From positions 33,046,001-33,110,000 of the forward strand of contig NC_091283.1 of assembly GCF_032444005.1 (NCBI RefSeq): a stretch of 64,000 bases of DNA, given 5' to 3'. Under the pieces are notes generated by a model. That model searched no databases. It worked only from the letters and a program-made list of their open reading frames with translations, and was not told the DNA's origin. Origin of the DNA: Ranitomeya imitator (taxonomy: Eukaryota). The stretch's first letter is position 1, and every line of letters begins with the position of its first letter. Positions 1 through 64,000 of this stretch are shown in pieces. The position numbers were made by a program, and so were the translations under genes.

Positions 1-388
1 CCGGATCCGTGGCCATCTTGGATCCGGGGCTGGAGGGAGCAGGGAGGGAGGTGAGACCCTCGCAGCAACGCGATCACATCGCGTTGCTCCGGGGGTCTCA
101 GGGAAGCCCGCAGGGAGCCCCCTCCCTGCGCGGTGCTTCCCTGCACCGCCGGCACATCGCGATCATCTTTGATCGCGGTGTGCCAGGGGTTAATGTGCCG
201 GGGGCGGTCCGTGACCGCTCCTGGCACATAGTGCCGGATGTCAGCTGCGATAAGCAGCTGACACCCGGCCGCGATCGGCCGCGCTCCCCCCGTGAGCGCG
301 GCCGATCGGCTATGACGTACTATCCCGTCCAGGGTCAGATAAGCCCAGGGCACCTCGACGGGATAGTACGTCTAAGGTCACAGAGGGG
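1..388. mobile_element. 3' end of a TTAA-targeting non-autonomous DNA transposon (piggyBac/Kolobok-like), inserted into a Tc1 transposase
   Basis: Ends AGGGG|TTAA (TTAA 389-392); subterminal hairpin GACGTACTATCCCGTC (314-329) / GACGGGATAGTACGTC (357-372); Tc1 coding sequence resumes right after the TTAA. The other end is outside the window. Confidence 0.6.
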
Positions 389-392
389 TTAA

Positions 393-1825
393 AGGGCCCT
401 ACCAGCTGTTTCCCCATGATTCCGGCCCAAAACATGACTCCTCCACCTCCTTGCTTGTTGGGACATGGTGCCCATCCACCAACCAACCACTACTCCATCC
501 GTCTGGACCATCCAGGGTTGCTCGACACATCAGTAAACAAGACTGTTTGAAAATTAGTCGTCATGTATGTCTGGGCCCACTGCAACCGTTTCTGCTCGTG
601 AACATTGTTTAGCGGTGGCCGAATAGTAGGTTTATGCACCACAGCAAGCCTTTGAAGGATCATACACCTTGAGATTTGAGGGACTTCAGAGGCACCAGCA
701 GCTTTAAATATCTGTTTGCTGGTTTGTAACGGTATTTTGGCAGCTGCTCTCTTAATCTGATGAACTTGCCTGGCAGAAACCTTCCTCATTATGCCTTTAT
801 CTGCATGAACTCTGTCTGTGCTCAGAATCAGCCACAAATCTCTTAACAGTACGATGATCACGCTTAAGTTTTCAGGAAATATCTAATGCTTTCATACCTT
901 GTCCAAGGCATTGCACTAGTTGATGCTTTTCGGCAGCAGAGAGATCCTTTTTCTTTCCCATGTTACTCAAAAACTGTGGCCTGCTTAAAGGGAACCTGTC
1001 ACCCCGAAAATCGCGGGTGAGGTAATCCCACCGGCATCAGGGGCTTATCTACAGCATTCTGTAATGCTGTAGATAAGCCCCCGATGTTACCTGAAAAAGG
1101 AGAAAAAGACGTTAGATTATACTCACCCAGGGGCGGTCCCGCTGCTGGTCTGGTCAGATGGGCGTCTCCGGTCCGCTGCGGCGCCTCCTATCTTCTTTCC
1201 ATGACGTCCTCTTCTGATCTTCGGCCACGGCTCCGGCGCAGGCGTACTTTGCTCTGCCCTGTTGAGGGCAGACAAGGTACTGCAGTGCGCAGGCGCCGAG
1301 CCTCTGACCTTTCCGGCGCCTGCGCACTGCTGTACTATCCTCTGCCCTCAACAGGGCAGAGCAAAGTACGCCTGCGCCGGAGCCGTGGCTGAAGATCAGA
1401 AGAGGACGTCATGGAAAGAAGATAGGAGGCGCCGCAGCGGACCGGAGACGCCCATCTGACCAGACCAGCAGCGGGACCGCCCCTGGGTGAGTATAATATA
1501 ACGTCTTTTTCTCCTTTTTCAGGTAACATCGGGGGCTTATCTACAGCATTATAGAATGCTGCAGATAAGCCCCTGATGCCGGTGGGATTACCTCACCCCC
1601 GATTTTCGGGGTGACAGGTTCCCTTTAATAATGTGGACCATAATTTTTAAGAGTTTTCCTTTAATTAGAATCACCTGGAAAACTAATTATCACATGTGTT
1701 TAAGATTGATTTCAGTGATCCATTGAGCCCTGAGACACAATACCATCCATGAGTTTATTTGAAAAACAAAACAATTAAATCTCTATGAAACTTAAATCCA
1801 ATTTGCATAATAATTTGGAACAGTA
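393..1825 (-). mobile_element. Degenerate Tc1/mariner element (5' half), interrupted by two TTAA insertions
   Basis: Minus-strand peptides KRLQWAQTYM...TVLFTD (ORF 490-861) and QGGGGVMFWAGIMGKQLVGPF (393-455); Tc1-like terminus TTTGCATAATAATTTGGAACAGT at 1802-1824; frameshifts. Confidence 0.8.
989..1624. mobile_element. T2/Kolobok-type MITE, almost fully palindromic
   Basis: TTAA at 985-988 and 1625-1628; TIR AGGGAACCTGTCACCCCGAAAATC / GATTTTCGGGGTGACAGGTTCCCT; arms stay complementary up to a ~20-bp centre near 1293-1313. Confidence 0.92.
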
Positions 1826-1889
1826 TGTATGTGTGTGTATATAGCAGCCACATGGTATATACCACAGGCCACGTAGTACTCCTATATAC

Positions 1890-2051
1890 CAGAGGTCCCC
1901 AACTCCAGTCCTCAAGGCCCACCAACATGTCATGTTTTCAGGATTTCCTTAGTCTTGCCCAGGTAATAATTGCATCACCTGTGCAATGCAAAGGAAATCC
2001 TGAAAACATGACCTGTTGGTGGGCCTTGAGGACTGGAGTTGGGGACCCCTG
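1890..2051. mobile_element. hAT-type MITE (162 bp)
   Basis: TIR CAGAGGTCCCCAAC / GTTGGGGACCCCTG; 8-bp TSD CTATATAC (1882-1889, 2052-2059). Confidence 0.9.
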
Positions 2052-2142
2052 CTATATACTACGTGGCCTGTGCTATATACTCTGTGGCTGCTATATACAC
2101 ATTCTAGAATATCCGATGTGTTAGAATCGGGCCACCATCTAG
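2052..2142 (+). mobile_element. Non-autonomous Helitron, copy A (3' end only)
   Basis: Hairpin CCGAT-gtgttaga-ATCGG followed by CTAG at 2139-2142, the canonical Helitron 3' end. Confidence 0.75.
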
Positions 2143-3365
2143 TCTACTATATAATTGTCTAAGGGTCAATTCCGTCTTTCTGTCTGTCCTGTCTGTCACG
2201 GATATTCATTGGTCGCGGCCTCTGTCTGTCATGGAAATCCAAGTCGCTGATTGGTCGTGGCAAAACGCCCACTGCCACGACCAATCAGCGACGGGTGCAG
2301 TCGGCCGGTAAAATGGCAGCTCCTTCCTCCCCGCAGTCAGTGCCCGCTGCATACTCCCCTCCAGTCAGCCCTCACACAGGGTTAATGGCAGCGCTAACGG
2401 ACCGCGGTGTAACGCACTCCATTAACCCTGTGTGACCAAATTTTTACTATTGATGATGTGTATGCAGCATCAATAGTAAAAAGATCTAATGCTACAAGTA
2501 AGAATAATAAAAAAAAGTTATTCTCACCCTTCAACGTCGCCTGCTGTCCTCGGCAGTGCAAGCGGCAGGTTCCAGTGCCAAGGATGCTATGCGAGAAGGA
2601 CCTGCCATGACGTCACACAGGTCCTGCGCTCATACCAACCCTGGGACCGGAAGCTGCTGCGTGCACCGCACACAGGCGACAGGACTACAAGGGGCCTACG
2701 GAAGGTGAGTATATGTTTATTTTAAGTCTTTTTTTAACCACGCATATAGTGCCCACATTGCTATATACTACGTGGGCTGTGTTATATACTGCGTGGTCTG
2801 TATTAACACATAAGGTACTCAAGAATATTTCGTGGCCTGTGCTATATACTATGTGGCTGCTATATACAAACAGGCTCGGACTGGCCCACCGGAGAATTCT
2901 CCGGTGGGCCCAGGCACTGACACAGGGCCCCCACTGCTCCAGCCCCCCCGCCTCCCTCCTTGAAGACGATACTCACCTGACCCTGCTCCAGTGATGCCTG
3001 GTATCGGCGTCTGCAGCTCCACCTGAATGAGCGGTCACGTGGTACCGCTCATTAAGGTCATGAATATGCACATATTCATGACCTTAATGAGCGGTATCAC
3101 ATGACCGCTCATGCAGGAAGAAGGTGCTGCGCCGGGAGTCGGGACAGAGGCAAAGGGATGTTGGTGCGGCCGCGCGATGTGTGGGACAGGTGACGCCGGT
3201 CAGGTGAGTATGAGGGACGGGGGGGATGAAGGAGGACATAAGCCGGCGCGCCATGCAGGAGCGGGAGGGGGTTGGGTGGAGAGAAGCCATGCATACAGGT
3301 GGGGGTAATATGAGCCAGAGCCATGCATTCAGGAGGGGGGAATATGAGCCATGCATACAGGAGGG

Positions 3366-4566
3366 GGGTCATTATACAGTATTGAGCATCATGTGGGATC
3401 ATTATACAGTATGGAGAACTGTGTGTGGCCATTATACAGTATTGAGCATCATGTGTGGCCATTATACAGTATTGAGCATCATGTGCGGCCGTTATACAGT
3501 ATTGAGCATCATGTGCAGCCAATATACAGTATGGATCATCATATGCAGCCAATATACAGTATGGAGCATCATTTGTGGCCATTATACAGTATGGAGAACT
3601 GTGTGTGGCCGTTATACAGTATGGAGCATCATGTGGGATCATTATACAGTATGGAGCATCATGTGTGGCCATTATACAGTATGGAGCATCATGTGTGGCC
3701 ATTATACAGTATGGAGCACCATGTGTGGCCATTATACAGTATGGAGCACCATGTGTGGCCATTATACAGTATGGAGCACCATGTGTGGCCATTATACAGT
3801 ATGGAGCACCATGTGTGGCCATTATACAGTATTGAGCATCATGTGTGGCCATTATACAGTATTGAGCATCATGTGCGGCCGTTATACAGTATTGAGCATC
3901 ATGTGCAGCCAATATACAGTATGGATCATCATATGCAGCCAATATACAGTATGGAGCATCATTTGTGGCCATTATACAGTATGGAGCACCATGTGTGGCC
4001 GTTATACAGTATGGAGCATCATGTGGGATCATTATACAGTATGGAGCACCATGTGTGGCCATTATACAGTATGGAGCACCATGTGTGGCCATTATACAGT
4101 ATGGAGCACCATGTGTGGCCATTATACAGTATGGAGCATCATGTGTGGCCATTATACAGTATGGAGCATCATGTGTGGCCATTATACAGTATGGAGCATC
4201 ATGTGTGGCCATTATACAGTATGGAGCACCATGTGTGGCCATTATACAGTATGGAGCACCATGTGTGGCCATTATACAGTATGGAGCACCATGTGTGGCC
4301 ATTATACAGTATGGAGCACCATGTGTGGCCATTATACAGTATGGAGCACCATGTGTGGCCATTATACAGTATGGAGCACCATGTGTGGCCATTATACAGT
4401 ATGGAGCACCATGTGTGGCCATTATACAGTATGGAGCACCATGTGTGGCCATTATACAGTATGGAGCACCATGTGTGGCCATTATACAGTATGGAGCACC
4501 ATGTGTGGCCATTATACAGTATGGAGAACTGTGTGTCGCCATTATACAGTATTGAGCATCATGTGT
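3366..4566. repeat. 30-bp minisatellite (ATGTGTGGCCATTATACAGTATGGAGCACC), about 40 units
   Basis: Exact 30-bp period; variant block repeated at 390 bp (13 units; 3441 vs 3831). Confidence 0.97.
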
Positions 4567-5009
4567 GACTATATTTTTTTGTTTATAATTATTGTATATA
4601 AAACAGTGTGATCAGCAGTGCTAAATGGGTGTGGTTGGGACGTGGATATGGGTGTGACTAGTTGTTAAATGGGTGTGGTCAGAGGCGTGGCCTAAAATTT
4701 GCCGCGGCGCACTACGCACGCCGCAAACTTTATACCCGTTTCCCTTCTTCAAAAGTTGGGAGGTATGGCACCGCATTTCCCAGATCACGGCAAGTGGCGC
4801 AAATCCCATGGGGAATGAATGAGGCCGAACGCAATGTTGCCGTAAGTGATCCGTTACGCGGCAGATGCAGAAAAACTGCCGGATCTGCTGCAAAAGGCGA
4901 CTTTCACATCAGCGATTCTTGCCAAAGTCACTGCCGATAGTGTCATAGTCACCAATGGGGAGGCAGCACTAAAAGTGCCTAGGGAAGCAGAAACACTAAA
5001 TACGGCCCT

Positions 5010-5345
5010 GGGGGGCTACATTATATTCTGTGGGGGGACTGCATTATACTCAGGGTACTACATTATATTATGGGGGGCTACATCATACTATTTGAGGGGG
5101 CTACAGTATACTCTATGGGGGGCTGCATTATATTCTGTGGGGGAACTGCATTATACTCAGGGTACTACATATTATGGGGGGCTACATCATACTATTTGAA
5201 GGGGCTGCATTATATTCTGTGGTGGAACTGCATTCTCTCAGGGGACTACATATTATTATGGGGAGCTACAGTATACTCTATGGGGGGCTGCATTATATTC
5301 TGTGGTGGAACTGCATTCTCAGGGGGCTACATTATATTCTGTGAG
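5010..5345. repeat. Degenerate ~20-bp repeat (GGGGGCTACATTATATTCTGT-like) inside the hAT element
   Basis: Recurring GGGGGCTRCATTATA motifs. Confidence 0.6.
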
Positions 5346-5548
5346 GGGGCTACCACAACCCTTGCTACATTATTAAGACGTGAACTACCTTATATTATAC
5401 CCTGATATTAGTGTGTTTTACCGCACAATTGGTGGTCTTGTATCTATTTCTATGTAGCTACATAGTGGGCCCCTAGAATGATTTTTCTGGTGGGCCCAAG
5501 GTGCTCCAGTCCGACGCTGTATACAAACATAAGAAACAAACTTGGCAC

Positions 5549-5580
<32 letters not shown>

Positions 5581-5775
5581 AGGAAGAAGGGTAACCTTAC
5601 CCTTCTTCCGAAAAAAAAATTGAGTGCCAAGTTTGTTTCTTAGATTTGTTGATATGGGTTGGAGACCCTACTTGAGCACCGACATCCACCCTCCATAGAG
5701 TGCCGTGTATCCTACATTGAGCTGCTATATACACATTCTAGAATACCGATGTGTTAGAATCGGGCCACCATCTAG

Positions 5776-7856
5776 TCTACTATATAATTGTCTAAGGGTC
5801 ACTTCCGTCTTTCTGTCTTTCACAGATATTCATTGGTCGCAGCCTCTGTCTGTCATGGAATCCAAGTCGCTGATTGGTCTCGCCAGCTGCCTGTCATGGC
5901 TGTCGTGACCAATCAGCGACGGCCACAGTCCGATTAGTCCCTCCCTACTCCCCTGCAGTCAGCGCCCGGCCCCCGCTCCATACTCCCCGCAGTCAGCGCT
6001 CACACAGGGTTAATGCCGGCGGTAACGGACCGCGTTATGCCACGGGTAACTCACTCCGTTACCACCGCTATTAACCCTGTGTGACCAAGTTTTTACTATT
6101 GATGCTGCCTATGCAGCATCAATAGTAAAAAGATCTAATGTTAAAAATAATAAAAAATTATCATATACTCACATTTCGGCGCCTTTCTCGCTCTTCGCGA
6201 CGTTCCGGTGCTAAGGATGGTATGCGACAAGGACCTTCCATGACGCCACGGTTATGTGACCGCGACGTCATCGCACCCTGGGACCGGAAGCTGGCGACAG
6301 AACTACAAGGCGCCCTCAGATCGGAAGGTGAGTATATGTTTATTTTTTAACCCGTGACATACGTGACTGGGCAATATACTACGTGGCTGGGCAATATACT
6401 ACGTGGCTGGGCAATATACTACGTGGCTGGGCAATATACTACGTGGCTGGGCAATATACTACGTGGCTGGGCAATATACTACGTGGCTGGCCAATATACT
6501 ACGTGGCTGGGCAATATACTACGTGGCTGGCCAATATACTACGTGGCTGGCCAATATACTACGTGGCTGGCCAATATACTACGTGGCTGGCCAATATACT
6601 ACGTGGCTGGCCAATATACTACGTGGCTGGCCAATATACTACGTGGCTGGCCAATATACTACGTGGCTGGCCAATATACTACGTGGCTGGGCAATATACT
6701 ACGTGGCTGGGCAATATACTACGTGGCTGGGCAATATACTACGTGGCTGGGCAATATACTACGTGGCTGGGCAATATACTACGTGGCTGGGCAATATACT
6801 ACGTGGCTGGGCAATATACTACGTGGCTGGGCAGTATACTACGTGGCTGGGCAGTATACTACGTGGCTGGGCAGTATACTACGTGACTGGGCAGTATACT
6901 ACGTGACTGGGCAATATACTACGTGGCTGGGCAATATACTACGTGACTGGGCAATATACTACGTGACTGGGCAATATACTACGTGACTGGGCAATATACT
7001 ACGTGACTGGGCAATATACTACGTGACTGGGCAATATACTACGTGACTGGGCAATATACTACGTGACTGGGCAATATACTACGTGACTGGGCAATATACT
7101 ACGTGACTGGGCAATATACTACGTGACTGGGCAATATACTACGTGACTGGGCAATATACTACGTGACTGGGCAATATACTACGTGACTGGGCAATATACT
7201 ACGTGACTGGGCAATATACTACGTGACTGGGCAATATACTACGTGACTGGGCAATATACTACGTGACTGGGCAATATACTACGTGACTGGGCAATATACT
7301 ACGTGGCTGGGCAATATACTACGTGGCTGGGCAATATACTACGTGGCTGGGCAATATACTACGTGGCTGGGCAATATACTACGTGGCTGGGCAATATACT
7401 ACGTGGCTGGGCAATATACTACGTGACTGGGCAATATACTACGTGACTGGGCAATATACTACGTGACTGGGCAATATACTACGTGACTGGGCAATATACT
7501 ACGTGACTGGGCAATATACTACGTGACTGGGCAATATACTACGTGACTGGGCAATATACTACGTGACTGGGCAATATACTACGTGGCTGGGCAATATACT
7601 ACGTGGCTGGGCAATATACTACGTGGCTGGGCAATATACTACGTGGCTGGGCAATATACTACGTGACTGGGCAATATACTACGTGACTGGGCAATATACT
7701 ACGTGACTGGGCAATATACTACGTGACTGGGCAATATACTACGTGACTGGGCAATATACTAGGTGGCTGGGCAATATACTACGTGGCTGGGCAATATACT
7801 ACGTGGACATGCATATTCTAGAATACCCGATGAGTTAGAATCGGGCCACCATCTAG
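5776..7856 (+). mobile_element. Non-autonomous Helitron, copy C (complete, with expanded internal minisatellite)
   Basis: 5' TCTACTATATAATTG at 5776; 3' hairpin CCCGAT-gagttaga-ATCGGG and CTAG at 7853-7856 followed by T. Confidence 0.85.
6361..7806. repeat. 20-bp minisatellite (ACGTGGCTGGGCAATATACT), about 72 units
   Basis: Exact 20-bp period; variants (GGC/GAC, GG/GC, AA/AG) occur in homogeneous blocks. Confidence 0.98.
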
Positions 7857-8138
7857 TTTCTAATAAACGTCTTTATTCCTGCTGTGTCTTTATTTACCAT
7901 ATAACTATAGGATTAGTACTGGGCGTCTTATAGACGTTTCTCCATTACTAAGCGATGAGCTTGATGTCACCTGACAATACAGAGGAGACATCAACCCCAC
8001 AAATATGAACCCCACTTGCCACCGCTACAGGGCAAATGGGGAATGGCGGGCAAAGTGCCGGAATTGGTGCATCTAATATATGTGCCTTCTCTGGGAGGCT
8101 GCTAGTTTTAGGCTTGGGGAAGGCAGCAGTAGAGCGGT

Positions 8139-10785
8139 GTCACACACACGGGGGCAGCACTATAGGGGGGGGGGGGGTCACACACACACGGGGGCAGCAC
8201 CATAGGGGGGTCACACACACGGGGGCAGCACTATAGGGGGGGGGGTCACACACACACGGGGGCAGCACTATAGCGGGGGGTCACACACACACGGGGGCAG
8301 CACCATAGGGGGGTCACACACACGGGGCAGCACTATAGGGGGGTCACACACACGGGGCAGCACTATAGCGGGGTCACACACGGGGCAGCACTATAGGGGG
8401 GGTCACACACACGGGGCAGCACTATAGGGGGGTCACACACACGGGGCAGCACTATAGCGGGGTCACACACACGGGGGCAGCACTATCGGGGGGTCACACA
8501 CACGGGGCAGCACTATAGCGGGGTCACACACGGGGGCAGCACTATAGGAGGGTCACACACACGGGGCAGCACTATAGCGGGGTCACACACACGGGGGCAG
8601 CACTATAGGGGGTCACACACACGGGGGCAGCACTATAGCGGGGTCACACACACGGGGGCAGCACTATAGGGGGGTCACACACACGGGGGCAGCACTATAG
8701 GGGGCTCACACACACGGGGCAGCACTATAGGGGGGTCACACACACGGGGCAGCACTATAGCGGGGTCACACACACGGGGGCAGCACTATAGGGGGGTCAC
8801 ACACAGGGGGCAGCACTATAGGGGGGTCACACACACGGGGCAGCACTATAGGGGGGGTCACACACATGGGGGCAGCACTATAGGGGGTCACACACACGGG
8901 GCAGCACTATAGGGGGGTCACACACACGGGGGCAGCACTATAGGGGGGTCACACACACGGGGGCAGCACTATAGTGGGGTCACACACACGGGGCAGCACT
9001 ATAGGGGGGTCACACACACGGGGCAGCACTATAGGGGGGTCACACACACGGGGCAGCACTATAGGGGGGTCACACACACGGGGGCAGCACTATGGGGGGG
9101 GTCACACACACGGGGGCAGCACTATAGGGGGGTCACATACACGGGGCAGCACTATAGGGGGGTCACACACACGGGGCAGCACTATAGGGGGTCACACACA
9201 CGGGGCAGCACTATAGGGGGGTCACACACACGGGGGCAGCACTATGGGGGGGGTCACACACACGGGGCAGCACTATAGGGGGGTTACACACACGGGGCAG
9301 CACTATAGTGGGGTCACACACACGGGGCAGCACTATAGGGGGGTCACACACACGGGGCAGCACTATAGGGGGGTCACACACGGGGCAGCACTATAGGGGG
9401 GTCACACACACGGGGGCAGCACTATAGGGGGGTCACACACACGGGGCAGCGCTATAGGGGGGTCACACACACGGGGCAGCGCTATAGGGGGGGGTCACAC
9501 ACACGGGGCAGCACTATAGGGGGTCACACACACGGGGGCAGCACTATAGGGGGGTCACACACACGGGGCAGCACTATAGGGGGTCACACACACGGGGCAG
9601 CACTATAGGGGGTCACACACACGGGGCAGCGCTATAGGGGGTCACACACACGGGGCAGCGCTATAGGGAGGTCACACACACGGGGCAGCACTATAGGGGG
9701 TCACACACACGGGGGCAGCACTATAGGGGGTCACACACACGGGGCAGCACTATAGGGGGTCACACACACGGGGCAGCACTATAGGGGGTCACACACACGG
9801 GGGCAGCACTATAGGGGGGTCACACACACGGGGGCAGCACTATAGGGGGGTCACACACACGGGGCAGCACTATAGGGGGTCACACACACGGGGCAGCACT
9901 ATAGGGGGTCACACACACGGGGGCAGCACTATAGGGGGGTCACACACACGGGGGCAGCACTATAGGGGGTCACACACACGGGGCAGCACTATAGGGGGTC
10001 ACACACACGGGGCAGCACTATAGGGGGTCACACACACGGGGCAGCACTATAGGGGGTCACACACACGGGGCAGCACTATAGGGGGGTCACACACACGGGG
10101 GCAGCACTATAGGGGGTCACACACACGGGGCAGCACTATAGGGGGTCACACACACGGGGCAGCACTATAGGGGGTCACACACACGGGGCAGCACTATAGG
10201 GGGTCACACACACGGGGCAGCACTATAGGGGGGTCACACACACGGGGGCAGCACTATAGGGGGGTCACACACACGGGGGCAGCACTATAGGGGGTCACAC
10301 ACACGGGGCAGCACTATAGGGGGTCACACACACGGGGCAGCACTATAGGGGGTCACACACACGGGGCAGCACTATAGGGGGTCACACACACGGGGGCAGC
10401 ACTATAGGGGGGTCACACACACGGGGGCAGCACTATAGGGGGGTCACACACACGGGGGCAGCACTATAGGGGGGTCACACACACGGGGGCAGCACTATAG
10501 GGGGGTCACACACACGGGGGCAGCACTATAGGGGGGTCACACACACGGGGCAGCACTATAGGGGGGTCACACACACGGGGCAGCACTATAGGGGGGTCAC
10601 ACACACGGGGCAGCACTATAGGGGGGTCACACACACGGGGCAGCACTATAGGGGGTCACACACACGGGGGCAGCACTATAGGGGGGTCACACACACGGGG
10701 CAGCACTATAGGGGGTCACACACACGGGGGCAGCACTATAGGGGGGTCACACACACGGGGCAGCACTATAGGGGGGTCACACACG
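8139..10785. repeat. 30-33-bp minisatellite (GTCACACACACGGGGCAGCACTATAGGGGG), about 85 units
   Basis: Tandem units varying only in G-run and CA-run lengths. Confidence 0.97.
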
Positions 10786-11590
10786 GTATAAGCCGTTTCC
10801 TCGTCGCCTCTCGGCCGCTGACCTGTCTGCTCCCCTTCCCGGTGCCGGCGGTTCCCATGGTCACTCTGGAGGAGCGGCGCCGTCCCGGGGGAGAGCTCGC
10901 CGGCAGTAGTCCGGGCTGTGGCCGCTGAGCAGCGCTGCTGCCCTCAAACATCCCCCGTTCAAAACTGCCGCTGCTCCCGGCTTCAACTGCCAGGTCGCTG
11001 ATTGGCCAAAATACACTGTGGGCGTGGTTACGGTAATATCACTCTCGTTTTGTTTTCTACGCCTCTTAGTGCTGATTGGTGACAAGATGGGGGCGGAGAC
11101 CCGACGTTCCTTGCTTAGCGTTGCTGCAATGACTGGACAGCACTCCAAAAGTGGGCGGTACTGCCATGAATACCGCCCCTCTTCCTGCACTCATTGGCTG
11201 GCGCATAGAAGGCGTCAATCCACTTAAAACTACAATTCCCGACGACCATTGCTGCCGGGTAGTACACGTGACACGGAAGTAGCCAATCATATCCGAGGCT
11301 GTTTCCAAGGAAGGTAAGGACAGTCTTTATGTGTTGTCAGTGAGGGAGTGATACCTCTTATGTTGCGTGCACAAGACTCATCGTGCAGAGAGCGAGGTGA
11401 ACTACTAGTCACAGTATGCCTCCTTACACATCGAAACAACCAGTTCCAGCTCTTCGTTGTTGCAAAATTGTTTTTGCTCGGCGGCAGCCAATCAGGCACT
11501 TGCGTTCATGCTGGAGATTGTATGCAGGAGATGTAAGCTGATCGCTGATTGGCTGCCGGGACTCAGTGGCCATATTGTGCGGTGTCTGTC
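10786..11590. promoter_or_regulatory. CpG-rich, probably bidirectional promoter (gene 1 on +, unidentified transcript on -)
   Basis: CpG-dense; CCAAT boxes on both strands (e.g. 10998-11007, 11281-11289); ACTACAATTCCC 11229-11240; E-box CACGTG 11265; ETS CGGAAGT 11274; candidate donors GAT|GTAAGC (11533, +) and CAG|GTCAGC (10822, -). Confidence 0.7.
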
Positions 11591-11591
11591 T

Positions 11592-13458
11592 TGCAGGAGA
11601 GGTGTATGTGTGTGTGCGCCCTATAGGTGAGGCTGTGCGTGTGTGTGTGTGCCCTTCAGGTGAGGGGTGTGTGTGTGTGCCCTTAAGGTGGGGGGGATGT
11701 GCCCTGCAGGTGAGGTGTGTGCGCGCCCTGCAGGTGAGGGGTGTGTGTGTGTGCGCCCTGCAGGTGAGGTGTGTGCGTGCCCTGCAGGTGAGGGGTGTGT
11801 GTGTGTGTGCCCTGCAGTTGAGGGGTGTGTGTGCCCTGCAGGTGAGGGGGGGTGTGTGTGTGTGTGCCCTGCAGGTGAGGTGTATGTGTGTGTGTGTGTG
11901 TGTGCCCTATAGGTGAGGGTGTGTGTGTGTGCCCTGCAGGTGAGGGGTGTGTGTGTGTGTGTGCCCTGCAGGTGAGGTGTGTGCGTGCCCTGCAGGTGAG
12001 GGGGGTGTGTGTGTGTGTGTGCCCTGCAGGTGAGGGGTGTGTGTGTGTGTGCCCTGCAGGTGAGGTGTGTGCGTGCCCTGCAGGTGAGGGGTGTGTGTGT
12101 GTGTGCCCTGCAGGTGAGGGGTGTGTGTGTGTGTGTGCCCTGCAGGTGAGGTGTGTGCGTGCCCTGCAGGTGAGGGGTGTGTGTGTGTGTGCCCTGCAGG
12201 TGAGGGGGGGGGTGTGTGTGTGTGCCCTGCAGGTGAGGTGTATGTGTGTGTGTGCCCTATAGGTGAGGGTGTGTGTGTGTGTGCGCCCTGCAGGTGAGGG
12301 TGGTGTGTGTGTGTGTGTGTGTGTGCGTGCCCTGCAGGTGAGGGGGGTGTGTGTGTGTGCCCTGCAGGTGAGGGGTGTGTGTGTGTGTGTGTGTGCCCTG
12401 CAGGTGAGGGGTGTGTGTGTGCCCTGCAGGTGAGGGGTGTGTGTGTGTGCCCTGCAGGTGAGGGGTGTGTGTGTGTGTGTGTGTGCCCTGCAGGTGAGGG
12501 GTGTGTGTGTGTGTGTGTGTGCCCTTCAGGTGAGGGGTGTGTGTGTGCCCTGCAGGTGAGGGGTGTGTGTGTGTGTGTGTGTCCTTCAGGTGAGGGGTGT
12601 GTGTGCGCCCTGCAGGTGAGGGGTGTGTGTGTGTGTGTGTGTGCCCTGCAGGTGAGGGGTGTGTGTGTGTGTGTGTGCCCTTCAGGTGAGGGGTGTGTGT
12701 GTGCCCTGCAGGTGAGGGGTGTGTGTGTGTGTGTGTGCCCTTCAGGTGAGGGGTGTGTGTGTGCCCTGCAGGTGAGGGGTGTGTGTGCGCCCTGCAGGTG
12801 AGGGGTGTGTGTGTGTGCGCCCTGCAGGTGAGGTGAGGTGTGTGCGCGTGCCCTGCAGGTGAGGTGTGTGTCCTGCAGGCGAGGGGTGTGTGTGCCCTGC
12901 AGGTGAGGGGGGTGTGTGCCCTGCAGGTGAGGGGGGTGTGTGTGGGTGCTCTGCAGGTGAGGGGTGTGTGTGCCCTGCAGGTGAGGGGGGTGTGTGCCCT
13001 GCAGGTGAGGGGGGTGTGTGTGTGCGCCCTACAGGTGAGGTGAGGTGTGTGCGCGTGCCCTGCAGGTGAGGTGTGTGTCCTGCAGGCGAGGGGTGTGTGT
13101 GCCCTGCAGGTGAGGGGGGTGTGTGCCCTGCAGGTGAGGGGGGTGTGTGTGGGTGCTCTGCAGGTGAGGGGTGTGCGCGTGCCCTGCAGGTGAGGGGTGT
13201 GTGTGTGTGTGTGTGTGTCCTGCAGGTGAGGGGTGTGTGTGTCCTGCAGGTGAGGGGTGAGGTGTGTGTCCTGCAGGTGAGGGGTGAGGTGTGTGTCCTG
13301 CAGGTGAGGGGTGAGGTGTGTGTCCTGCAGGTGAGGGGTGAGGTGTGTGTCCTGCAGGTGAGGGGTGTGTGTCCTGCAGGTGAGGGGTGTGTGTCCTGCA
13401 GGTGAGGGGTGAGGTGTGTGTCCTGCAGGTGAGGTGTGTGTGCCCTGCAGGTGGGGGG
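11592..13458. repeat. Variable-length minisatellite GCCCTGCAGGTGAGGGG(TG)n, about 65 units
   Basis: Constant core CCTGCAGGTGAGG separated by TG tracts of variable length; block duplication 12840 vs 13047. Confidence 0.95.
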
Positions 13459-13460
13459 TC

Positions 13461-13620
13461 ATGGTATCAGTATTTGGTCAGTATTTTACATCAGTATTTG
13501 TAGTCAGAACCAGGAGTGGAACAAGTAGAGAAGTATAATAGTCACCACTTCTGCATTTATCACCCACTCCTGGTTTTGCTACAAATCCTGAGGAAACATC
13601 CTGACGGTGTGCACGCTTCA
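13461..13620. mobile_element. Truncated palindromic MITE remnant (Harbinger-like)
   Basis: Inverted pair AACCAGGAGTGG / CCACTCCTGGTT with flanking CAGTATTTG-like motifs; left terminus lost against the minisatellite. Confidence 0.45.
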
Positions 13621-14088
13621 CACCGTGCACATCCCTCTATTCTGCATGAATAATTGTCATTGTCGCCACTGACGGTTGCGTGCGTCTGTGACAATCGGAT
13701 ATTCCCAACAATGCAAATCAAAATAAAGCTTTTAGAAGAAAAAGTTCTTTTCCGGCGCTGTCTGCTGTCAGTGAGTGAAGTGTCTGCACATCCGGAGGCG
13801 CTGAGCGGACGCTGCTCACAGCTGAGGGTTTGTTACCGGTCGCAGCCACGTGTTCTGGACTGTTGTCCCTCATCTGACGGTGACCGTCCGTCTGGCTGAG
13901 TCTTCGCAGTGCACGGGCTCCTGTCTGTGACTGTGCTGGACGCCGTGCACTTTATGGGAGTCTGAGTGACGACTCCACCAGTGATTTCACTATGAGCCGG
14001 GAGCGTGATCCTCCCGGTCCGGGCGACGTATGTACACGGGATATACACAGCCTCACGTGTAATGTCTCCTCCGCAGTCCTACACAGCG

Positions 14089-14187
14089 ATGCTGGAGCAC
14101 CTGGCGAATATGACCGTCTCCAAGGAGAAGATATCTGAGAAGATCCTCAATCACGCGCTGGAGATCATCTACCTGCTGACAGGAGAG
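14089..14187 (+). CDS. ZNF gene 1, coding exon 1 (MLEHLANMTVSKEKISEKILNHALEIIYLLTGE)
   Basis: Acceptor TCTCCTCCGCAG|T at 14077, GCG-ATG, donor GAG|GTGAGG at 14188; motif typical of the N-terminal module of anuran oocyte/gastrula-type ZNF proteins. Confidence 0.85.
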
Positions 14188-14289
14188 GTGAGGTATATAC
14201 TGTATACACTGAGCAGCCATATTGCCTGGTCTGATCTCCGGCCCCAGGACATTACAGCAGATCCTACAAGTCCTGGTTGTTCTACGGTG

Positions 14290-14420
14290 CGGCCCCCAGG
14301 GATCCATCATATCCCACAAATGATCAATCGGATCGGTATCGGACAAATTTGGAGACAAGTCGTCTCCTTGATCTTTCCCACTATTTGCTGGACGATGCGC
14401 GGCCATTATGGATCCCGCTG
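14290..14420 (-). mobile_element. Old Tc1 transposase relic in an intron
   Basis: Minus-strand LSPNLSDTDPIDHLWDMMD resembles the [16 protein letters not shown] motif; adjacent HNGRAS resembles DNARPH. Confidence 0.45.
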
Positions 14421-14900
14421 GGTCTGTACAGTGATAGGTGGGCGTCACATCCACAAGATGCCTCCCGTAGAATGTTGCCCCATCTCTGGTGCCGTCTCTT
14501 CCCCCAAATAAGTGATGGACGCACCCTGCCGTCTACATCATGGGGAAGAAAACGAGACTGATCAGATGCCATCTTCCATCGCTCCTTGGTCTAGTTCTCA
14601 CCTGTCGTAAACCCCGCACCTCACCCGCCTCGCTGGCATTGATCTGAGCCCGCCGCCTTCACGAGGTGATGTGTCCCGTCACAATTGCTTTCTTTTTTTT
14701 TTCTGCTTTCAACACATCAATTTGTAGACGAGACCGGTGGCGTCCGGCTCCTTATCTCCCCTGACGGACGCCGCCGGCAGCTGGTTATCTGCTCCGTGGT
14801 TTCAATGTTATGGCTGATCAGTGTGTAATGATATTTCCTGCTTTATTCTGCCACCATCACTCCTGACGTACCCGAACTCTCTGCTTCTTCTGTGTTGTAG

Positions 14901-14960
14901 AAATATGTCCTCGTGAAGAAGAGGTCGCCTCACTGCTGCATCCACCCGCAGTCTGGGACG
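14901..14960 (+). CDS. ZNF gene 1, coding exon 2 (KYVLVKKRSPHCCIHPQSGT)
   Basis: Acceptor TGTGTTGTAG|, donor ACG|GTGAGC; 60 nt, phase 0-0; YxLVKK motif parallels gene 2 exon DYILVKR. Confidence 0.8.
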
Positions 14961-15959
14961 GTGAGCACCCGCTATATTACATATAACCCAGACTGCCTGT
15001 CCGTCACGTGCCCGCTCGTCCGGACCACCCATCTGTCGTGCAACGGGTCACCTCCCGGATGCCTGTCATGTGACAGGTCACCCCATTACTCCTTTCCCCC
15101 GTTTGTTGTGTGACAAGTCGCCCATGTCCCTGTCCCCCCACCCCCTGTTTGTTTTGTGACAGGTATAAATATAACAAAGCAGGATATAATCCACAAAAAA
15201 GAGTATGTAGAATAGCAATGGACCTAAAACTTAACTTTTATTATCTCCAAAAAAAAGACAACATATAAAGTGCCCATTTAAAAACACCTAAGTGAAAAAA
15301 AATCACGAACGTGACACCACAAGACACAGAAAAGGGAGGGAATAAAAATACTGATGACAATGGAATAATATGCTCCTGTGGGAGCCTATCCCAATACGTG
15401 CGAGAATGTGATTCTAAACCCAATAGTACATGACCGGTACCGTGCCTGGATTGCACAAAGATACAGGCCACGAGAGAATCACCACACAAGGCACAATGTC
15501 AGACCGTAATTACACATGTATACGTATAAAAAATGTTCACAAGTGCTGTATAGAGCTGTACCAGCGTGTGAAAAAAATATCGCTGGGACCTAACCCCAAA
15601 CCAGGATCAAAAAAGGGGTATATAAGAAGTGTATATATATATTTATAACACAATATGCTGTTAGATATAGGCAAAGTTGTAACCCATAGAATGTCTATAA
15701 TTACAGCTATGTGTAAGAGAATACACTTATCATCTTACCATGCACTTAGTAGACATTGCAACGGAAATGACATCAAGCACACAAATGTACATCAGTATGC
15801 TAAATAGCAGCAAAGCTAAGCAAAAATATATATGCGGCTCAGAGTGGCAAATAGCATGCCCAGGTTACCATATAATAGCGGGCTAATTACCCATAAATTG
15901 CACACATTAATCAGGGAAACCTAATGCGATAGTGCAAATAGCCACATACCTTCACCTGC

Positions 15960-16807
15960 ATTTATACATATTAGTCCATATAATTATTGCTGGAACACAT
16001 TCAAAAATCTGATATCACCCAAAAGGCCCCCAAGAATGTTATTCAGGGCCCAGAATGTTTTAGTTCAAAAATATAAATTTTTATTGATCCATAAGAAACA
16101 ACTTTATAAAAAAACATATAAAATATGACAATTTGTACATGTACCTCCAATCCAAAAGAACAACAATTGACATGTGCTTAATAATAATACCTGACATGCA
16201 TATTTCTCTTTGGTTGAATACCTTATTTCAAGTCAATAAATAAGGATGACTTATTTATGAAGATACTATCGAAACGCGCGTAGGGGTTTTCCATTGCGTG
16301 TGCTTCAGCAAGGTGAATATGCTTTTACACTTTATACTTACCATCGTAACATTCTAACTGAGTATGTGCAGGACTATTAAGGTGACCACTAAGGGACCTT
16401 CCAGTGAAGTTGAGCCAAAAAAACAGTCGATTTACTTTACCTTTATATATATTAGCACTTCCATAGTGGATTTTGGCCGCCAAATTCTGGCATATAAATA
16501 AGCACATTGGCACTTTAGTGATTTTTAAGGCAGCCACCTTGCAGTAATAGTAACTTAGAGCCTGCATAGCATTGTCATATAAAAATTGACTTGAAATAAG
16601 GTATTCAACCAAAGAGAAATATGCATGTCAGGTATTATTATTAAGCACATGTCAATTGTTGTTCTTTTGGATTGGAGGTACATGTACAAATTGTCATATT
16701 TTATATGTTTTTTTATAAAGTTGTTTCTTATGGATCAATAAAAATTTATATTTTTGAACTAAAACATTCTGGGCCCTGAATAACATTCTTGGGGGCCTTT
16801 TGGGTGA
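15960..16807 (+). mobile_element. Nested Penelope-like LTR fragment preceded by an inverted copy of its own 3' part
   Basis: 14-bp direct repeat ATACCTTCACCTGC at 15946-15959 and 16808-16821; 225-bp inverted repeat 16013-16237 / 16585-16809; broken hammerhead 16254-16286; AATAAA near 16738. Confidence 0.6.
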
Positions 16808-17012
16808 TACCTTCACCTGCGTTGAAAGACAAAACACCCCCTATACATACTCAAATAGCACCAGACAGGGGTAATAAACATCTGTGTTTGCTTCCAATAA
16901 CAAGCGGTGATAAGGTTAGATCTCACCCAATTCCCGAAGAAGCTGTACCATGTCGCTGCAAGGTTACACGTGCTTTCAGAAGTAGGGGGTGGATGATGAG
17001 CCTCTATAGCGT

Positions 17013-17053
17013 CTCCCGACGCGTTTCATCCTATCTCGGCTTCATCAGGGGAG
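17013..17053 (-). ncRNA. Minimal type I hammerhead ribozyme motif
   Basis: Minus strand reads CUCCC CUGAUGA AGCC-GAGAUA-GGAU GAAA C-GC-G UC / GGGAG: full catalytic core, 5-bp stem I, imperfect stem II, 2-bp stem III in palindrome ACGCGU, GUC triplet with predicted cut between 17018 and 17017. Confidence 0.8.
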
Positions 17054-17894
17054 TGTAAACAATAGGTGAGAATAGCTGCGTTACCTGTTCCCCGCCTGTG
17101 TCTTATACAAATAGTCCGAAGACCGGAAGTGCGTCAGACGCCCACAGTCAGCTTGTGACCGCGCATGACACACCTCCCTACACTGGACCGCGCATAAGAG
17201 AAGCGCACATAGTGCGCCTGCGTGTGATGTAATAGGTAGGCGGAACGCCGAAGTCAGCTGTACGCCGCGCGCGATCCACCTTCTATGTCTGAAGTACTCA
17301 GTAGCACTTGTGGAGCGCATATGTTGCGCATGCGTGTGACGTGGCTGGCGATATATTCTTGTACTTAACGACAGATTGTGATACCCCTGTCTTCCTGATA
17401 TACAAGTAAATTATCGCCTATATATGAGCTAGCATATGTGTAAGTCCAGAGAATGGACCATCTTTTAAAGGAAATCACCAGGCTAGTCTCATGACTGTGT
17501 ATTCGCCAAAGGAAACAAAGAAGCCACCTATGGAGATAAATAAAGGGGCTTGACATATTATCCTTACTGTATTTATCAAATGCATCATATAAATATTATA
17601 CAAACAAAGGGGGCATGCACAGAAGAGAAAAATAGGATACATGTTGGTAGTCTTTCCCAACTAAATTCCCATTAAATCCACATAGTATGATTCAGGTTTT
17701 ACTTAGGGCTTTTTTTTTGAAAAAAATTGAAAACTGAATTGGAAAAGATGGAAAAAGATGCCAAAAGAACAAATATTTATATATTTTGTGACAGGTGGCC
17801 CCTCTCACACCTCCAACCGTCCTGCAACAGGTCCCCCGTCCGTTGTATGACAGCTTAACCCCCTACCCTCCATTTATCATGTGACAGGGACAGG

Positions 17895-18880
17895 TCACCC
17901 CCACCTCCGTTTGTCATGCGACAGGTCGCCCTGTTTCCCCCCCATCACTTCCGTTGTGTGACATGTCGCCCTGTTTCCCCCCTTTCCCCCCTTCACATCC
18001 GTTGTGTGACATATCGCCCTGTTGCCCCCCATCACTTGCATCATGAGACATGCTGCCGTTTCCCCCCATCACTTCCGTCATGTGACATGTCGCCCTGTTT
18101 CCCCCCATCACTTCCGTTGTGTGACATGTCGCCCTGTTTCCCAACATCACTTCCGTTGTGTGACATGTCGCCCTGTTTCCCCCCATCACTTCCGTCGTGT
18201 GACATGTCGCCCTGTTTCCCCCCATCACTTCCGTCGTGTGACAGGTCGCCCTGTTTCCCCCCCATCACTTCCGTTGTGTGACATGTCGCCCTGTTTCCCC
18301 CCATCACTTCCGTTGTGTGACATGTTGCCCTGTTTCCCCCCTTTCCCCCCTTCACATCCGTTGTGTGACATATCGCCCTGTTGCCCCCCATCACTTGCAT
18401 CATGAGACATGCTGCCGTTTCCCCCCATCACTTCCGTCGTGTGACATGTCGCCCTGTTTCCCCCCATCACTTCCGTTGTGTGACATGTCGCCCTGTTTCC
18501 CAACATCACTTCCGTTGTGTGACATGTCGCCCTGTTTCCCCCCATCACTTCCGTCGTGTGACAGGTCGCCCTGTTTCCCCCCATCACTTCCGTCGTGTGA
18601 CAGGTCGCCCTGTTTCCCCCCATCACTTCCGTCGTGTGACATGTCGCCCTGTTTCCCCCCATCACTTCCGTTGTGTGACATGTTGCCCTGTTTCCCCCCA
18701 TCACTTCCGTCGTGTGACATGTCGCCCTGTTTCCCCCCATCACTTCCGTCGTGTGACAGGTCGCCCTGTTTCCCCCCCCCCATCACTTCCATCGTGTGAC
18801 ATGTCGCCCCTCCTCCCCCCCCATCCGTCGTGTGACATGTCAACCTCCCCCCCCCCATCCGTCGTGTGACAGGTCGCCCG
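17895..18880. repeat. 39-bp minisatellite (CATCACTTCCGTTGTGTGACATGTCGCCCTGTTTCCCCC), about 25 units
   Basis: 39-bp period; ~359-bp higher-order duplication (18022 vs 18381); degenerate units also at 15040-15164 and 17790-17895. Confidence 0.95.
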
Positions 18881-19255
18881 TCCCCCCTGACTTATGGAGA
18901 ATGGCTTCATTCACATGTCACTTTGTGCTGCAGATTTCGCCCTCCCGAGGTGCTGAAGGCTGCGCCCGCACATTCAGGATGAATAAGTAATCTGGGTTTT
19001 CATAACCTCATGCACATGTATCTGAAAAATCTGCACACAAATGTCCTTCTGCCGGTTTTCATCATCCATTTCATCGGTCGTTGCCGTGTTGTGCAATGTT
19101 GTAGAATCAGCAGCACAATTGGCAGCACAATCAGCAGCACAATTGGCAGCACAATCAGCAGCACAATCAGCATGTTCCGCACAGATTTTGACACTGATTT
19201 TTGGCCAGATACACAGCAGCAAAGCTTTCACCTCAGACCATGGCTTCTGTTCCAG

Positions 19256-19430
19256 GTGCCGGTGAAGTGTGATGACGTAGCCGTCTACTTCTCTATGGAG
19301 GAGTGGGACTACGTGAAGGGACACAAGCAGCAATACCAAAGCGTCATAACCGAGACTGAACCGGGCAGTGACAAGATGGACTCCATGGACTCGGGCGTGA
19401 CAGAGGATGTCCAGGAAAGCAGCTCTCCAG
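19256..19430 (+). CDS. ZNF gene 1, coding exon 3 (KRAB-A-like VPVKCDDVAVYFSMEEWDYVKGHK...)
   Basis: Acceptor TTCTGTTCCAG|, DVAVYFSxEEW motif, donor CCAG|GTACCG; 175 nt, phase 0-1. Confidence 0.88.
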
Positions 19431-19571
19431 GTACCGCAGCACATAGCGCACAGCCCACCTGTAGCTCTGTGGATGCCGGGGGGCCGCGCTCCTCCTCTGC
19501 ACCCTGAATACAATGTTGTGGGAGGGATGATGGGGTCTTCTATATGTATTGTAAGCTGGGTGTTTATTCAG

Positions 19572-19709
19572 AATTATCAGACCTAAATGTGGAAGAAATA
19601 GAGTACGAGTCCACGAGCGGGAAGGAGGATGACGACGACGACTATGAGGATGAAGACAAGGAAAAAAGCAAACCTGAGATGAATAGTGAATCCCCGGGAA
19701 CCTCTGCAG
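19572..19709 (+). CDS. ZNF gene 1, coding exon 4 (acidic linker ELSDLNVEEIEYESTSGKEDDDDDYED...)
   Basis: Acceptor GTTTATTCAG|, donor GCAG|GTAAGT; 138 nt open in phase 1-1. Confidence 0.85.
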
Positions 19710-19734
19710 GTAAGTAACAAGCAAATAGCCCAAC

Positions 19735-22087
19735 ATTACCTATCCTGTATTATACTCCAGAGCTGCACTCACTATTCTGCTGGTGCAGTCACTGTGTACA
19801 TACATTACATTACTGATCCGGTGTTACTTCCTGTATTATACCCCAGAGCTGCACTCACTATTCAGCTGGTGCAGTCACTGTGTACATACATTACATTACT
19901 GATCCTGAGTTACATACTGTATTATACCCCAGAGCTGCACTCACTATTCTGCTGGTGCAGTCACTGTGTACATACATTACATTGCTGATCCTGAGTTACC
20001 TCCTGTATTATACCCCAGAGCTGCACTCACTATTCTGCTGGTGTGGTCACTGTGTACATACATTGCATTACTGATCCTGAGTTATATCCTGTATTATACC
20101 CCAGAGCTGCACTCACTATTCTGCTGGTGCAGTCACTGTGTACATACATTACATTACTGATCCTGAGTTACATCCTGTATTATACCCCAGAGCTGCACTC
20201 ACTATTCTGCTGGTGCAGTCACTGTGTACATACATTACATTACTGATCCTGAGTTACCTCCTGTATTATACCCCAGAGCTGCACTCACTATTTTGCTGGT
20301 GCAGTCACTGTGTACATACATTACATTACTGATCCTGAGTTACATCCTGTATTATACCCCAGAGCTGCACTCACTATTCTGCTGGTGCAGTCACTGTGTA
20401 CATACATTACATTACTGATCCTGAATTACATCCTGTATTATACTCCAGAGCTGCACTTACTATTCTGCTGGTGCAGTCACTGTGTACATACATTACATTA
20501 CTGATCCTGAATTACATCCTGTATTCTACCCCAGAGCTGCACTCACTATTCTGCTGGTGCAGTCACTGTGTACAAACATTACATTACTGATCCTGAGTTA
20601 CATCCTGTATTCTACTCCAGAGCTGCACTCACTATTCTGCTGGTGCAGTCACTGTGTACATACATTACATTACTGATCCTGAGTTACCTCCTGTATTATA
20701 CTCCAGAGCTGCACTCACTATTCTGCTGGTGCAGTCACTGTGTACATACATTACGTTACTGATCCTGAGTTATATCCTGTATTATACCCCAGAGCTGCAC
20801 TCACTATTCTGCTGGTGCAGTCACTGTGTACATACATTACATTACTGATCCTGAGTTACATCCTGTATTCTACTCCAGAGCTGCACTCACTATTCTGCTG
20901 GTGCAGTCACTGTGTACATACATTACATTACTGATCCTGAGTTACATTCTGTATTATACCCCAGAGCTGCACTCACTATTCTGCTGGTGCAGTCACTGTG
21001 TACATACATTACATTACTGATCCTGAGTTACATCCTGTATTATACTCCAGAGCTGCACTCACTATTCTGCTGGTGCAGTCACTGTGTACATACATTTCTG
21101 ATCCTGAGTTACATCCTGTATTATACTCCAGAGCTGCACTCACTATTCTGCTGGTGCAGTCACTGTGTACACACATTACATTACTGATCCTGAGTTACAT
21201 CCTGTATTATACCCCAGAGCTGCACTCACTATTCTGCTGGTGCAGTCACTGTGTACATACATTACATTACTGATCCTGAGTTACATCCTGTATTATACCC
21301 CAGAGCTGCACTCACTATTCTGCTGGTGTAGTCACTGTGTACATACATTACATTACTGATCCTGAGTTACATCCTGTATTATACTCCAGAGCTGCACTCA
21401 CTATTCTGCTGGTGCAGTCACTGTGTACATACATTCCATTACTGATCCTGAGTTACATCCTGTATTATACCCCAGAGCTGCACTCACTATTCTGCTGGTG
21501 CAGTCACTGTGTACATACATTTCTGATCCTGAGTTACATCCTGTATTAGACCCCAGAGCTGCACTCACTATTCTGCTGGTGCAGTCACTGTGTACATACA
21601 TTTCTGATCCTGAGTTACATCCTGTATTAGACCCCAGAGCTGCACTCACTATTCTGCTGGTGCAGTCACTGTGTACATACATTACATTACTGATCCTGAG
21701 TTACATCCTGTATTATACCCCAGAGCTGCACTCACTATTCTGCTGGTGTAGTCACTGTGTACATACATTACATTACTGATCCTGAGTTACATCCTGTATT
21801 ATACTCCAGAGCTGCACTCACTATTCTGCTGGTGCAGTCACTGTGTACATACATTCCATTACTGATCCTGAGTTACATCCTGTATTATACCCCAGAGCTG
21901 CACTCACTATTCTGCTGGTGCAGTCACTGTGTACATACATTTCTGATCCTGAGTTACATCCTGTATTAGACCCCAGAGCTGCACTCACTATTCTGCTGGT
22001 GCAGTCACTGTGTACATACATTTCTGATCCTGAGTTACATCCTGTATTAGACCCCAGAGCTGCACTCACTATTCTGCTGGTGCAGTG
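19735..22087. repeat. 86-bp satellite (with 81-bp variants), about 27 units, filling gene 1 intron 4
   Basis: 86-bp period; 420-bp higher-order repeat (21337 vs 21757). Confidence 0.97.
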
Positions 22088-22176
22088 TATTTGTCAGTTT
22101 CATATATCTAGGTTACACAGCAGGCGGTGGCGGTGATTTCTGCTCTGAAGGCTGCCTTTCTTTGTCTTCTCCCCAG

Positions 22177-22700
22177 CTGGGCCGTTTCGCCCTGGTGTGG
22201 ATGGCTCTTACACTCGGCCTCCTGTATTGGATGAAAGTGAGATCAAGGTGGAGATGACGGAGGAGATAAAGGAGGACGGGACGTACGAGAGTCTCGCCAA
22301 CAAGACGTCGTCCCCGGACACAGTGGGCACCCCCCATTATCGCTGGCACCCGAACATCTGGAGCATCAGCGAGAGGTTCATCTGCTCCAGCAGCAGTCGG
22401 CCCTATGACCTGTACCCGCCCATAAAACCCGCCACCGAGGAGAAGCCCCCCGATCCCGCCCGCCTGCAGTTCCTGAACCAGATCGCCTTGGAGGAGAAGC
22501 CGTTCCGCTGCATCGCTTGTGGACAGATGTTCAAACACAAATCCAGCGCGGTCAGACACTACAGCGTGGTGCACGGCGTGAAGCCGCACCAGTGCAACGA
22601 CTGCGGACGCCGCTTCTCCACCAAATTCAAAGCCGTCGTTCACAAGTGCAACCCCCGCAAACACGCCAAGGACTTCTGGGATGATCAAGGGGGGGTTTAG
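22177..22700 (+). CDS. ZNF gene 1, last coding exon (two atypical zinc fingers)
   Basis: Acceptor TTTCTTTGTCTTCTCCCCAG| puts the exon in frame (phase 1) with ORF 22197-22700; CIAC...HYSVVH and CNDC...HKC; five exons total 996 nt = 331 aa + stop. Confidence 0.85.
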
Positions 22701-23163
22701 TGTTTAGAAATAAGCATTTTCCTCTCTGTCCTCAGTAAATGTAGGTCCTTGTCTAATATTTCCAGGAACCATCTTCATTCTCACACTCTGTAACTTGGCA
22801 TTTTTTTTTCTATTGGCGGTTTCCCTTCGTCAGCATTCTGCCAGCATTATGGGTGCTGGAACTATATCCCACTTGCTGTAAAGAGACAATGACCCATCTC
22901 CATTCCTGTAATCAAGCACGGGGGTCCGTGATCATTATCCTGTACATACATCAATGATTTAATTTTCCGTTGCACACCCCGCTTTCCTAGAGTCCTGGAA
23001 AAGCTGGGTGGGAGCCGTAACTTCAATTTTAAAATTAATTTTCCATAATCACAAACTCACTCAAGGACTCATATTTACTGTTCTTTTTATTTAAATAACT
23101 TGCTTTCTTTATGATAAACTCTGAACGGCCTGCGAGAAGAGAAGATAAGTGTGCCGCCCTTAA

Positions 23164-24059
23164 AGGGGTTGTCCCACGATTACAGCTTCTCACCCACCTC
23201 CTTGTAGATAAGTGTGCGATTGCATTGGGCTTCCTTTTCTGGGGCTCATGAGAACTGAGGGTCCCATTCATCATCTATGGGCAGAGTGCAGTGCTCGCTA
23301 CCTGAAAAGGTAGAATAGAGTGCAGCGCTCGCTTCCTGAAGAAGGGGCGGAATAGAGGGCAGCGCTCGCTACCTGAAAAGGTGGAATAGAGGGCAGCGCT
23401 CGCTACCTGAAGAAGGGGCGGAATAGAGGGCAGCGCTCGCTACCTGAAGAAGGGGCGGAATAGAGGGCAGCGCTCGCTACCTGAAAAAGGGGCGGAATAG
23501 AGGGCAGCGCTCGCTACCTGAAGAAGGGGCGGAATAGAGGGCAGCGCTCGCCACCTGAAGAAGGGGCGGAATAGAGGGCAGCGCTCGCCACCTGAAGAAG
23601 GGGCGGAATAGAGGGCAGCGCTCGCCACCTGAAGAAGGGGCGCAATAGAGGGCAGCGCTCGTCACCTGAAGAAGGGGCGGAATAGAGGGCAGCGCTCGCC
23701 ACCTGAAGAAGGGGCGGAATAGAGGGCAGCGCTCGCTACCTGAAAAGGTGGAATAGAGGGCAGCGCTCGCTACCTGAAGGGGCGGAAAAGGGGGCAGCGC
23801 TCGCTACCTGAAGGGGCGGAATAGAGATCAGCGCTCGCTACCTGAAGAAGGGGCGGAATAGAGGGCAGCGCTCGCTACCTGAAGAAGGGGCGGAATAGAG
23901 GGCAGCGCTCGCTACCTGAAGAAGGGGCGGAATAGAGGGCAGCGCTCGCTACCTGAAGATGGGGCGGAATAGAGGGCAGTGCTCCAAACACAGGGTTATG
24001 GCACCCCGGATCTTGCAGTCAATCAGAACTTTGTAAATTGTAATTTAGAGACAGCCCCT
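23164..24059. mobile_element. T2/Kolobok-type MITE carrying an internal minisatellite
   Basis: TTAA at 23160-23163 and 24060-24063; termini AGGGGTTGTC / GACAGCCCCT. Confidence 0.75.
23290..23982. repeat. 37-bp minisatellite (CTACCTGAAGAAGGGGCGGAATAGAGGGCAGCGCTCG), about 18 units
   Basis: 37-bp period (23440, 23477, 23514). Confidence 0.95.
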
Positions 24060-24668
24060 TTAATGGAGACTTTTTTGCATTTGCTGTTGGGAACAAAATT
24101 AATTTAAAATAGGACTAAAAAAAAAAAAAAAAAAGCAGAACTTATGTTTTATGTAAAAAGTTGAAAATCAAACTTTGTCCATGACTCGGATATGGAGAAG
24201 CAATCCTTACGGTAGGTCATTAGTATCAGATTGGAGGGGATGGGAGAGTTGGATTTTTCCACCAATCAGCTTGTGCAGAACAGCACGACTCCATACTCCG
24301 TCTAGTGGTCGTTCCTGGGTACTGTAGCTCCGAGCACATTCACTCCAGCAGGCGATGAGCTGCAGTACCGATAACGGTGACAGTGAACAGGACTGTGCAT
24401 TTCCAGCAGTCATGAGTCCAGATAACAGCTGATCAATAGAGGTCCGATACCTGCCCCCCACCACCACCCATCTGATGTGATGGTTATCAGTATCAAAGCC
24501 CTGGACGGCCTCTATAACGATGGATACTGGTAATATCAGCTGAAAGTTAAAAAAAAAAGTCTCAGATCTGGAATAAAGCTACAATGTTTGCAATAGTGTT
24601 AAACCTTTAAAACCACCATGTAGAAACATAAAAAAAAACTTTAGCAATTCCTCCAGTTCTCACACTGA

Positions 24669-25035
24669 CCACTAGAGGGCACTTGCAATGCAATGTTATA
24701 ATGGAGTGGAGAGGGTGTACTTATAATTGCTGCATTTTATTTTGGGGGTTTTCTGCATCTCCTTTCCCTGCTCCAGGCAGTAGCCAGATGATGTAGTGTG
24801 GATCATATTTTTTTTTTTAATATTATGTTTGAACAGTTTATAACCTGTGCTGATCATTGCCCGAATATTTTTTTTATAACAATTTTTTTTTTTTTTTTTT
24901 TAAATCTTATAACAGAAAGTAGTATAAACTAATTGTTATCATTGGCAGAATATTATACGGGTCAGAGCTGCCTTCAGATAAACCATAGTGTGGAAATAAC
25001 GTTGTGGCCTCCTGGAGCCACCACTAGGGGGAGCA
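24669..25035 (+). promoter_or_regulatory. Two candidate CTCF sites between the convergent 3' ends of genes 1 and 2
   Basis: CCACTAGAGGGCAC (24669-24682) and CCACTAGGGGGAGCA (25021-25035) match the CCASYAGRKGGCRS core, same orientation. Confidence 0.5.
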
Positions 25036-25786
25036 CGTTCTTGGAGCTGCGATGTCACTGTGTGCCTGTAGGGGGAGCTGTGAGCTTCATAAATGATGGG
25101 ATCTCCTTCCTTTCCGCACAGGGTCGGACTATGTTTCTGTATTGCATTTTTCTGTGGTTTGTGAGGCTGCCTTATGTTAAGCAGGGGCGGGGTCTTGTAG
25201 AAGGAGGATTTGACAATTTGCATTTTTTTTTTTGTAATTCTATTAAATCTGTAAAATGAAAAGTTGCTTAAAAATGTATTATTTTTTTGTAAGACTCCGC
25301 TTAAGACTTTTTGTAAGTAAAAGGTCCAATAAAATAAAAGTGAATCACTGGTCAGAAGTGAAGGGTCCGCCGTCTTTCTCTTGTGGTTCTTGTTGGGGGC
25401 CGCGATTATGCAGAGGGCAGTGATTAACAGTCTGATAACCGCTCCGATCTCGGCTCTTTGTGATCAGTTTCCTACCAAAACATTAACACTAGGAAACCAC
25501 AGTACCAGTATCATCCATATCCCTCGCAGAATAAAACTGCTTTTGGGTCACTGATCAGTCTATGGCCAGGAACTCGCCCAATTCCTTTGCTCTATAACCT
25601 GCCACCGACTCTTCTTTAATGGGATGCTCCACTTCAGCAGCATTCTGCCAGCACTATATGTGCTGGACGTTTATGCAACTTCTCAGCATTTAACGTGGCT
25701 GTCATTGTCCAATGGTTTACCTGTCCTGAACTGAAAGCTGACTCTGGTCTGCTTCTATTCAGTTTGGCAAGAGAGCAAATAATAAG

Positions 25787-26780
25787 CCCCACCCCTGCTT
25801 CCTGTACAGTCCAACCCCCACTTCCTGTAGAGACTAAGCCCCACCTCCACTTCCTGTAGAGATTAAGCTCCACCCCCACTTATTGTAAAGTGCAGCCCCC
25901 GCTTCCTGTAGACAGCCCAACCGCCACTTCCTGTAGAGACTAAGCTCCACCCCCCGCTTCCTGTAAAGTCCAACCCCCACTTCCTGTAGACAGACTAAGC
26001 CCCACCCCTGCTTCCTGTAAAGTCCAACCCCTACTTCCTGTAGACAGACTAAGCCCCACCCCTGCTTACTGTAGAGACCCTCCCCTGCTTCCTGTAAATA
26101 CAAAGCCCCATCCCAGCTTCCTGTAAAGTCCAACCCCCACTTCCTGTAGACAAAGCCCCACCCCTGCTTCCGGTAAAGTCCAACCCCCACTTCCTGTAGA
26201 CAGGCTAAGCCCCACCCCTGCTAACTGTAGAGACCCTCCCCTGCTTCCTGTAGATACAAAGTCCAACCCCCACTTCCTGTACAGACTAAGCCCCACCCCT
26301 GCTTCCTGTAAAGTCCAACCCCCACTTCCTGTAGACAAAGCCCCACCCCTGCTTCCTGTAAAGTCCAACCCCCACTTCCTGTAGACAGGCTAAGCCCCAC
26401 CCCTGCTTACTGTAGAGACCCTCCCCTGCTTCCTGTAGATACAAAGCCCCACCCCTGCTTCCTGTAAAGTCCAACCCCCACTTCCTGTAGACAGGCTAAG
26501 CCCCACCCCTGCTTACTGTAGAGACCCTCCCCTGCTTCCTGTAGATACAAAGCCCCACCCCTGCTTCCTGTAAAGTCCAACCCCCACTTCCTGTAGACAG
26601 ACTAAGCCCCACCCCTGCTTCCTGTAAAGTCCAACCCCCACTTCCTGTAGACAAAGCCCCACCCCTGCTTCCTGTAAAGTCCAACCCCCACTTCCTGTAG
26701 ACAGGCTAAGCCCCACCCCTGCTTCCTGTAGAGACCCTCCCCTGCTTCCTGTAGATACAAAGCCCCACCCCCGCTTCCTG
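25787..26780. repeat. Compound 25-30-bp minisatellite (CCCCAC...CTTCCTGTA...)
   Basis: Recurring CCCCACTTCCTGTAG / CCCCTGCTTCCTGTA units; 210-220-bp higher-order period (26066, 26286, 26496). Confidence 0.9.
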
Positions 26781-27955
26781 TATCTGTCGCTGCAGCTAGA
26801 GATGGCGCACACTTGACAACAGGCAGTGGACCATAAGACTAAGCAGAGGAACATGGTGGTTGGGGTGTTGGAGGGATTTTCCGGGGTGAGGCAACATAAG
26901 TCTTAAATAGTGATTTGCCCATTAAGTATCCTGGACACTGCTTGTCATGGAAAGTGCAACATCAAGAAGGAAAAGTTGTGGATTTCACAGGATGGGGAGA
27001 GGACAATGATCTGCAACTGAGGAACAAAATGGAAACATTTGCAAATCTCTAGCTATATCCAGTCTGGAGAAGGAGACACATGCAGGCATTTCCAGCCTCG
27101 GCTGTTGTCACCGAGGTCCTTAATGGTCGTCTGTGGAAGGTTCTGAGCTGAATGCACTTGGGCAAATCATCAAGATCCTCTGCTGGCAGCTTCTGTGTAA
27201 TCCTGGCGTTACCCTTCCTTGCGAGATTATGGCGCTCTCCGCCTTTAGTCAAGCTCTTTCCGCCTGCTACTTATCCTCGACTATACTGCTACTCCCGGGT
27301 ACCGACCCCTGGCTATTCCTGACCACGCTACCTGCCCGTGCAGCCGCGAGTGGTTGCAATACCGCTACTCCAAACCAGGTCAGTCCATAACAGTGTGGCA
27401 ATCTAGAAGAAAAAATAATCTGAGAAATTATGCAAATATCCCTCTCCTTCCGGCTATGTTCCCACAGACTTAGACTTTTTTTTGGAGGCATTCAGAGAAA
27501 CTGGCTAATTTTGGAACATTTACTTTTTTGGAGAGTTATTAGATCCATAAAGTTTTTTGGAATCTTCCCCCCCGCCTAAAGATTTTTCAGAGCATTTTGA
27601 TTGGACGATGCCAAGTATGGAGCAGATTCCATGAGGAGCCGCTCTGAAGACGGGATATGCTATTTTTTTTTTTTCCCTTCCCCACCAGCCGTTTTGCAAA
27701 ACCTTAAGCAGAAACATAAAATGCTCAAAAGATGGAATTTCTGACCATGAAGGGGTTTTTACACTGGAAGTGATGAGTCTTCCAAGAGCTTTTACACAAT
27801 TTTTGAGGTGGATCAACTCCAAAAACCTTCCGTTTGCAGAGAACCTTGCATCACCGGGTCATTGTTTCCTGCCTGTGATCTACCTACTTGGGTAACTATT
27901 CCCGTTTACCCCACGTCCCCTCTCGATGATACAACACACGGTCATTTACCATTAT

Positions 27956-27961
27956 TTTATT
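27956..27961 (-). promoter_or_regulatory. Candidate poly(A) signal of gene 2
   Basis: AATAAA on the minus strand about 290 nt downstream of the gene 2 stop. Confidence 0.4.
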
Positions 27962-28253
27962 TTGTATCTTTGGAACAGAAACCGTGATTAACACTGAAAA
28001 AAAAAATCCAAAAGGAATCGAGACCCTTCTGAAAAAACATCAAGTAATTGTTGATGCATCCCAGAACCTTTGTGGCTTCTCCAGACCATTCAGCCGTGGA
28101 CCACCAGGCTTCTGGTAGAGAAGATACCATACTACTGTCTAGTCTACTCATCGCCAGCTCTTCAAGGACCTCCAAGCAGAGCCATCATTACACAGAATTC
28201 CACATCGAGGCATCTCGTCCCCGCTCTCCCAACGAGCAGCCACCGTCGGTCCG

Positions 28254-28942
28254 CTAGGAGTTGACGTGGACTCTCCGTTTATGTTTGTTGAGAGCTGCGT
28301 TGTCCAGGAAACACTTCTCGCACTGGGGGCAGGCGAACGGCTTCTCTCCGGTGTGTGACATCTCGTGTCTCAGCATGGTGGCTTTACAGATAAACCCTCT
28401 CTCGCAATGTTTGCAGGTGTACGGCTTCTCCCCAGAATGCAATCGTTTGTGGACCACCAAGTTGGCGTTTTGGCAGTAACTCTTGCCGCACTCGTTGCAC
28501 ATGTAAGGTTTCTTCTCGGCGTGGATCCCGGAGTGCTTGACCACGCTCGATTGTCTAGTGAATCTTCTCCCGCAAACCGGACACGAGTACGGCTTCTCTT
28601 TGGTGTGGACTACCTTGTGGAGCACTAGATGGGAATGGTTCGTGAATTTCCGTCCACACTCCGCACAGGAGAACGGTCTCTCCCCGGTGTGGATCCGTAG
28701 GTGGGCTTCCACATGATTCCTGCAGGAAAACCTCTTTCCGCACGTAGGACATGGAAACGCCTTCTCCCCAAAGTGAAGTTTCAGGTGACGGCTGAGAGAC
28801 GACTTGCTGGCGAATCTTTTTCTGCACAGTCCACATGGAGAAGTCTTCGCTCCTGACTTTGATTTTCGGCATCTTTTATCGGTAACTGTTAATTGGTAGA
28901 TGATTTCTGATTTCACAGTCGGATCTTTGATGAAGTCATTAT
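28254..28942 (-). CDS. ZNF gene 2, last coding exon with 7 C2H2 fingers
   Basis: Acceptor poly-T-CTACCAG|AT (phase 1, DNDFIK...); seven CxxC-12-HxxxH fingers with TGEKP-type linkers; stop at 28254. Confidence 0.93.
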
Positions 28943-29395
28943 CTGGTAGAAAAAAAAAAAAAAACAAAGAGAGAAGAACGAACGGTTTATTCTCCGCCAC
29001 CATCTGAATAATTATTTCGGAATGATGACAAAACGAGCCCTCTAGGTGGAAGGGACCCCGTTATTCATTGTGGAGGACCCAGCGTGTCCATGCATTACAC
29101 AAATGGCAAATTTACTTCATGTGATGCTTAAAGGGATTGTCCACAACTTTGATATTGCTGGTCTATCCTCAGGATTGGCCGTAGATATCAGATAGGTAGG
29201 GGCAGACACCCAACACTCCCACCGATCAGCAGCCATCAGCTCCTCTGGTGACTGTGAACAAGGTACGGAGTAGTGTTCTGGCCGTTCTCAGGATCTGGAG
29301 GTCAACTTCTATTGAAGTCAATGGGAGGTGGACTGAAGGATCAGAGAACGGTCACGAGAAAGTGCGTAGAGCTGTGGTGAGATGGCACCATACAC

Positions 29396-29578
29396 CAGAG
29401 GTGTCAAACTGCATTCCTCGAGGGCTGCAAACAGGTCATGTTTTCAGGATTTCCTTGCGTTGCACAGGTGATAATTTAATCACCTGCACAGAATGATTCC
29501 ATCACCTGTGCAATACTAAGGAAATCCTGAAAACATGACCTGTTTGCAGCCCTCGAGGAATGCAGTTTGACACCTCTG
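29396..29578. mobile_element. hAT-type MITE (183 bp), related to 1890-2051
   Basis: TIR CAGAGGTGTCAAAC / GTTTGACACCTCTG; 8-bp TSD CCATACAC; shares the inner CATGTTTTCAGGATTTCCTT core with the 1890 element. Confidence 0.9.
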
Positions 29579-29592
29579 CCATACACCATATA

Positions 29593-31204
29593 CAGGTCCT
29601 TCTCAAAAAATTAGCATATAGTGTTAAATTTCATTGTTTACCATAATGTAATGATTACAATTAAATTTTCATATATTATAGATTCATTATCCACCAACTG
29701 AAATTTGTCAGGTCTTTTATTGTTTTAATACTGATGATTTTGGCATACAACTCCTGATAACCTAAAAAACCTGTCTCAATAAATTAGCATATCAAGAAAA
29801 GGTTCTCTAAACGACCTATTACCCTAATCTTCTGAATCAACTAATTAACTCTAAACACATGCAAAAGATACCTGAGGCTTTTATAAACTCCCTGCCTGGT
29901 TCATTACTCAAAACCCCCATCATGGGTAAGACTAGCGACCTGACAGATGTCAAGAAGGCCATCATTGACACCCTCAAGCAAGAGGGTAAGACCCAGAAAG
30001 AAATTTCTCAACAAATAGGCTGTTCCCAGAGTGCTGTATCAAGGCACCTCAATGGTAAGTCTGTTGGAAGGAAACAATGTGGCAGAAAACGCTGTACAAC
30101 GAGAAGAGGAGACCGGACCCTGAGGAAGATTGTGGAGAAGGAGCGATTCCAGACCTTGGGGAACCTGAGGAAGCAGTGGACTGAGTCTGGTGTGGAAACA
30201 TCCAGAGCCACCGTGCACAGGCGTGTGCAGGAAATGGGCTACAGGTGCCGCATTCCCCAGGTAAAGCCACTTTTGAACCATAAACAGCGGCAGAGGCGCC
30301 TGACCTGGGCTACAGAGAAGCAGCACTGGACTGTTGCTAAGTGGTCCCAAGTACTTTTTTCTGATGAAAGCAAATTTTGCATGTCATTCGGAAATCAAGG
30401 TGCCAGAGTCTGGAGGAAGACTGGGGAGAAGGAAATGCCAAAATGCCTGAAGTCCAGTGTCAAGTACCCACAGTCAGTGATGGTGTGGGGTGCCATGTCA
30501 GCTGCTGGTGTTGGTCCACTGTGTTTCATCAAGGGCAGGGTCAATGCAGCTAGCTATCAGGAGATTTTGGAGCACTTCATGCTTCCATCGGCTGAAATGC
30601 TTTATGGAGATGAAGATTTCATTTTTCAGCACGACCTGGCACCTGCTCACAGTGCCAAAACCACTGGTAAATGGTTTACTGACCATGGTATTACTGTGCT
30701 CAATTGGCCTGCCAACTCTCCTGACCTGAACCCCATAGAGAATCTGTGGGATATTGTGAAGAGAAAGTTGAGAGACGCAAGACCCAACACTCTGGATGAG
30801 CTTAAGGCCGCTATTGAAGCATCCTGGGCCTCCATAACATCTCAGCAGTGTCACAGGCTGATTGCCTCCATGCCACGCCGCATTGAAGCAGTCATTTCTG
30901 CCAAAGGATTCCCCACCAAGTATTGAGTGCATAACTGAACATTATTATTTGTTGGTTTTTTTGTTTGTTATTAAAAAACACTTTTATTTGATTGGATGGG
31001 TGAAATATGCTAATTTATTGAGACAGGTTTTTTGGGTTATCAGGAGTTGTATGCCAAAATCATCAGTATTAAAACAATAAAAGACCTGACAAATTTCAGT
31101 TGGTGGATAATGAATCTATAATATATGAAAGTTTAATTGTAATCATTACATTATGGTAAATAATGAAATGTAACACTATATGCTAATTTTTTGAGAAGGA
31201 CCTG
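29593..31204 (+). mobile_element. Full-length Tc1 transposon (1612 bp, 200-bp TIRs, TA TSD)
   Basis: TA|CAGGTCCTTCTC...GAGAAGGACCTG|TA; TIRs 29593-29792 and 31005-31204, 4 mismatches by eye; AAATTAGCATAT at both ends of each TIR (IR/DR type). Confidence 0.96.
29922..30926 (+). CDS. Tc1-family DD34E transposase, uninterrupted (334 aa)
   Basis: MGKTSDL... paired-like [25 protein letters not shown] with 34 residues between the second D and E; the ORF-track start at 29859 is an upstream alternative. Confidence 0.93.
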   Translation: MGKTSDLTDVKKAIIDTLKQEGKTQKEISQQIGCSQSAVSRHLNGKSVGRKQCGRKRCTTRRGDRTLRKIVEKERFQTLGNLRKQWTESGVETSRATVHRRVQEMGYRCRIPQVKPLLNHKQRQRRLTWATEKQHWTVAKWSQVLFSDESKFCMSFGNQGARVWRKTGEKEMPKCLKSSVKYPQSVMVWGAMSAAGVGPLCFIKGRVNAASYQEILEHFMLPSAEMLYGDEDFIFQHDLAPAHSAKTTGKWFTDHGITVLNWPANSPDLNPIENLWDIVKRKLRDARPNTLDELKAAIEASWASITSQQCHRLIASMPRRIEAVISAKGFPTKY

Positions 31205-31711
31205 TATGTCTGGCCGGTGCTGCACACAGATTTTGGCACCAGATGTTGGACCCCAACTAATCGGATTCCATATTTAAATTTCCCCCGTGTGGTTGTAGGC
31301 AAAGTAAACAGAAGTGGCTGGTGGTGCAGGTCATCGGATACCTCCCATCTATATCCCACCCCAGATACAGATATTTTACCTAGTGCGGTCAGCCGAGCAT
31401 TGAAGATGTCATCAGGCTTCTCAGAGATGTGACTTATGACAGAAGACAGACATGGAGGAGAACCTAAAGGGTCAAAACAGCAATGGTTACGTACAAGTTG
31501 CTCGTCCGTCTGACAACCATCTATCATTGCCCTAGAGGTGGCCATGGTCAGGCACCAAATCTCTCCAAGAATGACAGGATCAGGAAATTATAATCCAACG
31601 GCCCGATCCTCAACTCCCAACATCCGCCATCAGGACGAGTCGGGAGACCCCCATACACATTAGATGCCAGTGCTGCTAAACATCTCATGAGTACGACCCC
31701 CAATACTTAAC

Positions 31712-31798
31712 CTGTTTGGATTCTGTCCGCTGCCTCATAGTCGCCATCTCCAGTCTCAGACTTCACACGACACGGGGGTAGACATGTCAGCTGGACTT
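31712..31798 (-). CDS. ZNF gene 2, coding exon 5 (EVQLTCLPPCRVKSETGDGDYEAADRIQT)
   Basis: Acceptor CATTCTGATTTTTAG|, donor CAG|GTTAAG; 87 nt open, phase 1-1. Confidence 0.65.
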
Positions 31799-32148
31799 CT
31801 AAAAATCAGAATGATGGAACATATCAGCGGAGCGGGTCTCCCGGGTCATAGGTATCCCTTCTAACTAAAAGGGTAGAAAAAAAAAAAGAAACAATTCAAT
31901 ACACCAAATAATGAATTTTTGAGGTCCACTGTTCACGTTCCTCACGCTTGGCCAGAAAGACGTCTCTCGCTCTGTAGGACCCGTCCTGTATTATAGGCCG
32001 TTGATATGAATGGGCACTGATGCATCAGGACGGGGCTCAGGAGATAGCCAAGGCGCCCAGGACTCCAGCCACAAAAGTGAAGGCTGGCCAGATCAGGCGA
32101 CTTTCTCCTCAGCTCTAATCTTCCCCTTTTCTTGCTCTTCAGCCTTAC

Positions 32149-32238
32149 CCTCATACTCTCTGGTGTCCGGCTCCTCTTTAATTTGACGCTGGGCCGAGAC
32201 ACTCTGCTCAATGTCCTGGTGGTTCATGGAAAGAAGTT
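32149..32238 (-). CDS. ZNF gene 2, coding exon 4 (ELLSMNHQDIEQSVSAQRQIKEEPDTREYE)
   Basis: Acceptor CCCTTTCATCTCCTGCAG|, donor GAGG|GTAAGG; 90 nt, phase 1-1; IKEE motif. Confidence 0.78.
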
Positions 32239-32668
32239 CTGCAGGAGATGAAAGGGTAGTCTCAAAATCAAAACTCATCGCCCATTGATCTTTCTAGTCA
32301 AGTATGGTGGGCTGGGACCTCAAGGGATTACTAGACCCTGTGGTGTCGGTGAATGTGCCCTCCGCTCCATTTACTCCCTATGGGACTGACTGATAGCTAA
32401 GCGCTGCAATCTCCATCAGTCCTATAGACAATGAATCCTTAGAAACCCCCATGGGACCCCCGCAATCAGAAACGCATCACAAGAATAGATGATCCGTTTC
32501 AGATTTGGGACCATAAATTTTAACAGGTATTACTTGGTGACCATTTCTATACAGGTACATTGAGATGAAAAACTCCTTTAAGTAATATGTTCCTCATCAA
32601 GCCGTCTTAGAAGCTGGACCCTGGCTTCCACACCCGCAGGCTTCCGGACCCCACACCCGCAGGCCCAC

Positions 32669-32777
32669 CTTTGGCTTCGCCCGGTCGCTTGTAGTCGTAA
32701 TGCTCTCTGTGTCCTTCCAGATATTCCCATTCTTCCTTGGAGAAATATACCGCCACATCCTGACACTTTAAGGGCAC
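32669..32777 (-). CDS. ZNF gene 2, coding exon 3 (KRAB-A-like VPLKCQDVAVYFSKEEWEYLEGHR...)
   Basis: Acceptor GCATTTCAG|, DVAVYFSxEEW motif, donor AAAG|GTGGGC; 109 nt, phase 0-1. Confidence 0.85.
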
Positions 32778-33120
32778 CTGAAATGCAAGCAGAACGATGG
32801 GAACGGCTGTGAAGGGTTTTGCCCCGAGGGTACAGTACACGTTATCTGTGATCGCTGAAGGTCTGATTAATGGACTCCCATTGACGGCAAAAAAAAACAA
32901 CAAAAAAAAAAAAAACAAGTAAGCTTTCCAAGAGGAGCAAAGGTTGAGTGGTTGAATGGTTGCTCCATTCATTCTTTACGAGACCACCAAACAAGGGTCA
33001 GACCCCCGGCAACCGATAAGGGATAGATGGAAATATTTGGTTCTTTTAGAGAAGGAGGCGTCCATCTTTGGACAATCATTTAAATGGCTTTTTAGAATCC
33101 TCTTGCCCCGATTTCCCCAC

Positions 33121-33318
33121 CTCACATGTCAGCAGCCGGATCATCCGATTGGTCAGCTCCAGGATCTTCTTCCGATTTTGGTCCTCTATTCCTAGAAGGG
33201 TGAATGAGAGATCCGATGGCGTCGCCGCAGAGTCCGGGCCGTCGTCGTGAACGTCCGCCGTGCGGAGGCTGTAGACGCAGTCGTTTCCATCGACCTCTCT
33301 CTTCACAAGAATATAATC
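33121..33318 (-). CDS. ZNF gene 2, coding exon 2 (DYILVKRE...KKILELTNRMIRLLTCE)
   Basis: Acceptor CTCTCTCTCCAG|, donor GAG|GTGGGG; 198 nt, phase 0-0; second copy of the helical module. Confidence 0.87.
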
Positions 33319-33459
33319 CTGGAGAGAGAGCGCGAGACACAGAACTACTGACCGACAATCTGTAGGGGGGCACAACAAGCGACCGGCGTTCATGGGAGAC
33401 ATGGATATAGGATACACACAGCAGGACGAAACCCGGCTGTGTACGGCACAGGAGATCGG

Positions 33460-34051
33460 GTGATCGCAGCTCCAAGTCCCCAAAGGGGACTATTCAATAA
33501 GGTAAAAAACAAACAAAAAAAAAAAAAAAACATACAAATCACCCCAGTTTTGCTCCATTTAAAAATAAATTCACATTTGTTATCGCTGCATTCAGAATCG
33601 CCCGATCTATCAAAATATAAAGTATCATTACCATCACCCGACCCCAGATCATTAAAAATGGAGACGCTACTGGTCTCCGAAAATGGCAACAAAAGCAAAA
33701 ATGTTTTCATCATACACAATTTTGGATCTTTTTCATAACTCAAATAAAACTAAAAAAAATTCCTACACGTTTGGTATTTGCAAGCTGACCAGAGGAATGA
33801 TAGTGCCGGGTCAGTTTTACCAGACAGTGAACATGGTAAATAAAAACCCAAAAATCGGTTGTGGGATTGCACTTTTTTGTTTTTTTGCAATTTCACAGTT
33901 TTTCAATGCACTTTATAGTAAAACCAATGGTGCCGTTCAAAAGTACAACTCGTTCCGCAAAAAACAAGCCCTCACATGGCCATATTGCCGGAAAAATAAA
34001 AAAAAGTTACGGCCCTGGGAAGGGGAGCGAAAAATGAAAAATCTCCAAGGG
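33460..34051. mobile_element. Truncated AT-rich non-autonomous TTAA element (right end)
   Basis: Ends AAGGG|TTAA (34052-34055), same terminus type as 1-388; no matching left end found. Confidence 0.45.
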
Positions 34052-34299
34052 TTAAGAGGTTAAGAGTTCCTTCTCCGCCAATTCTGGAACAGTTTTTCTT
34101 AGTCTCCGTTCCAATGTTATTACCCCCGATAATAATTATGCAAATTTAGTGTTTAATTAACTTTATGTAAACCACTGTCAGCGAGCTAGCTCTGCCGGGA
34201 GCGTCAGTAACTCTTACCTTCCTTCTTCCGAGCTCTTCTCAGCTGATACGTGGTCTCAGAGATCAGCTGAGAGGATGTAAACTCTTCCAGCAGAATGAG

Positions 34300-34924
34300 C
34301 TCACCGATGGTTTCTCAGCCATCTCACTCTGCGGTCACCGATGGTTTCTCAGCCATCTCACTCTGCGGTCACCGATGGTTTCTCAGCCATCTCACTCTGC
34401 AATCACCGATGGTCTCTCAGCCATCTCACTCTGCGGTCACCGATGGTTTCTCAGTCATCTCACTCTGCGGTCACCGATGGTCTCTCAGTCATCTCACTGT
34501 GCAATCACCGATGGTTTCTCAGTCATCTCACTCTGCAATCACCGATGGTTTCTCAGCCATCTCACTCTGCGGTCACCGATGGTTTCTCAGCCATCTCACT
34601 CTGCGGTCACCGATGGTTTCTCAGCCATCTCACTCTGCGGTCACCGATGGTTTCTCAGTCATCTCACTCTGCAATCACCGATGGTCTCTCAGCCATCTCA
34701 CTCTGCGGTCACCGATGGTCTCTCAGTCATCTCACTCTGCAATCACCGATGGTTTCTCAGTCATCTCACTCTGCAATCACCGATGGTTTCTCAGCCATCT
34801 CATGGTTTCTCAGTCATCTCACTCTGCAGTCACTGAAGGTTTCTCAGTCATCTCACTCTGCAATCACCGATGGTTTCTCAGCCATCTCACTCTGCGGTCA
34901 CTGATGGTTTCTCAGTCATCTCAC
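34300..34924. repeat. 34-bp minisatellite (CCGATGGTTTCTCAGCCATCTCACTCTGCGGTCA), about 18 units
   Basis: 34-bp period (34341 vs 34375). Confidence 0.95.
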
Positions 34925-35108
34925 ATTGCAGGCAGGTATATACAGGGCAGTACAGAAAGGTTTTTGATAAGATGCAAATTTTTTTTTTTATATATAATAT
35001 ATATATATATATATAAATACATGAATTTAAGAATGAATATAATCTCCCCCCCTTTGTCATACACAGTCAGAGGGGCCGAGCGATCCCGGGACGGTAATGG
35101 CTCCTCAC

Positions 35109-35171
35109 CTCTGTAGTCAGGAGGCAGATAATCTCCAGGGAGTGGTTCAGTATGGCCTCCGCCTTCTCCAT
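35109..35171 (-). CDS. ZNF gene 2, coding exon 1 (MEKAEAILNHSLEIICLLTTE)
   Basis: Exon 35214-35109: acceptor CCTTTTCTCTTTCCAG|, donor GAG|GTGAGG; homologous to gene 1 exon 1. The frame is open up to the acceptor, so an upstream start is possible. Six exons total 1236 nt = 411 aa + stop. Confidence 0.82.
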
Positions 35172-35920
35172 CGTCTCCTCATACACATGGATCCGTCTCC
35201 AAGCGTTCACCGCCCTGGAAAGAGAAAAGGACGAGTGTAGCTGTGGATGAGGGTCCGTCGTGGGCAGGTACAGGCCGGGGGGGGGGGGGGGGGGGGTCTT
35301 TCCTCATCCATCACACACCCATTCAATGCTGCAGCCAATCACTGGCCACACATTATCACCACTGACTGGCAGCAGCGGTAACATGAACGGCGGATTTAGG
35401 TATAGAAGGAGGTCGGGAACGGACATTGGGAACTTCATACTACAGCAAATAATCCATAGGATAAGGATGATCGCTGGGACCCCCATGATCCGGAGGTTGG
35501 GGTCTGTGGCCCGTTCTTAGCTCCACTCAGGAGAAAGCTGAGACCAGCGCTCTGCTATAGGGCCTCTGCCCACCGGCCTCCTGATAGAGAGGAGAACGGA
35601 GCCCCGAGGATCATCAACAGCAACAAAGGATCTGCTGAGATACAGGGCGGCTCAGCGCCTGGAACCCCGTCAGGAGGAAAACATTTATCAGTTTCACTTT
35701 TTTCTCTCTCTCATCCCTATGTTTTCATTTTTGCGTCCCCAGAAACATACAAGGGCTTGGTGGGTTTTTTGGTGGAGGAGTTGTAGTTGTCACTGATAAT
35801 GTACTGAAAAAACAGGGAAAAATCCAAATAAGGTGAAATGGGGAAATAAGAAAAGACTAATTCACGGTATATAATACAATACTAATAAGAAATTCCTAAA
35901 TATATAATAAAAACTATATA

Positions 35921-37396
35921 CACTGCTCAAAAAATAAAAGAGAACACTACATTCCCACATCCTAGATATCACTGAATGAAATATTCCAGTTACAAATCTT
36001 TATTCACTACATAGTGGAATGTGTTGAGAACAGTAAAACATAATAATCAATGTAAATCAAAATTAATATTCCACGGAGGTCTGGATTTGGAATGATGCTC
36101 AAAATCAAAGTGGAAGATCAAATTACAGGCTGATCCAACTTCAGTGGAAATGCCTCGACAAGGAAATGATGCTCAGTAGTGTGTGTGGCCTCCACGTGCC
36201 TGTATGACCTCCCTACATTGCCTAAGTATGCTCCTGATGAGGCGGCAGTCTGTGGTGCAATGTGACGTTGGTGGATGGTGCGAGACATGATGTCCCAGAT
36301 GTGTTCAATCGGATTCAGATCTGGGGAACGGGAGGGCCAGTCCATAGCTTCAATGACCATCTTGCAGGAACTGCTGACACACTCCAGCCACATGAGGTCT
36401 GGCATTGTCCTGCATTAGGAGGAACCCAGGGCCAACCGCACCAGCATATGGTCTCACAAGGGGTCTGAGGATATCATCTCGGTACCTAATGGCAGTCAGG
36501 CTACCTCTGGCGAGCACATGGAGGGCTGTGCGGCCCTCCAAAGAAATGCCACCCCACACCATTACTGACCCACTGCCAAACTGGTCATGCTGAAGGATGT
36601 TGCAGGCAGCAGATCGCTCTCCACGGTGTCTCCAGACTCTGTCACGTCTGTCACATGTGCTCAGTGTGAACCTGCTTTCATCTGTGAAGAGCACAGGGCA
36701 CCAGTGGCGAATTTGCCAACCCTGGTGTTCTGTGGCAAATGCCAATCGTCCTGCACGGTGTGAGAACAACCCTCATATGTGGGCGTTGGGCACTCAGATC
36801 ATCCTCATGGAGTTGGTTTCTAACCTTTTGTGCAGACACATGCACATATGTGGCCTGCTGGAGGTCATTTTACAGGACTCTGGCAGTGCTCCTCCTGTTC
36901 CTCCTTGCACAAAGGCTGAGGTAGCGGTCCTGCTGCTGGGTTGTTGCTCTCCTACAGCCCCCTCCACGTCTCCTCGTGTACTGGCCTGTCTCCTGGCAGC
37001 GCCTCCAGCGTCTGGACACTACGCTGACAGACACAGCAAACCTTGCCACAGCTCGCATTGATGTGCCATCCTGGATGAGCTGCACTACCTGAGCCACTTG
37101 TGTGGGTTGTAGAGTCCGTCTCATGCTACCACGAGTGTGAAAGCACAACCAACATTCAAAAGTGACCAAACATCAGCCAGAAAGCATTGGTACTGAGATG
37201 TGGTCTGTGGTCCCCACCTGCAGAACCACTCCTTTATTGAGGGGGTCTTGATAATTGCCAATAATTTCCATCTGTATCTATTCCATGTGAAATTGATTGT
37301 CAATCAGTGTTGCTTCCTAAGTGGACAGTTTGATTTCACAGAAGTTTGATTTACTTGGAGTTAGATTGTTATTTGTTCCCTTTATTTTGAGCAGTG
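35921..37396 (-). mobile_element. Degenerate Tc1 element in gene 2 intron 1
   Basis: Termini CACTGCTCAAAAAATAAA / TTTATTTTGAGCAGTG; fragmented transposase ([14 protein letters not shown]..., VLFTDESRF..., SPDLNPIEH); frameshifts and a deletion. Confidence 0.9.
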
Positions 37397-37899
37397 CATT
37401 ACTATGTTCGTAAATCACCTTATTTGGAATTTTTCTACACCCCCCTCCCCCAAAAAAAATAAAGAGATGAATCCCTAATTCCACCACGTTTATTTCTTTT
37501 GTTAGCCGGGCTTCTCTCCCGGTGTTGGACCCAGCACCGCGATCCTCCGGCCTCTGGACAAGGATATATAGATTTTTTCCGTGGAGTGTGATCTCACTGC
37601 GCCAGTTGTTGCCTAGTCTTGCAGCGCGCCCAAAGCTGCCGACCCGCAGAGAAATCCACACATACGTATGGAGGAGGAAGGAACAGAGAGGCCGCCGCCT
37701 TCATACATAGTTGTGGATATTTTATTATTTTTGTGGTAAAGTGGTCAGTGCGCTTCTCCCCCATACAGATGTCACACTGTAACTCTCCATGTAAAAAAAA
37801 AAACCCCAAAAAATAAATAAGTACACCCCATACACATATGCAAATTTGAAAGCGAGACCTTGCGAGTAGCAACCAATCAGCACCCTGACTCCGGTTGCT

Positions 37900-38560
37900 A
37901 CGGGCAACAAGCCTATTTCTCAGCTCTCCCCATAGAGGAGGCGCACAGGAGCAGACACCAAGAGCATCAGTCCGCGTCGCCCCCCGGATATAACGCCACC
38001 ATCGCGCCCTCCGCTCACAATAATAAACACTTCTCAGCCCAAGCACAACGCTCCTACCTTCTCCGACCATGTGAGTGGGCGGGCTTACCGACTCTCACAC
38101 TCCTATTGGCCCTTTATTTATCGCTTCCGTAAAGCTTTCTGGGACTAGTAGTCGTTTCTTGATCATCCAACGTGCAATCACGTCCTCTCTTAAACTACAA
38201 CTCCCGAAATTCACTGCGGGACGTCGGCGCCTTTAATTTCCGTCCTTTCATATAGACATGGGATATGTAGTTCCGCGCTGTGCACTGAGTATTAGGCTGT
38301 AGCGACAGCTGAACTACAATTCCCGGAGTTCTAAGCGGCTTCTTAGCTTTGATTGGCTGTTTTCTTCCGCCCAGTGCGAGTCGGGCCGTGTAGTTCTACG
38401 TCACTTATTGAACGCTTGATTGCAGCGGTGACAAAACTACGATTCCCAAGATTCCACAGTGGCAGTAGTAGAGCTTTGATTGGCTGCCGGTCGGGATAAG
38501 TAGCTCCGCGGCGGTGATAGACTGACTCAAAGCACTGGTGCTGACAGCTGTCCACATCCT
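37900..38560. promoter_or_regulatory. CpG-rich promoter, probably of gene 2 (-)
   Basis: Four ACTACRnnTCCC motifs (38194, 38260 reverse, 38313, 38436), CCAAT boxes, candidate minus-strand donors near 38058 and 38088. Confidence 0.65.
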
Positions 38561-38668
38561 CTCCGGTATCAGGACTTCTGCTTGCTGTCAGTGAATGGAA
38601 AGTTTTGCTCAACCCCAGTGGCTAAAAACATGGCCTGAAATACAACACATGTAACTAAGGGGCATTAG

Positions 38669-38800
38669 AGGGGTTGTCCACCCTTTATTAATGGGCCCAG
38701 AATAGTAAAACTACCAGCGCGGCGTAGACCCTCTATGAAAGCAAGGTATACGTATTGATGTGGCTGTTAATGATGGATAGTCCAAAAGTGGACAAGCCCT
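38669..38800. mobile_element. Short T2/Kolobok-type MITE
   Basis: AGGGGTTGTCCAC / GTGGACAAGCCCT; TTAG left, TTAA right. Confidence 0.65.
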
Positions 38801-38810
38801 TTAAGCTTAA

Positions 38811-39208
38811 AGGGAATGTGCACCTTTGGAGGACATGTTTTATTTTTTTTGCTTACATGTATGCATTTGGGGCTAAAAACCATTTTTCCAATTGGCTTTC
38901 ATTAACCCTTTTGCGCCATTTGGTTTTTACAGGCTCATTGCTTCCTGCACGTTCAACTTTGGCCATAAACCGGTGGAGAGAAGCTCAGAAAGAGACGGAT
39001 ATCAGCTTCCAGCCTTCCCATCGGAGCGAGCTCGCTGATGGAGGATCAGTTAACTCATCCTGCAGCCGGCAAAGAGGCCGAGGAAGGAAAACGGGGCAGT
39101 ATTGTTAATGAAACCCAAATGCAAAACTACTTTTTAGGCCAAAATACACGGAATTAAGTAAGTTAAAAAAAACTCCTCAAAAGTGAACTTTTAGAATCGA
39201 CAATTCCT
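38811..39208. mobile_element. T2/Kolobok-type MITE
   Basis: TTAA at 38807-38810 and 39209-39212; imperfect AGGGAATGTG / CAATTCCT termini and symmetric subterminal blocks. Confidence 0.6.
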
Positions 39209-39811
39209 TTAAACCAAATTTAAAGAGGTATTCCCCTAAACACGGCGACGGACTATTATTAGGCGGAGCCGTCACTGTACTAGTGGGGGCCTGACCCCTA
39301 TCTCCATCCATCCTAATAGATCCATCCATTCTTCCTTAGTGTGGCCCCCGCAGCCCAGATGTCCACCAGGTGACAGCGTCTCCGGGAATTACTAATACCC
39401 AATACTGGCCCTTTAAAGACCCGCGTGACCTAAGATCTGAGGTCAAACCAAAAACTCCATTTGCAGACACGCGTTTCGGGGTTTGGCCGGGTGAGACGCC
39501 GATGGCAGGAGTCTAAGGGCTCCAATTTTGCCATCCACTGAAAATTTAGTTTTTCATGCTATTAAAAAAAGCAATAAAAATGTGAAAAACTGAGACCATG
39601 AGCCCCGATTCATTATTGCATTTGCACTTTTTCTTGTCCAATTTTTGGTGTCTTTTTGCCTGTTTTTTGTTTTTCATTTATGCCGCGTTCTTCTTTTATA
39701 CTTTGCGTTTTTTTTTTTATATTTGTTTTTCTGATTTTTTTTTTTTTTTGCTAGATGTTTGTTTTTCCGCCAAATTTTTTTTTAATGTGAACTATCAATT
39801 ACAACTTCTTT

Positions 39812-39844
<33 letters not shown>

Positions 39845-40102
39845 AATGTTTTTCTGGGTCTCCCCTCCCCCTCATAATAATTTCATGCACGTCTAGATTT
39901 TTATTTTGCAACTTTTTTTTTTTTTTGGCAGAACATGTTAGAGAGGGAAAATAAAATATAAAAAAAAATCATTTTAGTTTTTTATTTAATGGAGAGAAGA
40001 ATGTACAAAAAAGGGAAAGAGTTAATAAAAAAAAAAAAAGCACAAAGGATGAATCTGATGGTTTGTGTTTGCGAGGACGTACAGGTTGGATTTTTGCGTT
40101 TA

Positions 40103-40892
40103 GGCTAGTTTCACATTTGCGTTAAAGGCAGCGTTAAAAACGCATCCGCAGGTGGTGGAAAAAACGCATGTAAACGCGTACAAACGCTGCGTTTTTTAGA
40201 TGCATGCGTTTTCGTATGCGGTAAAAAAACGCCGCGTTTTTACGTTTACATGCGTTTTTTTTTTTACCGCGTTTGCGTTTTTTTAAAAGCATGATGAGAA
40301 ATTTCACAAGTGAAAACTCAAGATCCAGACACCGCCAATGGGACTATAGAGGGCGTGTGACATGACTCTGTGGACCAAAATATGGAAAAATTATAGCTCT
40401 CAAAATGTGGTAACGCAAAAAATATTTTTTGGAATAAAAAGCGTCTTTAGTGTGTGACGGCTGCCAATCATAAAAATCAACTAGAAAACCCGCTATAAAT
40501 AGAAATGGCTATGGTTAGGATCCCTTTATCACCTTGATGGTGGGGGGTGGCTTATCAGTGTGTAGACTTGTTTTTCTCTATGGAAATGCATGCGTTAAAA
40601 AACGCAACCAAACGCATGTGCTTAAAAACGCATGCGTTTACATAGACAGCAATACGTTTTTTTGCGGCAAAAAAAGGCATGCTTTTTTTGCGGCAAAAAA
40701 AGCCTCTAGAAATTAAAACATGTTGCATTTCCGCAACAAAACGCAAGCATAGAAACGACGCATGCATCGTCAAACGCGGCAAAACGCATACAAAAAAACT
40801 GCATGCGTTTTTAATGTTAAATATAGGGAAAAAAACGCATGCTTTTTTTGCGTTAAAACGCAGCGGCAAAAAACGCAAATGTGAAACCAGCC
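40103..40892. mobile_element. PIF/Harbinger (Tourist-like) MITE
   Basis: TIR GGCTAGTTTCACATTTGCG / CGCAAATGTGAAACCAGCC; 3-bp TTA TSD; internal AAAACGCA/TGCGTTTT repeats around an unrelated core at about 40295-40560. Confidence 0.88.
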
Positions 40893-41623
40893 TTAGAAGA
40901 ATACTTGCCACATAACACTTACATGACATCTTCACAAGTTTGACACAACGGAGATTTTCCGGAAATCCGGAAAGTAGAAGCAAGGTTTTCTATTCACTCC
41001 AAGGCGTTTCGGCGACTTTCCCAAGGTAAAAACCCAAAATATTTATTCCTCCCTGAGTAAGGTGCTGAAACGTGTTGGTAAAATAAAAAAACCTTGCTTC
41101 TACTCTCCAGATCTCATCCTTTACGTGAGTGCAGCCGGCACATCGTGATATGTCCGCTTTGCCAAACTGCTATCTGGGCGATACTCTCCTCCAAGCTTCT
41201 GCAGGTGTTGTTTCCTTATACAGCCCCTACAGGTGCGTGTTACCATCTGGTCCCTTACCATGCTGCCCTATCTGTGAGGTTTTGTCCCATCCAGATCTTC
41301 CCATCTTCGAAAGTCTGAGATCCTTATGTCATTAAAGTAATGGCCTTACGTTTTTGTAGAGACCTTCAGTTTGTACGACCCAGGCTTCTGCAGGTGTTAT
41401 TTCCTTTTACAACCCCTACAGGTGCGTTACCATCTGGTTCCTTATCATACTGCCCTATCTGTGAGGCTTTGTCCCATCCAGATCTTCCCATCTTTGAAAG
41501 TCTGAGATATGTCATCAAAATAACGGCCTGACGGTTTCCCAGACAGACCTTCAGCAAGTACAACCTGGTTTTAGAAAAGTCCGGAATCAAGAACAGTCTT
41601 GCCCCGCAGTCTGACGCTGGGCT

Positions 41624-42907
41624 TTACAATGAACCCTTTTGTGCACCATCAGTGAAAACCACAGAATGAAGCTTTTCCCACATTCGCACTGGTAAGGCTT
41701 TTCTCCAGTCCTCAAAGTGGACATCGCTGTCACCGTCCAGGTCATCGACGAGAAGCTCCTGCGTTTTGTGCGTTCTCTGGTGTCTGTACAGGTGAGACGA
41801 GCAGGTGTAACTTTTACCGCACTCACATTTATAAGGTTTCTCCAGATTACCGCCTCTAGCCCGAGAACTTGCAAAGACACCTTGGTGAGCCCTCTGATGC
41901 CGGTAGAGATGAGAACTAGACGTGTAGCTTTTCCCACACGTGCACACGTATGGTTTCACCCTCCCTTGGGTGTCCATCTCCATATCCTCCACAGAGTCAC
42001 CTCCATGTTCATCTATCTGGACCTTCTGTAGGGTGTGAGTCTTCTGGTGTCGGGTCAGATGTGACCTCCTGCTGAACGCCCTTCCACAATCGCATATGTA
42101 AGTCTTGGCACTTTCGTTAGGTCCTTCTAAGTGAGATCTCTGATGTCTGTAGAGATGAGAGCTGCACGTGTAACGCTTCCCACAAGGGCAGATATAAGGC
42201 TTCAACAGACTTGCTTTACGGTCAGACTCAAGGTTGGCCAAGGAACCAACTTGACATGTCTTCTGATGTCTGTGGAGATGAGAAATGCTGGTGTAGCTCT
42301 TCCCACAGATGCATGGAAAAGATTTTCTACTTGAGACCTTCACTTCACCAGGTTCTCCGACACCACGATCACTACTCATCCCATTATTCCCTACGTGAGT
42401 CTTCTGGGGTCTGTAGAGATGTGAGCTGCTGGAGAAGCTTTTACCACACACAAAGGTGGACGACCTTGACTGTTGGTTTTGAGATTGCTTGGTATCTTTG
42501 GTCTCTTCGGGTTTTTCTTCTTGGTCACTTTTTTCTTCTTTTATAGTTTTCTGAAGTCCAGTCTTCATTGGCGTATGGCTCGGTTCAATTAACAAACCCT
42601 CGCGATTTTCTTCAGGATTATCGTCAGCTTTATCGAGTGCTGTTGACGGATCTTCTACGGTTTCATTGACAACACAACCGGAGCGTTCCTTCCTAATACA
42701 GTTTGTTCCACCACAAGTGAAATCTTTTTTAGTTTCGATAGACTCTCCATTATGGTCAGTCTTACAGAGGTTGTCCTCCTCGGGACACTTCCCACGACAA
42801 ATGGTGGAGAATGCGGGCAATGAGGAATCATTGGGTTTCAACTTCTTTAATTCAGTCGATGTTCTTAGGGAAGTTTCTATGTAAGATCTTTTCCATGCTG
42901 TTTCCAT
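41624..42907 (-). CDS. ZNF gene 3, main ORF (427 aa from Met 42907) with C-x-C zinc fingers; possibly a pseudogene
   Basis: Five CxC-GKxY/F-x5-L-x2-H fingers plus one degenerate finger; a seventh is in a shifted frame (to 41587); in-frame TAA at 42946-42944 between the best acceptor (42981) and the ATG. Confidence 0.75.
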   Translation of the reverse strand: METAWKRSYIETSLRTSTELKKLKPNDSSLPAFSTICRGKCPEEDNLCKTDHNGESIETKKDFTCGGTNCIRKERSGCVVNETVEDPSTALDKADDNPEENREGLLIEPSHTPMKTGLQKTIKEEKSDQEEKPEETKDTKQSQNQQSRSSTFVCGKSFSSSSHLYRPQKTHVGNNGMSSDRGVGEPGEVKVSSRKSFPCICGKSYTSISHLHRHQKTCQVGSLANLESDRKASLLKPYICPCGKRYTCSSHLYRHQRSHLEGPNESAKTYICDCGRAFSRRSHLTRHQKTHTLQKVQIDEHGGDSVEDMEMDTQGRVKPYVCTCGKSYTSSSHLYRHQRAHQGVFASSRARGGNLEKPYKCECGKSYTCSSHLYRHQRTHKTQELLVDDLDGDSDVHFEDWRKALPVRMWEKLHSVVFTDGAQKGSL

Positions 42908-43173
42908 GGGCTTCCTACTTATACAATCTTGCTCTTCTCCAACTTAGCAGAATCTCAAATAGACTGGATGATCAGGATCTGCTGGATAGGAGCACAAATA
43001 TTCAAATTATCACCCCAACATTATGTTTTATAGTTATTCAAACAAGCCACTGCTTACATTTGTGCCTCTCCAAGATGCCAAGAGCAAATAAACAAATCAA
43101 GGAATATTCCTGTCACAAAAGCATATGCATGTCTTCTGGGAGGAAAATAGTTTATGCAATTGGGTGTCCTTAC

Positions 43174-43218
43174 AAATTTTGCACCGTTTGGCTTTTCCAG
43201 ACTCTTTGTTTATGCTGG
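43174..43218 (-). CDS. Candidate upstream exon of gene 3 (ASINKESGKAKRCKI)
   Basis: Acceptor CTCCTTCTGCAG|, donor TTT|GTAAGG; 45 nt open, phase 1-1. Confidence 0.4.
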
Positions 43219-44802
43219 CTGCAGAAGGAGTTAACTGAGAATCCCGAAAGTGAGCTCCTTCTGAGTTTATAACTCTACAACTCCTCCGTGTCGATTTATG
43301 ACCACATCAAAGCTATATTTAACAGTTGAGCTCATAAATCAGATGAGGAACTCAGAAAAAGTCAGAAAAAAGAGTTCCAAACTTTCCCGTCAGAAGGAGC
43401 TCGCCGTCAGGTTCTCAATCCGCAGCAGACAACGCAATTCAGCGGCTGTGGAATTAAAAACTGTCCAATATTTTTTACGAAAACTAATTGCAAAAGTGGT
43501 TTTTAGCCCAAAACACATCTAGTGATCCCGAGAACGAGGCTCTTTAATGGAGTAATGACGGAGCATTTACGGCTGCTGCCATATCGAAAGTCGTCAGCTT
43601 CCTTAAAGTCTTAAACCATATTCACACAGTTGTTTTTTGCAAGCGGATCAGCTCTAAACTCCTCATAAAATGCTTGGAAATATCGTCCTACTTATGGGAA
43701 ATTCATCACCATCCACTTCATGACTTTGGTAATTTTTTTTTTTTTTTCCTTTTGTCAGAGAAAATTTCAAATCCATGAGACATCTCACATATCACCCTCA
43801 CATTGACACATATGGGACTAATAACTGAGATTGCTAAAAACTAAAGCAGGAGAAGTAGAAAGAGCTGAACACAACATCATTTGAAGCAGGGACCTCCTGC
43901 AGTGAGCAGGTAATTGCAGAGAAATGTTTTGAGGACAAGACAGGAAGCCGGAGATCTAATTACGCAGAAGCAGGGAAGTATCTTTCCTAAGGATAGTGCT
44001 TCCTCTTATCAAAGAAGCTTCTTAAGACTTTTTTGTCTATGATGTCCAAATATGAATATTGGGAGTTCTGCATCAATCCGATATTTATGGGATATAGATT
44101 TTCAGAGTCGTAGCAAGGGGACAAAAATAAAACATTCAATTACACATCACTGTATGGCCAGTAGAACCACTTAAACTCATCTGTCCGATAGATGATGCTA
44201 TACATGTCATATACCATCTCTATCAAAAGGTAAAATCGAAGTGGGAAACATGATGACGATATCTACCGCCTGGGACCTCCAAGAGGGAAGATATCCCGAA
44301 AGTTGGGGATTTCATAAAATTCTGAAGGGCTGAGCACATCCCACAACCAGCCTTACATGAGTTCATCAAGGGAAGGTATGTGGGCGCCACTTTGATCCAG
44401 TAAAAAGCAAAATGTGGATTTGGTCATTTGTCAGTCCTGGCAGGTGCAGCTCGCTGTGGGTTTTGTCCATTTTCCTAAGAAGTACCTTCCTCCCCTAAGC
44501 TCGGAGCCATTTCGTTGACATCAGGTTTAGTAATTCTCTTTCATTATTCCTTTTCATTCTGTGTTTGTATATATTGTATTGTGTTGTTCCTATTTTGTAT
44601 ATTTTTATAAACCCAGCCTACCTTTCAGGATTCAATATATAAAAATTGAATAGCCCTGTTCCTCTTGCTCTGTAAACCGCACCCCTGAAGCAATATACTG
44701 ACTGTAACGGGTGTCCAATCAGCCGGTATAAACGATTGGTGGTGGCAGCTGGTAGTTCCTTTTGTTATTATGAAGTTGGCAGTGACTGTACCGGGGTATA
44801 CG

Positions 44803-46352
44803 CACTGTGCAAAAAAATAAAGGGAACACTTAAACAACACAATTTAATTCCAAGTCATTCACACTTCTGTGAAATCAACCTGTTCCGTTATGAAGCAACA
44901 CTGATTGGGAATCCATGTCTCCTGCTGTTGTGCAAATGGAGCAGACAACAGGTAGAAATGATAAGCAATTAGCAAGACAACTCAAATAAAGGAGTGGTAG
45001 TGCAGGGGGTGACCACAGACCATTTCTCAGTTCTCATTCTTCTTGGCTATTTTGATCACTTCTGCATTTTGTCATTGCTCACCCCTAGAGGTACTGTACA
45101 GTAGCATGAGGCAGTGTCTAAAACCCACAGAAGTTGCTCAGGTAGTGCAGCTCATCCAGGATGGAACATCAATGCGGTCCATGGCAAAAAGGGTAGCTGT
45201 GTCTGTCAGCAGTTTCCAGTGCATGGAGCAGATACCAGGAGACAGGACAGTACACCAGCAGACGTGGAGGGGTCCGTAGGAGGGCAACAACCCAGCAGCA
45301 GGACCGCTACCTACTCCTTGGTGCAAGGAGGAACAGTGCCAGAGCCCTGCAAAATTACATCTAGAAGGCCACTAACATCCATGTGTCTGCTCAAACAGTC
45401 AGACACAGACTCCAGGAGGGCCCGACGTCCACAAGTGGGTGTTGTGATTACAGTCCAAAACCATGCAGGGCAATTGGCATTTGCTGGATTCGACTTTGGA
45501 GCCCTGTGATTTTCACGGATGACATCAGGTTCACACTGAGAACATGTGACAGACTTGAGAGTCTGGAGACGCCGTGGAGAACCTTCTGCTGCCAGCAACA
45601 TCCTCCTGCATGACTGTTTTGGCAGTGGGTCAGAAATGGTGTTGGGAGGCCATTCTTTGGAGCAGGGCTGTGGAGACGGGAAAGCCAAACCTCCAACTAC
45701 TCAATTTTCATTAAACCGACTCCAAGAAAATGGGCTCAGACTCCACAACTCCGACTCTACACCCCTGCTTTGGAGGGCAACATAGCCCTCCATGTGCTTG
45801 CCAGAGGTACCCTGACTGCCATTACGTACCGGGATGAGATCCTTAGACCCCTTGTGAGAGCAATATGCAGGTTTAATGCACCCGGGTTCCTTCTGATGCA
45901 GGACAATGCTCGGTCTCATGTGGCTGGAGTGTGGCAGCAGTTCCTGCACGATGAAGGCATTGAAGCTATGGACTGGCCAAACCGTTCCCAAGACCTGAAT
46001 CCAATCGAGCACATCATGTCTCGCACCATCCACCAACGTCACGTCGCACCACAGACTGTCCAGCAGTTGACTGATGCTTTAATCCAAGTCTGGGAAAAGA
46101 TCCCTCAAGAGAACATCCGTCTTCTCAGCGGGAGCATGCCCAGGTGTTGTAGGGAGGTCATACAGACACGTGGAGGCCACACACACTACTGAGCATCATT
46201 TCCTTGTCTTGATGCATTTCCACTGAAGTTTAGGTTTTATTGTTCTCAACACATTCCACTATGTAATGAATAAAGATTTACACCTGGAATATTTCATTCA
46301 GTGATATCTAGGATGTGGGATTTTAGTGTTCACGTTATTTTTTTGAGCAGTG
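44803..46352 (+). mobile_element. Degenerate Tc1 element, same family as 35921-37396
   Basis: Termini CACTGTGCAAAAAAATAAAGGGAACAC / TTTTGAGCAGTG|TA; broken transposase ([16 protein letters not shown]..., MQDNARSH, SQDLNPIEH, ends GGHTHY* at 46192). Confidence 0.9.
45663..45767. mobile_element. 105-bp hAT-type MITE inserted in the Tc1 transposase
   Basis: 8-bp TSD CTTTGGAG (45655-45662, 45768-45775); imperfect TIR CAGGGCTGTGGAGACGG / CCGACTCTACACCCCTG. Confidence 0.85.
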
Positions 46353-46360
46353 TATATATA

Positions 46361-47435
46361 TATATATATAATTGTCTAAGGGGTACTTCCGTCTGTTTGT
46401 CTGTAACTTCCGTAACGGAAATCCAGCGTCGCTGATTGGTCGCGCCCGACCGGCCGCGACCAATCAGCGATATTGGGGGGGGGGGGAAGTTAAACACCAC
46501 TTCACTTTTTACTATAGATGCTGCCTATGCAGCATCAATAATAAAAACAAATGTTAAAAATATGGTATTAATAATAATAAAAAAACATTATATTCTCACC
46601 TTCCGGCATCCACGGCAGCCTTTCCTGCACCTGGCGACGCTCCGATCCCAAGAATGCATTGCGGCAATAACTTGAGATCACGTAGCGGTCTCGTGAGACC
46701 CCTACATGATCACAAGTTATTGCCGGAAGGCATTACTGGGAACGGAGCGTCGCGAGGAGCATCGCTAAACGCCTGGGCTGGATCCGGGGGCCGCCGGAAG
46801 GTGAGTATATAACTATTTTTTATTTTAATTGGTTTTTTAACAGGGATATGGTGCCCACACTGCTATATACTACGTGGGCTGTTATATACTACGTGGGCTG
46901 GGTTATATACTACGTGGACTTTGTGATATACTACGTGGGCTGTGTTATATACGGCGTGGCCTGTGTTATATACTACGTCGCTGTGCTATACACTACGTGG
47001 GCTGTGTTATATACTACGTCGCTGTGCTATACACTACGTGGGCTGTGGTATATACTACGTCGTACGTGGGCTGTGTTATATACTACGTCGCTGTGCTATA
47101 TACTATGCGGGCTGTTATATACTGCGTGGGGTGTGTTATATACTACGTGGGCTATATTATATACTGCGTGGCCTGTGTTATATACTGCGTGGGCTGTGTT
47201 ATACACTACGTCGCTGTGCTATATACTACGTGGCCGGTGTTATATACTGTGTGTGCTGTTATACAGTACGTCGCTGTGCTATATACTACGTGGGCTGTGT
47301 TATATACTGTGAGGCTATGCTATATACTACGTGGCTGAGCAATATACTACGTGGCTGTGCAACATACTACGTGGGCTGTGTTATATACTGCGTGGACTGT
47401 GCTATATACTACATACATATTCTAGAAAATCGGGC

Positions 47436-47438
<3 letters not shown>
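46361..47438 (+). mobile_element. Non-autonomous Helitron, copy D (eroded ends)
   Basis: TATATAATTGTCTAAGGGTACTTCCGTC start; GGAAGGTGAGTAT; degenerate 21-23-bp ATATACTACGTGGGCTGTG repeats 46860-47410; truncated 3' TCTAGAAAATCGGGCCAC. Confidence 0.75.
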
Positions 47439-47488
<50 letters not shown>

Positions 47489-47502
47489 CACACATATATA
47501 TA

Positions 47503-49108
47503 CAGTGGGGTAAAAAAGTAGTTAGTCAGTCAGCAATAGTGCAAGTTCCACCACTTAAAAAGATGAGAGGCGTCTGTAATTTACATCATAGGTAGACCTC
47601 AACTATGGGAGACAAACTGAGGGAAAAAAATCCAGAAAATCATATTGTCTGTTTTTTTATCATTTTATTTGCATATTATGGTGGAAAATAAGTATTTGGT
47701 CAGAAACAAACAATCAAGATTTCTGGCTCTCACAGACCTGTAACTTCTTCTTTAAGAGTCTCCTCTTTCCTCCACTCATTACCTGTAGTAATGGCACCTG
47801 TTTAAACTTGTTATCAGTATAAAAAGACACCTGTGCACACCCTCAAACAGTCTGACTCCAAACTCCACTATGGTGAAGACCAAAGAGCTGTCAAAGGACA
47901 CCAGAAACAAAATTGTAGCCCTGCACCAGGCTGGGAAGACTGAATCTGCAATAGCCAACCAGCTTGGAGTGAAGAAATCAACAGTGGGAGCAATAATTAG
48001 AAAATGGAAGACATACAAGACCACTGATAATCTCCCTCGATCTGGGGCTCCACGCAAAATCCCACCCCGTGGGGTCAGAATGATCACAAGAACGGTGAGC
48101 AAAAATCCCAGAACCACGCGGGGGGACCTAGTGAATGAACTGCAGAGAGCTGGGACCAATGTAACAAGGCCTACCATAAGTAACACACTACGCCACCATG
48201 GACTCAGATCCTGCAGTGCCAGACATGTCCCACTGCTTAAGCCAGTACATGTCCGGGCCCGTCTGAAGTTTGCTAGAGAGCATTTGGATGATCCAGAGGA
48301 GTTTTGGGAGAATGTCCTATGGTCTGATGAAACCAAACTGGAACTGTTTGGTAGAAACACAACTTGTCGTGTTTGGAGGAAAAAGAATACTGAGTTGCAT
48401 CCATCAAACACCATACCTACTGTAAAGCATGGTGGTGGAAACATCATGCTTTGGGGCTGTTTCTCTGCAAAGGGGCCAGGACGACTGATCCGGGTACATG
48501 AAAGAATGAATGGGGCCATGTATCGTGAGATTTTGAGTGCAAACTTCCTTCCATCAGCAAGGGCATTGAAGATGAAACGTGGCTGGGTCTTTCAACATGA
48601 CAATGATCCAAAGCACACCGCCAGGGCAACGAAGGAGTGGCTTCGTAAGAAGCATTTCAAGGTCCTGGAGTGGCCTAGCCAGTCTCCAGATCTCAACCCT
48701 ATAGAAAACCTTTGGAGGGAGTTGAAAGTCCGTGTTGCCAAGCGAAAAGCCAAAAATATCACTGCTCTAGAGGAGATCTGCATGGAGGAATGGGCCAACA
48801 TACCAACAACAGTGTGTGGCAACCTTGTGAAGACTTACAGAAAACGTTTGACCTCTGTCATTGCCAACAAAGGATATATTACAAAGTATTGAGATGAAAT
48901 TTTGTTTCTGACCAAATACTTATTTTCCACCATAATATGCAAATAAAATGTTAAAAAAACAGACAATGTGATTTTCTGGATTTTTTTTTCTCAGTTTGTC
49001 TCCCATAGTTGAGGTCTACCTATGATGTAAATTACAGACGCCTCTCATCTTTTTAAGTGGTGGAACTTGCACTATTGCTGACTGACTAAATACTTTTTTG
49101 CCCCACTG
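47503..49108 (+). mobile_element. Full-length Tc1 transposon (1606 bp, 208-bp TIRs, TA TSD)
   Basis: TA|CAGTGGGG...CCCCACTG|TA inside a (TA)n tract; TIRs 47503-47710 and 48901-49108, about 6 mismatches by eye. Confidence 0.96.
47870..48892 (+). CDS. Tc1-family DD34E transposase, uninterrupted (340 aa)
   Basis: [16 protein letters not shown]..., [23 protein letters not shown] with D34E spacing. Confidence 0.94.
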
Positions 49109-49164
<56 letters not shown>

Positions 49165-49169
<5 letters not shown>

Positions 49170-50792
49170 CAGACCAAAAGTTTGGACACACCTCATTTAA
49201 AGATTTTTCTGTATTTTCATGACTATGAAAATTGTACATTCACACTGAAGGCATCAAAACTATGAATAAGCACATGTGGAATTATATACTTAACAAAAAA
49301 GTGTAAAACAACTGAAATTATGTCTTATATTCTAGGTTCTTCAAAGTAGTTGCTTTGATGACTGCTTTGCACACTCTTGGCATTCTCTTGATGAGCTTCA
49401 AGAGGTAGACACCGGGAATGGTTTTCACTTCACAGGTGTGCCCTGTCAGGTTTAATAAGTGGGATTTCTTGCCTTATAAATGGGGTTGGGACCATCAGTT
49501 GTGTTGTGCAGAAGTCTGGTGGATACACAGCTGATAGTCCTACTGAATAGACTGTTAGAATTTGTATTATGGCAAGAAAAAAGCAGCTAAGTAAAGAAAA
49601 ACGAGTGGCCATCATTACTTTAAGAAATGAAGGCAGTTAGTCCGAAAAATTGGGAAAACTTTTAAAGTGTCCCCAAGTGCAGTTGCAAAAACCATGAAGC
49701 GCTACAAAGAAACTGGCTCACATGAGGACCACCCCAGGAAAGGAAGACCAAGAGTCACCTCTGCTTCTGAGGATTAGTTTATCCGAGTCACCAGCCTCAG
49801 AAATCGCAGATTAACAGCAGCTCAGATTAGAGACCAGGTCAATGCCACACAGAGTTCTAGCAGCAGACACATTTCTACAACAACTGTTAAGAGGAGACTT
49901 TGTGCAGCAGGTCTTCATGGTAAAATATCTGCTAGGATACCACTGGTAAGGACAGGCAACAAGCAGAAGAGACTTGTTTGGACTAAAGAACACAAGGAAT
50001 GGACATTAGACCAGTGGAAATCTGTGCTTTGGTCTGATGAGTCCAAATTTGAGATCTTTGGCTCCAACCACCGTGTCTTTGTGCGACGCAGAGAAGGTGA
50101 ACGGATGGACTCTACATGCCTGGTTCCCACCGTGAAGCATGGAGGAGGAGGTGTGATGGTGTGTGGGGGGGGGGGGGGGCTTTGCTGGTGACACTGTTGG
50201 GATTTATTCAAAATTGAAGGCATACTGAACCAGCATGGCTACCACAGCATCTTGCAGCGGCATGCTATTCCATCCGGTTTGCGTTTTGTTGGACCATCAT
50301 TTATTTTTCAACAGGACAATGATCCGAAACACACCTCCAGGCTGTGTAAGGGCTATTTGACCAAGAAGGAGAGTGATGGGGTGCTACGCCAGATGACCTG
50401 GCCTTCACAGTCACCAGACCTGAACCCAATCGAGATGGTTTGGGGTGAGCTGGACCGCAGAGTGAAGGCAAAAGGGCCAACAAGGGCTAAGCATCTCTGG
50501 GAACTCCTACAAGATTGTTGGAAGACCATTCCCGGTGACTACCTCTTGAAGCTCATCAAGAGAATGCCAAGAGTGTGCAAAGCAGTCATCAAAGCAAAAG
50601 GTGGCTACTTTGAAGATCCTAGAATATAAGACATAATTTCAGTTGTTTCACACTTTTTTGTTAAGTATATAGTTCCACATGTGTTATTTCATAGTTTTGA
50701 TGCCTTCAGTGTGAATGTAGAATTTTCTTAGTCAGGAAAATACAGAAAAATCTTTAAATGAGAAGGTGTGTCCAAACTTTTGATCTGTACTG
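49165..50792 (+). mobile_element. Full-length Tc1 element with a frameshifted transposase (third family)
   Basis: TIR CACTACAGACCAAAAGTTTGGACAC / GTGTCCAAACTTTTGATCTGTACTG; MARKKQLSKEKRVAII at 49569, frameshifts near 49630 and at the G-run near 50166, QQDND...SPDLNPIE, stop 50629. Confidence 0.92.
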
Positions 50793-51005
50793 CATATATA
50801 TATATATATATTTACATATATTCCATAAGTTGGAATTGGAGGTATATATGCCATACGCTCACCGCGAGTTCCCCAATAACCAACCTAGTAGTGGAAGCAG
50901 TTGCGGCCCCGTCCATCACTCGCCAGTCATATGACGATTTGAGGCAGCGGAGTTGAGTTTCCCTGATAAACTGGTGGCAGTGGGGGGATCTGTGTGACCC
51001 CCGGC

Positions 51006-53556
51006 AGTGTGCAGTGGGTGCTGTGTGCGCTGTGTGTGGTGGGCGCCGTGTGTGGTGGGCGCTCTGTGTGGTGGGCGCTCTGTGTGGTGGGCGCTCTGTG
51101 TGGTGGGCGCTCTGTGTGGTGGGCGCTCTGTGTGGTGGGCGCTGTGTGTGGTGGGCGCTCTGTGTGTGGTGGGCGCTCTGTGTGGTGGGCGCTCTGTGTG
51201 GTGGGCGCTGTGTGTGGTGGGCGCTCTGTGTGGTGGGCGCTCTGTGTGGTGGGCGCTCTGTGTGGTGGGCGCTCTGTGTGGTGGGCGCTCTGTGTGGTGG
51301 GCGCTGTTTGGTGGGCGCTCTGTGTGGTGGGCGCTCTGTGTGGTGGGCGCTCTGTGTGGTGGGCGCTCTGTGTGGTGGGCGCTCTGTGTGGTGGGCGCTC
51401 TGTGTGGTGGGCGCTCTGTGTGGTGGGCGCTCTGTGTGGTGGGCGCTCTGTGTGGTGGGCGCTCTGTGTGGTGGGCGCTCTGTGTGGTGGGCGCTCTGTG
51501 TGTGGTGGGCGCTGTGTGTGGTGGGCGCTCTGTGTGGTGGGCGCTGTGTGTGGTGGGCGCTCTGTGTGGTGGGCGCTGTGTGTGGTGGGCGCTCTGTGTG
51601 TGGTGGGCGCTCTGTGTGGTGGGCGCTGTGTGTGGTGGGCGCTGTGTGTGGTGGGCGCTGTGTGGTGGGCGCTCTGTGTGGTGGGCGCTGTGTGTGGTGG
51701 GCGCTCTGTGTGGTGGGCGCTCTGTGTGGTGGGCGCTCTGTGTGTGGTGGGCGCTGTGTGGTGGGCGCTCTGTGTGGTGGGCGCTGTGTGTGGTGGGCGC
51801 TGTGTGTGGTGGGCGCTGTGTGTGGTGGGCGCTCTGTGTGGTGGGCGCTCTGTGTGTGGTGGGCGCTGTGTGGTGGGCGCTCTGTGTGGTGGGCGCTCTG
51901 TGTGTGGTGGGCGCTCTGTGTGGTGGGCGCTCTGTGTGGTGGGCGCTCTGTGTGTGGTGGGCGCTGTGTTTGGTGGGCGCTCTGTGTGGTGGGCGCTCTG
52001 TGTGGTGGGCGCTCTGTGTGGTGGGCGCTGTGTGTGGTGGGCGCTGTGTGTGGTGGGCGCTGTGTGTGGTGGGCGCTGTGTGTGGTGGGCGCTCTGTGTG
52101 TGGTGGGCGCTGTGTGGTGGGCGCTCTGTGTGGTGGGCGCTCTGTGTGGTGGGCGCTCTGTGTGTGGTGGGCGCTCTGTGTGGTGGGCGCTCTGTGTGGT
52201 GGGCGCTCTGTGTGTGGTGGGCGCTGTGTTTGGTGGGCGCTCTGTGTGGTGGGCGCTCTGTGTGGTGGGCGCTGTGTGTAGTGGGCGTTGTGTGTGGTGG
52301 GCGCTCTGTGTGTTGGGCGCTCTGTGTGGTGGGCGCTCTGTGTGGTGGGTGCTCTGTGTGGTGGGCGCTGTGTGTGGTGGGCGCTGTGTGTGGTGGGCGC
52401 TGTGTTTGGTGGGTGCTCTGTGTGTGGTGGGCGCTGTGTGTGGTGGGCGCTGTGTTTGGTGGGCGCTGTGTGTGGTGGGCGCTCTGTGTGTGGTGGGCGC
52501 TGTGTGTAGTGGGCGTTGTGTGTGGTGGGCGCTCTGTGTGTTGGGCGCTCTGTGTGGTGGGCGCTCTGTGTGGTGGGTGCTCTGTGTGGTGGGCGCTGTG
52601 TGTGGTGGGCGCTGTGTGTGGTGGGCGCTGTGTTTGGTGGGCGTTGTGTGTGGTGGGCGCTCTGTGTGGTGGGCGCTGTGTGTGGTGGGCGCTCTGTGTG
52701 GTGGGCGCTGTGTGTGGTGGGCGCTCTGTGTGGTGGGCGCTCTGTGTGGTGGGCGCTCTGTGTGGTGGGCGCTGTGTGTAGTGGGCGTTGTGTGTGGTGG
52801 GCGCTCTGTGTGTTGGGCGCTCTGTGTGGTGGGCGCTCTGTGTGGTGGGTGCTCTGTGTGGTGGGCGCTGTGTGTGGTGGGCGCTGTGTGTGGTGGGCGC
52901 TGTGTGTGGTGGGCGCTCTGTGTGTGGTGGGCGCTGTGTGGTGGGCGCTGTGTGTGGTGGGCGCTGTGTGTGGTGGGCGCTGTGTTTGGTGGGCGTTGTG
53001 TGTGGTGGGCGCTGTGTGTGGTGGGCGCTCTGTGTAGTGGGCGCTCTGTGTGGTGGGTGCTGTGTGTAGTGGGCGCTCTGTGTAGTGGGCGCTCTGTGTG
53101 TGGTGGGCGCTGTGTGCGGTGGGCGCTCTGTGTAGTGGGCGCTCTGTGTGTGGTGGGCGCTCTGTGTGGTGGGCGCTCTGTGCAGTGGGCGCTGTGTGTG
53201 GTGGGCGCTGTGTGCGGTGGGCGCTGTGTGCGGTGGGCGCTCTGTGTAGTGGGCGCTCTGTGTGTGGTGGGCGCTCTGTGTGGTGGGCGCTCTGTGTGGT
53301 GGGTGCTGTGTGTGGTGGGCGCTGTGTGCGGTGGGCGCTGTGTGCGGTGGGCGCTCTGTGTAGTGGGCGCTCTGTGTGTGGTGGGCGCTCTGTGTGGTGG
53401 GCGCTCTGTGTGGTGGGTGCTGTGTGCGGTGGGCGCTGTGTGCGGTGGGCGCTCTGTGTAGTGGGCGCTCTGTGTGTGGTGGGCGCTCTGTGTGGTGGGC
53501 GCTCTGTGTGGTGGGTGCTGTGTGTGGTGGGCGCCATGTGTAGTGGGCGCTGTGTG
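51006..53556. repeat. 18/20-bp G-rich minisatellite (GTGGTGGGCGCTCTGT[GT]), about 135 units
   Basis: Tandem units; diagnostic variant block at 52279, 52507 and 52779. Confidence 0.97.
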
Positions 53557-54620
53557 CAGCCACCTGGCGCACCAGAACCTCCACCACCATGGTGTCACCG
53601 TGTGCGGCGCTCTGTGACGGAGGATTCTCACATTTGGTGCAGCAGCCAATCACATTGCAGCGCTCGTTATTATCGCAGTGACCTGAGTGGTCGTATTTCT
53701 TTATGGTGGTCTTCAGCCCGCGCTGCTGGATTAATAATAAGCCGTCTCTATGCTCCAGTGTATACTACCTGCATACAGCTGGCGACTGTCGGAGCATGCT
53801 GGGAGTTGTAGTCCTGCATCAAGCAGCCAGACACAAGTCACTCTCCCCTGATTATCTGGCAATTCCTTATTGTAATGTGATCGGAGTGTGGGAAATCTGG
53901 CACTACAAGTCCCAGCATGGCCAGCCTGAGCTGTAATACCCCGGGGTCCCGCCTCGCACATGCCCCACCACTCACCAGCTTCTCCCAGCAGGGGATGTGC
54001 GCACTGCGCCGCCTAGTGCTTACAGTCGTAGTAGGTACCGGATTTCAGCCTAGCTGCCCTGTGATTGGCTACGTCTGCTCCAGTGACATCTCTCAGCCAA
54101 TCAGAGTTCACGTAGACGCGCAGCTGCAGAGATGTGAGCCAATCACAGGGCTGCTTGTAAGATTGAAGTGATGCGCGCAATGTAGAGCAGGGAATGCATG
54201 CTGGGAGTTGTAGTTCTCGCTGTGGTGCTTGTGTACATGGCACCTGCTGCGCTATTATCCACTGTACATGAAAACCTCCTGGCGAGTAGTGGAAGAAGGA
54301 GGCGTTCTGGTGCCTGTAACCCTGCGCCTGCTCTGTAGAGGATAGATCACGAAGAACTACAAGTCCCAGGATTACTACACTATTCTTGTCTCCTAACTGA
54401 CCTCATAATCTGATAATGACTATGAAACCAATAGGAAATAATGTGACTGTGGGGGTCTCTGCGGGGCAGCAGGCAGGATATTGGGGGTATATCAGAGCGC
54501 AGCACCGCGGGTCACAACAACGAAGCAACGACAGGACGCGGCCGCCATCAGAATGACTGGGGTCACTGCCAACGAGCTGTTATCAATGGCTGCACTAAGC
54601 TCCCAACACCTATCACTGTA
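53557..54620. promoter_or_regulatory. CpG-rich, probably bidirectional promoter (gene 3 on -, unidentified transcript on +)
   Basis: Four ACTACAAnTCCCAG motifs (53794-53812 rev, 53902-53919, 54196-54214 rev, 54356-54370), several CCAAT boxes, candidate minus-strand donor CAG|GTGGCT at 53563. Confidence 0.7.
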
Positions 54621-54623
54621 GGC

Positions 54624-57600
54624 GACACCGAGACGCCATCATTCCCTGTAGACACCAAGACGCCATCATTCCCTGTAGACACCAAGACGCCATCATTCCC
54701 TGTAGACACCAAGACGCCATCATTCCCTGTAGACACCAAGACGTCATCATTCCCTGTAGACACCAAGACGCCATCATTCCCTGTAGACACCAAGACGTCA
54801 TCATTCCCTGTAGACACCAAGACGCCATCATTCCCTGTAGACATTACCAAGACGCCATCATTCCCTGTAGACACCAAGACGCCATCATTCCCTGTAGACA
54901 CCAAGACGCCATTATTCCCTGTAGACATTACCAAGACGCCATCCTTCCCTGTAGACACCAAGACGTCATCATTCCCTGTAGACATTACCAAGACGCCATC
55001 ATTCCCTGTAGACACCAAGACGCCATCATTCCCTGTAGACACCAAGACGCCATCATTCCCTGTAGACACCAAGACGCCATCATTCCCTGTAGACACCATC
55101 ATTTCCTGTAGACACCAAGACGTCATCATTCCCTGTAGACACCAAGACGTCATCATTCCCTGTAGACATTACCAAGACGCCATCATTCCCTGTAGACACC
55201 AAGACGCCATCATTCCCTGTAGACACCAAGACGTCATCATTCCCTGTAGACATTACCAAGACGCCATCATTCCCTGTAGACATTACCAAGACGCCATCAT
55301 TCCCTGTAGACACCGAGACGCCATCATTCCCTGTAGACACCAAGACGCCATCATTCCCTGTAGACACCAAGACGCCATCATTCCCTGTAGACATTACCAA
55401 GACGCCATCATTCCCTGTAGACACCAAGACGTCATCATTCCCTGTAGACATTACCAAGACGCCATCATTCCCTGTAGACACCAAGACGCCATCATTCCCT
55501 GTAGACACCAAGACGCCATCATTCCCTGTAGACATTACCAAGACGCCATCATTCCCTGTAGACACCAAGACGCCATCATTCCCTGTAGACACCAAGACGC
55601 CATCATTCCCTGTAGACACCAAGACGCCATCATTCCCTGTAGACACCAAGACGCCATCATTCCCTGTAGACATTACCAAGACGCCATCATTCCCTGTAGA
55701 CACCAAGACGCCATCATTCCCTGTAGACACCAAGACGCCATCATTCCCTGTAGACACCAAGACGCCATCATTCCCTGTAGACATTACCAAGACGCCATCA
55801 TTCCCTGTAGACACCAAGACGCCATCATTCCCTGTAGACACCAAGACGCCATCATTCCCTGTAGACACCAAGACGCCATCATTCCCTGTAGACACCAAGA
55901 CGCCATCATTCCCTGTAGACACCAAGACGCCATCATTCCCTGTAGACATTACCAAGACGCCATCATTCCCTGTAGACACCAAGACGCCATCTATCCCTGT
56001 AGACACCAAGACGTCATCATTCCCTGTAGACATTACCAAGACGCCATCATTCCCTGTAGACACCAAGACGCCATCTATCCCTGTAGACACCAAGACGCCA
56101 TCATTCCCTGTAGACACCAAGACGTCATCATTCCCTGTAGACACCAAGACGTCATCATTCCCTGTAGACATTACCAAGACGCCATCATTCCCTGTAGACA
56201 CCAAGACGCCATCATTCCCTGTAGACACCAAGACGTCATCATTCCCTGTAGACATTACCAAGACGCCATCATTCCCTGTAGACATTACCAAGACGCCATC
56301 ATTCCCTGTAGACACCAAGACGTCATCATTCCCTGTAGACACCAAGACGCCATCATTCCCTGTAGACACCAAGACGCCATCATTCCCTGTAGACACCAAG
56401 ACGCCGTCATTCCCTGTAGACACCAAGACGCCATCATTCCCTGTAGACACCAAGACGCCATCATTCCCTGTAGACATTACCAAGACGCCATCATTCCCTG
56501 TAGACACCAAGACGTCATCATTCCCTGTAGACACCAAGACGCCATCATTCCCTGTAGACACCAAGACGCCATCATTCCCTGTAGACATTACCAAGACGCC
56601 ATCATTCCCTGTAGACATTACCAAGACGCCATCATTCCCTGTAGGCACCAAGACGCCGTCATTCCCTGTAGACACCAAGACGCCGTCATTCCCTGTAGAC
56701 ACCAAGACGCCGTCATTCCCTGTAGACACCAAGACGCCATCATTCCCTGTAGACATTACCAAGACGCCATCATTCCCTGTAGGCACCAAGACGTCATCAT
56801 TCCCTGTAGACACCAAGACGCCATCATTCCCTGTAGACACCAAGACGCCATCATTCCCTGTAGACACCAAGACGCCATCATTCCCTGTAGACACCAAGAC
56901 GCCATCATTCCCTGTAGACACCAAGACGCCGTCATTTCCTGTAGACACCAAGACGCCATCATTCCCTGTAGACACCAAGACGCCATCATTCCCTGTAGAC
57001 ATTACCAAGACGCCATCATTCCCTGTAGACACCAAGACGCCATCATTCCCTGTAGACATTACCAAGAGGCCATCATTCCCTGTAGACATTACCAAGACGC
57101 CATCATTCCCTGTAGGCACCAAGACGTCATCATTCCCTGTAGACACCAAGACGCCATCATTCCCTGTAGACACCAAGACGCCATCATTCCCTGTAGACAC
57201 CAAGACGCCATCATTCCCTGTAGACACCAAGACGCCATCATTCCCTGTAGACACCAAGACGCCGTCATTCCCTGTAGACACCAAGACGCCATCATTCCCT
57301 GTAGACACCAAGACGCCATCATTCCCTGTAGACATTACCAAGACGCCATCATTCCCTGTAGACATTACCAAGACGCCATCATTCCCTGTAGACATTACCA
57401 AGACGCCATCATTCCCTGTAGACATTACCAAGACGCCATCATTCCCTGTAGACATTACCAAGACGCCATCATTCCCTGTAGGCACCAAGACGCCGTCATT
57501 CCCTGTAGACACCAAGACGCCGTCATTCCCTGTAGACACCAAGACGCCGTCATTCCCTGTAGACACCATCATTCCCTGTAGACATTACCAAGACGCCATC

Positions 57601-60600
57601 ATTCCCTGTAGGCACCAAGACGTCATCATTCCCTGTAGACACCAAGACGCCATCATTCCCTGTAGACACCAAGACGCCATCATTCCCTGTAGACACCAAG
57701 ACGCCATCATTCCCTGTAGACACCAAGACGCCATCATTCCCTGTAGACACCAAGACGCCGTCATTCCCTGTAGACACCAAGACGCCATCATTCCCTGTAG
57801 ACACCAAGACGCCATCATTCCCTGTAGACATTACCAAGACGCCATCATTCCCTGTAGACATTACCAAGACGCCATCATTCCCTGTAGACATTACCAAGAG
57901 GCCATCATTCCCTGTAGACATTACCAAGACGCCATCATTCCCTGTAGGCACCAAGACGTCATCATTCCCTGTAGACACCAAGACGCCATCATTCCCTGTA
58001 GACACCAAGACGCCATCATTCCCTGTAGACACCAAGACGCCATCATTCCCTGTAGACACCAAGACGCCATCATTCCCTGTAGACACCAAGACGCCGTCAT
58101 TCCCTGTAGACACCAAGACGCCATCATTCCCTGTAGACACCAAGACGCCGTCATTCCCTGTAGACATTACCAAGACGCCATCATTCCCTGTAGACATTAC
58201 CAAGACGCCATCATTCCCTGTAGACATTACCAAGACGCCATCATTCCCTGTAGACATTACCAAGACGTCATCATTCCCTGTAGACATTACCAAGACGCCA
58301 TCATTCCCTGTAGACATTACCAAGACGCCATCATTCCCTGTAGACACCAAGACGCCATCATTCCCTGTAGACATTACCAAGACGCCATCATTCCCTGTAG
58401 ACATTACCAAGACGCCATCATTCCCTGTAGACACCAAGACGCCATCTTTCCCTGTAGACACCAAGACGCCATCATTCCCTGTAGACACCAAGACGCCATC
58501 ATTCCCTGTAGACACCAAGACGCCATCATTCCCTGTAGACACCAAGACGCCATCATTCCCTGTAGACACCAAGACGCCATCATTCCCTGTAGACATTACC
58601 AAGACGCCATCATTCCCTGTAGACACCAAGACGCCATCTTTCCCTGTAGACACCAAGACGCCATCATTCCCTGTAGACACCAAGACGCCATCATTCCCTG
58701 TAGACACCAAGACGCCATCATTCCCTGTAGACACCAAGACGCCATCATTCCCTGTAGACACCAAGACGCCATCATTCCCTGTAGACATTACCAAGACGCC
58801 ATCCTTCCCTGTAGACACCAAGACGTCATCATTCCCTGTAGACACCAAGACGTCATCATTCCCTGTAGATATTACCAAGACGCCATCATTCCCTGTAGAC
58901 ACCAAGACGCCATCATTCCCTGTAGACACCAAGACGTCATCATTCCCTGTAGACACCAAGACGCCATCATTCCCTGTAGACATTACCAAGACGCCATCAT
59001 TCCCTGTAGACACCAAGACGCCATCATTCCCTGTAGACATTACCAAGACGCCATCATTCCCTGTAGACACCAAGACGCCATCTTTCCCTGTAGACACCAA
59101 GACGCCATCATTCCCTGTAGACACCAAGACGCCATCATTCCCTGTAGACATTACCAAGACGCCATCATTCCCTGTAGACATTACCAAGACGCCATCATTC
59201 CCTGTAGACACCAAGACGCCATCCTTCCCTGTAGACACCAAGACGTCATCATTCCCTGTAGACACCAAGACGTCATCATTCCCTGTAGATATTACCAAGA
59301 CGTCATCATTCCCTGTAGACACCAAGACGCCATCATTCCCTGTAGACACCAAGACGCCATCATTCCCTGTAGACATTACCAAGACGCCATCATTCCCTGT
59401 AGACACCAAGACGCCATCATTCCCCGTACACATTACCAAGACGCCATCATTCCCTGTAGACACCAAGACGTCATCATTCCCTGTAGACACCAAGACGCCA
59501 TCATTCCCTGTAGACACCAAGACGCCATCATTCCCTGTAGACACCAAGACGCCATCATTCCCTGTAGACACCAAGACGCCATCATTCCCTGTAGACACCA
59601 AGACGCCATCATTCCCTGTAGACATTACCAAGACGCCATCATTCCCTGTAGACACCAAGACGCCATCATTCCCTGTAGACACCAAGACGTCATCATTCCC
59701 TGTAGATACCAAGACGTCATCATTCCCTGTAGACACCAAGACGCCATCATTCCCTGTAGACACCAAGACGTCATCATTCCCTGTAGATACCAAGACGTCA
59801 TCATTCCCTGTAGACACCAAGACGCCATCATTCCCTGTAGACATTACCAAGACGCCATCATTCCCTGTAGACACCAAGACGCCATCATTCCCCGTAGACA
59901 TTACCAAGACGTCATCATTCCCTGTAGACACCAAGACGCCATCATTCCCTGTAGACACCAAGACGCCATCATTCCCTGTAGACATTACCAAGACGCCATC
60001 ATTCCCTGTAGACACCAAGACGCCATCATTCCCTGTAGTCATTACCAAGACGCCATCATTCCCTGTAGACACCAAGACGTCATCATTCCCTGTAGACACC
60101 AAGACGCCATCATTCCCTGTAGACATTACCAAGACGCCATCATTCCCTGTAGACATTACCAAGACGCCATAATTCCCTGTAGTCATTACCAAGACGCCAT
60201 AATTCCCTGTAGACACCAAGACGTCATCATTCCCTGTAGGCACCAAGACGCCATCATTCCCTGTAGACACCATCATTCCCTGTAGACATTACCAAGACGT
60301 CATCATTCCCTGTAGACACCAAGACGCCATCATTCCCTGTAGACACCAAGACGCCATCATTCCCTGTAGTCATTACCAAGAAGCCATCATTCCCTGTAGA
60401 CACCAAGACGCCATCATTCCCTGTAGTCATTACCAAGACGCCATCATTCCCTGTAGACACCAAGACGCCATCATTCCCTGTAGACATTACCAAGACGCCA
60501 TCATTCCCTGTAGACATTACCAAGACGCCATCATTCCCTGTAGACATTACCAAGACGCCATTATTCCCTGTAGACACCAAGACACCATCATTCCTTGTAG

Positions 60601-63600
60601 TCATTACCAAGACGCCATCATTCCCTGTAGACACCAAGACGCCATCATTCCCTGTAGACATTACCAAGATGCCATCATTCCCTGTAGTCATTACCAAGAC
60701 GCCATCATTCCCTGTAGACACCAAGACGCCATCATTCCCTGTAGACATTACCAAGACGCCATTAATCCCTGTAGACACCAAGACGCCATCATTCCTTGTA
60801 GTCATTACCAAGACGCCATCATTCCCTGTAGACATTACCAAGACGCCATCATTCCCTGTAGACATTACCAAGACGCCATCATTCCCTGTAGACATTACCA
60901 AGACGCCATCATTCCCTGTAGACATTACCAAGACGCCATCATTCCCTGTAGACATTACCAAGACGCCATCATTCCCTGTAGACATTACCAAGACGCCATC
61001 ATTCCCTGTAGACATTACCAAGACGCCATCATTCCCTGTAGACATTACCAAGACGCCATCATTCCCTGTAGACATTACCAAGACGCCATCATTCCCTGTA
61101 GACACCAAGACGCCATCATTCCCTGTAGACACCACCAAGACGCCATCATTCCCTGTAGACACCAAGACGCCATCATTCCCTGTAGACACCATCATTCCCT
61201 GTAGACATTACCAAGACGCCATCATTCCCTGTAGACATTACCAAGACGCCATCATTCCCTGTAGGCATTACCAAGACGCCATCATTCCCTGTAGACATTA
61301 CCAAGACGCCATCATTCCCTGTAGACATTACCAAGACGCCATCATTCCCTGTAGACATTACCAAGACGCCATCATTCCCTGTAGACACCAAGACGCCATC
61401 ATTCCCTGTAGACACCAAGACGCCATCATTCCCCGTAGACATTACCAAGACGCCATCATTCCCTGTAGACACCAAGACGTCATCATTCCCTGTAGACACC
61501 AAGACGCCATCATTCCCTGTAGACACCAAGACGCCATCATTCCCTGTAGACACCAAGACGCCATCATTCCCTGTAGACACCAAGACGCCATCATTCCCTG
61601 TAGACACCAAGACGCCATCATTCCCTGTAGACATTACCAAGACGCCATCATTCCCTGTAGACACCAAGACGCCATCATTCCCTGTAGACACCAAGACGTC
61701 ATCATTCCCTGTAGATACCAAGACGTCATCATTCCCTCTAGACACCAAGACGCCATCATTCCCTGTAGACACCAAGACGTCATCATTCCCTGTAGATACC
61801 AAGACGTCATCATTCCCTGTAGACACCAAGACGCCATCATTCCCTGTAGACATTACCAAGACGCCATCATTCCCTGTAGACACCAAGACGCCATCATTCC
61901 CTGTAGACACCAAGACGCCATCATTCCCCGTAGACATTACCAAGACGTCATCATTCCCTGTAGACACCAAGACGCCATCATTCCCTGTAGACACCAAGAC
62001 GCCATCATTCCCTGTAGACATTACCAAGACGCCATCATTCCCTGTAGACACCAAGACGTCATCATTCCCTGTAGACACCAAGACGCCATCATTCCCTGTA
62101 GACATTACCAAGACGCCATCATTCCCTGTAGACATTACCAAGACGCCATAATTCCCTGTAGTCATTACCAAGACGCCATAATTCCCTGTAGACACCAAGA
62201 CGTCATCATTCCCTGTAGGCACCAAGACGCCATCATTCCCTGTAGACACCATCATTCCCTGTAGACATTACCAAGACGTCATCATTCCCTGTAGACACCA
62301 AGACGCCATCATTCCCTGTAGACACCAAGACGCCATCATTCCCTGTAGTCATTACCAAGAAGCCATCATTCCCTGTAGACACCAAGACGCCATCATTCCC
62401 TGTAGTCATTACCAAGACGCCATCATTCCCTGTAGACACCAAGACGCCATCATTCCCTGTAGACATTACCAAGACGCCATCATTCCCTGTAGACATTACC
62501 AAGACGCCATCATTCCCTGTAGACATTACCAAGACGCCATTATTCCCTGTAGACACCAAGACACCATCATTCCTTGTAGTCATTACCAAGACGCCATCAT
62601 TCCCTGTAGACACCAAGACGCCATCATTCCCTGTAGACATTACCAAGATGCCATCATTCCCTGTAGTCATTACCAAGACGCCATCATTCCCTGTAGACAC
62701 CAAGACGCCATCATTCCCTGTAGACATTACCAAGACGCCATTAATCCCTGTAGACACCAAGAAGCCATCATTCCTTGTAGTCATTACCAAGACGCCATCA
62801 TTCCCTGTAGACATTACCAAGACGCCATCATTCCCTGTAGACATTACCAAGACGCCATCATTCCCTGTAGACATTACCAAGACGCCATCATTCCCTGTAG
62901 ACATTACCAAGACGCCATCATTCCCTGTAGACATTACCAAGACGCCATCATTCCCTGTAGACATTACCAAGACGCCATCATTCCCTGTAGACATTACCAA
63001 GACGCCATCATTCCCTGTAGACATTACCAAGACGCCATCATTCCCTGTAGACATTACCAAGACGCCATCATTCCCTGTAGACACCAAGACGCCATCATTC
63101 CCTGTAGACACCAAGACGCCATCATTCCCTGTAGACATTACCAAGACGCCATCATTCCCTGTAGACACCAAGACGCCATCATTCCCTGTAGACACCATCA
63201 TTCCCTGTAGACATTACCAAGACGCCATCATTCCCTGTAGACATTACCAAGACGCCATCATTCCCTGTAGGCATTACCAAGACGCCATCATTCCCTGTAG
63301 ACATTACCAAGACGCCATCATTCCCTGTAGGCATTACCAAGACGCCATCATTCCCTGTAGACATTACCAAGACGTCATCATTCCCTGTAGACACCAAGAT
63401 GCCATCATTTCCTGTAGACACCAAGACGCCATCATTCCCTGTAGACATTACCAAGACGCCATCATTCCCTGTAGACACCAAGACGCCATCATTCCCTGTA
63501 GACATTACCAAGACGCCATCATTCCCTGTAGACACCAAGACGCCATCATTCCCTGTAGACACCAAGACGCCATCATTCCCTGTAGACATTACCAAGACGC

Positions 63601-64000
63601 CATCATTCCCTGTAGACATTACCAAGACGCCATCATTCCCTGTAGACACCAAGACGCCATCATTCCCTGTAGACATTACCAAGACGCCATCATTCCCTGT
63701 AGACATTACCAAGACGCCATCATTCCCTGTAGACATTACCAAGACGCCATCATTCCCTGTAGACACCAAGACGTCATCATTCCCTGTAGACATTACCAAG
63801 ATGCCATCTTTCCCTGCAGACATTAGAAAGACCCGCCATCTTTCCCTGTAGATATTACCAAGATGCCGCCATCTTTCTCTGTAGACATTACCAAGACACC
63901 ATCATTCCCTGTAGTCATTACCACGATGCCGCCATCTTTCCCTGTAGACACCAAGACGCCATCATTCCCTGTAGACATTACCAAGACGCCATCTTTCCCT
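54624..64000. repeat. Giant 27/30-bp minisatellite (GTAGACA[TTA]CCAAGACGCCATCATTCCCT), more than 9.3 kb, about 330 units
   Basis: 27- and 30-bp units, six 19-bp deletion units, ~2-kb internal duplication; units degenerate from about 63790, suggesting the array edge is near. Confidence 0.98.

What the first reader, a model, noticed from the sequence alone, without database searches (positions are those of the whole stretch)
41587..42460. Zinc-finger protein built from widely spaced C-x-C fingers with a shared recognition helix
Every complete finger has one residue between the cysteines (CIC, CPC, CDC, CTC, CEC, CEC) instead of the canonical 2-4. Linkers are about 10-28 aa rather than TGEKP. 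Six of the seven helices have S at +2, H at +3 and R at +6 (SHLxRH). Isolated CxC fingers occur as variants, but a whole array is unusual and may represent an undescribed subfamily with a different fold or binding mode. By the standard code H3/R6 would favour GGN, matching G-rich repeats; that last step is speculative.
Basis: partly seen in the sequence, partly recalled or inferred. Interest (0 to 1): 0.75.

Follow-up and report, generated by a model that had tools for sequence, protein, structure and literature searches.

The report
Frog zinc-finger gene with C-x-C knuckles
This is a real, apparently expressed frog gene from a previously undescribed, frog-wide family of zinc-finger proteins in which every finger has one residue between its two cysteines instead of the usual two to four; in this poison-frog genus the first finger has decayed and a small frameshift cuts off the last one.

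Summary
The minus-strand ORF 41624-42907 (427 aa) encodes five intact C-x-C fingers (CIC, CPC, CDC, CTC, CEC). Their helices are near-identical (S+2, H+3, R+6) and the linkers are 10-28 aa. Finger 1 has lost two zinc ligands. The seventh finger (second CEC) is out of frame, after an apparent 2-nt loss at about 41707.

The frameshift is real. Ranitomeya variabilis has the same 427-aa product with the same shifted tail, and three read sets show no indel at the site.

The copy is not decayed. About 20 frog proteins share the C-x-C knuckle, from Bombina and Discoglossus to Rana and Dendrobates: 154 of 160 fingers, against 0.7% in other ZNFs. Finger dN/dS is about 0.07. No non-frog member was seen, and no paper on the family was found.

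A different fold is not supported. AlphaFold2 predicts a classical beta-beta-alpha finger (pLDDT 88, 0.6-1.3 Å to solved fingers). Plant IDD ZF4 is a solved C-x-C precedent.

Function is unknown. My best guess is a nuclear protein whose separately tethered, identical fingers bind GG-containing sites multivalently. The link to the nearby 16-mer array is untested. The scan had not noted this family before.

The parts
40864..42981 (-). Terminal exon as seen in transcript-like contigs: short 5' leader, whole CDS, and 3'UTR to at least 40864
   Evidence: Contigs of three small runs cover 40864-42982 (X1), 41067-42979 (X3, depth 48 against 4-7 in unique flanks) and 41479-42979 (X17). The DNA run X10 covers the gene and its flanks evenly at about 5-14x.
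42982..42999 (-). Likely 3' splice site: pyrimidine tract plus AG at 42983-42982. This implies at least one upstream non-coding exon, which was not located.
   Evidence: Sequence (..tttgtgctcctatccag|c..). All three transcript-like contigs stop at 42979-42982.
41624..42907 (-). CDS of 427 aa (P0001), contained in a single exon
   Evidence: Orthologues start at the same Met. Their gene ranges equal CDS length in D. tinctorius, Rana temporaria and R. variabilis.
42836..42895 (-). Conserved basic N-terminal motif (consensus RKRAS..x14..KKxK); inferred bipartite nuclear localisation signal
   Evidence: Consensus line of alignment A1. The NLS reading is inference.
42395..42460 (-). Finger 1, degenerate. 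First Cys replaced by Phe (shared with D. tinctorius); first His replaced by Pro (both Ranitomeya proteins).
42254..42319 (-). Finger 2, CIC knuckle, C2HC type (H-x3-C)
42131..42196 (-). Finger 3, CPC knuckle, helix CSSHLYR
42035..42100 (-). Finger 4, CDC knuckle, helix RRSHLTR. The 10-aa linker before it is fixed across Neobatrachia.
41885..41950 (-). Finger 5, CTC knuckle, helix SSSHLYR
41768..41833 (-). Finger 6, CEC knuckle, helix CSSHLYR
41706..41708 (-). Frameshift site. The window reads GAC T GGA where orthologous proteins have D-F-G, an apparent 2-nt loss.
   Evidence: The same shifted tail occurs in the R. variabilis protein. Contigs of X1, X3 and X10 span the site with no gaps.
41629..41694 (-). 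Finger 7 (CEC, hydrophobic helix ILWFSLM), still intact but out of frame. The stop codon of its frame is at 41587-41589.

Best explanation
Shown. This is a single-copy gene whose whole coding sequence lies in one terminal exon, inside a cluster of ordinary C2H2/KRAB zinc-finger genes of a poison frog, probably a Ranitomeya species. It belongs to a frog-wide family of zinc-finger proteins with no KRAB, SCAN or BTB domain. In this family every finger has a one-residue zinc knuckle (C-x-C), nearly every finger carries the same helix (S/C-S-S-H-L-Y-R), and the fingers are separated by long, partly acidic linkers instead of TGEKP. Purifying selection on the protein maintains these features, not recent gene conversion. 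In Ranitomeya the gene is a derived, shortened version: finger 1 has lost two zinc ligands, and a 2-nt frameshift removes finger 7.

Inferred. Each finger is a PRDM9/KZFP-type finger that lost one knuckle residue in an ancestral unit. That unit was then multiplied, and Pelobates and Rhinophrynus still show a regular repeat of about 52 aa. The fingers still fold as classical zinc-bound beta-beta-alpha modules. The conserved basic N-terminus takes the protein to the nucleus.

Most likely mechanism (about 35-40% for nucleic-acid binding in general, about 20% for this specific model). The fingers are too widely tethered to wrap DNA contiguously. They act as several equivalent reading heads, each contacting a GG-containing triplet through H+3 and R+6, which gives multivalent binding to clustered or repeated G-rich sites. 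The seventh finger, with its hydrophobic helix, would be a protein-contact finger. It is present in other neobatrachians and lost here.

The confidence given (0.6) is for the statement as a whole: about 0.9 for the shown part and much lower for the mechanism.
For: Family and conservation.
- Orthologues occur in Dendrobates, Anomaloglossus, Engystomops, Hyla, Leptodactylus, Eleutherodactylus, Bufo, Hyperolius, Rana, Mantella, Pyxicephalus, Pseudophryne, Rhinophrynus and Pelobates.
- Bombina and Discoglossus carry 14-18 C-x-C fingers in long gene models.
- In the family 154 of 160 fingers are C-x-C, against 0.7% in other ZNFs.

Selection.
- dN/dS in the fingers is 0.066, against 0.45 elsewhere, between two ranoid contigs.
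- F5 and F6 share 18 of 22 residues but only 6 identical codons.
- Among the listed differences between organisms A and B, the finger region shows 6 synonymous and 2 non-synonymous changes.

Architecture and fold.
- The linker pattern 25/19/10/28/~20/25 is conserved in Neobatrachia. Pelobates has a period of 52 aa.
- AlphaFold2 gives pLDDT 82-87 per finger and 87.7 for a single finger, with beta-beta-alpha secondary structure and 0.6-1.3 Å rmsd to DNA-bound C2H2 fingers.
- Each finger aligns to PRDM9 and ZFP568 fingers with a one-residue knuckle gap.

Expression and gene structure.
- Transcript-like contigs are confined to 40864-42982 and end at an AG acceptor.

Frameshift.
- It is shared with R. 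variabilis and absent as an indel in three data sets.

Neighbourhood.
- Neighbouring genes are ZNF or KRAB genes.
Against: - No zinc, DNA, RNA or partner binding has been measured for any family member.
- The acidic linkers, and a neutral pI (6.8-7.7) in two of the eight orthologues computed (range 6.8-8.9), do not favour strong DNA binding.
- Single C2H2 fingers usually bind DNA weakly.
- The only solved C-x-C finger I could document, plant IDD ZF4, uses its helix to bind a protein, not DNA (PMC5873383).
- The runs that hold the gene are not on record as RNA, so expression is inferred from contig pattern.
- dS is near saturation in the dN/dS pairs.
- Loss of two fingers in Ranitomeya could mean that function is eroding in this genus.
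- Absence outside frogs rests on the best 150 of 22,087 hits and a word search limited by protein length.
Confidence: 0.6

Rival explanations
1. The identical helices are repeated docking surfaces for a protein or an RNA, not DNA-reading heads. The protein would be a multivalent scaffold.
For: The documented solved C-x-C finger, plant IDD ZF4, docks its helix into the SHR protein and is not needed for DNA binding (PMC5873383). The linkers are long, disordered and partly acidic. F7 has an entirely hydrophobic helix face. The helix has been invariant for more than 150-200 My, unlike the fast-changing specificity residues of cluster ZNFs.
Against: The fingers keep the features typical of DNA-binding KZFP fingers: the K of CGK, the KPY lead-in, and H+3/R+6. 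Their nearest sequence and structural neighbours are all DNA-bound fingers. No partner is known.
Confidence: 0.25
2. In Ranitomeya the gene is on its way to becoming a pseudogene. The fingers seen here are a remnant with no function in this genus.
For: F1 has lost two ligands and F7 is frameshifted off. The N-terminal third shows only non-synonymous differences among those listed between organisms A and B.
Against: The 427-aa ORF is intact in two species. Among the listed differences the finger region shows 6 synonymous and 2 non-synonymous changes. No zinc ligand or helix residue of F2-F6 differs between the two Ranitomeya proteins. Transcript-like contigs occur in runs from several studies.
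Confidence: 0.12
3. The C-x-C knuckle forces a new fold or a new metal-site geometry.
For: C-x-C lies outside the canonical C-x2-4-C definition. Pfam's model cannot align the first Cys.
Against: AlphaFold2 predicts a classical beta-beta-alpha finger with high confidence and sub-1.3 Å fits to solved fingers. IDD ZF4, with CX1C, is described as a classical C2HC beta-beta-alpha finger. A profile of these fingers aligns to ZBTB43 chains 2csh and 8ymz with no net length change, which suggests that a solved animal example exists (the alignment itself was not seen).
Confidence: 0.05
4. It is an artefact: sequencing or assembly errors in a canonical ZNF, or a decayed copy of one.
For: None beyond the rarity of C-x-C fingers.
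Against: The same in-frame spacing occurs in every finger of about 20 independently assembled frog proteins. Contigs from three further data sets match the window without gaps.
Confidence: 0.01

Closest known systems
Tandem KZFP/PRDM9-type C2H2 fingers (e.g. PDB 5v3g PRDM9, 5v3m ZFP568)
   Same: They are the best sequence and structure matches: 34-41% identity over arrays and up to 77% per finger. They share the KPY lead-in, CGK, the aromatic residue, Leu+4 and H-x3-H. The gene lies in a ZNF/KRAB gene cluster.
   Different: Every knuckle is one residue shorter. There are no TGEKP linkers (no PF13465 hit) and no KRAB domain. The helices are nearly identical to each other and frozen across frogs, whereas those of cluster ZNFs are diverse and fast-evolving.
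Fourth finger of plant BIRD/IDD factors (CX1CX12HX3C; Pfam PF22992; JKD-SHR-SCR crystal structure)
   Same: Same C-x-C knuckle. Finger 2 here even has the same C2HC ligand pattern. The fold is a classical beta-beta-alpha (PMC11610476 table 1; PMC5873383). There is a weak ungapped Pfam hit to F4.
   Different: It is a single finger in a four-finger domain of plant proteins. Its helix carries the SHR-binding motif, which is absent here. The Pfam score of 15.9 is below the cutoff of 26.3. There is no evolutionary relationship, so the similarity is convergent.
Sporadic C-x-C fingers inside ordinary vertebrate poly-ZNFs; probably one finger of human ZBTB43/ZNF297B (PDB 2csh, 8ymz)
   Same: Same knuckle length in an otherwise ordinary finger. 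Frequency is about 0.7% of fingers. The ZBTB43 chains align to the C-x-C profile with no net insertion.
   Different: These are isolated variants among 10-30 canonical fingers, not a whole array. The ZBTB43 case is inferred from alignment coordinates only.
Widely spaced zinc-finger proteins such as Xenopus dsRBP-ZFa / JAZ (ZNF346) (from general knowledge, not tested here)
   Same: Several similar fingers separated by long linkers, acting as independent modules.
   Different: Those fingers are C-x2-C...H-x5-H (PF12171) and bind dsRNA. No PF12171 hit was found here.

Membership tests
Classical C2H2 zinc finger (Pfam PF00096) | Two Cys separated by 2-4 residues | tested here: not met
   All fingers are C-x-C. 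The HMM match starts at profile position 5. There is a one-residue gap against PRDM9 and ZFP568 fingers.
Classical C2H2 zinc finger (Pfam PF00096) | Twelve residues from the second Cys to the first His, with a conserved aromatic residue and Leu, then H-x3-5-H | tested here: met
   The pattern is CGKSY-x5-L-x2-H-x3-H in F3-F6. F2 ends H-x3-C.
Classical C2H2 zinc finger (Pfam PF00096) | Score above Pfam's gathering cutoff | tested here: met
   60.5 bits against a cutoff of 25.2, in 5 stretches
Classical C2H2 zinc finger (Pfam PF00096) | Beta-beta-alpha fold | tested here: met
   By prediction only. AlphaFold2 pLDDT is 82-88, DSSP gives EE-EE-helix, and rmsd to solved fingers is 0.6-1.3 Å.
Classical C2H2 zinc finger (Pfam PF00096) | One tetrahedrally bound zinc per finger | not testable with these tools
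   Needs metal titration or a solved structure.
KRAB / tandem poly-ZNF (KZFP-type) | N-terminal KRAB (or SCAN/BTB) effector domain | tested here: not met
   No such Pfam hit in the 427-aa protein. No KRAB-A pattern anywhere in the window.
KRAB / tandem poly-ZNF (KZFP-type) | Fingers joined by TGEKP-type 5-7 aa linkers (PF13465) | tested here: not met
   Linkers are 10-28 aa and there is no PF13465 hit. The neighbouring exon 28254-29003 does have such a hit.
Plant BIRD/IDD fourth finger (PF22992) | CX1C-X12-H-X3-C with the SHR-binding helix motif, and a score above cutoff | tested here: not met
   The score is 15.9 bits against a cutoff of 26.3. Only F2 is C2HC. The helix is SHLYRHQ, not R(K/R)DxxITHxAFCD.
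JAZ/dsRBP-ZFa-type dsRNA-binding fingers (PF12171) | C-x2-C...H-x5-H fingers matching PF12171 | tested here: not met
   No PF12171 hit at E<=1. The spacing here is H-x3-H.

The most novel reading that the evidence does not exclude
The combination of a C-x-C knuckle, one frozen helix repeated five to seven times (up to 18 in Bombina gene models) and long linkers of fixed length is a distinct recognition device. It would be a frog-specific multivalent binder of a tandemly repeated or non-B G-rich nucleic acid, such as a satellite or a G-quadruplex-prone repeat. The shortened knuckle would tune how each finger sits on its target.
Probability: 0.15. Interest if true: 0.7.

Novelty: new variant of a known kind. 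Interest (0 to 1): 0.48.

Why it matters
Textbook and PROSITE-style definitions of the C2H2 finger require two to four residues between the cysteines. Here nature has kept a whole array of one-residue knuckles under strong purifying selection across the frog radiation. That makes these proteins a ready-made test of how knuckle length affects zinc affinity, folding and nucleic-acid docking. They are also a conserved, effector-less, repeat-like ZNF of unknown function that is missing from the model frog literature. The Ranitomeya version, which lacks fingers 1 and 7, offers a natural deletion series.

Tried and rejected
- Orthologue DNA for synteny and codon analysis could not be fetched from the large frog assemblies. 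dN/dS was therefore done on three Logan contigs only (L001-L003), where dS is near saturation.
- The ESM Atlas search gave only generic ZNF clusters.
- Foldseek on the 206-aa model gave low global TM scores because the linkers are floppy. A single-finger model was used instead.
- Six literature searches found no description of a frog or animal C-x-C finger family. The library covers open-access papers only.
- I could not display the alignment to ZBTB43 chains 2csh and 8ymz, because only the top hits are printed. That precedent rests on alignment coordinates.
- The indels in organism B's contig (12 gap letters) were not itemised. Whether organism B has the frameshift is therefore unknown. The R. 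variabilis protein settles that the frameshift is shared within the genus.
- A window-wide regex found no KRAB-A box.
- I considered programmed frameshifting or a small intron as ways to rescue finger 7. I rejected both: there is no room for an intron, the conserved linker residues run right up to the site, and transcript-like contigs carry the same sequence.
- The upstream 5' exon was not located.
Full report
**1. What is in the sequence**

On the minus strand, an ORF runs from an ATG at 42907 to a stop at 41624 and encodes 427 aa. It contains six finger-like units.
- F1 is degenerate: it reads FVCGKSF...SHLYRPQKTH, with the first Cys and the first His missing.
- The other five are intact, with knuckles CIC, CPC, CDC, CTC and CEC.
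- A seventh unit, YQCECGKSFILWFSLMVHKRVH, lies at 41629-41694 in a different frame, whose ORF ends at 41587.

The linkers between in-frame fingers are 25, 19, 10, 28 and 17 aa. Numbering the helix as in Zif268, F1-F6 all have S at +2, H at +3 and R at +6. Position -1 is S, C or R.

Pfam recognises the fingers (zf-C2H2, 60.5 bits), but every match starts at profile position 5, just after the first Cys. There is no hit to the TGEKP-linker model or to KRAB, SCAN or BTB. phmmer alignments to PRDM9 and ZFP568 fingers place a one-residue gap in each knuckle.

**2. More than chance, and not decay**

A word-index search found orthologues of 36-82% identity in 14 named frog genera, plus three unnamed transcript-like contigs. 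In the alignment, both Cys of every knuckle are invariant or nearly so.

A regex count shows that proteins P0001-P0018 have only C-x-C fingers and essentially no canonical ones. An exhaustive profile search of 1.84 billion representatives added two long gene models with 14-18 C-x-C fingers. These come from Discoglossus pictus and Bombina bombina. No other C-x-C-rich protein appeared among the best 150 hits.

Overall, 154 of 160 family fingers are C-x-C, against 28 of 4074 (0.7%) in the 241 other ZNFs retrieved.

The shared helix is maintained by selection, not by recent conversion.
- F5 and F6 share 18 of 22 residues but only 6 identical codons.
- Finger-specific traits are orthologous across species: F2 ends in H-x3-C, and the linker before F4 is exactly 10 aa.
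- Nei-Gojobori dN/dS between two ranoid contigs is 0.066 in the fingers and 0.45 elsewhere. For the window against L001 the values are 0.18 and 0.58. dS is about 1, so these ratios are rough.

**3. Family architecture**

In Neobatrachia the plan is fixed:
- a basic N-terminal motif (RKRAS...KKxK), which I read as a bipartite NLS (inference);
- about 150 poorly conserved residues;
- seven fingers with linkers of about 25/19/10/28/20/25 aa;
- a last finger whose helix is hydrophobic (ILWFSLM, or ILSFSLL in ranoids).

Pelobates and Rhinophrynus instead show a regular repeat of about 52 aa, made of a finger plus a 30-aa linker, and lack that last finger. The Bombina and Discoglossus models span 35 kb and 12.7 kb, so they may join several tandem genes.

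The simplest history is as follows (inference). A KZFP-type finger lost one knuckle residue in an early frog. The finger-plus-linker unit was then amplified, and the neobatrachian seven-finger form became fixed.

**4. State of the gene in this genome**

Where orthologues read ...HFEDFGEKPYQCEC..., the window reads GAC T GGA at 41710-41704. This is an apparent 2-nt loss, and it puts F7 out of frame.

The protein's own 90% cluster contains Ranitomeya variabilis LOC143806088. That protein is also 427 aa, is 96% identical, and has the same shifted tail. Contigs from three further data sets of the window's organism span the site with no gaps. The frameshift is therefore real and predates the split of two Ranitomeya species.

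F1's first Cys is also missing in Dendrobates tinctorius but present in Anomaloglossus. The His-to-Pro change in F1 is seen only in the two Ranitomeya proteins.

None of the 18 differences between the two Ranitomeya proteins touches a zinc ligand or a helix residue at -1 to +6 of F2-F6. Among the differences listed against a second organism, the finger region has 6 synonymous and 2 non-synonymous changes, and the N-terminal third has 0 and 3. That list is partial.

**5. Gene structure, copy number, expression**

- The gene ranges equal CDS length in D. tinctorius, Rana temporaria and R. variabilis, so there is one coding exon.
- In three small runs, single contigs cover 40864-42982, 41067-42979 and 41479-42979, with much lower depth outside. 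All stop at an AG preceded by a pyrimidine tract (42983-42982).
- A large DNA-type run covers the gene and its flanks evenly at about 5-14x.

I read this as a single-copy gene whose terminal exon is spliced to at least one upstream non-coding exon and is transcribed. The runs are not on record as RNA, so expression is inferred.

The neighbours are ordinary ZNF or KRAB genes in Rana and R. variabilis. The window itself has a canonical seven-finger exon at 28254-29003 on the same strand.

**6. Fold**

AlphaFold2 on residues 190-395 with 15 orthologues gives beta-beta-alpha units at pLDDT 82-87, joined by linkers below 55. A single 33-residue finger gives pLDDT 87.7. It superposes on DNA-bound fingers of designed, PRDM9, ZFP568, WT1, ZBTB24 and other proteins at 0.6-1.3 Å over 26-29 columns. 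The E-values are weak, as expected for so small a domain.

There are two precedents.
- Finger 4 of plant IDD/BIRD proteins is CX1CX12HX3C (PMC11610476). In the JKD-SHR-SCR crystal it is described as a classical beta-beta-alpha C2HC finger whose helix binds the SHR protein, not DNA (PMC5873383).
- A profile of the frog fingers aligns to ZBTB43/ZNF297B chains 2csh and 8ymz with no net length change across the knuckle. Every canonical finger shows one extra residue there, and C-x4-C fingers show three. This suggests that a solved animal C-x-C finger exists, but I could not view the alignment.

Taken together, a new fold is unlikely. Zinc geometry remains untested.

**7. How it probably works**

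Shown: the family is conserved and lacks an effector domain, its finger surface is frozen, and its linkers are disordered.

Inferred: nuclear localisation.
- By the standard recognition code (general knowledge), R+6 and H+3 each favour G, giving GGN, with GGG for F4, which has R at -1.
- Linkers of 10-28 aa cannot support the canonical 3-bp stepping.
- I therefore favour several equivalent, independently tethered heads that bind clustered or repeated GG-containing sites multivalently.
- Finger 7 would act as a protein-contact finger.

The main rival is that the repeated helix docks a protein or an RNA, as IDD ZF4 does.

No evidence connects it to this protein.

**8. Novelty and verdict**

The proteins are annotated automatically as "uncharacterized", "ZNF436-like", "ZNF883-like" or "PRDM9-like". 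I found no paper on the family. Earlier notes of this scan do not mention it.

It is a new variant of a known kind, the C2H2 ZNF. The family is real and conserved, and a zinc-finger specialist would find it moderately surprising. No mechanism has been demonstrated.

Noticed in passing
window 28254-29003 (-): A canonical C2H2 exon with seven C-x2-C fingers and TGEKP-type linkers (PF13465, 137 bits). It is on the same strand, 12 kb downstream of the C-x-C gene. In Rana temporaria the C-x-C gene lies inside the range of such a canonical ZNF gene and is named as its 'isoform X2'. The two may share a promoter.
   Followed up: partly
window 29859-30926 (+) and 47870-48892 (+): Two intact-looking Tc1/mariner transposase ORFs (DDE_3 plus HTH_Tnp_Tc3_2). 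The second also has a Sleeping Beauty-type HTH.
   Followed up: no
window 51023-53556: A tandem array of about 157 copies of a 16-mer (GTGGGCGCTGTGTGTG), 90% matches, with strong positive GC skew. It lies about 8 kb upstream of the gene on its strand.
   Followed up: partly
window 46864-47412: A minisatellite of period 21 (also 41 and 61), about 26 copies, followed by a (TA)32 run at 47439-47502.
   Followed up: no
window 41191-41508: Two direct copies (92-94% identical, 187-189 nt apart) of a unit of about 130 nt, inside the 3'UTR of the C-x-C gene.
   Followed up: no
window 40191-40978 and 44722-45312: Very high-copy repeats. Summed contig depth reaches up to 7x10^5 in the DNA run, against about 6-14 for the gene. 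The transcript-like contigs break at the first of these.
   Followed up: no
window 54563-63851 (-): A chain of long overlapping ORFs (up to 908 aa) with weak collagen-like hits and a constant GC skew of about -0.42. This is probably a long low-complexity or tandem repeat, not a gene.
   Followed up: no
P0122 (Bombina bombina, 2646 aa) and P0121 (Discoglossus pictus, 2087 aa): In these early-branching frogs the C-x-C fingers occur 14-18 times per gene model. Many end H-x5-C instead of H-x3-H, and canonical fingers sit at the C-terminus. The models may fuse tandem genes.
   Followed up: partly
PDB 2csh_A, 8ymz_E (human ZBTB43/ZNF297B): These chains align to the C-x-C finger profile with no net insertion across the knuckle. 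One ZBTB43 finger may therefore be a solved C-x-C finger. I could not view the alignment.
   Followed up: partly
window protein residues 383-398 and orthologues (linker F6-F7): A conserved hydrophobic-then-acidic stretch (ELLVDDLDxDSDV) resembles a SUMO-interaction motif or a CK2 site. A second conserved DSVED lies in the F4-F5 linker. This rests on the sequence pattern only.
   Followed up: no
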